DNA from: a virus | Taxonomy: Duplodnaviria > Caudoviricetes | IMG/VR virus record: IMGVR_UViG_3300046167_000167 | Coordinates: 1-53,240 of that record | Direction: 5' to 3' (one strand) | Length of the DNA: 53,240 nucleotides | Part shown: positions 1 to 53,240 of the stretch, in pieces | Position numbering within the stretch: the first letter of the stretch is position 1 | How the letters are laid out: each line of letters opens with the position of its first letter | Notes under the pieces: model-generated | What the model was told of the DNA's origin: nothing | Seen by the model: the letters and a program-made list of their open reading frames with translations, nothing else | The model's database searches: none | Position numbers and translations under genes: made by a program

Positions 1-2036
1 TTGGACTAGTGCCGGGTGCGGGTGACGCAGCACAAAAAGCAATCATGCAAGGTACAAAAATGATGGCCGAAAGAAGTGGCCAACTTGCTGGAGAGCTAAC
101 AGGCACTGCTAGAGCAATACGGGACGGCGACTTAGAATTTATTAGGGGTAGAGGTAATCCTGAAAACAGCCAAGGTGTAGGCGCTGATGTTGCTCGAAAA
201 GATCCGTCCAAAGCTAAGATGGATGAACTAGACCCGATACGTCAAAATAGTTCTAAAGGCTTTTATAAAACTAAAGCCCCTAACTATGTAGAAGACATTG
301 AAGTAGATGTAGAAGATCAAGGACTTCTAGTACCTGAAAAGTCTTTATCTATAGACGATTTAGAAAACACCGATCTAATTCCTCTTATTGCAGACAGAAC
401 TGCGGCGGGTAAAACCTTAAAGGGTGTTCAAGGCGGTGCTAAAGATTATAAATTTGAAAACCCGGTAGATCTGCAAGGTGGCCGAGGCTTCATGCGTTAT
501 CCCGATACTGGGGCGTTTGCCTCAATGCCTAATGTAATGGGGGAACAAGCTCAGTTAGCAAAACGAGTAGCCGAGGGTGGCGGTGACCCTAGATTAGTGC
601 ATATGTCCATGTCTGCCGAAGGCGGTGATTTTAGCACCATGATGAGCGATACCGTCATGGAGATGATGGATCAATCGGACATCTCTGCGAAAGATGTCAA
701 AGCTTTTGATAGTTGGGTTAAAGCTAATGTAGACGCAGATTTCCCCGGCATCCGTAGTGCGAATGCAAAAGATTATTTAGCTACACAAGTACCCGGCACT
801 CGACGCCAGCTAATGTGGAAGAAGTTAGATGGCCCTGAATTTAAGAATAAAGGCTTTCCCGTAATGGGAGATGCAAGGGTAGCAATAACAGACCCACGGC
901 TGCTTTCTTCACCTTCAATGCAAGGCTCCTCTGTTACCAAAGTAGATACCTCTGGTAACCTAATTACTGGCCCCGTCCGTCAGCATAAGACCTACTCATC
1001 ACAAGTTGGCCCTACTGGAGCAGATGGATATGTGGGAGAACTTGATGCTGTACCCTACGAGATATTAATGCGGGACTTCTTTGAGCAACGCCGCGCCGCT
1101 GGAACAAAGGCAGGCTCTGATCAGCGTTCTCTACAGATGAACAGTACCTTCAGTCAGCCTGTTGATGCTCAGATGGTTGAGGAGGTTAATCGCTATTTAG
1201 AAATTCAAGATTTGGCAGAGAGAGATGCCTATCGAAGAAACATCTCAGATATGCGTCAGGATCGCACACAATATAATCTTGGACACAACGGTGGTCCGCC
1301 CATAAACGATCCACCCGTGATAACTCAAATGTCAGATGCCTTTGCAGAACCTCTAGAGATTGGTATCAATTCGGCGGCTAAAGACGGAGCCTTGTTAAAG
1401 TCTTACACAAGCGAAGACTTACAAATGCTGGATCAACTGGCTGAAGGAGCTACGGCAGGGACACGCAAAGCAGATGCATTGATTAATTCTCCAGTAGAAC
1501 CGGGTACAAAAGTAGGAATACGTCTGAACCTAAATTCTAACATACCAGATGCTCTGCCGGGTATGAATAAATTACAGACATTACATAAGAATAATTACAA
1601 CGGTCAGGCTCTGTCTTATCAGACTACTGCTACCGTAGAAAATGTTAAATTCAATGTAAGTCAGTCAGGTAGAGCGGGTATTGCAGCTAAAAAATATGCG
1701 CCTACTACTCCAGAAGCTAAGAGTAAATTTCCTGCTATGTCCGTCGATGGTAACTATGTTGCCGATAGAAATATTTTAAATGAAATGGACAATACTGTAG
1801 TAGAGATAGGTACTAATCCAATGAACCTCCATCTATTTATAGATATGGCTACAGGTCAGGCTGTAGAGAGTGCAGAGATAGCAACAGTTATTGGGGACAG
1901 AGCTTACGCTAAGGGAGTTAAGTACATGAAGAAAGCAGACGCTCCTGCACCTAAAAAAGCTTCTGATGGTACAGAACTACCTAGTGAAGTTCGCTATAAG
2001 ATGAATAAGGGAGGTTTAGTTACGGCTCTACATTAA
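1..2036 (+). CDS. C-terminal part of the large multi-domain protein starting at 52949 (putative virion or injected protein)
   Basis: 675-aa ORF in frame with the ORF at the window end; contains GHNGGPP and ends in MNKGGLVTALH; lies downstream of the portal. Confidence 0.8.
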   Translation, partial: GLVPGAGDAAQKAIMQGTKMMAERSGQLAGELTGTARAIRDGDLEFIRGRGNPENSQGVGADVARKDPSKAKMDELDPIRQNSSKGFYKTKAPNYVEDIEVDVEDQGLLVPEKSLSIDDLENTDLIPLIADRTAAGKTLKGVQGGAKDYKFENPVDLQGGRGFMRYPDTGAFASMPNVMGEQAQLAKRVAEGGGDPRLVHMSMSAEGGDFSTMMSDTVMEMMDQSDISAKDVKAFDSWVKANVDADFPGIRSANAKDYLATQVPGTRRQLMWKKLDGPEFKNKGFPVMGDARVAITDPRLLSSPSMQGSSVTKVDTSGNLITGPVRQHKTYSSQVGPTGADGYVGELDAVPYEILMRDFFEQRRAAGTKAGSDQRSLQMNSTFSQPVDAQMVEEVNRYLEIQDLAERDAYRRNISDMRQDRTQYNLGHNGGPPINDPPVITQMSDAFAEPLEIGINSAAKDGALLKSYTSEDLQMLDQLAEGATAGTRKADALINSPVEPGTKVGIRLNLNSNIPDALPGMNKLQTLHKNNYNGQALSYQTTATVENVKFNVSQSGRAGIAAKKYAPTTPEAKSKFPAMSVDGNYVADRNILNEMDNTVVEIGTNPMNLHLFIDMATGQAVESAEIATVIGDRAYAKGVKYMKKADAPAPKKASDGTELPSEVRYKMNKGGLVTALH

Positions 2037-2229
2037 GACCGTAATCATAGAACCTTTTCTTTCCTGTTGGGTTAGTACCTAACGCATTGTCCAGCATCTT
2101 TTCTATTAATTCTATTTGAATTTCAGATTTAGAATTTACCGAAGTTCCATTTGGTAATGCATATTTAACTGCCTTATAGATCTCATCTATTAGACGCTCT
2201 TTATTTTCAATATCCAATTCATCACTCAT
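2020..2229 (-). CDS. small AT-rich hypothetical protein, opposite strand to the structural operon
   Basis: 69-aa ORF filling the gap between two + genes; 3' end overlaps the preceding gene's 3' end by 17 nt. Confidence 0.55.
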   Translation of the reverse strand: MSDELDIENKERLIDEIYKAVKYALPNGTSVNSKSEIQIELIEKMLDNALGTNPTGKKRFYDYGLNVEP

Positions 2230-2274
2230 AACACTTAATTACTACACTAATTAATATCCTGCAAGGAATTTATT

Positions 2275-3465
2275 ATGGACTTAGAGCCAAAGAAAGTAGC
2301 TGGGGTTACTACCCGTAACGGTAAGCCTGTTTGGACGAATGCAGAGAACAAAGAACCGTACTCTGAGAAATCATCATCTTTTAATTACGGTGATGCAATA
2401 TTGGTTACTCCCACAATCGACCCCACTAACGGCAAGCCTTACGACTTAAAACAACTCTTTGACTATTATGATCAAAATGGCCCCTATGATATGTACACGG
2501 GCGAGAAGCTGCCCATGTTTGAAGATGAGCCTACGGCTACAGCGTATTCAAAGTGGCGCTCCCAAAACCTCTTTAACACTGACCTCACAGAGCAACAGTT
2601 CTACACGGGTGAGAGCGATATGTACTCACCGCAAGACGGCTCCGACATTACGGTTAAAGACCGAATTAAAGACGCAATGTTCCACGCCGGGGACATTAAA
2701 GATGACGTAGTAGGTTTCTTTAGTGGCGATGCCCAAGAGTACGCACTTGGTGGCCTAGCTACAGCCAACAAAGGGATAACCACACAAGAGGGTAAAGATA
2801 TGGCTGATAAGAAGTTTCAACTTGATAAGAAGAAGGCCGACACAGACAAGGACGGTAAACTTAGCAAGTACGAGGAAGTCCGAGGCGAAGCCATCCAGAA
2901 GGCTATGGATAATGATGAGATCGTGGAGATGTACCACGGCGGCATGGCCTGCGGATGCGGAGGAGACTGTGACGGCTCCTGTGATGGCAGTATGATGGAC
3001 GGCATTATGGGATACGACGATGTGTCTGGCAATCCTATTCCAGTAGGCTCCCACGCTGAGAACGTGCGTGATGACATCGATGCAAAGCTAAGTACTGATG
3101 AGTATGTATTACCTGCCCATGTAGTTAAATGGCACGGCCTGAAGCATATTCAAATGATGCAGTCAGAGGCTGAGATGGGTCTTATGTCTATGCAAATGGA
3201 TGGCCTAATTCAACACGCAGGCGACGAAGAAGCTGAAGATACAGCACCCTGCCCTGAGTGTGACGGCTCTGGATGTGAACACTGCGAAGGTAAAGGTTAC
3301 CACGAAGCAGACGAAGATGTGCCATCTGAAGAGATGGACATAGAGGAAGCTACTGTAGAGGTAGACAACCTTTTAGACGATGAAGAAGAGACTGAAGAGC
3401 CAGTTTCTACAACATCAAAACTCCCCGGAATGCTTAAAAAACAGAAATTTGCATTCATAATTTAA
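2275..3465 (+). CDS. head-assembly-region acidic mosaic protein (xxGG motifs, EF-hand-like loop, CxxCxGxG pair)
   Basis: 396 aa; RBS AAGGA; motifs YALGGL, DTDKDGKLSKYE, MYHGGM, DDIDAKLSTDEYVLPAHVV, CPECDGSGCEHCEGKG. Confidence 0.75.
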   Translation: MDLEPKKVAGVTTRNGKPVWTNAENKEPYSEKSSSFNYGDAILVTPTIDPTNGKPYDLKQLFDYYDQNGPYDMYTGEKLPMFEDEPTATAYSKWRSQNLFNTDLTEQQFYTGESDMYSPQDGSDITVKDRIKDAMFHAGDIKDDVVGFFSGDAQEYALGGLATANKGITTQEGKDMADKKFQLDKKKADTDKDGKLSKYEEVRGEAIQKAMDNDEIVEMYHGGMACGCGGDCDGSCDGSMMDGIMGYDDVSGNPIPVGSHAENVRDDIDAKLSTDEYVLPAHVVKWHGLKHIQMMQSEAEMGLMSMQMDGLIQHAGDEEAEDTAPCPECDGSGCEHCEGKGYHEADEDVPSEEMDIEEATVEVDNLLDDEEETEEPVSTTSKLPGMLKKQKFAFII

Positions 3466-3504
3466 GTGGATACCCGAATATTATCGGACCCATAAGGAAA
3501 CCCT

Positions 3505-4278
3505 ATGTTAAAAGAAAAGTATACTCGCGCCCCAGAGGCGGACGATGAATTGACCTACAGCGAAGAAATGGCGCAGCAATCCCCACAGTCCGTGGAGCAA
3601 TTAAGTGCTGAAGAAGAAAGCTACAAGAAACGCTATCAAGATATTCAACGGCACATTCAAACCGTGCGAGATCAGAAGGATCAAGAATTAAACGCAGTCA
3701 AGAAACAACTAGATGCAGCCACCCGGCAGCAAATTAGGTTTCCAAAGACTGACGAAGAGGTAGAGGCTTGGTCAAATCGCTATCCCGATGTGGCTAAGAT
3801 TGTTGATACCATTGCCCGCAAACGTGCCAACGAAGCACTAGAACAGGGCGAACAGCGACTAAAGAAAGTAGAAAACTTTGAGCGCAGCCTGCATAAAAAG
3901 ACGGCAGAGCAACAGCTAGTTCAATTGCATCCAGACTTTGCCCAGATACGGCAAGATCCAAAGTTCCATGAGTGGGTATCTATGCAGCCCTCTGCAATGC
4001 AAGACAGCGTCTACAAGAATAATACGGACGCCACTTGGGCCTCTCGTACTATTGATCTGTACAAAGCAGATATGGGAAAGCGGAAGACTAATAAGTCGGC
4101 AGCTCAAGCAGTCGGTCGAACTTCGTCTTCGGCTCCCACTATAGGCGGCAAGGCCTCATTCTCTGAGAGTATGGTTCAGGCAATGTCAGACCGTGAATAC
4201 GAAGCAAATGAAGAAGCTATTAACGCCGCAATTTCAGCGGGTACTTTTTCATATGACATTTCCGGCGCTGCACGATAA
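3505..4278 (+). CDS. putative capsid scaffolding protein
   Basis: 257 aa, coiled-coil rich, immediately upstream of the major capsid gene; C-terminal 'MSDREYEANEEAINAAISAG' scaffold-type helix. Confidence 0.75.
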   Translation: MLKEKYTRAPEADDELTYSEEMAQQSPQSVEQLSAEEESYKKRYQDIQRHIQTVRDQKDQELNAVKKQLDAATRQQIRFPKTDEEVEAWSNRYPDVAKIVDTIARKRANEALEQGEQRLKKVENFERSLHKKTAEQQLVQLHPDFAQIRQDPKFHEWVSMQPSAMQDSVYKNNTDATWASRTIDLYKADMGKRKTNKSAAQAVGRTSSSAPTIGGKASFSESMVQAMSDREYEANEEAINAAISAGTFSYDISGAAR

Positions 4279-4300
4279 CACCTAACTAAGCAATTAACTA

Positions 4301-4329
4301 TTGCAGTAATTAAATCTCTGTGTTATAAT
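4301..4329 (+). promoter_or_regulatory. sigma70-type promoter for the major capsid gene
   Basis: TTGCAG-17 nt-TATAAT with an extended -10 (TGnTATAAT). Confidence 0.7.
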
Positions 4330-4596
4330 GAAACCATTGATTTTAAGGCGTAGGACACTCATTAAGTACACCCTACGCCAAACCCTCCAGATAATAGTAA
4401 TAGGTCCACCAGCAAGTTTTGACCCGCTTTGGCGATACTCTTAATGCCCTGACACCGATGTTACATTGTCTGTTATAGCTGCTTCTATTTTCAATTTATA
4501 AACACTTTGTTGGGCGTCATTATCGCCAACTAATAATACAAGTCAATTGATTTTTAGAAGTTCATTTCAAGCCATTTCATTCAAGGAGCATCCAAA

Positions 4597-5655
4597 ATGG
4601 CATTTCCAAAGGCATCAGGTTATACTAACCTCAATTCGGGCAATTTCAGCCCAGTAATTTATTCCAAAAAAGTTCAGAAGGCACTCCGCAAGGCATCTGT
4701 CGTAGAGTCGGTGACCAACACCGATTATTCGGGAGAGATCGCCAACTTTGGAGATAGTGTTAAAATTATCAAAGAACCTGATATCACTATCACAACCTAT
4801 GAGCGCGGCACTCAACTGGCAACACAAGATTTGACAGACGCCGATTTCACTATGGTTGTCGATCAAGCTAACTACTTCCAGTTCGCTATCGATGATATTG
4901 AGGAGGCCCACAGTCACGTCAGCTTCGGCGATTTGGCCTCAGATCGTGCTGGTTACCGTCTGCGTGATACCTTTGACGCAGAAGTAATGGGCTACTTGTC
5001 CGGCTGGAAGACACCCGGTTCATGGGCGCGTCGTTCAGCATCTGGCGACATCAACGGCACTAAGGCAGACACTAACGCCGGAAATGATGAAATGCTGGCA
5101 GCTAACAAGCTGGATATTACAACATTCGGTGGCAGTGACCTTGGCGTAGATGGCGAAGTAACATCCATTCCAATCGCCGCTGGCGGTGGTGCTGGTGGTA
5201 TCACTTCTCCATTGGCAATCCTGAACCGTATTGCACGGCAAATGGATCAAGCCAACGTAGACACAGATGGCCGCTGGGTAGTAATCGACCCAGTATTTGC
5301 TGAAGTGTTGATGGATGAGTCAAGCAAACTGATCAACGCAGACTTCGGTGGCGGTGATGAGCTTCGCAATGGCCGTCTGCCGGGTACTCTTCGTGGGTTC
5401 TCAATCTACAAGTCCAATAACCTTCCATACCTTGGCACTGGTGCTGGTACAGCCGCTTCTGCGGGTTCCGAAACCAACTTTGGTGTGATGGTTGCTGGTC
5501 ACGCATCTGCGGTAGCTACGGCTCAACAGATTGCTAAGACTGAGACTTTCCGCTCACCAACAACATTCGCGGACATCGTGCGCGGCATGAGCCTCTATGG
5601 ACGCAAGATCCTTCGCCCAGAGGCGTTGTTCACAGCGAACTATAACCTCGCATAA
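4597..5655 (+). CDS. major capsid protein
   Basis: 352 aa; NFSPVIYSKKV...NTDYSGEIANFGDSVKI and FADIVRGMSLYGRKILRPEAL are typical podovirus capsid motifs; strong RBS AAGGAG; terminator follows. Confidence 0.92.
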   Translation: MAFPKASGYTNLNSGNFSPVIYSKKVQKALRKASVVESVTNTDYSGEIANFGDSVKIIKEPDITITTYERGTQLATQDLTDADFTMVVDQANYFQFAIDDIEEAHSHVSFGDLASDRAGYRLRDTFDAEVMGYLSGWKTPGSWARRSASGDINGTKADTNAGNDEMLAANKLDITTFGGSDLGVDGEVTSIPIAAGGGAGGITSPLAILNRIARQMDQANVDTDGRWVVIDPVFAEVLMDESSKLINADFGGGDELRNGRLPGTLRGFSIYKSNNLPYLGTGAGTAASAGSETNFGVMVAGHASAVATAQQIAKTETFRSPTTFADIVRGMSLYGRKILRPEALFTANYNLA

Positions 5656-5661
5656 AACTTT

Positions 5662-5700
5662 TAGGGGCTGGCTTAGTGCTGGCCCCTTACCTCTTTTTTT
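5662..5700 (+). terminator. intrinsic terminator after the capsid gene
   Basis: AGGGGCTGGC..GCTGGCCCCT hairpin followed shortly by a T-run. Confidence 0.65.
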
Positions 5701-5711
5701 AAGGTAGCTCT

Positions 5712-6401
5712 ATGCCATCTACTTATATTGATCTTTGTAACCAGACCCTACGCCGCCTCAATGAGGTGGAGATTGCTGAAGCTGACTTCGGATCAGTTCG
5801 AGGTGTGCAGGCGCTTGTTAAAGATGCCGTAAAGGCTTCTGTAGCGAAGATAAATCAAGCAGAGTTTGGCTGGCCCTTTAATGCGGCAGAACAGACCGAC
5901 ACTTTAATCGTAGGGCAGACAGAATATTCTTGGCCACAATACTTTAAAGTAGTTGATTGGAACAGCTTTCAAATCCAAGCCGACGATAATTTACGCACAG
6001 GCTTTAAGACATTAAAATTCATAGAACAGGACGAATGGTATTCGGACTACCGGGACGATGACTATACCGCAGGCGCATCTGGTCGGGATATCCCAGAGTT
6101 TGTATTCCCCTCCCACGGCAATGGGTATGGCGTAAGCCCCTCACCCAACCGGGCGTTCACAATAAAGTTTAGATACTTTTTGAACTACACTGACATCAAT
6201 AACGCAACAGATGTCACCCGCATCCCAGAAAGCTATGATACCGTCCTGATCGATGGGGCGCTTTATCATTTGTATATGTTCAAGGACAACGTGGAAGCCG
6301 CACAGGTAGCGTATATCGCCTTCGAGAAGGGCATCAAAGACCTTCAAACATTATATATTAATAACAATGTCTCCATTAGAGACACTAGGATTAAATTCTA
6401 G
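5712..6401 (+). CDS. tail tubular protein A / head-tail adaptor
   Basis: 229 aa beginning MPSTYIDLCNQTLRRLNE; position after capsid; WPFN motif. Confidence 0.75.
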   Translation: MPSTYIDLCNQTLRRLNEVEIAEADFGSVRGVQALVKDAVKASVAKINQAEFGWPFNAAEQTDTLIVGQTEYSWPQYFKVVDWNSFQIQADDNLRTGFKTLKFIEQDEWYSDYRDDDYTAGASGRDIPEFVFPSHGNGYGVSPSPNRAFTIKFRYFLNYTDINNATDVTRIPESYDTVLIDGALYHLYMFKDNVEAAQVAYIAFEKGIKDLQTLYINNNVSIRDTRIKF

Positions 6402-8066
6402 ATGCCAGATCAAATACAATCCTTCAAATTAGTTTGTAGTGGCGGTCTGAATAGTAACGAAAATCATTTAGATCTTTCGGATAATAGCCCCGGCTCTGCC
6501 ACACGACTTGTTAACTACGAACCGGGCCTCTTTGGGGGCTATCGTCGTATTGAAGGCTACTCACAATTTGATAGCGACTACGGCGAAGTGACGGTTGATG
6601 GACAGACCACAGGACAGGGCAAGGTCTTAGGTCTAGCTATATTTAAAGAAGACGTAACGAATACCACTAAGATCATTGCCGCCCGTCAGGATGCTGGAGC
6701 TAATACTTACAGCTTTTACTTTTACACCGCATCAATCGGCTGGCGGAAGTACACACTAGATCACTCAGTATCTCGCCCGATGACCTTAAACGGCCTGACC
6801 GTAGATAAGCTTCGCCACGCTACTTTTAACTTTGGCACAGGTAACCACATCGTCTTCGTAGACGGCGTAAATCCTGCCATAGTATTTAACGGAGCTTACT
6901 GGAAAGAGATTAAGTCTTCCCATGCTGGTGGATACGATGCGGCAAACAATACTGCGGGTGGCCCACAGGCGCTGAATGCCCCTGCTTTGGTAGATGTCTT
7001 TGAGAACCATGTGTTCTTGTCAGGCCACGAAGCTACCGCAGCGGCAGTAGCACATAGCGCACCTAATGATCCGTATACTTGGACTACGGCGGCGGGTGCG
7101 GGACAACTGGCTTCTGGCTTTGATGTAGTACAGATTAAACCGTTTAGGGATGACTTATTCGTCTTCGGCGGCAACTCAATCAAAAAGATTGGAGTAGATG
7201 GCTCTGGTAACTTTACTCTAGCACAGGTCACCGCAAACGTAGGCTGCGTAGCAAGAGACAGTGTACTGGAAATTGGCGGGGATCTGATGTTCCTCGCACC
7301 TGATGGCTTCAGACCTTGCGCCTCAACTTCTCGCATTGGCGATGTGGAGCTTGAAACATTAAGTAAGCCAATACAGGCTACATTAGTCGATATCATAAAA
7401 AACGAAGACATGACCACACTGAATGGCGTTGTCATTAGGTCAAAGTCGCAAGTCAGATATTTTATCGGTGACGGCGGGGTTTTGGCGGGAGATAGTCTTG
7501 GTATTATCGGTGGATTAACTAATAGCTCTGGTTCGATTGGCTGGGAGTTTGGGGAACTTTTAGGTATTCGAGCTTCGTGCTGTACTAGCGGATACATTGG
7601 AACCGCAGAATTCGTATTGCACGGTGATTATGACGGCAAAGTATACAAGCAAGAAGATGGTATAAGCTTTAATGGCGAAGATATCGTAAGCATTTACGCT
7701 ACACCTTATTTAGATTTTGGTGAGACAGAACAACGCAAAATAATGCGAAAGATAAATACATTCATTCGGGCAGAAGGCCCGTTAGAAATGTTACTTTCCA
7801 TGACCTACGATTGGGGTGATGGGGCTGTTTCAACGCCATCCACATACTCACAGACATCTTCAGGAGCGCCTACCCAATACGATGGTAGGAACATTAATTA
7901 TGCTGCCACAAACGTACTGTATGGCGGCTCATCTAAACCAATTATGACCAGTGACATTCAGGGATCAGGATTTTCTGCACAGGCTACTTTTGTGACGGTA
8001 GGTCAGACAGAGTCATTCAGCATCCAAGGTATGGTCTTTGAATTTACTGCGGCAGGGAGAAGATAG
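6402..8066 (+). CDS. tail tubular protein B / nozzle (stabilisation protein)
   Basis: 554-aa beta-rich protein after the adaptor; GGLN start and VGCVARDSV motif typical of this family. Confidence 0.75.
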   Translation: MPDQIQSFKLVCSGGLNSNENHLDLSDNSPGSATRLVNYEPGLFGGYRRIEGYSQFDSDYGEVTVDGQTTGQGKVLGLAIFKEDVTNTTKIIAARQDAGANTYSFYFYTASIGWRKYTLDHSVSRPMTLNGLTVDKLRHATFNFGTGNHIVFVDGVNPAIVFNGAYWKEIKSSHAGGYDAANNTAGGPQALNAPALVDVFENHVFLSGHEATAAAVAHSAPNDPYTWTTAAGAGQLASGFDVVQIKPFRDDLFVFGGNSIKKIGVDGSGNFTLAQVTANVGCVARDSVLEIGGDLMFLAPDGFRPCASTSRIGDVELETLSKPIQATLVDIIKNEDMTTLNGVVIRSKSQVRYFIGDGGVLAGDSLGIIGGLTNSSGSIGWEFGELLGIRASCCTSGYIGTAEFVLHGDYDGKVYKQEDGISFNGEDIVSIYATPYLDFGETEQRKIMRKINTFIRAEGPLEMLLSMTYDWGDGAVSTPSTYSQTSSGAPTQYDGRNINYAATNVLYGGSSKPIMTSDIQGSGFSAQATFVTVGQTESFSIQGMVFEFTAAGRR

Positions 8067-8069
8067 ACT

Positions 8070-10124
8070 ATGGCAGGTTACACACGGCAGTCTCAAGGCA
8101 CTATAATTAATGGGTCGCCTATTACTGCACCTCCCCTTAATTCTGAGTTTAATCAGGTAGCTGATGCATTTCATGGCACAACTGGTCATGGACATACTGG
8201 CGCTACAGGTGATGCTCCTAAAATACCTCTAGCGACATCTGTTTCTGGCTTTTTGCCAGCCGTACATGGTGGCGTAGGTGGCCTAAATAAAATGGACGCC
8301 ACATCCGCCCCTATAGCCACCAACGATATCTCTCAGGGCTATGTAGTAGGCTCCATGTGGCAGAATACTGCAACAGGTCGAACATATATCTGTATCGTTA
8401 ATTCTTCTAACGCAGCGGTCTGGCAAGAGCTAATTAAAGTATCTAATGGTAATGCAATAATTCCAGCCGCTAACGACACTATCGATCTGGGAAATACTTC
8501 TACGCGCTTTCAAGACTTGTTTCTGAGCGGAGGAATTGCGGCGGCTACAAACGTGGCTGTTGGCGGTACTCTAAACGTCACTGGAACCACCACAGTCGGT
8601 ACAATAAATGGTACAACTGCAACTGTAAGTGGACTAACTACACTAAACCAAGTTGATGCTAACAGTGGTACGATTGATGGCACGGTTATCGGCGGCAATA
8701 CAGCCAGCCCAATCACTGGTACGACAATCACCTCTACTAACGGATTCACGGGCGATATTACTGGTGATGTCACTGGTAACGTAACGGCTGCGTCTGGTAC
8801 TTCTAGCTTCACCAACATTAGTGCATCAGGCACTATTACTGGGGCAGTCTCTGGCGATGTCTCTGGTAACTTAACCTCTTCAGGTACATCTACGTTTAAC
8901 AACGTAACAATCTCAGGCACACTGAATATGGATGGCGGTACAACTGCTACCATCCAGAACCTAACTGATCCAACTAACCCACAGGACGCCGCCACACGCA
9001 ACTATGTGGAAACCCGTATCGCTGATGTGATTGATGTGGCACCCGCAGCCTTAGACACCTTGAATGAGATTGCGGCTTCACTGGCAGATGATGCTAACTT
9101 CGCAGGGACTATGACTACTGCCCTAGCGGGTAAGGTAAACGACACTGGCGATACCATGACGGGCAACCTGATTATGTCCGGCGCTACGGTCACAGGTCTA
9201 CCTCTACCAACGGCAATTACTGAGGCGGCAAGTAAACAGTATGCCGACCAGCAAGATGCCCTACAGGTATCACGGTCTGGTGATAGTATGTCAGGCCAAT
9301 TGGCTATGGGCCTCAACAAGATCGTTAACTTGGGTGCGCCGACTTCTAGCACTGATGCAAGTTCGAAAGGCTATGTGGACGGCATCCTCGGTTCTGCTAC
9401 AGCGGCTTCTGCTTCGGCAGCGGCGGCAGCTACATCTGAGGCCAATGCTGCGGTATCGGAAGCTAACGCACTTGCTTCTCAGAACTTAGCACAAGATTGG
9501 GCAGTCAAGACAAACGGCACCGTTGATGGCAGTGACTATTCTGCAAAATATTGGGCCACACAGGCTGACGTAGGAACAGTTGCGACCAACATAGGTTCGA
9601 TAAACACAACAGCCGCTTCAATAGCTAACGTCAATCTTACTGGCGGATCAATCGCAGCGGTTAATACTGTGGCGAACAACATCAACAGCGTTAATGACTT
9701 CTTTGATACATACTTTGTTGGAGCCAACCAGCCCACAAGTTCAAATGTAACAGAAGGCGATTTGTGGTTCGATACAACCGCCCAAATTTTAAAAGTCAGA
9801 TCAGCAAGTGGATTTCAAAGTGCTGGTTCGTCGGTAAACGGCACGGCTGACCGTGAAGAATACACAGCTACAGCTAATCAATCATCATTCGCAGCTACAT
9901 ATGACCCAACCTACTGTGATGTATACCTAAATGGTATTAAATTAGCACCTTCAGACTTTACCGCAACAGATGGAGCCAACGTGGTCTTGGCCTCACCAGC
10001 GGCAGCGGGAGATAGCGTTTCTATCGTTAGCTTCGGCACCTTTGAATTGGCAGACCACTACAACAAAACAACAGTCGATGCACTCATCGATGATGTCGAA
10101 ACTCTAGCATTGGCAGGAATATAG
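8070..10124 (+). CDS. tail fibre protein
   Basis: 684 aa; N-terminal MAGYTRQS..LNSEFNQ attachment region; Thr/Gly-rich repeats; DAATRNYV and APAALDTLNEIAASL fibre motifs. Confidence 0.85.
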   Translation: MAGYTRQSQGTIINGSPITAPPLNSEFNQVADAFHGTTGHGHTGATGDAPKIPLATSVSGFLPAVHGGVGGLNKMDATSAPIATNDISQGYVVGSMWQNTATGRTYICIVNSSNAAVWQELIKVSNGNAIIPAANDTIDLGNTSTRFQDLFLSGGIAAATNVAVGGTLNVTGTTTVGTINGTTATVSGLTTLNQVDANSGTIDGTVIGGNTASPITGTTITSTNGFTGDITGDVTGNVTAASGTSSFTNISASGTITGAVSGDVSGNLTSSGTSTFNNVTISGTLNMDGGTTATIQNLTDPTNPQDAATRNYVETRIADVIDVAPAALDTLNEIAASLADDANFAGTMTTALAGKVNDTGDTMTGNLIMSGATVTGLPLPTAITEAASKQYADQQDALQVSRSGDSMSGQLAMGLNKIVNLGAPTSSTDASSKGYVDGILGSATAASASAAAAATSEANAAVSEANALASQNLAQDWAVKTNGTVDGSDYSAKYWATQADVGTVATNIGSINTTAASIANVNLTGGSIAAVNTVANNINSVNDFFDTYFVGANQPTSSNVTEGDLWFDTTAQILKVRSASGFQSAGSSVNGTADREEYTATANQSSFAATYDPTYCDVYLNGIKLAPSDFTATDGANVVLASPAAAGDSVSIVSFGTFELADHYNKTTVDALIDDVETLALAGI

Positions 10125-10125
10125 C

Positions 10126-10904
10126 ATGGCTTTAAATACAACCACTCTTGAGACAAATCTCAACACAAAAATGAACGCCACAACAGGCACAACCTCGGGT
10201 AAGGACTTCTTGCTACTTGGAAAGGCGGTCGAGGCTCTCACGCCCTCAATCACAGTAGCTTCTGTAATTGCTGAAGGCACAACTCAAGTAGCTGCGGTAC
10301 AAGCGGCTGCGGCTGGCTACGCGCCATTAGCTGACCCAACCTTCACAGGTACGGTAAACGCTGCGGCGCTCACACTCTCAGGCGACCTGACCGTTAACGG
10401 TACAACTACCGTAACGGTGAACAGCACCGACGCTTAGACGTTGCGGACCTTAACATTACGATTGCTGATGGCGCTGCGGACGCGGCTGCGGCAAACGGTG
10501 CTGGCATCACGGTAGATGGTGCTTCAGCCACGATGCTCTATACCAGTGCAACGGATACATGGGACTTCAACAAGGCTATCACAGGGACGTACACGAACCT
10601 TCAGCCTGTTATTAATACAAACGCAGCGGTCACAGGTGCTACAACTTTTGATGTAACAAAGCCGATGCACCACTTCGACATGACAGGTGCGGCCTCGTTT
10701 ACTGGCGTAAACATTGCGGCAGGCAGAACCTGCATGATGGTTCTTGATACTACAGCAACGCCACACACGCCTTCTTGGGGCAGCGACATTAAGTGGCCCG
10801 GTGCAACTGAGCCAACATGGGCTGACAGCCGTTACTGGATTGTGTCCATGACCTGTCTTGATGGATCAATCATCTTGGCTTCGGCTTCTGGTTACACGGT
10901 TTAA
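10126..10904 (+). CDS. tail fibre-associated protein, split by a frameshift near 10430-10437
   Basis: Frame of 10126 ends ...GDLTVNGTTTVTVNST; the frame of ORF 10533 continues from 10434 as LDVADLNITIADGAADAAAANGAGITVDG, the usual continuation of this fibre motif. Confidence 0.7.
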
Positions 10905-10916
10905 GGGGGTAAGCAA

Positions 10917-11858
10917 ATGAGTTTACCAACAAACTTTTTCATTGGCCGTGGTGGTGCTATCGGACCCGAACCCATTACTGGCTTTAGTGATGGTGCTACA
11001 ATCTTAAACGGCTACGGCTTTGAACTCTATAAAGCAGGTGTCGGGAATGCCAGTAAGTTTTATTATTATTTTACCGTCCCTTCTGGTGTTACAAAGCTGC
11101 GCTTCATCGCCATAGGGGCAGGTGCAGGTGGTACAGATACCTACAACGTATATGGTGCAGGTGGCGGGGGAGGAATCGAAGGATTTTTAGATGTGTCTGC
11201 GGGTGAAACCGTTAGGTGCGCTGTGGGTATTGGCGGTGAAGGTGTCGACACAGGATCATCAGGTAGAGGCGGCGACTCTGATATTTATCAAGCTTCCACA
11301 GGTTATTTTATGGAGGCATATGGGGGTAGAGATAATTCTTATGGGTCAGGTGTTCGTAGAGGTAATGGTTACTCAGGCGGCTATCCTTCTTCTAACGTAA
11401 TCTCTCAAGGTACTGGAGGTGCAACAAACACAGATGGTGATAACTCCAGTAACCTAAATCCAATTACTAATGCAGTATACCTTTCTGGTGCAACTGCTCA
11501 TGCAGGTGGCGCAGGAGGTTGGGATTCTCACCCAGTTAGTTTTGGTTCTGGAATAGGTTTTGGTGGAGGTGGTGGTTTTACTAACTCAACTACTAGTCGA
11601 AGAAACGGCGGTATCTACGGCTATGCAGGTGGTAATGGACAAGGCAGTCAAGGCAACGCAGGGCTTGGACCCGTAGGCGGTAATCCATATGGACCTACTG
11701 CTAATGGCAGTGGCTACGGCGGTGGCGGTGGCTCCTACGGCGGTGGTGGTTGTGATGGATGGTCTGGTGGCTGTGGTGCGGGTGGCTTAATCCGCATCTG
11801 GTGGGCCTCAAGCCAAGGTGATCCTGATTGGATTCTGTCAGGCGGTAATTATGTATAA
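10917..11858 (+). CDS. glycine-rich tail fibre / receptor-binding protein
   Basis: 313 aa; FTVPSGVTKLRFIAIGAGAGG...GAGGLIRIWW glycine-rich domain. Confidence 0.75.
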   Translation: MSLPTNFFIGRGGAIGPEPITGFSDGATILNGYGFELYKAGVGNASKFYYYFTVPSGVTKLRFIAIGAGAGGTDTYNVYGAGGGGGIEGFLDVSAGETVRCAVGIGGEGVDTGSSGRGGDSDIYQASTGYFMEAYGGRDNSYGSGVRRGNGYSGGYPSSNVISQGTGGATNTDGDNSSNLNPITNAVYLSGATAHAGGAGGWDSHPVSFGSGIGFGGGGGFTNSTTSRRNGGIYGYAGGNGQGSQGNAGLGPVGGNPYGPTANGSGYGGGGGSYGGGGCDGWSGGCGAGGLIRIWWASSQGDPDWILSGGNYV

Positions 11859-11870
11859 GGAAATCACCCA

Positions 11871-14216
11871 ATGAGCAAAGCAAGAATATTAGCCGACCTG
11901 ATTTCCGACAGCCAAATCACGGCGTCAGAAATTACAGGTCTTGAACTTAACGCAATCCAGCAAGGAGACACTATCGTTGAAGTGTCGGACACAGGCAGCG
12001 GCGGCAAAGTCGTTGTTCGTGTGGATGGCGCTGACAATTCTGAGTTTAACGCTGGCGGGATTAAAGTCCCGTCAGGCACAACCGCACAGCGTGACCCAGC
12101 GGCTGTTGTTGGTTCGCTGCGATACAACACAACCATAGGCTTCTTTGAGACGCTTACAGGCTCTGGTTGGGGTGCTGTGGCTACACCTCCAAGTATTACA
12201 GGTATTACCCCTAGTAACTTTGATGGTGCTGCCGGGGCTACCTTTACCGTGGACGGTGCGTTCTTCGATACTGCTACTACAGCGGTATTCAAGGGCGCTG
12301 ACGGTACAGATTATGCGGCGGCTACAGTTACTTATGTTAGCACTACACAGATTACTATTACAAACGCTACAAATCTGCCCGTAGCAAATGAGCCTTTTAG
12401 GATTTCCGTTACTAACGGTGCTGGTCTGTCTGCAGAAAGCATACAAGGCATTGATGCTGGTTCTGTCCCAGCCTTCACAACAGCCGCAGGTACTCTTGCT
12501 ACTACAACACGCTGGGATGATGCGGTCTCTGTAACTGTAAATGCTACTGACGCTGAAAACACTATCTCAGGCTATGCGGTTACTGAAGGAAACCTACCAG
12601 CGGGTCTTACTCTGGACGGTACTACAGGTGCTATCACGGGAACGTCTACTGAACAGACTACGACCACCTATACGTTTACCATTGAAGCCACTGACAGCGC
12701 AGGGAACACAAACACTCGTCAGTTTAATATTCAGATCGTTAATTCTGCACCCGTTTGGAGTAGTCCTGCGGATGGCGTTACTCTTGATGTAAACGGTGCT
12801 GCATCTATATCCCTAAGTGCGTCAGACCCAGAGGGTTCTAATGTATCTTATAGTTCCTCTAACCTACCCACAGGCTTTTCTATAAGTGGCAACACTATTA
12901 CAGGTACATCAAACTCTTATGTGACTTCTAGCGTATTAGTAAATGCCTCTGATGGTTATAACTTTTCTGGTAGAAGTTTCTTTATTAACAATATCGCACC
13001 CCGACTTGGGCTAAGCTCGTGGCCTTCTACAATAATCGGCTTTGCTGACCCATCTGTTTCATCCTATGACGTAAGCGGAAGTAATTTTGTAGGTTATACA
13101 AGCCCTTATGACGGTCGATTTGTAAATGAATGGGATGTTTTATCAGACCAAAATATTGTAGGTGCAAACGGAATCTCGCCTAGTAACATAACTTCACCTC
13201 TTGGCCGTACTGTTCCATCGTCAACATGGGCTTCTCTTCGGAACATTGGAGACAGACAAGGCAATGCACAGTCTGCCGAAAGAGCAGGTTTTGGCTTATT
13301 TTCTGTAGGAAGGGATTGTCCATCTAGTGTTACTACTATCAACGTACTTGCATACGGGGGCGGTGGATACCAAACTATGGCGAACTACGCCCAAACACAA
13401 TTTTCGGTTGTAGATCAGGATACTTTTAGGATTTGTATCGGTGCTGGTGCATCTAATGGCGGAAGTAAACCCGCAGCCAATGGCGTTGGCGGGGGTGGTG
13501 CGGATGGTGACGGCAGCGGCCGTGGCGGCGGGGGAGGCACAGGGTTCTGGGATGTGGGCATATCTCGCTCATCCTCTAGCTCTAACCGTTTTGTAGTTGC
13601 AGGAGGAGGAGGCAACTACGTCAACAACAATGGAAGAGTAGGAACGTCTGCGGCAAACTCTACTCAAGGAGACACTCTGTATTCTGCAATTGCATACACT
13701 AATGGTCAAGACCCCGGCAACAATGCAGCAAATTATCATATGGGCGGTGGCCCCGGGGCAGGTGGCTATAGTTCTACTGGTGGTAATTCTTTTAGCCTTT
13801 CCAATACAGGGAATCCAGGTGCGTACAATACAGGCACTGGACAAGCGGATCGTAGTCAAGAGACAATGTCTGATATTTATCGTCGTGGTGACGGTGGTGG
13901 TACAGGAGGTAGCGGTAGTAACCCAACAGATCGTACTACAGGCGGCGGTGGTGGCTTTGCTTACAATGCAATTGGTCTTGGTGGCGGAGGTGGCCAGTTT
14001 GGCGGCGGCGGCGGTTGGCAAGGCGGTGGCGGCGGTTGGGGAGACAGCGGTACGGCTGGCAGTTCCTTTGCCAATGGTGGGACTACTCCTACTTATGGTA
14101 TCGGTCCTGTTGGACCTTCTGGCTCAAATACTTTTAGCACCTATAACCCTCCTGTGTCTGGCCTGTCGCATCCGTATGACTATCACAGCCACGGAATAGT
14201 TCTTGTCTGGTGGTAA
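11871..14216 (+). CDS. tail fibre / adhesin with Ig-like (IPT / He_PIG-like) domains and a C-terminal glycine-rich domain
   Basis: 781 aa; VPSGTTAQR..LRYNTT, PSITGITPS, GNLPAGLTLDGTTGAITGT, then a Gly-rich C-terminus ending GIVLVWW. Confidence 0.8.
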   Translation: MSKARILADLISDSQITASEITGLELNAIQQGDTIVEVSDTGSGGKVVVRVDGADNSEFNAGGIKVPSGTTAQRDPAAVVGSLRYNTTIGFFETLTGSGWGAVATPPSITGITPSNFDGAAGATFTVDGAFFDTATTAVFKGADGTDYAAATVTYVSTTQITITNATNLPVANEPFRISVTNGAGLSAESIQGIDAGSVPAFTTAAGTLATTTRWDDAVSVTVNATDAENTISGYAVTEGNLPAGLTLDGTTGAITGTSTEQTTTTYTFTIEATDSAGNTNTRQFNIQIVNSAPVWSSPADGVTLDVNGAASISLSASDPEGSNVSYSSSNLPTGFSISGNTITGTSNSYVTSSVLVNASDGYNFSGRSFFINNIAPRLGLSSWPSTIIGFADPSVSSYDVSGSNFVGYTSPYDGRFVNEWDVLSDQNIVGANGISPSNITSPLGRTVPSSTWASLRNIGDRQGNAQSAERAGFGLFSVGRDCPSSVTTINVLAYGGGGYQTMANYAQTQFSVVDQDTFRICIGAGASNGGSKPAANGVGGGGADGDGSGRGGGGGTGFWDVGISRSSSSSNRFVVAGGGGNYVNNNGRVGTSAANSTQGDTLYSAIAYTNGQDPGNNAANYHMGGGPGAGGYSSTGGNSFSLSNTGNPGAYNTGTGQADRSQETMSDIYRRGDGGGTGGSGSNPTDRTTGGGGGFAYNAIGLGGGGGQFGGGGGWQGGGGGWGDSGTAGSSFANGGTTPTYGIGPVGPSGSNTFSTYNPPVSGLSHPYDYHSHGIVLVWW

Positions 14217-14272
14217 ATGACACACCCTCAAGAAGGCTGGCACATATCCAGAAGTACCAGCCAACTTAACCC

Positions 14273-14301
14273 TTGCTAATACACCAACTAAGTGCTACAA
14301 T
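14273..14301 (+). promoter_or_regulatory. sigma70-type promoter for the ejection and lysis genes
   Basis: TTGCTA-17 nt-TACAAT, with TG before the -10. Confidence 0.6.
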
Positions 14302-14335
14302 TGTGATATTGTTAAACTAGGTATAACCACACACA

Positions 14336-14791
14336 ATGAACGATACTCCTGACAAGTACAGGTCGTTCGTCTTAACAGCTCAAAATGTAATAAGATATTG
14401 GACGGTATTAGAGCCGCATATTGATAGAGCTTTAGAACACGGTATAGGCGAACTAACCTCATTCGACATCTGCAAATTAGCACTAAACAATCAAGCTCAG
14501 ATTTGGGCTACAGTAGACCACAATGAAAAACTATCATGTGTGACTGTTACGAAAATTATAGTCACTGAAAACACCAAACACCTTCACATTGTTTGCCTCA
14601 CTTCTGTCGATAATACGGTGCGCAACATGAAGGATCAGTTCCATAATCTAGAAGATTTTGCGAAACATAACGGCTGCACATCGTTGCAAGTCTGGGGCCG
14701 CAAGGGTTGGGAACGTAAGTTGAAACCTCTCAAAAGTAGAAGCGGGAATAGCTTTAAGACGCTCTACTACGTTTTCCATCAGGAGATATAG
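14336..14791 (+). CDS. GNAT-like virion assembly protein (positional analogue of P22 gp14 / T7 gp13)
   Basis: 151 aa; FAKHNGCTSLQVWGRKGWERKL motif; precedes the first ejection-protein gene. Confidence 0.6.
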   Translation: MNDTPDKYRSFVLTAQNVIRYWTVLEPHIDRALEHGIGELTSFDICKLALNNQAQIWATVDHNEKLSCVTVTKIIVTENTKHLHIVCLTSVDNTVRNMKDQFHNLEDFAKHNGCTSLQVWGRKGWERKLKPLKSRSGNSFKTLYYVFHQEI

Positions 14792-14792
14792 A

Positions 14793-16142
14793 ATGCTGTT
14801 AAACCCAATAATGCGCCACCTAAATCCACGAAGTTCAGGACTTATTGTATTTAAAGGTGGCGGTGGCGGTACTCCCGCCCCCGTAGCTACAGAAACTACA
14901 GGCACAAGTCTAGCGAGTGATTTAGGGGGAACCGTAGGTGGAGCATCTACATCTGATATGGGTGTTCACGGCGATGATTTTGGTAGTGGAAAAGCTATAA
15001 CACCGCCACCCCCAGCACCAGCACCAGCACCTACTATTGATACTTCCAATCTAGCTAAGTCAGCGGCAATGGATGCAGGTTTTGCCAGCGTACTAGGTGA
15101 CACTGGCAACATCTTATCCGACACTGGTCAGATTAAATCTAACGTGAATACAGGTTTTGCGTCCATTGAAGACTTGCTAGGCCAGTATAATACTGCGTCA
15201 CAACAGCAATTCAGCAACCTAAGTCAAGGCCAGACCGCTGGCTTTCAGGACATGGGAAACCGCTTTGATACTGTCGATCAAGCCACTAGCAATCTTCAAG
15301 GCACAGTCGATCAAGGATTTGTAGATCAGGCACAGGGCTTTAGTGATGCACAGGCCAATCGCACAGCTAATGCTGCCCAAGCAGACGCAAGCTTTGCTGC
15401 CGCTGGTCAAGCTATGGATCAAGGATTTGCAAACACCTCAGACCAGATGACGCAAACTCAGGCTAACGTCTTGGGCGGTCAGGCTGGTATACAAACAAAT
15501 CTAGATAATATGTCTGCAACTGCGGATATTTACGCCGCCGAATCTATGCAAAATCAGGAAGCACTACAACAGGGACAGGATCAATTTGTAAGCAGCTTTG
15601 ATGATTACACTGATCGCTACGGGCAAGATCAGAAATTAGCAATCAACTCACGCAATGATATTTTTCAAGCACAAGCCAATCAATCTGAGAAGCTGCGGGA
15701 AGATATTGGTGAGTATTCACAGGCACTCCAAACGGGTCAGGAAGATTTGACTACCGAAATACAAGAACGCTCAGTCGGATTGGAAGAACAATTTGCTGAA
15801 GGCCTAGCTGGTCTGGATGCTTCACAGATTACACAGGCCCGTAATCAGGCTAGATCAGCTTCCCGGCTAACAAATCTAAACCCTGCAATGCGTACTAAGT
15901 TTAGTCAGCTTGGAGCGTCTTTCAACGATGCAGGTCAGCTAATCGAAAGCAGCATCGACGCAGATGGTGGAACAACAAACCGCTCAGTTGATCGCACTGG
16001 TAACCTTCTACTCAACAAATTTGATGTCACGGGTCAATCAATGGGTGGAGCAACAATTAACCTTCGCACATCTCTTCAGGAGTTAAGCGATTTACAAGGC
16101 CAATCAAGTGGATTTGCCTCCCCATTCGCACAAACAGGATAA
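14793..16142 (+). CDS. putative internal virion / DNA ejection protein
   Basis: 449 aa, Gln/Ala/Ser-rich helical; 20-aa leader followed by KGGGGG. Confidence 0.6.
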   Translation: MLLNPIMRHLNPRSSGLIVFKGGGGGTPAPVATETTGTSLASDLGGTVGGASTSDMGVHGDDFGSGKAITPPPPAPAPAPTIDTSNLAKSAAMDAGFASVLGDTGNILSDTGQIKSNVNTGFASIEDLLGQYNTASQQQFSNLSQGQTAGFQDMGNRFDTVDQATSNLQGTVDQGFVDQAQGFSDAQANRTANAAQADASFAAAGQAMDQGFANTSDQMTQTQANVLGGQAGIQTNLDNMSATADIYAAESMQNQEALQQGQDQFVSSFDDYTDRYGQDQKLAINSRNDIFQAQANQSEKLREDIGEYSQALQTGQEDLTTEIQERSVGLEEQFAEGLAGLDASQITQARNQARSASRLTNLNPAMRTKFSQLGASFNDAGQLIESSIDADGGTTNRSVDRTGNLLLNKFDVTGQSMGGATINLRTSLQELSDLQGQSSGFASPFAQTG

Positions 16143-16145
16143 ATC

Positions 16146-16878
16146 ATGCATCCAAATACAGTATCAAAAGACTGCGTAGAACTTGTTAAAAAGTTTGAAG
16201 GTCTGCACAAAGTTAAAGACGATGGGATGGTACACGCCTATCGATGCCCCGCAGGTAAAGTGGACTTGCGGATTTGGGGCAACCAAAGGGGTACGCTCTG
16301 GAGTTAAGTGGACTAAAGAGTACTCCGAAATGCGCCTGATCGAAGACCTAGAGGAACACGGTAAGATTGTTAAGAAATACGTCAATGTACCTTTAACTCA
16401 ATCTCAGTACGATGCCCTTACCTCATTCGTATTCAATTTAGGTGGTGGTGCGTTCAGATCATCAACTTTGCTTACACGTTTGAACTCTGGAAAGTACGAC
16501 GAATGTCCTGAACAGATCATGCGGTGGAACAAAGCCCGTGTGGATGGCAAACTAACACCGCTTCGTGGACTAACACGCCGCCGCACCGCAGAGGCCGCTA
16601 TCTTCGCCCGTGAGGCTCAACTGCCTTCTGATGAAGGTGGGCCGCAGATGCCACAGAAACCTACGGCAGAGGCTCCTAAATCACTTGCTAAGTCCAAGAC
16701 AATGGCTGGGGCCGGGATCGCTGGTGCAGCCACGGCCATGAATGAAGTAGCAGGTCAAATGCAGGGGCTGGTAGCTTACGCCCCTATGTTAAAAACAATC
16801 TTCTTGGTGTGTGCAATCGGCGGTATCGCTTTGGCTGCATACGCTCGTTTCAAAGATAATAAAGAAGGCGTCCACTAG
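16146..16878 (+). CDS. endolysin (GH24 phage lysozyme) with C-terminal hydrophobic segments; one-base frameshift near 16257-16260
   Basis: ATG 16146 gives MHPNTVSKDCVELVKKFEGL..AYRCPAGK; the shifted frame continues WTCGFGAT..QSQYDALTSFVFNLG..GLTRRRTAE. Confidence 0.85.
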
Positions 16879-17117
16879 TGTTCATCTTTGGTAAAATTAA
16901 GATGTACATCATTGCCACTTTAGCATTGGCCCTGCCCATTATCTACGTCTTCGGGCAGATCAAAGGGCGGGCAAAAGAAAAGAACAAAGTTCTAACGGAT
17001 GAACTACAGGCGCAGAAAAAGGCGTCTGATTTTTATAAGGCGATGGCTGAAAATGAGAGCGATACTCTTACTGACCGCCGCTCTGTCACTGACAGGCTGC
17101 GCAAAAACGGTCTATAG
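16878..17117 (+). CDS. putative inner-membrane spanin (Rz-like)
   Basis: 79 aa; N-terminal TM helix plus coiled coil; follows the endolysin and overlaps a lipoprotein gene. Confidence 0.65.
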   Translation: MFIFGKIKMYIIATLALALPIIYVFGQIKGRAKEKNKVLTDELQAQKKASDFYKAMAENESDTLTDRRSVTDRLRKNGL

Positions 17118-17298
17118 AACCCAGCTTGAAATCTACTGCCCCCAAATCAAGCAGTATGATGAGCGGTTCAACAACCAATTAGCTGATGAATTAGAAAGTC
17201 TTCCTGCCGATGCTACGGCAATCGATGAGGCTGTCAAAAACTACATCTACCTTCGTGATCGTATCCGTAGATGTGAAGAGGAAAAGGATAAGATCTGA
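17053..17298 (+). CDS. putative outer-membrane spanin lipoprotein (Rz1-like)
   Basis: ATG 17053: MRAILLLTAALSLTGC lipobox; overlaps the 3' end of the i-spanin gene. Confidence 0.7.
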   Translation: MRAILLLTAALSLTGCAKTVYRTQLEIYCPQIKQYDERFNNQLADELESLPADATAIDEAVKNYIYLRDRIRRCEEEKDKI

Positions 17299-19745
17299 TG
17301 GGTTTATGGGCAGATACTATTGGCGATGGCAACAGCTTCACTGAGAGTGTGGCTAATGTGTTTACTCCGACTGATGGGGCTTCATATGTAGGTGGTACGC
17401 TGACGTATGACAGCGGTGATAATGCAGGTACGGTGGTTCAGCAAAACTCTGATGGTAGCTTTGGGACTTCCTCTGACAATAATGGTAAGGGATACACAGG
17501 TTCTGCAAACGACACCACCAGTAATTCCGATAACATTTCAGGTAATACAAATAACAAATTTGTACCAACGGGTTCAGCCCCCAGCACAATGGCTTCCATT
17601 CTAGGATTTGCTACACCTGTGACGGCAGTGGCTACTGTAGCTGGTAAACTCATGGGCTGGGTAAATGGCCTTGATCCAGAGGCCGACATTATAAATGGCG
17701 ATGTAATTGGTGGGCGTCAAATATATACCAAAGCTGGCGAAGGCGGGATGTCTTATTCCTACAACTTTCTTGGACAGCCCTACGAAGTTGAAGTTATAGA
17801 CGGTAAGGTTGTTGATAAATTAACACAGGATGCAAATGGTAACTATCCCGGCACTGAAGGGTATGACCAATCAACTACTCGCTACGCAACAATGGCTCAA
17901 GATCTCCGAGATCAGGGCAACGATGACGAAGCCGATGCGCTTTTGGCAGAGGCCGAAGATAACGCTGCCACAGAACCACCTAGTAATGTAGAAACCAATT
18001 CCGACGAAATACTGGAGATGGCTAAAGCAGCCGGAGTTATACAGTCACAAGAAGACATGAAGGCTATAATTGCCGACCCTAATAAGTTTTTAAATGATAG
18101 GGGTCTTAAACTGGCAGACATTATGCCGACCATCGATGCTAATGCGGAAGGTACACTTCTAGACCCCAATGATCCGAGGTACAGTCTGGGTGAAAATGAT
18201 GGGTACACTGCCGTTGCTACAGGCGATGCAGCCACGGTAGCAGACGTAGTGCAACCAAACACAGCTACTTATGACGCCCAGATGTCAGAGCTTACTGACA
18301 AAGAAATGGTAACCGCAGCCACCGGGACGGTAAGTGATGATGCAGTAGTAAATGCAGATAACCTCATTACAGACATCGAAGGTGCGGCCACTGGTGTAAA
18401 TGCAGACGGCACACGCAGTGTTCTAGGCGAAGCTCTAAATAATTTTGCCTCTCAAGACATTAGTTCTGTGATTGATACGAGTACGGTATCAGGTAAGTTG
18501 TTTGCCCAGAAGCTAGGTGAAGGTAACTACACCGACGCCAAGGCTACTGTCTTAGGTCAAATGAAGATTATATCGGAAGAGTTTAAAGACTCTAACGGAA
18601 ATCCGACTATACCCGCTTGGGCGCAGTCTATGCACCGAGATGCCTCAAAATCTGTAGCCTTTAATGGCATATCAGGTACTGCGGCAACGGCAGCTTTTAG
18701 TAATGCAATTATGGAAGCTACTCTGGGAGTGGCCGAACAGGATGCAAGTTTTTTCCAAACGCTGACCATCAAAAATCTAGACAACCGTCAGCAAGCCGTA
18801 ATTAACAAGGCTAATGTTTTATCTAACCTAGAGATGAACAACGTAGACGTTAAGACACAGGCGGCAATACAAAACGCCAAAAACTTTATGCAGATGGACC
18901 TAGAGAACTTAACTAACGATCAACAGGCAGAGGTAATAAACCGAGCCGCATATGTTCAGTCCCTGTTCGATAATACTGCCGCTATCAATGCACAGCGGTT
19001 GTTTACGGCAGATAATGAAAATGACGCCAATAAGTTTTGGGGTGAACTTGCAGTATCGGCACAGCGTCACAACTCATCTGAGATGAATGCCTTAAAGAAG
19101 TTTAATGCAGGCGAAACTAATGACGCTGCGCAGTATAATTCGGACATGAAGAATGACCGCCAAAAGTTTAATGTAACTTTTCAAAATGAAATTGACAGAA
19201 GTAATGCTAAGTGGCGGCAGACCGTAGAGACTGCCAATAATCAAATAATGGTTGATGCCCATACAGCGGATGTGAAAGCAGCCCTCGACATAACACAGGA
19301 AGCCCAGAATAGGCTTTGGGATAGCACAGATAGCGTACTAGATTTAATCTGGAAGACTACCGACAACGATATGGAGCGTGAGCTTAGATTGTTGACCGCA
19401 CAGATGACCGCGCAGTCGGGTCAATCTTCCGGCGGCGGATTTATGGATAGCGTACTACAATTAGGTGGCGCTTTCTTAGGGACCAGTACTGGCGCTGGTT
19501 GGCTGAAGAGTATTTTACCATCAGACGTTAGGCTGAAAGAAAACATCCAGCATTACGACACTTTGAAAGGTATTAATTTTTATACTTGGGATTGGAATAC
19601 TGAAGGCAAACGAGTTGGAGCCGACCAATTCCCTCCCTTTGGAGTACTAGCGCAAGAGGTGCAGAAGACGCACCCGAAAGCCGTAGTCGAGGATCACAAC
19701 GGATATCTTCGGGTAAATTATGGGATGATTAACAATGACATTTGA
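17298..19745 (+). CDS. internal virion protein with a C-terminal intramolecular chaperone (peptidase S74-like) domain
   Basis: 815 aa; Gln/Asn/Ala-rich helical core; C-terminal SDVRLKENI..GVLAQEV..GYLRVNYG. Confidence 0.7.
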   Translation: MGLWADTIGDGNSFTESVANVFTPTDGASYVGGTLTYDSGDNAGTVVQQNSDGSFGTSSDNNGKGYTGSANDTTSNSDNISGNTNNKFVPTGSAPSTMASILGFATPVTAVATVAGKLMGWVNGLDPEADIINGDVIGGRQIYTKAGEGGMSYSYNFLGQPYEVEVIDGKVVDKLTQDANGNYPGTEGYDQSTTRYATMAQDLRDQGNDDEADALLAEAEDNAATEPPSNVETNSDEILEMAKAAGVIQSQEDMKAIIADPNKFLNDRGLKLADIMPTIDANAEGTLLDPNDPRYSLGENDGYTAVATGDAATVADVVQPNTATYDAQMSELTDKEMVTAATGTVSDDAVVNADNLITDIEGAATGVNADGTRSVLGEALNNFASQDISSVIDTSTVSGKLFAQKLGEGNYTDAKATVLGQMKIISEEFKDSNGNPTIPAWAQSMHRDASKSVAFNGISGTAATAAFSNAIMEATLGVAEQDASFFQTLTIKNLDNRQQAVINKANVLSNLEMNNVDVKTQAAIQNAKNFMQMDLENLTNDQQAEVINRAAYVQSLFDNTAAINAQRLFTADNENDANKFWGELAVSAQRHNSSEMNALKKFNAGETNDAAQYNSDMKNDRQKFNVTFQNEIDRSNAKWRQTVETANNQIMVDAHTADVKAALDITQEAQNRLWDSTDSVLDLIWKTTDNDMERELRLLTAQMTAQSGQSSGGGFMDSVLQLGGAFLGTSTGAGWLKSILPSDVRLKENIQHYDTLKGINFYTWDWNTEGKRVGADQFPPFGVLAQEVQKTHPKAVVEDHNGYLRVNYGMINNDI

Positions 19746-19929
19746 TGAAGCAATCAAGAAATCAATCAAAATGTTTATGAAGGGCAAGATGCCCATGAAC
19801 ACAAGTCAGATAAGTGAAGAAGGCTTGTTCTTCACCCCTGAGTACTTTGACGAATTAGAAGAAGATTTGTTGGAAGAACCTACGGATAGCAAGAAGGCTA
19901 AGGAAGAGGAGATGGAAGATGAGGTTTGA
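19735..19929 (+). CDS. hypothetical acidic protein
   Basis: 64-aa ORF overlapping both neighbours. Confidence 0.6.
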   Translation: MTFDEAIKKSIKMFMKGKMPMNTSQISEEGLFFTPEYFDELEEDLLEEPTDSKKAKEEEMEDEV

Positions 19930-20476
19930 GGCTCCTATTCCCGGCGCAAATTTTACGGCAGATACCCGAAATTACTCTTGGCATAGGCCACCTGACTTAG
20001 TCGATTACGATGAAGCTGTAGGCTACATGATTGATAAGATCGATGAGCCAGAACAAATTGAAGTAGTATATGCAATGCTGGGTATAGACGCCCACATCAC
20101 TACCGTTGTCTCCACGCTTCTTCTACAGGCCATCAGCAAGGGCAAGATAGGTATCGACCTAGCCGTCCTGATTGCTGGACCTTTAGCCCGTTACATTGAG
20201 ATAGCCGCTAAGGACGTAGGCATTAAGTATGAGATGGGGATTGAGGATAAGGACCGGGTTGTACTCACCCCTACCCTGCTAAGAGCCTCCATAGGGCTTA
20301 TGGATACAGCTAAACCTGAACCAATCCAACAGACAGACGAAGCAGCTACTGAGGCGTCTCCAGAGGCTCCTGTAGAGGGTCTAATGACCCGACCTGATAC
20401 AGTAGCAGCACCTGAAGATGAACAGGCGGCTATGCTTGGTGCTATGGTAGAAGAGGAACCTGAAGATGAGCTTTAA
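19919..20476 (+). CDS. conserved hypothetical virion-region protein
   Basis: 185 aa starting MRFEAPIPG..WHRPP; within the ejection gene cluster. Confidence 0.7.
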   Translation: MRFEAPIPGANFTADTRNYSWHRPPDLVDYDEAVGYMIDKIDEPEQIEVVYAMLGIDAHITTVVSTLLLQAISKGKIGIDLAVLIAGPLARYIEIAAKDVGIKYEMGIEDKDRVVLTPTLLRASIGLMDTAKPEPIQQTDEAATEASPEAPVEGLMTRPDTVAAPEDEQAAMLGAMVEEEPEDEL

Positions 20477-22877
20477 GACAGAGGCCGCAAGAGTACGCGC
20501 AGGTATAGCTTCAGGCGGCTACAAAAAGAAGACAAATCCTTTTCAGGGTTTTGTAGATGAATTAGCTTACGGCTTAAAAAAACAGGACGAAGAGAAGCGT
20601 CAGGAAGAGCGAGTTAAACGTCAGGAAGCTAGGGTTGCTGCACGGGCTACTAAGGCCAAACAGGATGCCGAGGATAAGCGCGAAAGAGAACGTGAGCAAC
20701 TAGCAAACTTCTATTTTACGAGTACTGGGCAAGATGCTAGTCCTCAAAATAAATCTGCAATTATGAGCGTCATTAGGGGCGGTAACTTTACCGACTTCTC
20801 TGATTTAGAAGCTCATATGAAGCAGTATAGCACTTACAGTAAAGGTACTGTTCCATCTATGGAAGTAGCTCCCGGCGAAGTTCCATTTGATATGTTGCCT
20901 GAGAGCGATGTGGATACGCAGACGCAAGAGATACTTAAACAGGAAAAAGGTGCAGGTACTATAGAATTTGGCGGTAGCCGAGGAAAAGACGTACTAACTA
21001 TGGCGCTTGATGAAGTTCGCTTTGAGCTTAGTGACCCCTCTATTACTTCAGAACGTAGGGCAGAGCTAGAACGTAGACTTGCTTCTCTGACTGAAGCCAA
21101 AGAGTATATTGGGACAGAAATGTTCCATCCCGATGGTAGAAAGTCTACACCCCGAAATGCAGAAGAAGAAGCAGATCTTAGCTCACAGGGCTTTGTAACA
21201 ATAGAGCCTGCGGCCAAGAAAGATTATATTGGGACAGAAATGTTCCATCCCGACGGTAGAAAGTCTACACCCCGAAATCCAGAGGAAGAAGCAGATCTTA
21301 GATCACAAGGCTTTGTAACAATAGAGCCTGCGGCCACGAAAGACTTTAAAGACATACCATTTTATGGAAAAGACGGCGCAACTGTAGTAGCTACCGATGC
21401 GGAAATGGCACAGCAATATCAACAAAGCCCAGAGTGGTCCCGCGAAAAGCCGGGTAAGCCTGTACCGTTTATTGAAAGAAAAATGTACCATCCAGATGGC
21501 CGTTCTTTTGAAGTTAAAACTGCACAAGACTTAACAGAAGCTTTGGCCGACGGGTTTGTTAAAATTCAACCTGCGGACAAACCAGATTTTGTAAGACAAA
21601 CTCTTTATTTAGACGGGGCAGAAATTACGCCCAGAGACGAAGCACAGGAAAAAATTTATTTAGACAAAGGTTATCTACCTGAAAAACCTGCTAATCACGG
21701 AAAGGGTTTCCAGCCACGATTTGTTTTCGATAATAATACAGGAGGTAAGGTAAAGGTCTTCACCCAAGCCGATTTGAATGAAAGACTTGACCAAGGCTTC
21801 ACTGTTGAAGAGCTACCTAGACCAAAAGATTTTGGTGATGTTATGCTGTATAACGGACGGCAGTCGATAAATGTTGATAATATAGATGACTTAAATAAAT
21901 ATTTAGGTCTTGGGTTTAGTAAGGTTAATCCCGGCCCAGAGCAAAAATATATTAAGCGTAAATATTATAAAGACGGCCAAGAACAGGATGTTTTAGATCA
22001 ACAAAAACAGGATGAATTAGAGGCAGATGGTTGGAGCGCAATTAAACTAGATGATACCGCCCAGATTATGGCAGATCTAGGAATTGATCGTAAGACTGCG
22101 GCGCAAATTAAAAACGGTGTACTTAAAGTATCTACCAACTTTGCAGGTCAGCCTATAGTCATTGACATCAGTCAGGGTACTTCTGAGCAAGTTTCCTCTG
22201 GAAATCCTACGGAACAACAAAACAATTTGGACAGCCTCGATGCTGCACTGAGTCAAGTCAATCCAAATTGGAAAGATACTCTCCGTTTGGAAATAGTTGT
22301 AGATGGTAAAACGGTAGTTGTTACGCCCGAACAAATTCAGAACAATGAATCTTTTAAAATACAAGTAGAAGACTTAACGGGCCTAGAAGGAGCATTTGGT
22401 CTGGGTGGTGCGCTTAACAAGCTTGCAGGTAAAGCTGGTGATATATTTGGGGTAGAATTTCAGTCCGAGCAAAACAAAGCAATTACCTTTATGAGCAATC
22501 TTCGCCTGAATACTCTTATCAACCTAGCAGCCGCTACCGCTGGAGGTCTACGAGATAGTGTTTGGAACAAGCAACAAATTATTGCAACTCTACCTGAACC
22601 CGCCCGTGTGTTTGAGGGTCCAATTGAAGCTAGAAACAAGACTGTTGAAACTCTTCGTAGTATTCAAACAAGTCTAAAACTTCTCGACAGGAACATTAAT
22701 TCTGGACAAATTGCAAAAGCTCAACTTTCACAGAGTACAATTACAAGAGCTTCTTTAAGGGAATTAGAGAAAACATATCTTACGGTGTTGGAGGCTTTTG
22801 AGGGTTCAGTTGAGCCAGTTGCTCTGCCTGACTCCTTTATATCAACCCCAAATAAAACATCTGGAGAAACCGACTAA
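20466..22877 (+). CDS. putative internal virion protein with about eight ~40-aa repeats
   Basis: 803 aa; repeats of the type EYIGTEMFHPDGRKSTPRNAEEEADLSSQGFVTIEPAAK. Confidence 0.7.
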   Translation: MSFKTEAARVRAGIASGGYKKKTNPFQGFVDELAYGLKKQDEEKRQEERVKRQEARVAARATKAKQDAEDKREREREQLANFYFTSTGQDASPQNKSAIMSVIRGGNFTDFSDLEAHMKQYSTYSKGTVPSMEVAPGEVPFDMLPESDVDTQTQEILKQEKGAGTIEFGGSRGKDVLTMALDEVRFELSDPSITSERRAELERRLASLTEAKEYIGTEMFHPDGRKSTPRNAEEEADLSSQGFVTIEPAAKKDYIGTEMFHPDGRKSTPRNPEEEADLRSQGFVTIEPAATKDFKDIPFYGKDGATVVATDAEMAQQYQQSPEWSREKPGKPVPFIERKMYHPDGRSFEVKTAQDLTEALADGFVKIQPADKPDFVRQTLYLDGAEITPRDEAQEKIYLDKGYLPEKPANHGKGFQPRFVFDNNTGGKVKVFTQADLNERLDQGFTVEELPRPKDFGDVMLYNGRQSINVDNIDDLNKYLGLGFSKVNPGPEQKYIKRKYYKDGQEQDVLDQQKQDELEADGWSAIKLDDTAQIMADLGIDRKTAAQIKNGVLKVSTNFAGQPIVIDISQGTSEQVSSGNPTEQQNNLDSLDAALSQVNPNWKDTLRLEIVVDGKTVVVTPEQIQNNESFKIQVEDLTGLEGAFGLGGALNKLAGKAGDIFGVEFQSEQNKAITFMSNLRLNTLINLAAATAGGLRDSVWNKQQIIATLPEPARVFEGPIEARNKTVETLRSIQTSLKLLDRNINSGQIAKAQLSQSTITRASLRELEKTYLTVLEAFEGSVEPVALPDSFISTPNKTSGETD
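21099..21338 (+). repeat. near-identical 120-bp tandem duplication inside the 803-aa gene
   Basis: 21099-21218 and 21219-21338 differ at only a few positions. Confidence 0.9.
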
Positions 22878-25800
22878 TGGCAAATGAAATAGATGTTGGC
22901 CTGATTAAAAAGTTTAGATCAGATGGAGCTAGTGATCAGGAAATATTAGATATCCTAGTCAAGGATGGTGGTGGGACACTCAACGTAAACGAAGATGTAT
23001 TAGACCTACAGGCTGCGATAGAAGCGGGAGTAAATTCCAGTGATCTCTTAGACTTTATCACTTCAGGTAAGCAAATTAGAGTTGACATCGACAGTGGCGC
23101 AGAGGCCGCTATAGCGGGTGCAGGTACAGGTCTAACTAACTTGATAGGCTTACCTGTAGATATATTAAATTCTACACAACAAGCCATTGAAGGTGGTGTG
23201 CGTAAGGGCATTAACTATGCGGCAGGTACAGAATTAAGTACTAATCCAGAAGACTACTTGTTCTCCAGCACCAAACCATTTGGTGGAGCCGAGTCAATAC
23301 GCAGCGGTATAGAAACTGTCGTTAATCCAGTTGAAAGAGCCGTAGGTCTTCCTGAGACTAAATTTGTCAGCCGAGAAGAAGTCCCCGATGACTACCGGGG
23401 GTACTACACTGCGGGACGGGTTGTTGGGGAAAATCTAGCTCCAACAGCAATTGCTTTAAAAGCCGCGAAGTCAGGGATTGGTCTTTCTAATCCTATGATG
23501 CAGGGCATTCGCAATAATCCCAAGGCGTTCTTAACTGGGGAAGCCGCAGCCACTACAGGTGCAGCTAGTGCAGCCGCCACCGCAGAGGTACTGGACTTTG
23601 GAGACAATCCCTATGTGATGGCTGGTGCAGAAATACTGGGCGCTCTCGTAGGCGGTAACGCCCCTACTATCGCAAAATACAGCCCCGCTTCTATGGCTTA
23701 CCAAGGAGTAAAATCTTTAGGTAATCAGGTTATGAAGGGTCTAAGTAGTGATGCCGCCCGTATGGGTGCATATGAACAAATTCTAAAGGCCGCAGATCAG
23801 GGGAGAACTTCTTTATTAAAAGAGGCGGAAGTCGCTGCTAAAAACGGAGATGCTGAACTAGCAAACTCTCTCAGGGCAGAGGCCGAGTTGTATACAGTTG
23901 AACGTATGCGATCAGATATTGAAGCTGCGCTGGCGCTTGGGGAAAATACTCCTGAAGCAGTAAGCCGTATGTCCGTAGGTAATCTAACTACAAATCCCGT
24001 ATTGCAGTCGATGCAAAAAGAGATGATGGGACAAAGCCCTCAGTTTAGACAAGAAACTATGAATACGGCTAATGAAGCTATCTCAGGTATTCTGGAGGTA
24101 TCTGAATTATTGGCACGGGCAGGTAACACTGCCGCTGCACAGGCACTCAGGACACGGGCCTACTCCTCTATGATTGATGCTACCCTAGCCAATGCCACTG
24201 GTAATGTAGCAGAGGCTATGAAGGCTGTAATGGGTTCAGACAAAGCGGCTGCATCCGTACTGGCGCAGAAAACTTTGTTTAGCGCAAAAACCAATATGCG
24301 CGAGATGGAGACTTATCTATGGGGCCGCATAGACGGTGGTCAGGTAGTATCTGGTGACGCCATCTCAGAAGTTATTGATAAAATCTATAGTGATAAGCTT
24401 TTGGACGGTATGACTATTGCTGGCGGCGGTCAGATTGATGAGGCCATCAATGCAATGAGCCAGAAAATTAAATCTGGTAAAGGTCTTTCCGTATCCGAAA
24501 TTTTAAAGTTCCGTTCTATTATGCTCTCCAACTCAAGGAAGGCTGGTGCTTCAGATGACTACTTCCAAGCAGGTCTATTCGATGAACTTGCTGGTGCAGG
24601 TATCGATGAGCTTAATAAGCTGGAAGGTGCTGCCGGGGATGCCGTTGACCTAGCCCGTGGATTTAGTGTTCAGCTTAACAAAAGGTTTACTAGGTATTTT
24701 ACTAAAGATGCTCTCTCAACCGAGAAGCTTGGCGGTACAAGTATTAGAGATAGTGAACTACTTGAAGAAGGTTTCAATGCCGGAGGAGATCAGGCCAACA
24801 ACAAGTTTCAAGACTTACGAGAGGCCTCTGAGTTCCCAGACGAAGTAGCTCCCGGTGTAGACGCAATACGCGCCCGTGATGCGGCTGATGCAGATGCTGG
24901 AAGTTTACCTGCACCAGAGGGTGGTCCCACAGGCGGTAGAGATGTAGCCACTAATGAAGGTGTAATTTACCCAGAGAATACTTCTTATCCAACAGGACAA
25001 GCTGGAGAAGGATTTACTACCGACGATGGCACAGTAATATTCCCTCCCGAAGGTTCTCAAGACGGCTCAAGATTGGATGAGATGTTTAATCGTCCCGATG
25101 GAGCTACCTATAATCGTAATACTGCGGAAGCCCCTGACGAAGAGTTTGTCCTAAACGAAGGCGGTGACCCTAACCAGCAAGCCCTTACTACTGAGGCTGA
25201 CAATACTCCTATAAGTCTAGGGGATGATATGTCGGCAGCGCAGGAAGAGTTTCTACGAGGTAAGGTTAGAGAGCTTGCTGGCATAGACAATGTCATTACG
25301 CCGGAAGCTTTGACCACCTTTATGGAAAATAACCAGAAGCTGATTGCTGAGTTCCCTAACCTTCGGGATGATATACTATCCATACATGATGCACAAAGAA
25401 CTGCCGACAGACTTGTGGAAGACCTAAGCTTGGCTGCTAACAACGAAAAACTACCAGAGGCTATTGGTCAGGCTCTCGCTACAAACACCCCAATAGAAAC
25501 TTTTAGTAAGTTGGCTAAGGAAGCTATTACTCCTGACGCTAAAATAGATTTCCGAAACGCTGCAATGGATGAGTTATTTAGAGGTGCTGTTAAAAGTGAC
25601 GGTAGCCCTGATATGCTCAAGATATCTGAAAACCTTTTAAAGCCTGTCAGTGGGCGCAAGGGAGATGTCAACGTATTAGATGTCATGGTAAGCAACGGCA
25701 TTCTAGAAGCTAGTGAGATGGAAGCTATAGTTAACTTACTCAGCGAAGGATTGGTAATTGAAAAGAGTATACGAGATCCTAAGATCTTTGATAGAGCTAT

Positions 25801-26323
25801 TGCAGAGACCCCAGACATCCAGAAAAACATTGCTCGACTAGCTGGTGCTAACGCTGGTGTACTGTTTGGCTCTGGTAATGCCAGCCTACAGGCAGCGGCC
25901 ATTGGTTCTGCATTCTTCAAGAAATACATCGATCAGTTTCCTTTAGGTAAACAGGCTGTAGAAATGCAAAATCTACTTAAACAGCCGAAGCTGCTTGCCA
26001 GTATGTTCTCCAAAAACCCGACACTAAGGAAGACCGCGTTCCAATCTGCAAAAGAGTATTCGTTGAGGTTGAAAGAACTAGGTATCTCCGGCTCAGTTTC
26101 TGCCGCATCATCCGCTGCGGTCAATAAAGTAGGAGAAAGTATGAGTACTATGCGCACTGCCTATCCCAGTGCCGTCACAGGTAATACTCAAGATCAGACA
26201 AACCCAACAGTAAGCATAGACGATCAAATGATGGACTTGAACCTTGTAAATGCACCAACTGCTTACGATGTTTTTGGTGAAGGTAACCCGCTAATCTATG
26301 ACGGAAACGGAAATGCACGATAA
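22877..26323 (+). CDS. large internal virion / ejection protein
   Basis: 1148 aa, Ala/Gly-rich helical; last gene of the structural arm. Confidence 0.7.
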   Translation: MANEIDVGLIKKFRSDGASDQEILDILVKDGGGTLNVNEDVLDLQAAIEAGVNSSDLLDFITSGKQIRVDIDSGAEAAIAGAGTGLTNLIGLPVDILNSTQQAIEGGVRKGINYAAGTELSTNPEDYLFSSTKPFGGAESIRSGIETVVNPVERAVGLPETKFVSREEVPDDYRGYYTAGRVVGENLAPTAIALKAAKSGIGLSNPMMQGIRNNPKAFLTGEAAATTGAASAAATAEVLDFGDNPYVMAGAEILGALVGGNAPTIAKYSPASMAYQGVKSLGNQVMKGLSSDAARMGAYEQILKAADQGRTSLLKEAEVAAKNGDAELANSLRAEAELYTVERMRSDIEAALALGENTPEAVSRMSVGNLTTNPVLQSMQKEMMGQSPQFRQETMNTANEAISGILEVSELLARAGNTAAAQALRTRAYSSMIDATLANATGNVAEAMKAVMGSDKAAASVLAQKTLFSAKTNMREMETYLWGRIDGGQVVSGDAISEVIDKIYSDKLLDGMTIAGGGQIDEAINAMSQKIKSGKGLSVSEILKFRSIMLSNSRKAGASDDYFQAGLFDELAGAGIDELNKLEGAAGDAVDLARGFSVQLNKRFTRYFTKDALSTEKLGGTSIRDSELLEEGFNAGGDQANNKFQDLREASEFPDEVAPGVDAIRARDAADADAGSLPAPEGGPTGGRDVATNEGVIYPENTSYPTGQAGEGFTTDDGTVIFPPEGSQDGSRLDEMFNRPDGATYNRNTAEAPDEEFVLNEGGDPNQQALTTEADNTPISLGDDMSAAQEEFLRGKVRELAGIDNVITPEALTTFMENNQKLIAEFPNLRDDILSIHDAQRTADRLVEDLSLAANNEKLPEAIGQALATNTPIETFSKLAKEAITPDAKIDFRNAAMDELFRGAVKSDGSPDMLKISENLLKPVSGRKGDVNVLDVMVSNGILEASEMEAIVNLLSEGLVIEKSIRDPKIFDRAIAETPDIQKNIARLAGANAGVLFGSGNASLQAAAIGSAFFKKYIDQFPLGKQAVEMQNLLKQPKLLASMFSKNPTLRKTAFQSAKEYSLRLKELGISGSVSAASSAAVNKVGESMSTMRTAYPSAVTGNTQDQTNPTVSIDDQMMDLNLVNAPTAYDVFGEGNPLIYDGNGNAR

Positions 26324-26325
26324 GC

Positions 26326-26362
26326 AAAAAAAGAAACCCCCGCCAACCAAAGCAGGGGTTTC
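26326..26362 (-). terminator. intrinsic terminator on the minus strand
   Basis: GAAACCCCUGCU-UUGGUU-GGCGGGGGUUUC-U7; the two G.U pairs form only on the minus strand. Confidence 0.85.
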
Positions 26363-26400
26363 CAACCAACGAACAAGGCGACCAATCTTTAGCCCTATTC
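26326..26400 (-). ncRNA. candidate ~75-nt trans-acting antisense sRNA (or processed 3' UTR of the replication operon)
   Basis: Minus strand: TTGACC-17-TAAATT upstream; body AAAGAUUGGUCGCCUUGUUCGUUGGUUGG is complementary to early-gene leaders; 12-bp terminator stem with UUGGUU loop and U7 tail. Confidence 0.55.
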
Positions 26401-26406
26401 GAAATT

Positions 26407-26435
26407 AATTTAGTGTTTTTATGCTCTCAGGTCAA
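26407..26435 (-). promoter_or_regulatory. candidate sigma70 promoter for the sRNA
   Basis: TTGACC (26435-26430), 17 nt, TAAATT (26412-26407). Confidence 0.5.
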
Positions 26436-26455
26436 GTGATCTGGGGGCTTTTTTT
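26423..26455 (+). terminator. intrinsic terminator ending the structural arm
   Basis: GCTCTCAGGTC-AAGT-GATCTGGGGGC hairpin followed by T7. Confidence 0.8.
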
Positions 26456-26472
26456 ATAAGAAAATAAGATAT

Positions 26473-28377
26473 TTAAGCAGAGATATCTACTAATTCACAA
26501 CTGTCTCCACTACACGCCATAGTCTGCATAGCGACAGTAGTATCTTCCTTTTCGTAGTTCGATAAGTCCGCCCAATTAATCTTTTCAGGCATAACAGATA
26601 GGAGAGTTTCATAGTCAGTTTTAGAACAATCTTGGTACGGTGGTTGCTGGTAAGTATGTTCAGCAAATGGCAGAAAGCTAACCCCACTCATTTCATCAAA
26701 ATTCTTATAGACAAATGTTCCCACATCAAACCACTCATTTTTTTTGACGTTGATAGTTACGCTTGGTTTATGTTCCGCAAAATGCCTCTGGTACATCAGC
26801 CACATTTCAAGCTGCTCAATAGCCGTCATATCTGCGGTGCAGACCGCTCCTTCAGGAGACTTAACTGGAAAGCTGAATACAGTCGTTTGATCCGGCTTAA
26901 ACGCCTCTGGCTCATTGGGAATCCCTTGATCTTTCATAAACTGTGTTAGTGGGTCTTTGTTATCACCACGAACAGTACGAATATAATAGGGGCTGTGCCT
27001 AGCATGAATACCAGAGGCGGAATCAACAAGTTGTGAAACCGTGCCGGAAGGCTTAACGCAAGTGATAGCAGCAGCGACAGGGATGCCAAGGCGTTCAGCC
27101 CACTCAGCATTAGTGTTAATAGCAACATCTTTTAAATGCCTCAAAGTTTTATCAAGTCCACTATTAGCGGTAGTCATTAGAGGGTTATCCATAATACCTG
27201 TGAGGCTGACACCAAGCAGACGCTCATCTGAGGTATTCTTTTCCCATATCTTCCGTAAGTAGGGAAACTTTGTATAGGTAGCCTGTATAGTACCTAAGAT
27301 CGTAGCTAGGCGTACCTTCCGCTCTAAGTCTTTCAGCGTATCTGTAGCCCGGATTACTACTTCACTGAGGTTGCAAAACTGACTTGGTAATAAAATTATT
27401 TCAGAACAAGGGTTTGTACCAAATTCTGCATCTGATTTGCGGCGACCATTTAGACCTGCCTGCACCTTTGCTGCCTGTCGATTGAAGATGCCCCGTTCAC
27501 CTGAACCGGACTCCACCAGAGCCATCCACTCACGCATAAATGACATACTGTCAGGCTTCTCAGAGTAGGCCACAGAGTTGTTAGCCAGCCCTCGATGCGG
27601 ATTTTGCTCATACCACTTACCGCTCTTGGCGTGGCGCATACGGTCATCTGACAAATTACTTAATGAAATCATTGCACTACGACGAACGCCGCCTACGACT
27701 ACTATTTCACCGACCTTACACATGAGGTCATGGCACTCAATCGAAGACAGTTTACGACCTTGTGCTTCCTTAAAAGTGCTAACTGCAAAGTTAAACAGAT
27801 CGATCAGAGGAGCGGGTCCAGATGCCCTGCCCCCAAAGGTTTTAAGCCGCGCCCCCGCTGGCCGTACCTTTTCAACATTCCACTTAGGAATTTCACCAGC
27901 CCAGAGGAGTGCCAGAACTTGCCTGAAAGCCTTAGCCCAGCCTTCCTTACTGTCCTTAACCATGACGATAGTGTCGCTGTCGAAGAGTGTAGGGACTTCG
28001 GGAAGTTTATCGATGCACTGACGCTCTACACTGAAGCCCACCCCAGTTCCGCACAGCAAGATGAACATAGCCTCATCGAAGGCCTTCGGGTCATCTACGG
28101 CTAGGTAGCTACAGTTATACATACAGGTGTTATCCCGCGCTGCCGCTGGACCCGCTGTCATTAGTGACCGCATACTGGGCATTACCTCCAGACTGAGGAT
28201 AGCCTGTTCGATATCTTTTATGTAGCTATCGTCACCCGCAACAGGTTTTACGATGTTTTCCATGTAGCGAGATACTGTCTCACCCCAAGTCTCCCGGCGA
28301 CCTTCTTCCTCAATCCACCGTGCGTAACGGCTGGTTGCGATAAAGGTTTGATAATCGGTTGGTAAATAGTTATTCAT
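26473..28377 (-). CDS. nrdJ: class II (adenosylcobalamin-dependent) ribonucleotide reductase
   Basis: 634 aa; PSMRSL, NCSY, GVGFSVE, VVGGVRRSAMI, TNPCSEI, TCVKPSGTVSQL, C-terminal CSGDSC; no nrdB gene present. Confidence 0.9.
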   Translation of the reverse strand: MNNYLPTDYQTFIATSRYARWIEEEGRRETWGETVSRYMENIVKPVAGDDSYIKDIEQAILSLEVMPSMRSLMTAGPAAARDNTCMYNCSYLAVDDPKAFDEAMFILLCGTGVGFSVERQCIDKLPEVPTLFDSDTIVMVKDSKEGWAKAFRQVLALLWAGEIPKWNVEKVRPAGARLKTFGGRASGPAPLIDLFNFAVSTFKEAQGRKLSSIECHDLMCKVGEIVVVGGVRRSAMISLSNLSDDRMRHAKSGKWYEQNPHRGLANNSVAYSEKPDSMSFMREWMALVESGSGERGIFNRQAAKVQAGLNGRRKSDAEFGTNPCSEIILLPSQFCNLSEVVIRATDTLKDLERKVRLATILGTIQATYTKFPYLRKIWEKNTSDERLLGVSLTGIMDNPLMTTANSGLDKTLRHLKDVAINTNAEWAERLGIPVAAAITCVKPSGTVSQLVDSASGIHARHSPYYIRTVRGDNKDPLTQFMKDQGIPNEPEAFKPDQTTVFSFPVKSPEGAVCTADMTAIEQLEMWLMYQRHFAEHKPSVTINVKKNEWFDVGTFVYKNFDEMSGVSFLPFAEHTYQQPPYQDCSKTDYETLLSVMPEKINWADLSNYEKEDTTVAMQTMACSGDSCELVDISA

Positions 28378-28805
28378 TAATTGGTCTCCACTAAGTGTTT
28401 TAAATTTGCTGGTTTATAATTCGGTCCCTTTAGAACTTTCCCTGAAGAGTTCTTTAGAGGTTTTCCGTCTACGCCTAATTTGCTCATGTTTGAGGCCATA
28501 ACTAAGCGGAAGCCTTCTTCTACATCCCACCCATACGTCACGCAGTAACCAATTACGGTAACCAAAATATCCATCAGTTCCTTGAACATATTTGCGGGAT
28601 TATTTTGGCTACAGCTTTCATCAAAAGCCTCTCCGTATTCCTCTTGAATTAAACCCCAGCGGAAATCCTCTAGGTCTTTATCTTTAAGCCACGGCTGGTT
28701 GATCGGCTGATCCATGCGTAGGGCAAAGTCAGTCACAAGTTGCTGCATGGTGGATAAAGGCGGGTTGTATACTTTAAAGGCGTCAATATCCTCCTGTGTA
28801 ATCAT
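28377..28805 (-). CDS. MazG-like nucleotide pyrophosphohydrolase
   Basis: LIQEEYGE..KELMDIL..VMASNMSKLG..GKVLKGPNY; likely start is ATG 28805 overlapping the upstream stop. Confidence 0.85.
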   Translation of the reverse strand: MITQEDIDAFKVYNPPLSTMQQLVTDFALRMDQPINQPWLKDKDLEDFRWGLIQEEYGEAFDESCSQNNPANMFKELMDILVTVIGYCVTYGWDVEEGFRLVMASNMSKLGVDGKPLKNSSGKVLKGPNYKPANLKHLVETN

Positions 28806-29044
28806 TTTTCTATCTCCTGAATTAATCGGTCTAAGTACCAGCGGCATTTTTTGAGATCTTCTAGGCCGTTTTTGTATGGCCATCTCCAGAGGTACTTAAA
28901 AACAGTCTGCCAACAGTGCGCCTGATGCGGAGTTACTAAGACTTTAGGGGGTATTGTACCGCCTTCAGTCATAGCCTTCATGGCGTCGATGCACTCAATG
29001 GTATGATTGTAGTGGGACGGGCTGTTCACCATATCCGAAGCCAT
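28802..29044 (-). CDS. DUF3310-like protein (T7 gp1.7-related nucleotide kinase family)
   Basis: DMVNSPSHY..IECIDA..KYLWRWPYKNGLEDLKKCRWYLDRLI. Confidence 0.85.
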   Translation of the reverse strand: MASDMVNSPSHYNHTIECIDAMKAMTEGGTIPPKVLVTPHQAHCWQTVFKYLWRWPYKNGLEDLKKCRWYLDRLIQEIEK

Positions 29045-29385
29045 CAGTGTAGCTTCTTCTTAAAAGCTAATACGTTATCATCTGAATTTAGACGCATGGC
29101 ATCCAGAAGCTCTTCGGAAGGCTCAAAGGTTACTTCTAGGCCGTCCCTGTCTTCATAGAGTTCGTCTTCCAGCATAGATATTCTACGCAAAAGCCTGCCC
29201 GTGATTACAAACTCCTCAAGAGTTGTATTCAGTTTAGCCATCAGGCCGTTGCACAGGTCTAAGTAGAAGGTTTCCTGTTCGTCAGACATCGAAGAGCTAA
29301 GGCTCTCATTTAAAGACACCTCAAGAAGATCATCGTCTTGATCTACGGTCATAGTAATTTGAATTGTATTCTCAGGAAGTTTCAT
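29044..29385 (-). CDS. hypothetical acidic protein
   Basis: 113 aa, translationally coupled to both neighbours; ends DDNVLAFKKKLH. Confidence 0.7.
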   Translation of the reverse strand: MKLPENTIQITMTVDQDDDLLEVSLNESLSSSMSDEQETFYLDLCNGLMAKLNTTLEEFVITGRLLRRISMLEDELYEDRDGLEVTFEPSEELLDAMRLNSDDNVLAFKKKLH

Positions 29386-29738
29386 TTCTTGCCTTTTTTC
29401 GTTAGTTTGAAAAAATGCTCCGCGTCCATAACAGCTAAGGGCTTTTGACGGTCACCCTTAATTATAGCTATTGGCTCTGCACCCTTGGGGCAGTTCTCTG
29501 CCGCCTGATCCATCACCTTGTAGATGGCGAATGACTTGAACGCTTTGCACTCGATTGAATATGGAAATAGGCGTCTGGCGGCGGGACTTAGTTGTACGTC
29601 TTCGCCGCCAGCACCCATAGAAGTGCTTCTGACATCGTCGGGGAGGAGTGCTTTAGGAAACAGGGATAGTATCTTATCCCTAACCCATTGCTGATGTCTT
29701 CGGCCCTTCGCCTTGGCACTTGAGGTTTTTATCGCCAC
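29382..29738 (-). CDS. PD-(D/E)xK endonuclease, putative Holliday junction resolvase
   Basis: SAKAKGR..GEDV..YSIECK motifs. Confidence 0.75.
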   Translation of the reverse strand: MAIKTSSAKAKGRRHQQWVRDKILSLFPKALLPDDVRSTSMGAGGEDVQLSPAARRLFPYSIECKAFKSFAIYKVMDQAAENCPKGAEPIAIIKGDRQKPLAVMDAEHFFKLTKKGKK

Positions 29739-30501
29739 TTGGGGAGTTCAAGGATCGAATACTCGCCCCAGCCCGTGCCAAAATCTTCCTTATCGGTTGC
29801 CTCTTTTATCGTAGCCAACACCTTGTGCATATTCTCGGTAGCATTATCCAATAAGTTGGGGCTTACGATATGCATATGGCTGGCATAGGGGGCCGCTTTT
29901 TCCACGGCAATGAACTTAAATTTGTCCACAGAAATACCCGCCATTCGACAGGTATAAATGTAGAAGGCTGCTTGTATGTCGTAGGAGTACTTCCAGCACT
30001 CTTTAGCAAATCCAAGGGGACTAGCGTCTTGAGTGGTCTTAACATCGTACACAGCTCCCTCTGAGGGTATGTAGAGGTCTGGTCGGGTCTTCAGCACTAG
30101 CCCAGTGCGTTCACACTCTGCAAAGATAGAGACTTCATTTTGACGATCCTTGTGGCGCAAAGCCTTCTTGCACACAGGGTTCTTCAGTGTCTCTGTCGCC
30201 ATACGATGAGCTACATGGTATTCTACTTCAGTCAGGACAATCTGATCAGGACCAGCATTCTCTTCCAACTCAGTAAAACCTTTAGACTTCCTAGTCTTTG
30301 GTCCCTTTGACAACAAGGTCACGATCTTCTTCTAGTAAGAGGGCGTGTACCGCTGACCCCATAGAGAAAGCTGCCGTCTGTCCTGCGTTTCTCGCCCTTC
30401 CAGTGGGCAAGAGACTTTTTAAATACCGACTTAACTGCGGTTGAAGAAATACCATTCTGTGAATGGTACTCCTCATTAGACATATTTTCTATTATGCCCA
30501 T
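29729..30501 (-). CDS. PD-(D/E)xK exonuclease (RecE / ExoVIII, DUF3799-like), split by two one-base frameshifts
   Basis: MSNEEYHS..ISST, then AFSMGSAVHALLLE, then KTRPD..DVKTT..YDIQAAFY..FIAVEK lie in three successive frames; extra bases near 30382 and 30305. Confidence 0.8.
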
Positions 30502-31325
30502 TATACGCGGTAGTCTTCGGCGAGAGTATCAACGGCATCCATAATACGATCAGCTTCAGCGAGATCTTCTTTCTGTGCTACTGCTTCACGATACTGTTCC
30601 TCTATACTCTTGTTCTCTGAAGTAATTAGATTTGTAACGTGAGCGAGGCTGTCGTAAGTAAGTTGATCCATAGGGATTGGACTGTTAAACGTAGGATGGA
30701 AGTGCATAACATAGAACTTCTTACCATAAGAATTTGTCAGTGTTGCCTTTGACAAGATGCTTTCAAAATCCCAGAGGTTCATACCCTGCGGCAGCTTTTT
30801 TACTACATCGTGGTAGAAAGGACCGAAGTTCTTAATCTTGCCTTCAAAAACACAAGGCTGGTTCTCAATGGTGACTTCACGACCATCTGTTGTCTTTCCA
30901 GTGTAACTTATAAGACCTCTAACAATTCTATACTTGGCCCTACCTTCAAACTTTTTCTTCTCCTCTGGAGACATTGCAATAGATTCTTCATAGGTGGGTA
31001 CGTTACATCGTAAGCCTCCCAATTGATCCCGCGCTTCATCGTTATTTTCATTTCTAATCAATAGAGATTTATTGATTAATTTATTGTCATCACCCCAATG
31101 TCTAAACTGGATATGGTTACTAAAAGCACGAAATCTTACATTTTCCGTGGCATATGCCTGATCTTGCTTGGTCTTCAAAAAGAATGCACCCATTGGACCG
31201 TTGTCGCCATCATAATTCATTTTTAACTCAGGGATGCTTGGCCCTGTTGATGTTGATGCAGCGCCTAGTTGTGCGCTAATTTCTGCTAACGATAAGCCGT
31301 TTTCTTGTACTACTAGTTCAGTCAT
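30501..31325 (-). CDS. putative ssDNA-binding or recombination protein
   Basis: 274 aa between polymerase and exonuclease; acidic C-terminus; function inferred from position. Confidence 0.5.
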   Translation of the reverse strand: MTELVVQENGLSLAEISAQLGAASTSTGPSIPELKMNYDGDNGPMGAFFLKTKQDQAYATENVRFRAFSNHIQFRHWGDDNKLINKSLLIRNENNDEARDQLGGLRCNVPTYEESIAMSPEEKKKFEGRAKYRIVRGLISYTGKTTDGREVTIENQPCVFEGKIKNFGPFYHDVVKKLPQGMNLWDFESILSKATLTNSYGKKFYVMHFHPTFNSPIPMDQLTYDSLAHVTNLITSENKSIEEQYREAVAQKEDLAEADRIMDAVDTLAEDYRV

Positions 31326-31349
31326 AACTCTTCCTCAATTTGGTCTCTC

Positions 31350-31378
31350 ATTATACGACAGTTAGGTGGCGTAATCAA
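31350..31378 (-). promoter_or_regulatory. sigma70-type internal promoter
   Basis: TTGATT-17 nt-TATAAT upstream of the 31325 start; the spacer contains CACCTAACT. Confidence 0.7.
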
Positions 31379-33528
31379 GCATATTCCTGTTGCTCTAGCC
31401 AATTTGGTCCGCCGCTGATTTCTATGTCTAGAGGCACAATTGTCTTGTACCCAAACCGCTTCTCAGCCTCTTCCCCGACACCTGTCATGGCCTCAGTCAG
31501 GATAGATTTTACTTGCTCAATCTCATCTGGATGAGTGTCCACGCAAATTGAATCGTGGACGGTAAGAGTAAGTTTGCTGCGTAAATCTGCTTGTTTAAAC
31601 AGTTTAAATGCTCTTATGCAGGCTAATTGCACAAGATCGGCGCTGAAGCCCTGCACCGGGTAATTAAGAATTTGGGTTGCACTAGTCACCCTGCCGTTCT
31701 TAGTTCTCTCAACATTAGGCCAGAAATATTGACGGCCACTAGGTGTCTCTACAGTTCCATTCTTGAGTGTTCCTGTCATCAGAGATTGATGCCAGCCGTA
31801 TATACCTTCGTAGATACCGTAGAACCTGTCGAAGTACGCCTTTATGTGGTCCGGCATACCAAATCCTGTACCCCCAAAAAGAGGCTGGAACGATGCCCAC
31901 TTATGACCTTGGCGTTCATCCTTTGTCACATGAGAGGCTGGCTTTTTAAGACATATACTGGCGGTCTGTCTGTGGATGTCCTTGCCCTCAAGAATATCGG
32001 CAAGACCTTGGCTATCTCTCGACAGTTCGCAAGCCGTCCTAAATTCAAGGCCTGAGTAGTCGGATTCAATCCATATACCGTTTTCAAATCGACTGATGAA
32101 ACACTTCCTTACCGGGAAACCTCTCTTCGGTTGATTTTGTAGGTTGATTGACATCCCGCCGCCGGAGGAAAGCCTACCAGTGGCAGCTACACACTGATTG
32201 AAGTTGGCGTGAAGGAAGCCCGTGTTTCTAGTTCCTCGCTGGATACCTGCCACAAAGCTATCTAAATACACAGACAGCGCACTGAGCCGACTGATCTTAG
32301 TCAGAAACTCTACTGCTATATCATTCTTCTTACGCTCTGCCTGAAGTATAAGGCCTTTGATGGTTTCCTTATCAGTCTTAAAGCCATTGATGCTGGCGTC
32401 GAAAGCGGTACTGGGTGACATTCTCAGGCCAGCGGCAACACCAGTGCTTTGGTATATTGCACCAGCACCCGTACAGGTCTTGCACTTAGTCCTGTTCTTA
32501 TAAGGTTCGTCAGTCTGAACCCGGTACTTCTTACCCAACTTTATTTTGGTTTTGACTTTGTACTTTTGTATCGAACCCATGCCGTTGCAGTCATGGCACT
32601 TGATCGCCCTAGTCTTGTGGACGATTTTAGTGGTTGCCCTGACAGCATCAACAAACTGGGATTGGGTCATAAAGGGTGGCCTGAGTGACTTACCCGCCTC
32701 GTTAGTTCCGATATTGAAGGTCTGTTGGTGAGCTTCCCGGCTGATTACCTCACGCGAGTAGACCACCTTGGTCATGTCCGCTCCGCTATTTAAATTAATA
32801 GGTGTATCACCCATTACCATTTCAACGATCTCATTCAGCCGCTTCTCTAATATCTCCTTCTCAGATTCAAACTCACGCTCAACTTCCTCAAGCGCGTCTA
32901 AGTCAACCTTCACGCCATTCATTTCTATCTCACATAGAAACAGAAGCATCTCATGCATGAAGGGTATTACTTTTTTAAGTGACTGATTATGCTCACGCTC
33001 AAGTATAGGGAGTTGTGCGAGGTATAGCTCTCCACAGGCCTTTACGTCTGCTTCGGCATATTCGTTAACAACTTCCAGAGGCATCTCTGAGAAGTCTACG
33101 CCATCCCTGAACATCTCATCAATTAACTCAGACTTCTTCAGACTTTTAACTTGGCGTCTGATGGCACTCTCTTTTAAAGAGAGCGGCCTACGCTGACCCT
33201 TGGCAAGTAAGTACTCGACTATCATGGTATCGTATACGATAGGCGGTAAAGTGAACCCCATCTCTTGTAGCCACTCAGCATCGAACTTCGTATTGTGGCA
33301 GACCATCATATCCGCTGACAGTAAGTCCGCCCGCAGTTCGTCCGTAGGATCACATCCTTCGTAGTCCTTGTGATACCAGACAGCTTTCTTAACGTGATCT
33401 ACTGTATCTTCACCTAGCCAGCCCCAGTAACCCGACACACACTTGTTGCGTGGGTTCTTTGGGCTGTTGTCTATTCTACCTTCGATGCGTTCTACCGTTG
33501 TTTCTAAATCTAATACTAATATCTTCAA
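31375..33528 (-). CDS. family A DNA polymerase with 3'-5' exonuclease and a DnaJ-like zinc-finger insertion
   Basis: ExoI DLETT, HNTKFD, TGRLSS, NLQNQP, motif A DYSGLEFR, NYPVQG, motif C TVHDSI; insert CHDCNGMG...CKTCTGAG. Confidence 0.95.
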   Translation of the reverse strand: MKILVLDLETTVERIEGRIDNSPKNPRNKCVSGYWGWLGEDTVDHVKKAVWYHKDYEGCDPTDELRADLLSADMMVCHNTKFDAEWLQEMGFTLPPIVYDTMIVEYLLAKGQRRPLSLKESAIRRQVKSLKKSELIDEMFRDGVDFSEMPLEVVNEYAEADVKACGELYLAQLPILEREHNQSLKKVIPFMHEMLLFLCEIEMNGVKVDLDALEEVEREFESEKEILEKRLNEIVEMVMGDTPINLNSGADMTKVVYSREVISREAHQQTFNIGTNEAGKSLRPPFMTQSQFVDAVRATTKIVHKTRAIKCHDCNGMGSIQKYKVKTKIKLGKKYRVQTDEPYKNRTKCKTCTGAGAIYQSTGVAAGLRMSPSTAFDASINGFKTDKETIKGLILQAERKKNDIAVEFLTKISRLSALSVYLDSFVAGIQRGTRNTGFLHANFNQCVAATGRLSSGGGMSINLQNQPKRGFPVRKCFISRFENGIWIESDYSGLEFRTACELSRDSQGLADILEGKDIHRQTASICLKKPASHVTKDERQGHKWASFQPLFGGTGFGMPDHIKAYFDRFYGIYEGIYGWHQSLMTGTLKNGTVETPSGRQYFWPNVERTKNGRVTSATQILNYPVQGFSADLVQLACIRAFKLFKQADLRSKLTLTVHDSICVDTHPDEIEQVKSILTEAMTGVGEEAEKRFGYKTIVPLDIEISGGPNWLEQQEYA

Positions 33529-33671
33529 AACGGCGGCTCCCCATTAGCATCGAGCGCAGGCATCTTGAATGAGTAGTCACGATCTACTGGCTTCTGTTTA
33601 GGGGTGGGATTAATTACGCCTACTTCGGATAGAAGCAGCGCAAGTTGCGGGGGTAAGATCTCACACTTCAT
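33525..33671 (-). CDS. 48-aa hypothetical protein (not in the ORF track)
   Basis: MKCEILPPQL...DANGEPPF; start overlaps the helicase end and stop overlaps the polymerase start. Confidence 0.6.
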   Translation of the reverse strand: MKCEILPPQLALLLSEVGVINPTPKQKPVDRDYSFKMPALDANGEPPF

Positions 33672-34878
33672 ATCGAGAGGTCTGCGCATTGAGATTACAA
33701 ATTACTGTGCCGTGCCATCCACTGATCTTATTCTTCATCACAGTAAGATACCGTGTGGGATCGTCTGGGTTATCTGCATCGTTCATTTTACCAGCACCTA
33801 TCAAGATGTCGGTCTCTGCAATCTTACCTACCTTCGATCCCTCAAGCATAGTGGGAGTAAGCCGTGTCTTACCCTCTGCCTCTGCACTCGCCTGACTAAG
33901 ACCAATTAATGCACAGTTGTGTTTTTTGGCTAACTCCCGCAGACGATAGTACAGTTCTCGCAGTCTTTCGTGACCACTATTAAATTGCTGTGTAAGAGCA
34001 ATCTTATCGGCCATGTCTAGAATACATACGCCGCACTGTTGTTTGTTTAAGTATGCGTCCAGCATCTGGATGTCCCAGCCTTGGGCGTCAGCAAACACTA
34101 AGCGGTCCTTGATTCCTGAGTACCGGGCTTGCGCTGCGTGAGGATCGAACTCTATTTCGTCCTTGGTCATTCCAGTGTACGCTTGTATAGCCCTCAACTT
34201 AGTGCGTTTGGCTACTTCTTCGTTTGCCACATAACAAACTTTGGCATTTTGCTGACAGAAACCTCCCGGGGATGCACACAGAGAGATGGCTAAGGCAGTC
34301 TTACCTACGTTTGAATACGCTGCAATGACACCAAACTCACCTCGACCAATACCGTAAACATGACGGCTCAAGGTCTCTATGTTGAATTTGAATCTGTTGT
34401 CGTTGCTTACTACTGACAGTAGCTCATAGATATCGTCGGTCACATCCTCGCCAAAATCATCTGGCATATAGCCGTTTGATACCCGGTCTACTAAAGTGAC
34501 CAGCTTATCCATCGCCCCAGTGTCACCTTCGGACATCATTATGCCAAGGTTGGCTACGTCTGTACCGATGTGCTGACGCCATAGGTTTTCTATAACGTCT
34601 GTTGCTATTTCTGCGTCTATTGTCTCCGCGTTATTTATGCAGTTGATCTGGTCTTCAATCTCAGCGGTCCACGAACCCGTCGATGTTGGGTTCTGCGCCT
34701 TCCAAAATGCAAACAACTCCAAGGAGCTAATGTCCTTGTTGAATTTATCGTGCATGGTTACGATTGTTTGGTACACATCCTTTACTGCATCGTCGAATAT
34801 ACTTGGTCTCAGCTTTGCCTTGTTTTGATTATAGAAATCAACATCGAGGCAGCTTTTTATGAGTGATTGGTCTATCAT
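33661..34878 (-). CDS. DnaB-like (SF4) replicative helicase
   Basis: Walker A AYSNVGKT, Walker B ILDMAD, LSQAS, KNKISG; likely start ATG 34878. Confidence 0.9.
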   Translation of the reverse strand: MIDQSLIKSCLDVDFYNQNKAKLRPSIFDDAVKDVYQTIVTMHDKFNKDISSLELFAFWKAQNPTSTGSWTAEIEDQINCINNAETIDAEIATDVIENLWRQHIGTDVANLGIMMSEGDTGAMDKLVTLVDRVSNGYMPDDFGEDVTDDIYELLSVVSNDNRFKFNIETLSRHVYGIGRGEFGVIAAYSNVGKTALAISLCASPGGFCQQNAKVCYVANEEVAKRTKLRAIQAYTGMTKDEIEFDPHAAQARYSGIKDRLVFADAQGWDIQMLDAYLNKQQCGVCILDMADKIALTQQFNSGHERLRELYYRLRELAKKHNCALIGLSQASAEAEGKTRLTPTMLEGSKVGKIAETDILIGAGKMNDADNPDDPTRYLTVMKNKISGWHGTVICNLNAQTSRYEV

Positions 34879-34929
34879 TAGTTGGCCTTTTAAATTGCTC
34901 GATGACGCCACCTTATAGAATGTTTTAAG

Positions 34930-34960
34930 CAAAAAAAAGCCCCACCAAGAAGGTGAGGCC
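34930..34960 (-). terminator. terminator-like hairpin upstream of the helicase
   Basis: GCCTCACC-TTCTT-GGTGGGGC followed by a T-run on the minus strand. Confidence 0.6.
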
Positions 34961-34991
34961 AATTTAATTTATAAGCAGTTGATTTTGTTCG

Positions 34992-35198
34992 TTAGTTTGA
35001 TCTAAACTTCATTTTAGACAAATTTACTGAGCCGGGAGGTCCACGGCGCTCACGCAACTCCACTTGGTAGTGGACTATGCGTTTGTTACTTTCACAATAA
35101 TCTTTGATTAGTTTTTCCAGTGCATCCTCTTCGATGCCTGCTTCTCGGAAACCACCTTCGATTTCCATATCCATGATCGCTATTCCGCGTGCTTTCAT
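34992..35198 (-). CDS. hypothetical protein
   Basis: 68-aa ORF between primase and helicase, followed by a terminator. Confidence 0.6.
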   Translation of the reverse strand: MKARGIAIMDMEIEGGFREAGIEEDALEKLIKDYCESNKRIVHYQVELRERRGPPGSVNLSKMKFRSN

Positions 35199-35388
35199 TG
35201 TACCATTCCCTTTGCTTTAACGTCTGTACTGGTATCGTAGACGAATATTTTTTCACGCAGCGGATTGACTGCGCCCCCATATTTTTATTTCAGTTTATTG
35301 AGGGGGAGCCTGATGAGGATTTTGCCAGCTTGATGGCTTCTCCCCAAACTGGGCGCAGGTATAAATAACACCTGACGTATTATTGGTT

Positions 35389-36156
35389 TTAATAATCACA
35401 ATTAAGTACCTTAGTTATTCGTTTAACTGATAGGCACTTTAGATCCTCGCTTGTGAGTCTTACAAATAGCTTAGTTCCAAGCGCCTTACTAATGCGTAAT
35501 GCCTTTTTAGATGCATCCTTGTCAAGAACTAAATATTTTGTGGAATATAAATGCAGAGAATTTTTAATTGCTGGAGTGACATTAGTACCAAGCAACGCCA
35601 CACCAACTAATCCATCAATCCGACTCACACTACAGGCGCTAGGGGCATCCTCAACTAAGACTGCGGTTTCACCTGTACCAATGTGTATTCCTTCGGGAAG
35701 TGATCCATATGTAATCCACTTAGGTCCGTATGCTTTGAGTGATCTACCTACTGCACCTTCTCCATTACAGAATAACACCCGGTCTTCAGCGGGAGCATAT
35801 CGGACATCTACCAAACCGCTTTCGTATGCTTCTAGGCTGTTGTTCTTTTCTAGGTAGTCGATGGCTGGTTGATGGTTTCTGACTGATGTAGTCATCGAAG
35901 GTACAGGCTTTCTAAAAGCAGTCTTCATGCTAACTTCATTTGCTAGATAGTTTTTGACTGCCTGAAGGTTACGTTTACCTGTGTAAATTCCTTTGGCAGA
36001 GCAACTGGCTCTGTAACAGTTCCACATTAACTTACCATCAATCTTTGATAGAGCTAACTTCTTTGGTTGATAGCAAAATGGACAGGTTATTACTTTTGTA
36101 ACACCTTCTTGGATAGGTATATCTTTTATTATCTGTAGTTGTTCTTGATAGGTCAT
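35389..36156 (-). CDS. DNA primase (zinc-binding plus TOPRIM)
   Basis: CPFC...WNCYRASC zinc domain; LVEDAPSA, ALLGT, LDKDA TOPRIM motifs. Confidence 0.9.
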   Translation of the reverse strand: MTYQEQLQIIKDIPIQEGVTKVITCPFCYQPKKLALSKIDGKLMWNCYRASCSAKGIYTGKRNLQAVKNYLANEVSMKTAFRKPVPSMTTSVRNHQPAIDYLEKNNSLEAYESGLVDVRYAPAEDRVLFCNGEGAVGRSLKAYGPKWITYGSLPEGIHIGTGETAVLVEDAPSACSVSRIDGLVGVALLGTNVTPAIKNSLHLYSTKYLVLDKDASKKALRISKALGTKLFVRLTSEDLKCLSVKRITKVLNCDY

Positions 36157-36199
36157 TTACTAGCCGTTGGTTATACTGCCCCTCCAAAGGGACAGCGTC

Positions 36200-36227
36200 A
36201 GCTTATACAGATTACTAAACCTGTCAA
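36200..36227 (-). promoter_or_regulatory. candidate promoter for the primase operon
   Basis: TTGACA (36227-36222), 16 nt, TAAGCT; preceded directly by AATTAGGTG. Confidence 0.5.
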
Positions 36228-36331
36228 CACCTAATTAAATGCTTTTGTAAATGTTTTACCACGCCACTTAAAGTTAGTAGGTATTTATAATAATCGTTAA
36301 TTTATCGTTTAAATACAATACTTCCTACCAC

Positions 36332-36369
36332 TCAATTGGTCGTAGGTTCGATCCCTACCGCCGGAGCCA
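36332..36369 (+). other. attP core matching the 3' half of a host tRNA (probably tRNA-Asn)
   Basis: TCAATTGGTCGTAGGTTCGATCCCTACCGCCGGAGCCA = anticodon-stem 3' strand, T-arm GGTTCGATCC and acceptor strand plus CCA, with no 5' half; near a tyrosine integrase. Confidence 0.85.
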
Positions 36370-36470
36370 TTTGTTTATATAACAGTCACTTACCTCAGTA
36401 ATGTAGAAAAAATGGCATGGCAGAATGCATCGTGGCAGTCTGCCATTTCTACCATTTTTTCAAAGGTAAC

Positions 36471-37220
36471 TTACTGATTCTCACGCTCTTTAGCTCGTTG
36501 GCGTTCTTCGGCAGTCATTGATCGGATGGTAGGATACTCTTTTCCCATCAACGCGGCCCACGATACGGGAAACAATTCTTCCATATATTCGCTGATCTTA
36601 TTGGCTACCACCCGGCTCTCATACTGGGTGTCATGGGCGCAACGAAGCTTACACATCTTGCTCACGGCCTTCAGGCTACCTGACCACACCCAAGAGCTTA
36701 ACATCGACTGAGGAAGCAGCATACGGGCTTGCTCTGCGGCAACGCCTTGGGCAATCATCTTTCTGTAATCACCCAAGCACTTTTCATGTATCTCTTTAGC
36801 GTAAATATTGGGAAAGTACTGGGACTCTGCCGCACCGCTGGACCCTTGCTTTGAGTTTTTAGGTTTACCACGCCATTCGTCTGGAGTGTAGAACTCAGGG
36901 TCGGTGTCGATGTAGCGGCGGCTGACCTGATTCCAAGGCATATACTCATGTTTCTGAAGTTGGGCGATACAGAATACAGGGGCCGTGCATCTGAAGGTTA
37001 CAAATGCGTGGTTAAAGGGACTGTAGTGTTGGTGATCAGCTAAGTACTTAATAAGTTTTTTATCACTGTCGTGGATGACGGGTATCATATTACTATCTGA
37101 TGAACCTGTGTAGCCCAAAGCTACACTTTTCTTGTCGTAACTGACCCTCGCCGCATCTACCACTGATAGATCGTCGCCAGTGTGTCGCACATACTCTACA
37201 GTTATTTGTTCTACACCCAT
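36471..37220 (-). CDS. thyX: FAD-dependent thymidylate synthase
   Basis: VVDAARVSY, HYSPFNH, QLQKH..WNQVSRRY, EQARMLLPQS, LRCAHDTQYE. Confidence 0.9.
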   Translation of the reverse strand: MGVEQITVEYVRHTGDDLSVVDAARVSYDKKSVALGYTGSSDSNMIPVIHDSDKKLIKYLADHQHYSPFNHAFVTFRCTAPVFCIAQLQKHEYMPWNQVSRRYIDTDPEFYTPDEWRGKPKNSKQGSSGAAESQYFPNIYAKEIHEKCLGDYRKMIAQGVAAEQARMLLPQSMLSSWVWSGSLKAVSKMCKLRCAHDTQYESRVVANKISEYMEELFPVSWAALMGKEYPTIRSMTAEERQRAKERENQ

Positions 37221-38348
37221 TTATAGTAATCCTCTTTTAGTATTAGCTGCGGTACTTTCAGTCTCGCCCTCGATTGCGTAGACTACTAGCATCGAAGGGT
37301 TCTTGTGGCCTGTGAGGGACATCAACTGTCTGTCAGTACATCCTGATTGGCTTGCATGGGTTGCTCCAGTGCGCCGTAGGTCAGACATCCAGATTGTCGA
37401 ATACTTTTGACTGCCATCTTTGTTGAATTGTCCCTCTAAGGCGACTTCAGGTAGACCGTAGCCATCAGCCATCTTTCGGAAGATCTTGTTGCATCTATCC
37501 TGCGTGAACGGCTTGCCAGTATTTTCGTTGGCGAAGATGTAATCGTCTGAATTACGCTTGGCGTGAAGGTGCAGACGATCTTGTACAGCATTGGTGACCT
37601 TAATACGCATCTGCTTTCCTGTCTTTTGCTGGGTAAAATTAGACACTCCAGTAAGCCCATCAATGTTGGCCCACTTCATCGATCGTACATCAACAGGACG
37701 CTGGCAGAACTCAAAGCACATACGGATCATAGTACCCATGCTATAGAAGCCTTGTTCGTCACAGTACTCAATCATCCCGTCGATTTGATCTAATTCCCAT
37801 AAGACCCGACGAACAGGAAGTTGCGGAAGCTTGACCAATGCAAACGGGTTAGCCTTGACCTTCCCTGCGCGGAGAGCTTCGTTCCAAATGATCTTTAGAA
37901 CCTTGAAGGTGTGGTTAGCTTTGTGTGTACTGATCTTATTAGCTATGTGTAGCCACAGTGCGTTAGCATATTCGTAGTCAACGTCTGACACATGAAGTTT
38001 ACCAAAAGGTTTACCAGTAACGTGTTCGGGTAGAACGTGCCTGATGTGGTCATCGTATGACCGCTTGGTAGAAGGACTAGCTATAGTCTGAAACTTCATG
38101 GAATTTTTATAATATTCAGTCAGAGCTTCGACTGACCGTTTATCTACAAATACATCCTCGACATTACCTGCCTTCCAAGCTTCAAACTTACGTTTCAGTT
38201 CATACCCACGGGCGTTAGCCTCGGCGCTGTCAGTAAGTGTGTCTCGCTTTAGATCTGGGAACGCTCTGAGTAGTTCGTCGGTGGGCCTGATGTCATAGAC
38301 GCGGGTGTTACCTTTCATTCGAGGGCGGACATAGGGAGCTTTAGCCAT
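37221..38348 (-). CDS. int: tyrosine recombinase / integrase
   Basis: CQRPVDV (R), QQKTG (K), SDLRRT, GHKNPSMLVVY (H..Y); likely start ATG 38348. Confidence 0.9.
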   Translation of the reverse strand: MAKAPYVRPRMKGNTRVYDIRPTDELLRAFPDLKRDTLTDSAEANARGYELKRKFEAWKAGNVEDVFVDKRSVEALTEYYKNSMKFQTIASPSTKRSYDDHIRHVLPEHVTGKPFGKLHVSDVDYEYANALWLHIANKISTHKANHTFKVLKIIWNEALRAGKVKANPFALVKLPQLPVRRVLWELDQIDGMIEYCDEQGFYSMGTMIRMCFEFCQRPVDVRSMKWANIDGLTGVSNFTQQKTGKQMRIKVTNAVQDRLHLHAKRNSDDYIFANENTGKPFTQDRCNKIFRKMADGYGLPEVALEGQFNKDGSQKYSTIWMSDLRRTGATHASQSGCTDRQLMSLTGHKNPSMLVVYAIEGETESTAANTKRGLL

Positions 38349-38628
38349 TAGACAGACCCTTTCTGTAGTCTTGCCAAAGCAGACTGTAGGAGATTTCGTG
38401 GTACTGGCAGTAGCCGATAGCAGCATACATAGTCTTTGCATCCGTACTATCGTCTATCTCTGCATAGATACCGTCTTCCCGCATTTCTAACGTGAACCAG
38501 TAGTTCTCATCATCGTGCCAGTGTAGCTGAGTAGCTTCCTTAGTGGTGCTACAGTGCATTTGACCAATAACCTCAGTCAGACCGCCAATAGACCATATAA
38601 ACTTGCTGAATACTGCTTCCTTAGACAT
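38341..38628 (-). CDS. hypothetical protein bracketed by 20-bp direct repeats
   Basis: MSKEAVFSKFIW...; overlaps the integrase start. Confidence 0.7.
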   Translation of the reverse strand: MSKEAVFSKFIWSIGGLTEVIGQMHCSTTKEATQLHWHDDENYWFTLEMREDGIYAEIDDSTDAKTMYAAIGYCQYHEISYSLLWQDYRKGLSNG

Positions 38629-38878
38629 TAGACAGACCCTCATACTGCTCAATTGCGTAGAGCATCTTCAGCATTATATTTACGTCCCGCTTTCGGAACT
38701 CTAGGTGGCGTGTGGTCTGGCAGACAACGTCATCACCGTGTTCAAAGTTCTGTGCGTGGTAGTCCTGCGCCAGAGCTTTAATCTCTTCCAAAGTGAAGCA
38801 CACCTTAACGTCTGATGGGCTAGATACTTCTGCTATGCTGCGTGTAGGTTCAACGCAATTTCCTAATTCAAAGTTCAT
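38621..38878 (-). CDS. hypothetical protein, first gene of the integrase operon
   Basis: ATG 38878 preceded by AACCAACCAACAAGGACCAATAAC. Confidence 0.7.
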   Translation of the reverse strand: MNFELGNCVEPTRSIAEVSSPSDVKVCFTLEEIKALAQDYHAQNFEHGDDVVCQTTRHLEFRKRDVNIMLKMLYAIEQYEGLSNV

Positions 38879-38957
38879 GTTATTGGTCCTTGTTGGTTGG
38901 TTAACAGGGCCATCTAACAAATAAGTTAACAGGCAGTCAAGTAAAAGTTAACAGTCA

Positions 38958-38983
38958 CAAAAAAAGACTGCCGAAGCAGTCTG
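38958..38983 (-). terminator. intrinsic terminator
   Basis: AGACTGC-TTCG-GCAGTCT followed by a T-run on the minus strand. Confidence 0.8.
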
Positions 38984-39009
38984 ATTTCCCCACGCGAACT
39001 GGTGTATAT

Positions 39010-39213
39010 TCAGGTGGCAGATACCTTATATAGTATGTCCCACTTATCAAACGATACATCAGTCTCATGGGGCATTGCCACCGCCGCATTTGATTTCTGC
39101 ATATATACAACGACATAGTCTTTTTTAAGTTTATCCGCTGAAGTTAAAGCATCATATAACGCTTCGCTAATCTCTAGTGCCTGCTTAGTGTTTATATTAA
39201 GTGTAGTTGTCAT
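39010..39213 (-). CDS. hypothetical protein
   Basis: MTTTLNINTKQALEISEAL..; RBS GGAG; terminator downstream. Confidence 0.6.
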   Translation of the reverse strand: MTTTLNINTKQALEISEALYDALTSADKLKKDYVVVYMQKSNAAVAMPHETDVSFDKWDILYKVSAT

Positions 39214-39508
39214 TGTATCTCCGTTTCTCTTTAGAACTTGTTTTATTAAGTGGGAGATAAAAGAAAATTTCCCCGCGCGAACACGCCATACATCACTGCA
39301 TATTAGTATCACTTAGATAATACAAGTTCTTTCTGGGACGTTGGGCGGCAGGTTGCTCAAATAAAAAATTGCGCTTAATTAAAATATCTCTGACGGTTTT
39401 ACTCAGGTATTACGTTTGATATTAGCAGTTGATTTTGATGAGTGGCACATATATACACTTAGGGCGGCTCTGGCCGTTTTTCGAAACCAACCAATGGAGA
39501 CCAATCAC

Positions 39509-39691
39509 ATGATCACTATGAACCAACTTGTGGCCATCGAAGCCGCCACACATAACCGCAAGACGCCCTCAGATATCGATGCGCTGCTTGCTACCACCTA
39601 CTTCAGCCAATCGCTGCAAGAACAGCGCGAGATGGGCGAACTGTCCCTGCCGCAGTTTATTCGTGTTCTAAAAAAGGGAGGGCAATCATAA
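39509..39691 (+). CDS. early hypothetical protein
   Basis: ATG 39509 after the AACCAACCAATGGAGACCAATCAC leader. Confidence 0.7.
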   Translation: MITMNQLVAIEAATHNRKTPSDIDALLATTYFSQSLQEQREMGELSLPQFIRVLKKGGQS

Positions 39692-39900
39692 TGACACTGA
39701 TCGCAAACTACCCGACCAAAAAGAACTGCAAAGAGCATATTGGCCAGCGCCTGCACTACTTAGAGACCAGCCTGTTTGGCCCTGAGTATCAGGCGAATGG
39801 AAAGCTGACTGTTTGCAACCGCCCTCATATCACCGGGCATGGACGCGAATGGTTTGGTCAGATCGTCATGAAAGACGGCCTGATCGCCTCAGTATCGTGA
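39691..39900 (+). CDS. early hypothetical protein
   Basis: 69 aa; YPTKK..IGQRLHYLETSLFGPEY; RBS GGAGG. Confidence 0.75.
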   Translation: MTLIANYPTKKNCKEHIGQRLHYLETSLFGPEYQANGKLTVCNRPHITGHGREWFGQIVMKDGLIASVS

Positions 39901-40018
39901 GGTGCGACTGTTCATAATTTGCTATGGAGCCGGATCGCTCTGGCTCGATATCCTTACAATTTTGTTTACTTAACCAACCAACCAACAAGACCAATCTTTG
40001 ATCGTGAAAGGATCACAA

Positions 40019-40915
40019 ATGTTAGACTTCCAAAACTTTAATCACGCCCTCGAACTGCCAACCAATATTGACTTCGCCCCAGCCTTTGAGGCCTCGCGAT
40101 TGGCAAAGCACAAATTTGTCATAAACGAAGTGACAGGCGAAGTGATCGGACACGTTGGCGACACCTTTACCTGTGCATCTCATCGTGACTTTTTCGAGGG
40201 TGTATTCAGTCAGGTGCAAGAGAACCTGACATCTGAAGACATCGAAGGTGCAGAGATCAGCTACAAGAATGGCCGCTCAAATGCATTCGCCATGATGGAT
40301 GTGCAGCTCCCTTCGGTCAGCTCTGAGATCGTCACCACCAACGGCCACACAACAAAATTGGCCCAGCGTATCATCGCACTGCACTCTATCGATGGCGGCA
40401 GCGGATCGAATACTACGCTGTTCGGAAACATCGATAATTTTTGTTTAAACGGTCAGGTCTCCGGCGAATACTCTACAGTCCGCCGCCGGAACACTTCGCA
40501 GTTTTCAGTCGAGGCTTTTATCAAGCAACTGCGTCAGTCAAAGAATGACTTCTATCTACAATCAGAACAGCTCCAGCAATTTGCCCAGACTGAACTGGCG
40601 GACAATACAGTGAAGCGGCTGTTGGATAGTATGCTGAACACTGCCAAGCCTGATCCAGAGGCCAAGCGCCGGAACGTCGAGACCAAGGCCGATAAAATGT
40701 TCAAACTGTACCGGGATGAGGTCCAAGTGCGCGGTGCAAATAAGTTTGCTCTGGTCAGCGCGTTCTCGAATTATGCGACATATGCAGATGATCGAAACGG
40801 CTTCAACCTGCGGAACACCGCCAACAAGAATGAGACCAAGGCGACATCGATGATGGCCCGTGAGCTTGAGGTCAACAAGTGGATGTCCGACAGCCGTTTC
40901 TTGGAGGCAGCGTAA
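40019..40915 (+). CDS. DUF932 / DUF945-like early protein
   Basis: GEVIGHVGDTF..HRDFF, LHSIDGGSG..FCLNGQ, NKFALVSAFSNYAT; likely start ATG 40019. Confidence 0.7.
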   Translation: MLDFQNFNHALELPTNIDFAPAFEASRLAKHKFVINEVTGEVIGHVGDTFTCASHRDFFEGVFSQVQENLTSEDIEGAEISYKNGRSNAFAMMDVQLPSVSSEIVTTNGHTTKLAQRIIALHSIDGGSGSNTTLFGNIDNFCLNGQVSGEYSTVRRRNTSQFSVEAFIKQLRQSKNDFYLQSEQLQQFAQTELADNTVKRLLDSMLNTAKPDPEAKRRNVETKADKMFKLYRDEVQVRGANKFALVSAFSNYATYADDRNGFNLRNTANKNETKATSMMARELEVNKWMSDSRFLEAA

Positions 40916-41145
40916 TGCGCAAAATATATCAAAGCGAATTGAGCGAGTTTGTGGATTATTGCTGGGGATTTTATGGCACTGGCCAAGTCTATGATCTGGG
41001 AGCATCTCGCTCGGCAATCAGATCAGCTTGCAGGCTAGTGACCCACCGCAAAGATATTCCATTTGAAGGTTACACTTATGACCGTGAATATGTTCGCCAG
41101 ATTTTGGAGAGCATTGGCTATGAAGAAAAAGAGGGAGAAGTGTAA
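40915..41145 (+). CDS. early hypothetical protein
   Basis: FVDYCWGFYG..FEGYTYDREYVR; TAATG-coupled. Confidence 0.7.
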   Translation: MRKIYQSELSEFVDYCWGFYGTGQVYDLGASRSAIRSACRLVTHRKDIPFEGYTYDREYVRQILESIGYEEKEGEV

Positions 41146-41522
41146 TGGGTTTGCATATACAAGTTTATCGCCCGTTTTTGGATGGTGTTGATTGCACAAA
41201 TGGTGGGGTCTCATCCTACGCCACCAGCCTATGCTTGGTGAATGCCGAAGGTCCATTCGAGCCATCTGCGGATGTCCCGGCAGTGATGTTGGTTCCCGGC
41301 AACGTGCCGGACAGTGTGAAAATTGTGCCGCTCGATGACGATGGTCAGCCTCGCAGTGGAACTATGTTCGGAGGTAATCTGGCTCGATCGTCTGACAGTC
41401 GGTTCGGTCAATTGCTGAGAACTATGCTGCATCCGATTGCGGCAGGTTCATACACATCTGGTAGTGTGGCCATTCACGATAGAATTGAGACAGCGGCTGA
41501 GGCTGAATTTTACAGCCGCTGA
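41145..41522 (+). CDS. early hypothetical protein
   Basis: 125 aa; DCTNGGVS..MFGGN..SDSRF..IHDRIE; RBS GGAG. Confidence 0.75.
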   Translation: MGLHIQVYRPFLDGVDCTNGGVSSYATSLCLVNAEGPFEPSADVPAVMLVPGNVPDSVKIVPLDDDGQPRSGTMFGGNLARSSDSRFGQLLRTMLHPIAAGSYTSGSVAIHDRIETAAEAEFYSR

Positions 41523-41545
41523 TTAGACACTAATTTCTCCCAACT

Positions 41546-41575
41546 GGCCCCGGCAAATGCTGGGGTCTTTTTTTG
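41546..41575 (+). terminator. intrinsic terminator
   Basis: GGCCCCGGC-AAAT-GCTGGGGTC followed by a T-run. Confidence 0.8.
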
Positions 41576-41808
41576 TCTTAGACCGCCCCAAAAATAGCAA
41601 AATCGCCGTACATTGCCGAAACGATCTTTTTTGATCTCAGATATGGCAGAAACTGTTAACGCACTCAGTGGCGCTCTCAGGCGCTCTCAGGCAATTTAGC
41701 TAAAATCTTATCTGTCACTTTATTAGTTGTTAAATTGCACCACTTACTTTAGTGTGGGGTCACGGGCAGTGTGCCTGACAACCAACCAACCAACCGGAGA
41801 CCAATCAA

Positions 41809-42069
41809 ATGACACAACCAAACTTAAATCTACTGAATGAAATGGCCGCTGACATCTTTGGCGGATACACAAAAGAAGTCGAACTGCGCAAAGTCAAAAA
41901 AGGTGGATATTTCAAACGCAAACCTACCGCAGCCGCTGAATATATTCGCAACCACTATAACCGCAAAGATCAGTTTGGACCTGCAAATTACTCATGTTCT
42001 GACAGCGAGGATATGAACCGGGAGATATTCCTGAAGCCTTCCACAATCGTTTATGTGGAGGCCTACTGA
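41809..42069 (+). CDS. early hypothetical protein
   Basis: 86 aa after an (AACC)4GGAGACCAATCAA leader. Confidence 0.75.
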   Translation: MTQPNLNLLNEMAADIFGGYTKEVELRKVKKGGYFKRKPTAAAEYIRNHYNRKDQFGPANYSCSDSEDMNREIFLKPSTIVYVEAY

Positions 42070-42389
42070 TGCGCTTATATGTTAACAGCAAAGGCCAGTG
42101 GGCAGGGACGCAGGCAGAGGCCAAAAAGATCGACGCCCACCTGATCGATGTGCCGACAGATAAGCCGAGCCTGATTGCATTCCTAAACGGGCAGAAAAAG
42201 ACTGTGGCCGTCGAGGCTGTCGAGCCGACACCTGTCCCATCGAAAAAGCAGAGGCAGCACATCAGCCATGAACTGTTCGATGTGGCCAATCGTGCCACCA
42301 TCCAAGAACTTCAGACTGTGGTCTATCGCTATCTGATGCAGGTGGATGATGCCCTCGATCTGAATACCAAAAACCAACCAACCAAATAA
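42069..42389 (+). CDS. early hypothetical protein
   Basis: 106 aa; GQWAGTQAEAKK..VPTDKPSLIAFLN; coupled start. Confidence 0.75.
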   Translation: MRLYVNSKGQWAGTQAEAKKIDAHLIDVPTDKPSLIAFLNGQKKTVAVEAVEPTPVPSKKQRQHISHELFDVANRATIQELQTVVYRYLMQVDDALDLNTKNQPTK

Positions 42390-42404
42390 TCGGAGACCAA
42401 TCAA

Positions 42405-43121
42405 ATGAACCGCCAAGAAATCTTAAAGAAACTAAAAGCATTCGCTCAGCGCACTGTTGAAAATGGATGCACTGAGGCTGAGGCAATTGCAGCGGCCAAG
42501 GCTATGCAGTCACTGCAAGAAAAGTATGACTGCACACTCACAGAGCTAGACATCTCCCTGACTGAATATGTCAAAGATAAAATAACTTTAGGCACAAAAA
42601 TAAAGCATCCCGTCTGGGGTGCGCTGTTTGGTTTGCAGGTATTCACTGGGGTGCGCCTCGTTTCATATGGAACGAAGCTCACAGTCTTTGGACAACAGCA
42701 CTGCGTGGACAATGCCATCTACCTGATCAGCCTATTGCAATCATCTATGGAGCTAGAGTTTTTGAGATATAAAAATTCGGCAGATTATGCGGAGCAGAAA
42801 TTTTACCATCACGCCAGATCGATCCGCTCTAGCTTTATGAATGGAATGGCATCCCGCCTTAGTTCCCGTTTGCTGGCCATGCATAATGAGAGCCGCCAAA
42901 ATGTTGAGCAGCCGACAGGATCAAACGGCACGGCCTTGGTGGTCATGGCAGATAAGGCGCTCGATACCGCCTACAGGAAGGCCTTCCCCAATCTCAGATC
43001 AGGACGCAGTCAGACCACCAGCCGTGTTGCAGGGGCATCGTCTGCCGGACGCTCTGCCGCCGACCGTGTAGGCCTTCGCAGTGGGGTCTCAGGTGGCGGA
43101 TCGCAGAGGCTGTTAGGTTAA
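42405..43121 (+). CDS. DUF2786-domain protein
   Basis: N-terminal ILKKLKAF..NGCTEAEAIAAAKAMQSLQEKY; C-terminal SFMNG..AGRSAADRV. Confidence 0.75.
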   Translation: MNRQEILKKLKAFAQRTVENGCTEAEAIAAAKAMQSLQEKYDCTLTELDISLTEYVKDKITLGTKIKHPVWGALFGLQVFTGVRLVSYGTKLTVFGQQHCVDNAIYLISLLQSSMELEFLRYKNSADYAEQKFYHHARSIRSSFMNGMASRLSSRLLAMHNESRQNVEQPTGSNGTALVVMADKALDTAYRKAFPNLRSGRSQTTSRVAGASSAGRSAADRVGLRSGVSGGGSQRLLG

Positions 43122-43231
43122 TGGATCTGGTCAAAATACTGGGGCGGCTGACCGCAGCCGTCCAATTCGTTGTGGTGATTTTAGTCATCGCCAATTTCAT
43201 AAACATCGCAATTAAGTGGAGCATCATCTAA
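43121..43231 (+). CDS. 36-aa membrane peptide (not in the ORF track)
   Basis: MDLVKILGRLTAAVQFVVVILVIANFINIAIKWSII; TAATG-coupled at both ends. Confidence 0.6.
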   Translation: MDLVKILGRLTAAVQFVVVILVIANFINIAIKWSII

Positions 43232-43563
43232 TGCTAGTACAAACAAAAAACAGAATGGACCTTCTCCCTGCATCTGATCGCTGGCCAACGTCTGGCGATT
43301 ATTCTGCCAGCAATTGGAAGGCCTCGACCGTCACACTGGGGCATATCTTTTTGGGTGATCCACCGCAAAAAATGAAAGACGCAATTCACAATACTTCCGA
43401 CGCTGATCTGGTGTCAGGCTTCGGAGCAACCAATCGTCTGATCTGCTACTATCGTGTGCATCCTGTGACGAACAAGGATGAGATCGAGCATCAAGAGATC
43501 AGAAAAAACTTAATGGAAAACGAACTATGTATTCGGCTGAGGGCCGGGAGGGTAGAGCAATGA
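43231..43563 (+). CDS. early hypothetical protein
   Basis: Coupled ATG 43231; RBS GGAG. Confidence 0.6.
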   Translation: MLVQTKNRMDLLPASDRWPTSGDYSASNWKASTVTLGHIFLGDPPQKMKDAIHNTSDADLVSGFGATNRLICYYRVHPVTNKDEIEHQEIRKNLMENELCIRLRAGRVEQ

Positions 43564-43742
43564 TAGCAGTGTGCAGAGATGAATGCGGTGATGAGCAACT
43601 TGTGGACTGCTTAGGCCAGGACACAGGCAATATTCCTGGTGAGTGGACCTTTAGATATTGGAGGCAGTGGTCTCCACTGCATCTAGCTTATGATCGCCAG
43701 CAAGGTGACGGCGATTATTACAATCCCGAAGAGGATTGTTGA
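43560..43742 (+). CDS. early hypothetical protein
   Basis: ATGA overlap; MIAVCRDECGDEQLVDC; terminator follows. Confidence 0.6.
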   Translation: MIAVCRDECGDEQLVDCLGQDTGNIPGEWTFRYWRQWSPLHLAYDRQQGDGDYYNPEEDC

Positions 43743-43770
43743 GGTAGCATCGATCATAACAAACGAATGA

Positions 43771-43796
43771 AGCAGGCCTCCGGGCCTGTTTTTTTG
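43771..43796 (+). terminator. intrinsic terminator ending the early cluster
   Basis: AGCAGGCC-TCCG-GGCCTGTT plus a T-run. Confidence 0.8.
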
Positions 43797-43827
43797 TGCC
43801 TGACGTTAAAAGTAGGATGCACCTGAG

Positions 43828-43984
43828 AGGCTCAGAGAGAGCCGCACAGTGACGCAACAGCTCAGTGGCATATTAGTGCAGTTAATAGTTTACCCCACTG
43901 AGAGCGGCTGTGCGTGGCTGTGTGATGGTGGGCTATTCGCGGCCAACACCTAGTGACAGGCTCAGAGAAGGCCGCACAGTGACG
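43828..43984 (+). repeat. 27-bp imperfect direct repeat, two copies 130 bp apart
   Basis: AGGCTCAGAGA(GA/AG)GCCGCACAGTGACG at 43828-43854 and 43958-43984. Confidence 0.85.
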
Positions 43985-44034
43985 TTAGCAGCCAGCAATG
44001 GGTCGTAGGTGGTGGCGTAGGAATGGCGGCTCAG

Positions 44035-44109
44035 GTGGACGGCTAGAGTGGACGGCTAGAGTGGACGGCTAGAGTGGACGGCTAGAGTGGACGGCTAGAG
44101 TGGACGGCT
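44035..44109 (+). repeat. 13-bp tandem repeat (GTGGACGGCTAGA), 5 copies plus a partial copy
   Basis: Perfect copies start at 44035, 44048, 44061, 44074, 44087; partial copy at 44100. Confidence 0.95.
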
Positions 44110-44581
44110 GGGGTAGACATCGAGGCAGGTGGCTGAAGGTATACAATCGCTCCCTTCGCTCCCTTGTCAGGTGATCGTCAGACCTCTGAGCAGGCGCAGC
44201 GCGTAGGCTCGATCGCTGGCAGATCGTGACATTTATCTCACAGTATTTTGCTTGTGGCAGATTGTGCCATAATTAATTTTATCGACATCTTTTAAATAGC
44301 TGTAATCTTTTGACAATTACCCAATCGACTGCCAACTGCTCAGTGGTAGGTTTAAGTATTACCCAATAAAAACAACAGCCTAAGATATTCTGCTATGATC
44401 TAATCTTTCTCAGCGAGATCTCGGCCACCCCCGGCGACTGCCACCCCCCTCCCCCCCGGTGTCGTATACAACCACGGCCTATTTTGGGAATTTTGCAACT
44501 GTAAATGGCCCCAAGCCGACTTCTAGGTACACGATATTCGTAAAGGCACTAGATGCAGTGGTTTTTAGGTATACAAGCACC

Positions 44582-44610
44582 TTGTAAAGTATTTAGCTAA
44601 CTGCTATACT
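44582..44610 (+). promoter_or_regulatory. sigma70-type promoter
   Basis: TTGTAA-17 nt-TATACT with TG extension, upstream of ORF 44655. Confidence 0.65.
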
Positions 44611-44654
44611 AAGCCACCAAGTACCAATCTAGTTGTAGCGACTAGGACAACCAC

Positions 44655-44999
44655 ATGAGAGATCATCCCGCAGAGGATACTGGGGCAGACGGCAGACTGT
44701 TTGATGCTGGAATACCCTTCTACATCGATCACGACTTACAGGTAATCAACAGCGGCACACTGTTTGTGCAGTCTACTATTGAAGTTGGGGACATAGACAG
44801 GCTGACTGTCTTAAAACCTTTCTATGAGATAATCACTGACATCCTCGACAACGTAGAAGATGACTACGGTGAGCTATATGCCATAGCAAATGAACTTAAT
44901 AGAGAAGCGGAAAGGCTACGGGAATTAGCACAGAGGATAGAAGACAGCGACCAGAGTGTAGCTGATCTTTTTGATACTGCCTATGACTCAACAGCTTAG
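44655..44999 (+). CDS. hypothetical acidic protein
   Basis: 114 aa; RBS AGGA; C-terminal coiled coil. Confidence 0.7.
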   Translation: MRDHPAEDTGADGRLFDAGIPFYIDHDLQVINSGTLFVQSTIEVGDIDRLTVLKPFYEIITDILDNVEDDYGELYAIANELNREAERLRELAQRIEDSDQSVADLFDTAYDSTA

Positions 45000-45411
45000 T
45001 CTATTTCCATTAGACGAAGTACTTTCTGAGGAAGTTCTCAGTAAGAAGTGCATAGCCTGCGGATGTGATAAGGTCATTAGTGATTTCCCCATTCTACGCA
45101 GAGGTAGAGGTGAGCGGGATACTATGAGGTCTGTCTGCAAGGAATGCCACAAAGTAGCCTGTGCTATAGTGGCAGACTACAGAAATACTAACCCCTTGCC
45201 GGACGACTTTTGCTGTCCTCTATGTAGTAGAAGTATGGAAGACTTCCAAAAGGAAGGACGCTATAGGACACAGTCTCCTTTTTCAGTGGATCATAATCCT
45301 GAGACTCTAGAAGTACGCGGCTGGATATGTAACCCATGCAATAGTTCGATGGGTCTAGCTAAACATTCAGTAGACGTACTGAGCAACATGATAGAGTACC
45401 TACAAGCATAG
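44983..45411 (+). CDS. endonuclease VII-like (His-Me finger) nuclease
   Basis: CxxC pairs plus SVDHNPETLEVRGWICNPCNSSMG. Confidence 0.8.
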   Translation: MTQQLSLFPLDEVLSEEVLSKKCIACGCDKVISDFPILRRGRGERDTMRSVCKECHKVACAIVADYRNTNPLPDDFCCPLCSRSMEDFQKEGRYRTQSPFSVDHNPETLEVRGWICNPCNSSMGLAKHSVDVLSNMIEYLQA

Positions 45412-45490
45412 CGGGTATGCCACTTATCTATCTACTCCTTAGATCACCTAATTGTTATAATGTGATCACATATAGTTAAGGAGATTAGAT

Positions 45491-45676
45491 ATGTTCACTA
45501 AGTTATTTGCAATACTCGTACACACATTCACAGGCGAGAGTGCATTACTCAAGAGCCTACAGAAGACCCAACAGCAAAGGGCTGACTACTGGATCTTACA
45601 GAATATGACAGACAAGGATTTAAGGGATATCGGCATTACCCGTGGAGAGATTAACTCTAAGGTATTTGGCGGGTAG
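45491..45676 (+). CDS. DUF1127 family small protein
   Basis: LQNMTDKDLRDIGITRGEI signature; RBS AAGGAG; extended -10 TGTTATAAT at 45453-45461. Confidence 0.85.
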   Translation: MFTKLFAILVHTFTGESALLKSLQKTQQQRADYWILQNMTDKDLRDIGITRGEINSKVFGG

Positions 45677-45763
45677 ACTGCTTTAAGTAATCTACTTAGG
45701 CACCTACCCCCATACTAGGGTGACTTAGAGTATGTATATAGTATACCGCTCAACCGACAATTC

Positions 45764-45792
45764 ATTATACCCATTAATTACCTAACTGTCAA
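45764..45792 (-). promoter_or_regulatory. perfect-consensus sigma70 promoter firing leftwards (antisense)
   Basis: TTGACA (45792-45787), 17 nt, TATAAT (45769-45764). Confidence 0.75.
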
Positions 45793-45826
45793 TGTAAATA
45801 GTTAGCAACAGCACCTAATTAGGGGC

Positions 45827-45856
45827 TTGACCAAGTGTTACATTAAATGGTAAAAT
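45827..45856 (+). promoter_or_regulatory. divergent rightward promoter for the late arm
   Basis: TTGACC-18 nt-TAAAAT with TG extension. Confidence 0.6.
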
Positions 45857-45871
45857 GAAGGATAAATAAAA

Positions 45872-46129
45872 TTGTCGTTTAATTTATATTATATACGCGC
45901 TGCAATTCAAGAGCGCACAGGCCGAGTGCTAAAGTTCGATCACATCAAGAGACTGTTAGTAGAAGAGGGATTGGTTACTCAATCGGAGTTAGACGCCAAT
46001 CCCTTAGCTAAAGAGTTCGACGGGTATGGTCGATACTTTGCCACTGAAGATTGTTCAGTAGCTATACCGCTTGAGCCTAGAAGATTTATTCCAGAACTTA
46101 TTGATGAGGACTTTGACGATGAAAGCTAA
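45872..46129 (+). CDS. hypothetical protein, possible winged-helix DNA-binding protein
   Basis: IRAAIQERTGRVLKFDHIKRLLVEEG pattern; TTG start is uncertain. Confidence 0.55.
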   Translation: MSFNLYYIRAAIQERTGRVLKFDHIKRLLVEEGLVTQSELDANPLAKEFDGYGRYFATEDCSVAIPLEPRRFIPELIDEDFDDES

Positions 46130-46292
46130 AGCGTGTGGCGCGGATGTTAGCCCAGCCAAGAAACGTAAGATGCCGTCCCTAAATATGGGCGGTATGGTTA
46201 CTAAGAAGAAGAAGCCAGCATACGGCGGCGGCGGGATGGCCATGAAGAAACCGGGCTATAGCTACGGCGGTATGGCTGGCAAAAAGAAGTAA
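46119..46292 (+). CDS. small Lys-rich protein with three xxGG motifs
   Basis: MKAKACG..LNMGGMVTKKKKPAYGGGGMAMKKPGYSYGGMAGKKK. Confidence 0.7.
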   Translation: MKAKACGADVSPAKKRKMPSLNMGGMVTKKKKPAYGGGGMAMKKPGYSYGGMAGKKK

Positions 46293-46489
46293 TGTTTGTC
46301 GGGGTCTTGCTTCTCTGTATGTCGGTAACAGACGTATCTAGCTGTGACGTACAGATGAAGCCTAAGACTATTTATTCTTCTCAAAAAGAATGCGCCGTAG
46401 AGATGTTTAAGATCGCCAAGTACGCAGCAAACAGATTGCAAATGGTGACCAAACCTTACTGCTTTTCAATAGAGGGACACAACATCTAG
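46292..46489 (+). CDS. small exported or membrane Cys-containing protein
   Basis: 65 aa; hydrophobic N-terminus; four Cys. Confidence 0.65.
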   Translation: MFVGVLLLCMSVTDVSSCDVQMKPKTIYSSQKECAVEMFKIAKYAANRLQMVTKPYCFSIEGHNI

Positions 46490-46507
46490 CAAAACTTTCG
46501 GGGGGGA

Positions 46508-46966
46508 GTGATGCTTGCAGAAATTGCAATGGCCAACGCCGCGTTTTCGGTAATCAAAACGGCGGTGCAGAATGGCCGGGAACTAGCTCAGTGCGGTAAA
46601 TCTATCAGTGATTTCTTAACTGCCGAGGATAGCCTTAAAGAAAAAGCTGACAGTGACAAGAAATCTATTTTTAAAAAAGTCATGGGTAAGGACACCGCCG
46701 ACTTTGAAAGTTTCCTAGCTCTCGATCAGATCAAAGAACAGCGCCGTCAGCTTGAGTCTCATATGCGTCTGTACGGAAGACCCGGCCTCTACGATAGCTG
46801 GGTTGAGTATCAGGGGCAGGCTAGGAAGGCTAGGAAAGAGGCTGAGAGACAGCGGAAGAAGGAGAGAGAGGAGCTTGTAGAAGCCATCTCAATCTTCGCC
46901 GGAGTTATGATTATTTTAGGTCTGGCGGTAGGCGGCGGCTACCTTTTCTACATCTACAAAATGTGA
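46508..46966 (+). CDS. hypothetical coiled-coil protein with a C-terminal TM helix
   Basis: 152 aa; RBS GGGGGAG. Confidence 0.75.
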   Translation: MMLAEIAMANAAFSVIKTAVQNGRELAQCGKSISDFLTAEDSLKEKADSDKKSIFKKVMGKDTADFESFLALDQIKEQRRQLESHMRLYGRPGLYDSWVEYQGQARKARKEAERQRKKEREELVEAISIFAGVMIILGLAVGGGYLFYIYKM

Positions 46967-46973
46967 GGCTTTC

Positions 46974-47243
46974 ATGGCAGGCAAGACTAAGGCTGAGAAG
47001 ATCGCCGCTGGTAAGAAACGTCACGGCTTTACCGCAGTAAATAAGCCACGGCGAGGCGGACCCAAGAAGTTTGAGGTTCTGGCGGTAGAGGGTGACAGCG
47101 TTAAGTATATCACCTTTGGCGATCCAAAGATGGAGATCCGCAAAGATAATCCCGCAGCCCGTAAATCGTTCAGAGCTAGGCACAAGTGTGACACGGCTAC
47201 TAGCAAATTAACGGCCAGATATTGGTCCTGCAAGAAATGGTGA
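46974..47243 (+). CDS. basic conserved phage protein
   Basis: FGDPKMEIRKDNPAARKSFRARHKC..ARYWSCKKW. Confidence 0.8.
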   Translation: MAGKTKAEKIAAGKKRHGFTAVNKPRRGGPKKFEVLAVEGDSVKYITFGDPKMEIRKDNPAARKSFRARHKCDTATSKLTARYWSCKKW

Positions 47244-47247
47244 TCTA

Positions 47248-47412
47248 ATGGCTGCTAAGAAGAAAACAAAGAAGGATGCCTGTTACGAGAAAGTAACGAA
47301 GGCAATGCCGCAAAACTCTGCATATCGGAGCGGTCACATAGTTAAGTGCCGCAAAGTTGGCGCTAAGAATTACAACATAGGCGGCAAAAAAAGTGGCAGC
47401 AAAAAAAAGTAG
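47248..47412 (+). CDS. 54-aa basic protein (not in the ORF track)
   Basis: MAAKKKTKKDACYEKV..SAYRSGHIVKCRKVGAKNY. Confidence 0.7.
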   Translation: MAAKKKTKKDACYEKVTKAMPQNSAYRSGHIVKCRKVGAKNYNIGGKKSGSKKK

Positions 47413-47638
47413 TACCAGCGGTGGCCTAAAGAAGTGGTTCGGACAGAACGGCGGTAAGGGCTGGGTTAACTGTAAGACGGGTGGCCCCTGTGGACGTAAG
47501 TCTAAGAAGAGTGGTGGCTCCTACCCCGCCTGTAGGCCCACTATGGCTCAGTGCAAATCCAAAGCTGGGAAAGCCGCCACAGCAAAGAAAACTTCTTCCA
47601 AGAAGGTAAATTGGAAACCTAAGAGGAAGAAAGCATGA
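47393..47638 (+). CDS. basic conserved phage protein
   Basis: GLKKWF..WVNCKTGGPCGR..YPACRP. Confidence 0.75.
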   Translation: MAAKKSSTSGGLKKWFGQNGGKGWVNCKTGGPCGRKSKKSGGSYPACRPTMAQCKSKAGKAATAKKTSSKKVNWKPKRKKA

Positions 47639-47910
47639 GCGAAGATCGCCTTACCCGAATTGAGGATAAGTTGGACGCACTCTCAAACGCAGTCATTACT
47701 CTCGCCCGAATGGAGGAGCGCATGATTACTGTGTTTAAGCGTATGGACAATATCGATGACCAACAGAAAGCAATGTGGGATCGCATCGTTAAGCTAGATC
47801 AGCTTACTGCGTCCAGAGGCCATAAGCTTCAATTCTTTGAACGGATCTGGTGGATCGTATTCACAGCCTCAATAGGCGCTGGGTTTGTATATATGAGGAC
47901 GATGGGATGA
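47635..47910 (+). CDS. coiled-coil plus C-terminal TM protein (XhlA-like; holin candidate)
   Basis: RLTRIEDKLDALS..LARMEER..single C-terminal TM helix. Confidence 0.55.
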   Translation: MSEDRLTRIEDKLDALSNAVITLARMEERMITVFKRMDNIDDQQKAMWDRIVKLDQLTASRGHKLQFFERIWWIVFTASIGAGFVYMRTMG

Positions 47911-48281
47911 AGACTGAAAAAGAATATACCGAAAAGCAGTTGATGTTCCTAGACGCCCTTATGTCTGAGGAGTGCAAAGGTAATATTAAGAAGGCCATGC
48001 AGGCCGCTGGCTATGCGGACAACACCTCTAGCACGGTAGTCGTATCCGCCCTGAAGGATGAGATTAACGACAGAGCCGCTATGGTGATGGCTATGAATAG
48101 CACCAAGGCAGCTTGGGGTATGGTAGACGTATTAGACGATCCCGGTGCTATGGGCGCTCGTAACTCTATCTCAGCGGCTTCCCAGATACTGGACCGCACA
48201 GGCCTCATTAAGAAAGAGCAAGTAGAAGTTAAGAATACAGGCGGGGCGATGTTTATATTGCCACCGAAGAGCGACGATTGA
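47907..48281 (+). CDS. terS: terminase small subunit
   Basis: YTEKQLMFLDAL..GNIKKAMQAAGY HTH-like N-terminus, AASQILDRTG, FILPPK; directly upstream of TerL. Confidence 0.75.
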   Translation: MKTEKEYTEKQLMFLDALMSEECKGNIKKAMQAAGYADNTSSTVVVSALKDEINDRAAMVMAMNSTKAAWGMVDVLDDPGAMGARNSISAASQILDRTGLIKKEQVEVKNTGGAMFILPPKSDD

Positions 48282-50149
48282 GCATTTGGTTAGATAAGAC
48301 CAGACCTAATAAGACCGCTAAGATACCATACGCATACAAGGAATCTGACCACGATCCCTTAGTTTTAGTAGCTGACGAAGATAAAGCTACAATGGTAGAA
48401 GAGGCCTTAGACTATCTGGAAGATGGACACTCCACCCGCAAGACGGCTGAGTGGCTGACATCCAAAACTGGTGACAGGATTACTCATCAGGGTCTGATAC
48501 ATATATGGAAAGCCCGTAGAGGCCCAGACAGCGAGAAGCCGTCCAAACGTCTGAAGCAGCTTGCCAAAGAAAACCGCAAGCGTAAGCCCAAGACAAAGGC
48601 TGAGAAGACACTGGCCACCGCCAAGCGTAAGCAGACAGATGCTAAACGCAGGCTGACTATGGCGAAGAAGGCCTTAAATGAGCTACAGCCTGCAAAGGAA
48701 TTAGACACTTCCAACTTAGACTTCTCTATCATCGAGAGCGAAAAGCAGAAGCAGGAAGTCGTATTCGCACCCAACGAGGGACCACAGACAGAGTTCCTAG
48801 CGGCCAGCGAAAGAGAAGTGCTTTATGGCGGCGCAGCCGGAGGTGGAAAAAGTTTTGGACTTCTCGCAGACCCCATGCGCTACTTTAGTAACCCTAATTT
48901 CAATGGCTTAATACTACGTCGAACCAACGACGAACTAAGAGAACTAATCTGGAAATCACAGGAATTATACCCCAGAGCATTTCAAGGGGCAAAGTGGGCA
49001 GAGAAGAAGTCACAGTGGACGTTTCCTAGCGGGGCCAAACTCTGGTTAACCTACCTAGAGAGAGATCAGGATGTTTTACGCTATCAAGGGCAGGCCTTTA
49101 GTTATGTAGCATTCGATGAGTTAACTCAGTATCCTACTGATTTTGCTTGGAATTATATGAGATCTCGGCTTCGTACAACCGACCCTACCCTGCCGATATA
49201 TATGAGAGCGACCACAAACCCCGGTGGCGCGGGTCATGGATGGGTAAAGCGCACTTTTATTGACCCGGCTCCAGCTAATACAAAGTTTGTAGCACGGGAC
49301 TTAGAGAGCGGCGATGACATGGTCTACCCTGACGGCCATGAGAAGGCTGGGGAGCCACTGTTCTACCGTCGATTTATACCCGCCAGCCTCAAGGATAATC
49401 CCTACCTCATGGAGGGCGGGCAGTACGAGGCTAACTTGCTGTCTCTACCTGAGATGCAGCGTAGGCAGTTACTTGAAGGAGATTGGGCAGTTGCAGATGG
49501 TGCGGCGTTTTCAGAGTTTAGGTCATCAGTACACGTTATTGAGCCGTATGACATACCGACTGATTGGCGTAGGTTTCGCTCATGTGACTACGGATATAGC
49601 TCTTATAGTGCTGTTCACTGGTTTGCTATTGATCCAAGCTACGGGACACTAGTCAATTACCGGGAATTATACCTGAGTAAGCACACAGGCAGAGACCTAG
49701 CGAAGGCAGTTATAGAAGCCGAAGGCGGTGAGCGTATTGACTACGGCGTACTGGACTCCAGTTGTTGGCATAATCGCGGTCAGTTAGGACCATCTATAGC
49801 CGAAGAGATGATTTCACAGGGTACACGCTGGCGTCCTAGCGACAGAACTAACGGCGCACGGGTGGCAGGCAAGAACCGCTTCCACGAAGTTCTGAAAATA
49901 GACGAAGATACAGGCCTACCGGGCATCCAGTTCTTCAATACTTGCCGCCAGATAATCGCAGACCTGCCCGTCATACCAGCGGACCCTCGAGGTTCTGATG
50001 ACATCGACCCCCGCTACGCATCAGACCACGCATACGACAGTGTCAGATACGCAGTTATGAGCCGACCCAAGGCATTCAGCCCCTTTGATATGGGCCAAGG
50101 CATTCCACAACAAGTCTGGCGTCCCGCAGACACAACATTTGGATACTAA
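48278..50149 (+). CDS. terL: terminase large subunit with an N-terminal extension
   Basis: Walker A YGGAAGGGKS, Walker B FDELT, ATTNPGG, nuclease DYGY and DHAYDSVRY. Confidence 0.93.
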   Translation: MSIWLDKTRPNKTAKIPYAYKESDHDPLVLVADEDKATMVEEALDYLEDGHSTRKTAEWLTSKTGDRITHQGLIHIWKARRGPDSEKPSKRLKQLAKENRKRKPKTKAEKTLATAKRKQTDAKRRLTMAKKALNELQPAKELDTSNLDFSIIESEKQKQEVVFAPNEGPQTEFLAASEREVLYGGAAGGGKSFGLLADPMRYFSNPNFNGLILRRTNDELRELIWKSQELYPRAFQGAKWAEKKSQWTFPSGAKLWLTYLERDQDVLRYQGQAFSYVAFDELTQYPTDFAWNYMRSRLRTTDPTLPIYMRATTNPGGAGHGWVKRTFIDPAPANTKFVARDLESGDDMVYPDGHEKAGEPLFYRRFIPASLKDNPYLMEGGQYEANLLSLPEMQRRQLLEGDWAVADGAAFSEFRSSVHVIEPYDIPTDWRRFRSCDYGYSSYSAVHWFAIDPSYGTLVNYRELYLSKHTGRDLAKAVIEAEGGERIDYGVLDSSCWHNRGQLGPSIAEEMISQGTRWRPSDRTNGARVAGKNRFHEVLKIDEDTGLPGIQFFNTCRQIIADLPVIPADPRGSDDIDPRYASDHAYDSVRYAVMSRPKAFSPFDMGQGIPQQVWRPADTTFGY

Positions 50150-50151
50150 AT

Positions 50152-52299
50152 ATGGCATTGATGGAAAAACCACTACCAGAAGACGTAACAGATACTGATA
50201 TTGCAGTACCCCTTGACGAAGACGGCGATGTAGAGCAAGAAAATATCAATTTTTCTGGTGCGGTGGCCTTTGTAGACAGCCAATATACCCGCGCAAAGGA
50301 CGCACGTTACTCCGACGAAGAGCGTTGGCTGGACTCCTACCGCAATTATCGCGGTATTTACTCCAGTGAGGTACAATTTACCGACACAGAGAAGTCAAAA
50401 GCCTTTATTAAGGTCACTAAGACGAAAGTATTGGCCGCTTATGCCCAAGTTGTGGACGTTCTGTTTGCTGGCAGCAAGTTTCCTATCGGTATTGAGTCCC
50501 GGCAGTTCCCAAACAACCTAGCTGAGTCCGTATCCTACGATCCAAACGCCCTGACAGACGAAAAAGTTAAGGAAAAGGTCAAGGTAGACTACAAAGTACC
50601 AACTTCTATCGTCCGCCCTGACATTGCTAAGGAGCTAGGCCTGTTTAAAGACAACCTAGAGCCAGTAAAAGACGAATTAGAGCTAGGTAGTAAGACAACA
50701 CCGGGTTCCATCACCTTTGAGCCAGCAAAACGTGCCGCCCAGAAGATGGAAAAGCTAATGCACGACCAGTTGGAAGAGACTGACGCGCCTAAGCATCTTC
50801 GATCAGTAGCATTCGAGACCACACTCTTCGGTACAGGTGTATTCAAGGGTCCATTTGCTATGGATAAAGAATATCCACGCTGGGATGCGGAAGGTAACTA
50901 CGATCCACTGTTTGAGACCATCCCTAAGATGGAATACGTCAGCATTTGGGACTTCTACCCCGATCCAGACGCTAGGAATATGTCTGAGGCTGAGTTTACC
51001 ATCCAGCGACACCGACTGAACCGCACACAGATGCGTTCACTAAAGAAACGGCCACACTTCCGCTCTGAGAGCATTGAATTAGCCTTAGAATACGGCGCAG
51101 ACTACCAGAGAGAGTACTGGGAGGACGCCTTAGAAGACGATACAGTAGCATCCTCGATGGAACGCTACGAAGTACTGGAATATTGGGGCATATTGGACGC
51201 AGAATTGGCTGAAGAAGCCGACATTGAGATACCTAAAGAACTAGAAGATCAGGACGAAATTCAGGTCAATATATGGATATCTAACGGCCAAATCCTTCGT
51301 TTAGTGCTAAATCCGTTCACACCCACCCGCATTCCTTACTTAGCAGTGCCGTATGAGCTTAATCCGTACAGCTTTTTCGGCATTGGTGTGGCTGAGAATA
51401 TGCTTGATACTCAATTGCTGATGAATGGCTTCATGCGTATGGCGGTGGATAATGGCGCACTGTCTGGCAACCTATTAATTGAGATCGATGAGACAAACTT
51501 AGTACCGGGACAGGATATGTCTGTGTACCCCGGCAAGGTCTTTCGGAGGCAGTCAGGTCAACCGGGTACTGCGATTAATGGCACTAAGTTCCCCAACGTA
51601 AGCCAAGAGCTTCTTATGATGTTTGACAAGAGCCGACAGCTTGCAGACGAAGCAACAGGTATCCCGTCATACAGTCACGGTTCAGGAGCCGTTGGCGGTG
51701 TAGGTAGGACTGCTTCGGGTATGTCTATGCTCATGGGGGCTGCCGCTCAGAACATTAAGGCCGTTGTCAGAAATATAGATGATTACTTACTAGCTCCGCT
51801 TGGCCGCAGTCTGTTCAGTTTCAATATGCAATTCAATTTCGACAAAGAGTTTATTGGCGACCTCGACGTTAAGGCACGGGGTACTGAGAGCCTCATGCGT
51901 AATGAAGTTCGTAGCCAGAGACTTCTACAGTTCATGCAGATGACGGCTAACCCTGCGATGCAGCCGTTTGTTAAATACGATTACATCTTGCGTGAGTTGG
52001 CTTCCAGCATGGACCTAGACGAAGATAAGATCTTAAACGATCCACGCGAGGCGGCTATCCAACAGAAGATGATGGCCGAGATACAGGCACTCATGCCCCA
52101 GCCCCCAGTACCTCCACAGGGAGCAACCCCTGAAGGCGGACCACCCTCCGTACAAGACCCAACAGGCAACGGCGGCGGTAACGTAGCCCCCGGCCAAGCA
52201 CCTGAACCAGACGCAGCGGGTTTCACAGGCGGCGGCGGTGGAGCCAACGGCGGTAATGCACCACAACCACAGCAACCTCCTCAAGGACCAGTTCAGTAA
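50152..52299 (+). CDS. portal protein
   Basis: 715 aa after TerL; WDFYPDP, FFGIGVAE, RTASGMSML; Pro/Gln-rich tail. Confidence 0.9.
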   Translation: MALMEKPLPEDVTDTDIAVPLDEDGDVEQENINFSGAVAFVDSQYTRAKDARYSDEERWLDSYRNYRGIYSSEVQFTDTEKSKAFIKVTKTKVLAAYAQVVDVLFAGSKFPIGIESRQFPNNLAESVSYDPNALTDEKVKEKVKVDYKVPTSIVRPDIAKELGLFKDNLEPVKDELELGSKTTPGSITFEPAKRAAQKMEKLMHDQLEETDAPKHLRSVAFETTLFGTGVFKGPFAMDKEYPRWDAEGNYDPLFETIPKMEYVSIWDFYPDPDARNMSEAEFTIQRHRLNRTQMRSLKKRPHFRSESIELALEYGADYQREYWEDALEDDTVASSMERYEVLEYWGILDAELAEEADIEIPKELEDQDEIQVNIWISNGQILRLVLNPFTPTRIPYLAVPYELNPYSFFGIGVAENMLDTQLLMNGFMRMAVDNGALSGNLLIEIDETNLVPGQDMSVYPGKVFRRQSGQPGTAINGTKFPNVSQELLMMFDKSRQLADEATGIPSYSHGSGAVGGVGRTASGMSMLMGAAAQNIKAVVRNIDDYLLAPLGRSLFSFNMQFNFDKEFIGDLDVKARGTESLMRNEVRSQRLLQFMQMTANPAMQPFVKYDYILRELASSMDLDEDKILNDPREAAIQQKMMAEIQALMPQPPVPPQGATPEGGPPSVQDPTGNGGGNVAPGQAPEPDAAGFTGGGGGANGGNAPQPQQPPQGPVQ

Positions 52300-52463
52300 T
52301 GTGGATGCTCTTATTTTTCCAGTTAGTGAATAACAACGTAACTCACTATAAGCTAGGCCAGTATCCCAGCGAAAAAGTATGTCAGGAACAAAAGACTAAG
52401 GCTTCTGTCTTAGTGACTACTACCAACATTGCCCTCTACTGCTTTGAGATCACAAATGGATAA
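52299..52463 (+). CDS. 54-aa small Cys-containing protein (not in the ORF track)
   Basis: MWMLLFFQLV..YPSEKVC..LYCFEI; TAATG-coupled to the portal. Confidence 0.6.
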   Translation: MWMLLFFQLVNNNVTHYKLGQYPSEKVCQEQKTKASVLVTTTNIALYCFEITNG

Positions 52464-52734
52464 AGTAAAATTACCTTTGGCCCTAGTCTTAGCTATGGCC
52501 GTACAATTAGTGGGTGCAGTCTGGTGGGTATCAAAGCAGTCCTACACTATAGATAGTCTACGCGAAGAAGTTTCTAACCTACAGGAAGTTACAAAAGTTA
52601 TAGATTTAGACGTAGCCCAATTAATACTCTTCGCCACATTTACAGAAAACCGCTGGGCCGAAGCCTATGCAGAGGACATGACCTACATCCGCCAATTTGG
52701 CACAAAGGCTGTCCCTAAAAATACAGGCAAATAA
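52456..52734 (+). CDS. membrane-anchored coiled-coil protein
   Basis: MDKVKLPLALVLAMAVQLVGAVWWVSK. Confidence 0.7.
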   Translation: MDKVKLPLALVLAMAVQLVGAVWWVSKQSYTIDSLREEVSNLQEVTKVIDLDVAQLILFATFTENRWAEAYAEDMTYIRQFGTKAVPKNTGK

Positions 52735-52949
52735 TGGATAAACAGTTTTTCAGGGAGCTTCTGCCCCTAGTCAACGACAGAGAGCAGTACTCCTCGTTAA
52801 AGGACTACGCAAAGGCCCGCATACTACATTACCACGGTCTGCTTGAGACTACTAAGGATCACCAGCGAGTATTAGAAATTCAGGGAGCTATAGCGGAATT
52901 GAAGCGCATAGAGACCCTGAGAGATGAAGTTACTAAGGGAGCCGAATAA
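52734..52949 (+). CDS. conserved small portal-adjacent protein
   Basis: 71 aa; LEIQGAIAELKRIETLRDEV. Confidence 0.75.
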   Translation: MDKQFFRELLPLVNDREQYSSLKDYAKARILHYHGLLETTKDHQRVLEIQGAIAELKRIETLRDEVTKGAE

Positions 52950-53240
52950 TGGGTCTGTATGAGTTTATGTTTGGTGGGGAAGAGGCCTCTGAAGAGACCG
53001 AAACTATGTTTGGGTTTACCGCAGAAGGTGCGACACAGGAAGCAGAAAAACTTGCAGTAGATATCCCAGAGATCACTTGGAAAGACGTAGGCAATGTAGC
53101 CTTAGACTTCACCCCTATCATAGGAGACATCAAGGGCGGTTATGAGACCGTCCAGATGATTGGTGAGGAGCTATCTCAAGAAAACCCTAACTACTATCTA
53201 ATAGGCGCTATGGGCGGCTTAGGGGCCGCTGCCACGATCA
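52949..53240 (+). CDS. N-terminal part of a ~775-aa virion-region protein that continues across the window end into 1..2036; pre-toxin-TG-like segment
   Basis: ATG at 52949 overlaps the upstream TAA; no stop to the end (MGLYEFMFGG...DFTPIIGDIKGGYE...GLGAAATI); base 53240 plus bases 1-2 give ATT, then GGA CTA GTG in frame with ORF 9..2036. Confidence 0.85.
   Translation, partial: MGLYEFMFGGEEASEETETMFGFTAEGATQEAEKLAVDIPEITWKDVGNVALDFTPIIGDIKGGYETVQMIGEELSQENPNYYLIGAMGGLGAAATI

Follow-up and report, generated by a model that had tools for sequence, protein, structure and literature searches.

A conserved small RNA gene with predicted complementarity to early-gene leaders in integrase-bearing roseophages

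The window, i.e., the whole 53,240-nt stretch of DNA analyzed here, is the genome of an HMO-2011-type roseophage that carries an integrase and is related to CRP-738. Its convergent tail-fibre-like and RNR genes are separated by a 150-nt spacer that contains two crossed intrinsic terminators, one per strand (Table 1). The earlier note had read from the minus strand of this spacer a TTGACC-17-TAAATT promoter, an RNA body, and a U7 tail, and all three are present: the -35 box TTGACC lies at 26435-26430 and the -10 box TAAATT at 26412-26407 with 17-nt spacing, followed by a foldable RNA of 75 nt and its U-run. The predicted body is ordered as stem-loop SL1, a single-stranded linker, the terminator SL2, and the U7 tail. 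The 3' arm of SL1 contains an anti-Shine-Dalgarno CCUU, whereas the SL2 stem (26363-26332; 13 pairs, then T7) is the best terminator-like site of 19 found within 25500-45400 and doubles as the sole minus-strand terminator downstream of RNR. Taken by itself, the promoter-like match does not exceed chance expectation, with 17 sites versus 29.9 expected in the region.

On the plus strand, the late operon terminator forms a hairpin followed by a U-run in 10/10 variant representatives folded, and the sRNA -35 box sits within its loop and stem; the corresponding sequence GTCAA is retained although the architecture of the surrounding hairpin varies. Since this terminator lies beyond the sRNA gene, late transcripts would carry the full complement of the sRNA. 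The same strand displays a 29-mer leader-like copy that starts at 26362 and is unique in the window at up to three mismatches. No ATG, GTG, or TTG follows this copy before a stop, in agreement with the earlier view that it is not simply another ribosome-binding site. An ARAGORN scan of the window was negative for tRNA and tmRNA.

Table 1. Predicted features of the spacer and the early-gene leaders in the window
Feature	Positions	Strand	Remarks
Predicted ~75-nt sRNA body	26326..26400	-	5' end inferred from -10 box
Sigma-70-type sRNA promoter TTGACC-17-TAAATT	26407..26435	-	sequence match
SL1	26371..26400	-	9-bp stem GAAUAGGGC/GCCUUGUUC, 12-nt loop
SL1 loop UAAAGAUUGGUC, exposed module 1	26380..26391	-	complementary to leader module GACCAAUC(UUU)
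Linker UCGUUGGUUGG (single-stranded), exposed module 2	26362..26372	-	complementary to leader module CCAACCAAC
Intrinsic terminator SL2 + U7	26326..26363	-	13 bp, loop UUGGUU
Late (tail-fibre) operon intrinsic terminator	26423..26455	+	beyond sRNA gene
Leader of 85-aa gene heading the integrase/replication arm (ATG 38878)	38879..38902	-	AACCAACCAACAAGGACCAATAAC
Leader of 60-aa early gene (ATG 39509)	39485..39508	+	
Best-matching leader copy, DUF932 gene (ATG 40019)	39972..39998	+	
Leader of 86-aa early gene (ATG 41809)	41780..41808	+	
Leader of DUF7168/DUF2786-like gene (ATG 42405)	42372..42404	+	

The sRNA gene is conserved in a clade of marine roseobacter phages, with homologues in CRP-738, where the unit is syntenic (E 6e-7), and at 41 IMG/VR loci collected by exact 16-mers. 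The unit accounts for 26/70 and 15/26 pattern matches in IMG/VR and occurs in three of 80 RNR-anchored loci, whose RNR identities are 95, 90, and 83%. In the relative CRP-13, the junction is just 47 nt long and contains a single hairpin. Retrieval yielded 28 distinct 139-nt extracts, one of which (L127) was a chance match. Of the 27 remaining variants, 21 were aligned, and the six omitted (L132, L142, L146, L172, L181, and L192) differ only at a few flank positions; the incomplete L099 is not part of the set, and in several variants the 5' part came out misaligned with MAFFT. TTGAC is invariant in all 21 aligned variants, with a TAnAnT/A-like box 16-18 nt downstream, as is the linker GTTGGTT, an invariance that retrieval by exact 16-mers partly builds in, 26 loci having come from a pattern that contains GTTGGTT. 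The complete arrangement of an intrinsically terminated bacterial-type trans sRNA, with its own promoter, a body in the 50-300 nt range of such RNAs, a GC-rich terminal hairpin, and a U-run, is conserved in 21/21 variants, the U-run being weak in L105, L117, and L119. The terminator loop is more variable: the second seed that had been noted there is present in the window, but its UUUGGUU is found in only 10/21 variants and not in CRP-738.

The RNA is predicted to fold with an MFE of -34.4 kcal/mol (z -5.24; 0/200 shuffles as stable), compared with a z-score of -3.69 for the plus strand, and its loop and linker are predicted to be unpaired. Across the 21 aligned variants, the consensus structure is 95.2% paired with five compensated pairs in 30 cells, a result equaled by 0/500 shuffles, while slid controls pair at 49-64%. 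Compensatory changes affect two of the seven consensus pairs of SL1 (95.9% paired) and three pairs of SL2 (94.8% of cells paired). G.U pairs occupy 41/147 SL1 cells and 56/268 SL2 cells, and both stems pair only on the minus strand because G.U becomes A.C on the other, just as the earlier note had pointed out for the stem in this genome. These data support the minus strand as the functional one. The claim of a discrete minus-strand sRNA gene is supported, with promoter, two covarying stem-loops, and U-tail conserved across diverged relatives, and the spacer very likely encodes a real, undescribed phage sRNA gene. Rfam 15, which presumably includes a c4 model, gave no family at gathering score anywhere in the window; the best sub-threshold match was the rnk leader (27.7 bits versus a threshold of 55).

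Five early genes share a leader with the consensus 5'-(AACC)n ... SD ... GACCAAUC-N2-3-AUG. Its modules are over-represented in the window, with nine copies of AACCAACC (1.61 expected) and eight of GACCAATC (1.38 expected), counts reached by 0/100 shuffles in either case; all nine AACCAACC copies fall within the five leaders, which span 38.9-42.4 kb. When up to two mismatches are allowed, the 15-mer occurs three times versus 0.41 expected. Annotation of ten early proteins with PHROGs and Pfam returned only the unknown-function families DUF932, DUF7168, and, below threshold, DUF2786, and found no protein repressor among them.

The exposed segments of the RNA are complementary to this leader family, a conclusion supported at the level of base matching: the SL1 loop offers 7-11 and the linker 8-9 contiguous Watson-Crick matches to each of the five leaders. 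All five matches proposed earlier (40019, 38878, 41809, 42405, and 39509) do exist. Loop and linker matches, respectively, number 7 and 9 at 38878 (cofold ddG only -4.6), 8 and 8 at 39509 (ddG -11.6), 8 and 9 at 41809 (ddG -12.5), and 8 and 9 at 42405, whose ddG of -16.1 is the best of 66 start regions. The copy at 39972-39998 has 11 and 9, and is the third-best non-self site in the genome scan; the 25 matches (9+6+10, at 39974-39998), single mismatch, and 3-nt bulge described for it are correct, but ATG 40019 follows only after 21 nt and is served by a separate Shine-Dalgarno, AAAGGA. The shorter matches also exist, GGAGACCAAT preceding the RNR ATG 28377, GACCAATC directly after the helicase ATG 34878, and AACCAACG preceding the primase ATG 36156. 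RNR was nonetheless rejected as a conserved target, as its leader does not follow the sRNA loop sequence across variants. The candidate RNA has a conserved seed, predicted to be single-stranded, whose complements lie at the ribosome-binding sites of several unlinked mRNAs.

A two-module test asked for at least six contiguous Watson-Crick matches to both modules in the correct order. It was passed by five of the 66 start regions in the window; shuffles averaged 0.21 and never exceeded 3 (0/500 reached 5). Because all five leaders are copies of a single repeat, this counts as a match to one family rather than five independent matches. Other genomes tested with their own RNA gave eight matches in G003 (0/200 shuffles as many), six in G001 (3/200), three in G006 (3/200), three in G008 (7/200), and three in CRP-738 (12/200); the near-duplicates G002, G004, G005, and G007 were omitted from some cross-genome counts. 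The RNA of G006 (loop GAGUGGUC, linker UAGUUGG) fits the G006 leaders with ACCACU and AACCAACU and matches three start regions in that genome but zero to one in each other genome. Similarly, the own-type orphan scored best in 7/8 rows of an alignment-score matrix.

Pairing energies tell a different story. The top five cofold ddG values among the 66 start regions belong to four family leaders plus RNR, at -11 to -16 versus a median of -3.7. However, when the 39-nt head was shuffled, 34/55 RNAs equaled or beat the real top-five sum (-63.6 versus a shuffled mean of -65.2) and 25/55 were equal or better in single best ddG, so in energy terms the refuting condition set by the earlier note, pairing no better than random, counts against the claim. 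When the whole genome was scanned with RNAduplex, the background was high (mean -17.2, sd 4.2), and coding sites, at up to -36, equaled the best leader (-35.7). Pairing of unstructured, G/U-rich heads is promiscuous, and energy was therefore not taken as support.

Covariation between RNA and leaders across lineages is weak and only suggestive. A T follows AACCAAC at 4/8 leader sites in CTAG-type versus 4/25 in TTCG-type genomes (Fisher p = 0.074), whereas G at this position gives p = 0.64, and the window's own leaders have C where the RNA would need G. For RNR, comparison of leader and sRNA loop across variants revealed no covariation, and 6-mer counts near starts were too noisy to use. An integrase-anchored search for CTAG-type genomes returned eight loci, namely the G006 contig, five at 97-100% identity to it, L209 (80%), and L088 (54%); they add little independent data. 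The leader type can exist without the RNA, as seen in G009, a 44-kb phage contig (92% complete) with such leaders and no recognisable RNA, and in a leader-like site of one Hydrogenophilaceae MAG. In favour of a link between the two, CRP-13, which is devoid of the RNA, has one such leader among 38 annotated starts inspected.

Taken together, we consider that the RNA is probably a trans-acting repressor of the leader-bearing early genes, with a probability of roughly 55% on the sequence evidence. Host RNA polymerase would initiate at the sigma-70-type promoter, and the RNA could in addition arise by read-through from the RNR operon, which has no other terminator. The transcript is predicted to fold into the 9-bp SL1 with loop ..GAUUGGUC, the linker GUUGGUUGG, and the intrinsic terminator with U-tail, a structure that covariation supports. 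Loop and linker would then pair with the two conserved leader modules (AACCAACC and GACCAATC) of the five early genes. As these modules bracket the Shine-Dalgarno, pairing would clamp the ribosome-binding site, blocking initiation and/or triggering cleavage, and expression of the early regulon may be lowered as a set. By layout, late-operon transcription passes through the entire sRNA gene and its -35 box; it may interfere with the sRNA promoter, and late transcripts would carry a perfect sponge for the RNA. The sRNA region is covered by a metatranscriptome contig of the relative X4, a kind of library that may contain DNA, and by contigs of X1, considered as RNA only by guess. Public runs labelled as RNA gave only small shares (0.08-0.14) and are stored as assembled contigs, which show no strand, ends, or level and are not counted here as evidence of a transcript.

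The RNA could instead be real and have a mainly local job, as a cis-antisense partner of the late (tail-fibre) operon at its 3' end, or as a processed 3' UTR of the RNR operon, that controls stability or termination of the convergent transcripts; its likeness to phage leaders would then reflect origin from an inverted leader copy. In a variant of this explanation, the targets are host mRNAs with A/C-rich leaders. We judge this rather unlikely, even though the crossed terminators in 10/10 folded variants imply a perfect 75-nt complement within the late transcripts, RNR is followed by no terminator other than the minus-strand hairpin, trans pairing energies are no better than those of shuffled RNAs, and similar A/C-rich leaders occur outside the clade. 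A local role leaves unexplained why the exposed segments, not the stems, match two leader modules and why the RNA of G006 fits the leaders of its own genome better than those of others; moreover, a plain terminator suffices at the equivalent junction in CRP-13.

Alternatively, the functional element might be the leader-like copy itself, as plus-strand RNA or DNA, acting in the late 3' UTR as an operator or decoy that a protein, or ribosomes, would recognise as they do the leaders, with the minus-strand RNA being incidental. The plus-strand copy does retain all leader modules, AAGG included, and varies in step with the leaders between lineages. In our own reading, the leaders lie directly downstream of early promoters, a common operator position, and for the analogous SAS sites Pope et al. 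did not decide between an RNA and a protein as the binder (PMC3203893). Several observations nevertheless make this explanation improbable: the pairing of both SL1 and SL2 is confined to the minus strand, and SL1 shows compensatory changes; the minus-strand -35 and -10 boxes are conserved; leader 42405 is inside an operon with no promoter nearby; and a U to C change in the seed is compensated inside SL1 by A to G (alignment columns 64/93), which argues for selection on the minus-strand RNA fold. Finally, that the spacer is nothing more than a terminator pair plus the decayed ribosome-binding site of a lost gene, conserved by close kinship, would agree with the missing start codon and the chance-level promoter match but is very improbable given that the stems covary and that heavily diverged spacers (RNR 83-90% identity; CRP-738 pol A 76%) still keep TTGAC, SL1 pairing, loop TGGT, CCTTG, and GTTGGTT.

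Extending the trans-acting repressor reading to the phage life cycle is a tentative step. The circuit may serve prophage immunity or turn off early genes in the course of lytic growth, both suggested in the earlier note, and the term master switch is likewise hypothetical; we hold the following joint proposal to be doubtful. The RNA might serve as the immunity and decision factor of integrase-bearing HMO-2011-type roseophages without a recognisable CI, such that a prophage expressing it constitutively would silence the leader-tagged early regulon of both arms in trans and also block superinfecting relatives of the same seed type. After lytic commitment, the leader mimic of the late 3' UTR and promoter occlusion would neutralise the RNA, and the phage DUF1127 protein would act as its chaperone or maturation factor. 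Integrase is encoded in 9/9 genomes carrying the RNA; a search of one genome each of 185,579 species returned no prophage copies, the sole match being the leader-like site of the Hydrogenophilaceae MAG. If the proposal is true, seed types (UCG/UAG linker; GAUUGGUC, GAGUGGUC, or UUUGGUUAU loop) define RNA-based immunity groups within an abundant group of marine phages.

HMO-2011-type phages are described as a dominant and broadly distributed marine viral group; the paper describing them contains none of the terms 'sRNA', 'promoter', or 'intergenic' and apparently does not discuss regulation (PMC9038755). The literature matches listed included no prior small-RNA description for HMO-2011 or roseophages, and those on phage-encoded sRNAs revealed nothing on roseophages. 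Repression as proposed here would thus provide the first regulatory RNA for this phage type and a regulon defined by a leader tag instead of promoters, whereas late mRNAs with a built-in sponge would represent an unusual coupling of an RNA regulator to the infection clock. Phage CRP-738 and its host are in culture, which makes experimental work feasible.

Among known systems, the CcsR motif, CCUCCUCCC, is absent here. What the DUF1127-linked CcsR/CcaF1 system of anti-Shine-Dalgarno sRNAs in Rhodobacterales has in common with the candidate RNA is the alphaproteobacterial host group, and CcaF1 is described as an RNA-binding protein in sRNA maturation (PMC8034643). The phage of the window encodes a DUF1127 protein 19 kb from the sRNA, with homologues in seven compared genomes. 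Lambda OOP, P22 sar, and lambda aQ are short phage transcripts with intrinsic terminators that overlap a convergent transcript (PMC12197685). They act only on the overlapping gene, whereas in the present case the overlap is with a non-coding 3' UTR, and the leaders matched by the conserved exposed segments lie far away. P4 CI confers immunity by RNA, not by a protein repressor, through pairing with repeated complementary sequences in phage transcripts; it is processed from a transcript that CI itself terminates and acts on transcription elongation. The candidate RNA would share RNA-based action via repeated complementary sequences but is predicted to act on the ribosome-binding sites of several genes.

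A precedent in action is P1 c4, also invoked in the earlier note: the way of working would be similar, but our RNA lies outside the c4 family. The c4 RNA is ~77 nt in size and recognizes its target through two segments. In the immI region of P1/P7, its loop-exposed complementary segments pair around a ribosome-binding site and block phage translation (PMC12197685). Like c4, the candidate is a small structured phage RNA with exposed segments complementary at ribosome-binding sites, here by prediction. Unlike c4, whose one target mRNA, ant, lies downstream on the same operon transcript, it matches five leaders on other transcripts of both arms, 12-16 kb away (38.9-42.4 kb, with the RNA at 26.4 kb); it has no sequence or structure match in Rfam scans, and host and phage type differ.

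The leaders themselves resemble the SAS of Cluster K mycobacteriophages, short asymmetric repeats with a Shine-Dalgarno core that precede many non-structural start codons by a few bases, point in the same direction as the gene, and are conserved among related phages; their binder, a host- or phage-encoded RNA or protein, was left open (PMC3203893). Both repeats are found within a few bases of starts, co-oriented and confined to non-structural genes, whereas the SAS sequence GGGATAGGAGCCC and the Cluster K mycobacteriophage host are not shared. The account of SAS describes no partner RNA; in the present case the phage itself encodes a candidate for this role, which, if confirmed, would offer a concrete answer to what binds start-associated repeats.

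The window (53,240 bases; G+C content, 46.6%) is made up of two convergent arms, a layout identical to that of its nearest cultured relative, Roseobacter phage CRP-738, which the excerpted text of PMC9038755 counts among the HMO-2011-type isolates. All features from which the earlier note had derived an sRNA antisense to a leader shared by early genes, and possibly an RNA-based master switch, are present: the terminators, the TTGACC-17-TAAATT boxes, the leader copy, and the five leader-bearing genes. The sRNA gene itself is well supported, and the strong comparative evidence leads us to put the probability that a functional minus-strand RNA exists at roughly 85%.

Coordinates of features in the window
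Feature	Position	Strand	Remarks
Plus arm	from ~39.4 kb via record ends to 26323	+	ends with 1148-aa tail-fibre-like gene
Minus arm	38878 down to RNR gene end at 26473	-	encodes tyrosine integrase, ThyX, DnaB-like helicase, DNA polymerase A
Spacer between arms	26324-26472	both	holds two terminators and the sRNA gene
Plus-strand terminator	26423-26448, then T7 (to 26455)	+	ends late/tail-fibre arm
Minus-strand terminator	26363-26332, then T7 (to 26326)	-	ends replication arm
Promoter-like boxes	TTGACC 26435-26430, 17-nt spacer, TAAATT 26412-26407	-	sequence match
Further leader copy (29-mer)	26362-26390	+	sequence match
Leader	before ATG 38878	-	one of five leader-bearing genes
Leaders	before ATG 39509, 40019, 41809, 42405		other four leader-bearing genes
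Tandem array	44014-44130		13-nt unit CGGCTAGAGTGGA; seven overlapping 39-nt copies, 13-nt spacing; ORF-poor stretch
31-nt direct repeat	43824 and 43954		near the tandem array
Contig-break segment	36332-36372		RNA-library contigs from several runs break; unrelated sequence on both sides
67-aa ORF	39010-39213	-	no Pfam or PHROG match
Terminator-like hairpin + T6	38965-38982	-	after 67-aa ORF, just upstream of integrase-arm promoter
61-aa DUF1127 protein	45491-45676	+	Pfam 28.8 bits (cut-off 23.3)

The sole blastn match among 50,697 phage records was CRP-738, at the syntenic junction. In IMG/VR loci anchored on RNR, the gene at the end of the minus arm, the sRNA unit directly follows RNR in 3 of 80, and these are the closest by RNR (95, 90, and 83% identity); the motifs are absent within 400 nt downstream in the remaining 77, nine of which were inspected and have a different sequence after RNR. 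Exact-seed scans located the unit in 26 of 70 matches of CCTTGTTCGTTGGTTG and 15 of 26 matches of CCTTGCTAGTTGGTTG. The conservation in relatives on which the earlier note had staked its proposal is borne out by CRP-738 and 27 distinct 139-nt variants, 21 of which were aligned. Flanks, promoter spacer, 5' end, and stems diverge widely among the variants, and TTGAC, the GG of stem-loop SL1, the loop TGGT, CCTTG, and GTTGGTT are invariant, an invariance partly built in by pattern-based retrieval. The junction of CRP-13, an HMO-2011-type relative, spans just 47 nt with one hairpin. Rfam holds no match to the sRNA.

RNAalifold recovered both SL1 and the terminator stem-loop SL2 from the variant alignment, with 95.2% of 415 cells paired and compensatory change at five pairs (30 cells); no shuffle out of 500 did as well in pairing or in covariation score, and pairing fell to 49-64% when the partner was shifted by 1 to 3 columns. 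One U-to-C difference between the two seed types is offset by an A-to-G change in the SL1 5' arm (alignment columns 64/93). G.U/U.G pairs occupy 41 of 147 cells in SL1 and 56 of 268 in SL2. On the opposite strand each would become an A.C mismatch, so the structured strand is the minus strand of the window, as first proposed. Folding energy is -34.4 kcal/mol (z -5.24) for the sRNA versus -19.0 (z -3.69) for the plus strand. Two stretches stay unpaired in the predicted fold, the SL1 loop UAAAGAUUGGUC and the linker GUUGGUU(GG); together they complement both conserved modules of the leader, whose variable part, including the Shine-Dalgarno sequence, opposes the closed SL1 arm.

These modules are strongly overrepresented: GACCAATC occurs 8 times versus 1.38 expected and AACCAACC 9 times versus 1.61 expected, counts reached in none of 100 shuffles each. 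All nine AACCAACC occurrences lie within the five leaders; among the seven non-self GACCAATC sites, four are 2-3 nt upstream of a start or in the copy at 39972, and one is just downstream of the helicase start. Orthologous early genes bear such leaders in several genomes, and CRP-13, which is without the sRNA, has one in 38 annotated starts. The 44-kb phage contig G009 (92% complete) carries two such leaders and no recognisable anti-leader RNA; one of its leaders (L195, 939-1000, reverse strand) has at least seven CCAA repeats, then CAACCAACTAGCAAGG and ATG. A similarly built leader, CCAACCAACTAACAAGGAGACCAACCC followed by ATG, lies at 7509-7545 (reverse strand) of L202, a contig from an unrelated, betaproteobacterial Hydrogenophilaceae MAG, a hint that A/C-repeat leaders reach beyond the range of the sRNA. 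Two divergent leaders on L088, a 4,046-nt IMG/VR contig (545-560 and 1104-1119), each contain an exact complement, 16 nt long, of the TTCG-type seed, and one is directly upstream of an integrase gene 54% identical to that of the relative G006. A/C-rich leaders enhance translation. In our reading, this is an unstructured A/C-rich leader serving translation generally, which in this clade has come under RNA control.

In 5 of 66 predicted start regions, both modules find at least six uninterrupted Watson-Crick matches and do so in the correct order (loop, 7-11 matches; linker, 8-9), versus a mean of 0.21 and a maximum of 3 for shuffled modules (0/500 reach 5), the five leaders being copies of one repeat. 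Scanning each genome with its own RNA, a test in which some matches are overlapping-6-mer artefacts, gave eight matches in the window and in G003 (shuffles with as many, 0/200 each), six in G001 (3/200), and three in G006 (3/200), G008 (7/200), and CRP-738 (12/200). Four family leaders and RNR rank top in cofold ddG (-11 to -16 versus a median of -3.7). The expectation that pairing would exceed shuffled controls failed, as 34 of 55 shuffled-head RNAs equalled or beat the real sRNA, and coding sites equalled the best leader in an RNAduplex genome scan; thermodynamic prediction thus does not single out the real sRNA. Its sole discriminator is the exact two-module complementarity pattern.

Do sRNA and leaders change together across lineages? 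In the TTCG type (window, G001, G003, CRP-738), the loop GAUUGGUC and linker UCGUUGG accompany leaders with ACCAAUC, often AACCAACG; G006 has loop GAGUGGUC, linker UAGUUGG, and leaders AACCAACU...ACCACU; and G008 has loop UUUGGUUAU and leaders CAACCAACUAGGAUACAAACU and ..UAACCAA before AUG. The leader covariation anticipated earlier is backed in part, by G006 modules matching three G006 start regions versus 0-1 in other genomes and by best scores for own-type orphans in seven of eight rows of the alignment-score matrix. The single-position test for T after AACCAAC was not significant (4/8 versus 4/25 sites, p = 0.074), and the window leaders have C where G is expected. The two do change together, though on thin evidence. 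The RNR leader, where the earlier note listed a shorter match, does not follow the loop sequence across variants and is dropped as a conserved target.

We propose, from the observed promoter layout, folds, and complementarity, that the RNA is transcribed, pairs with the leaders, and represses them: loop and linker would grip the leader at either flank of its Shine-Dalgarno sequence, blocking initiation. Such action is plausible and structurally coherent, resting on a sequence pattern and not on energy or experiment. The promoter match alone is not significant (17 such sites versus 29.9 expected). Each of the two terminators is placed past the other, a crossed arrangement with a predicted overlap of convergent transcripts of ~130 nt. 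This layout and the U-run after the plus-strand hairpin were kept in all 10 variant representatives folded, and TTGAC is invariant although the plus-strand hairpin enclosing it takes three different architectures. Because of the crossing, late transcripts traverse the sRNA gene and its -35 box, so that late in infection the promoter may be occluded and the sRNA may meet a perfect sponge.

An integrase is encoded in all nine RNA-bearing genomes that include the region. As excerpted, PMC9038755 places integrases in only some HMO-2011-type subgroups and reports integration of CRP-3; this co-occurrence and the reported integration are compatible with an immunity role. A 19-base pattern found no prophage copy in one genome from each of 185,579 species. 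Homologues of the phage DUF1127 protein were detected by tblastn in seven genomes (window, G001, G002, G003, G005, G006, and CRP-738). PMC8034643 describes CcaF1, a Rhodobacter DUF1127 protein, as binding RNA and taking part in sRNA maturation; by this analogy, and as a lead only, the phage protein may be an RNA-binding protein that partners the sRNA.

Elsewhere in the window, the tandem array and 31-nt repeat may mark an origin or packaging region, the contig breaks are compatible with an attachment site or a tRNA-like segment (ARAGORN found no complete tRNA in the window), and the 67-aa ORF could be a small regulator.

Searches of PMC and bioRxiv turned up no prior description of the sRNA or leader. 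Leaders of this family are similar to the start-associated sequences of Cluster K mycobacteriophages; what binds those sequences was left open in PMC3203893. The sRNA is not a member of the P1/P7 c4 RNAs, because it lacks homology to c4 and its candidate targets are several unlinked leaders, whereas c4 acts on its own operon. What it would share with c4, as portrayed in the excerpt of PMC12197685, is the exposure of segments complementary to the ribosome-binding site, a pairing predicted here for the sRNA.
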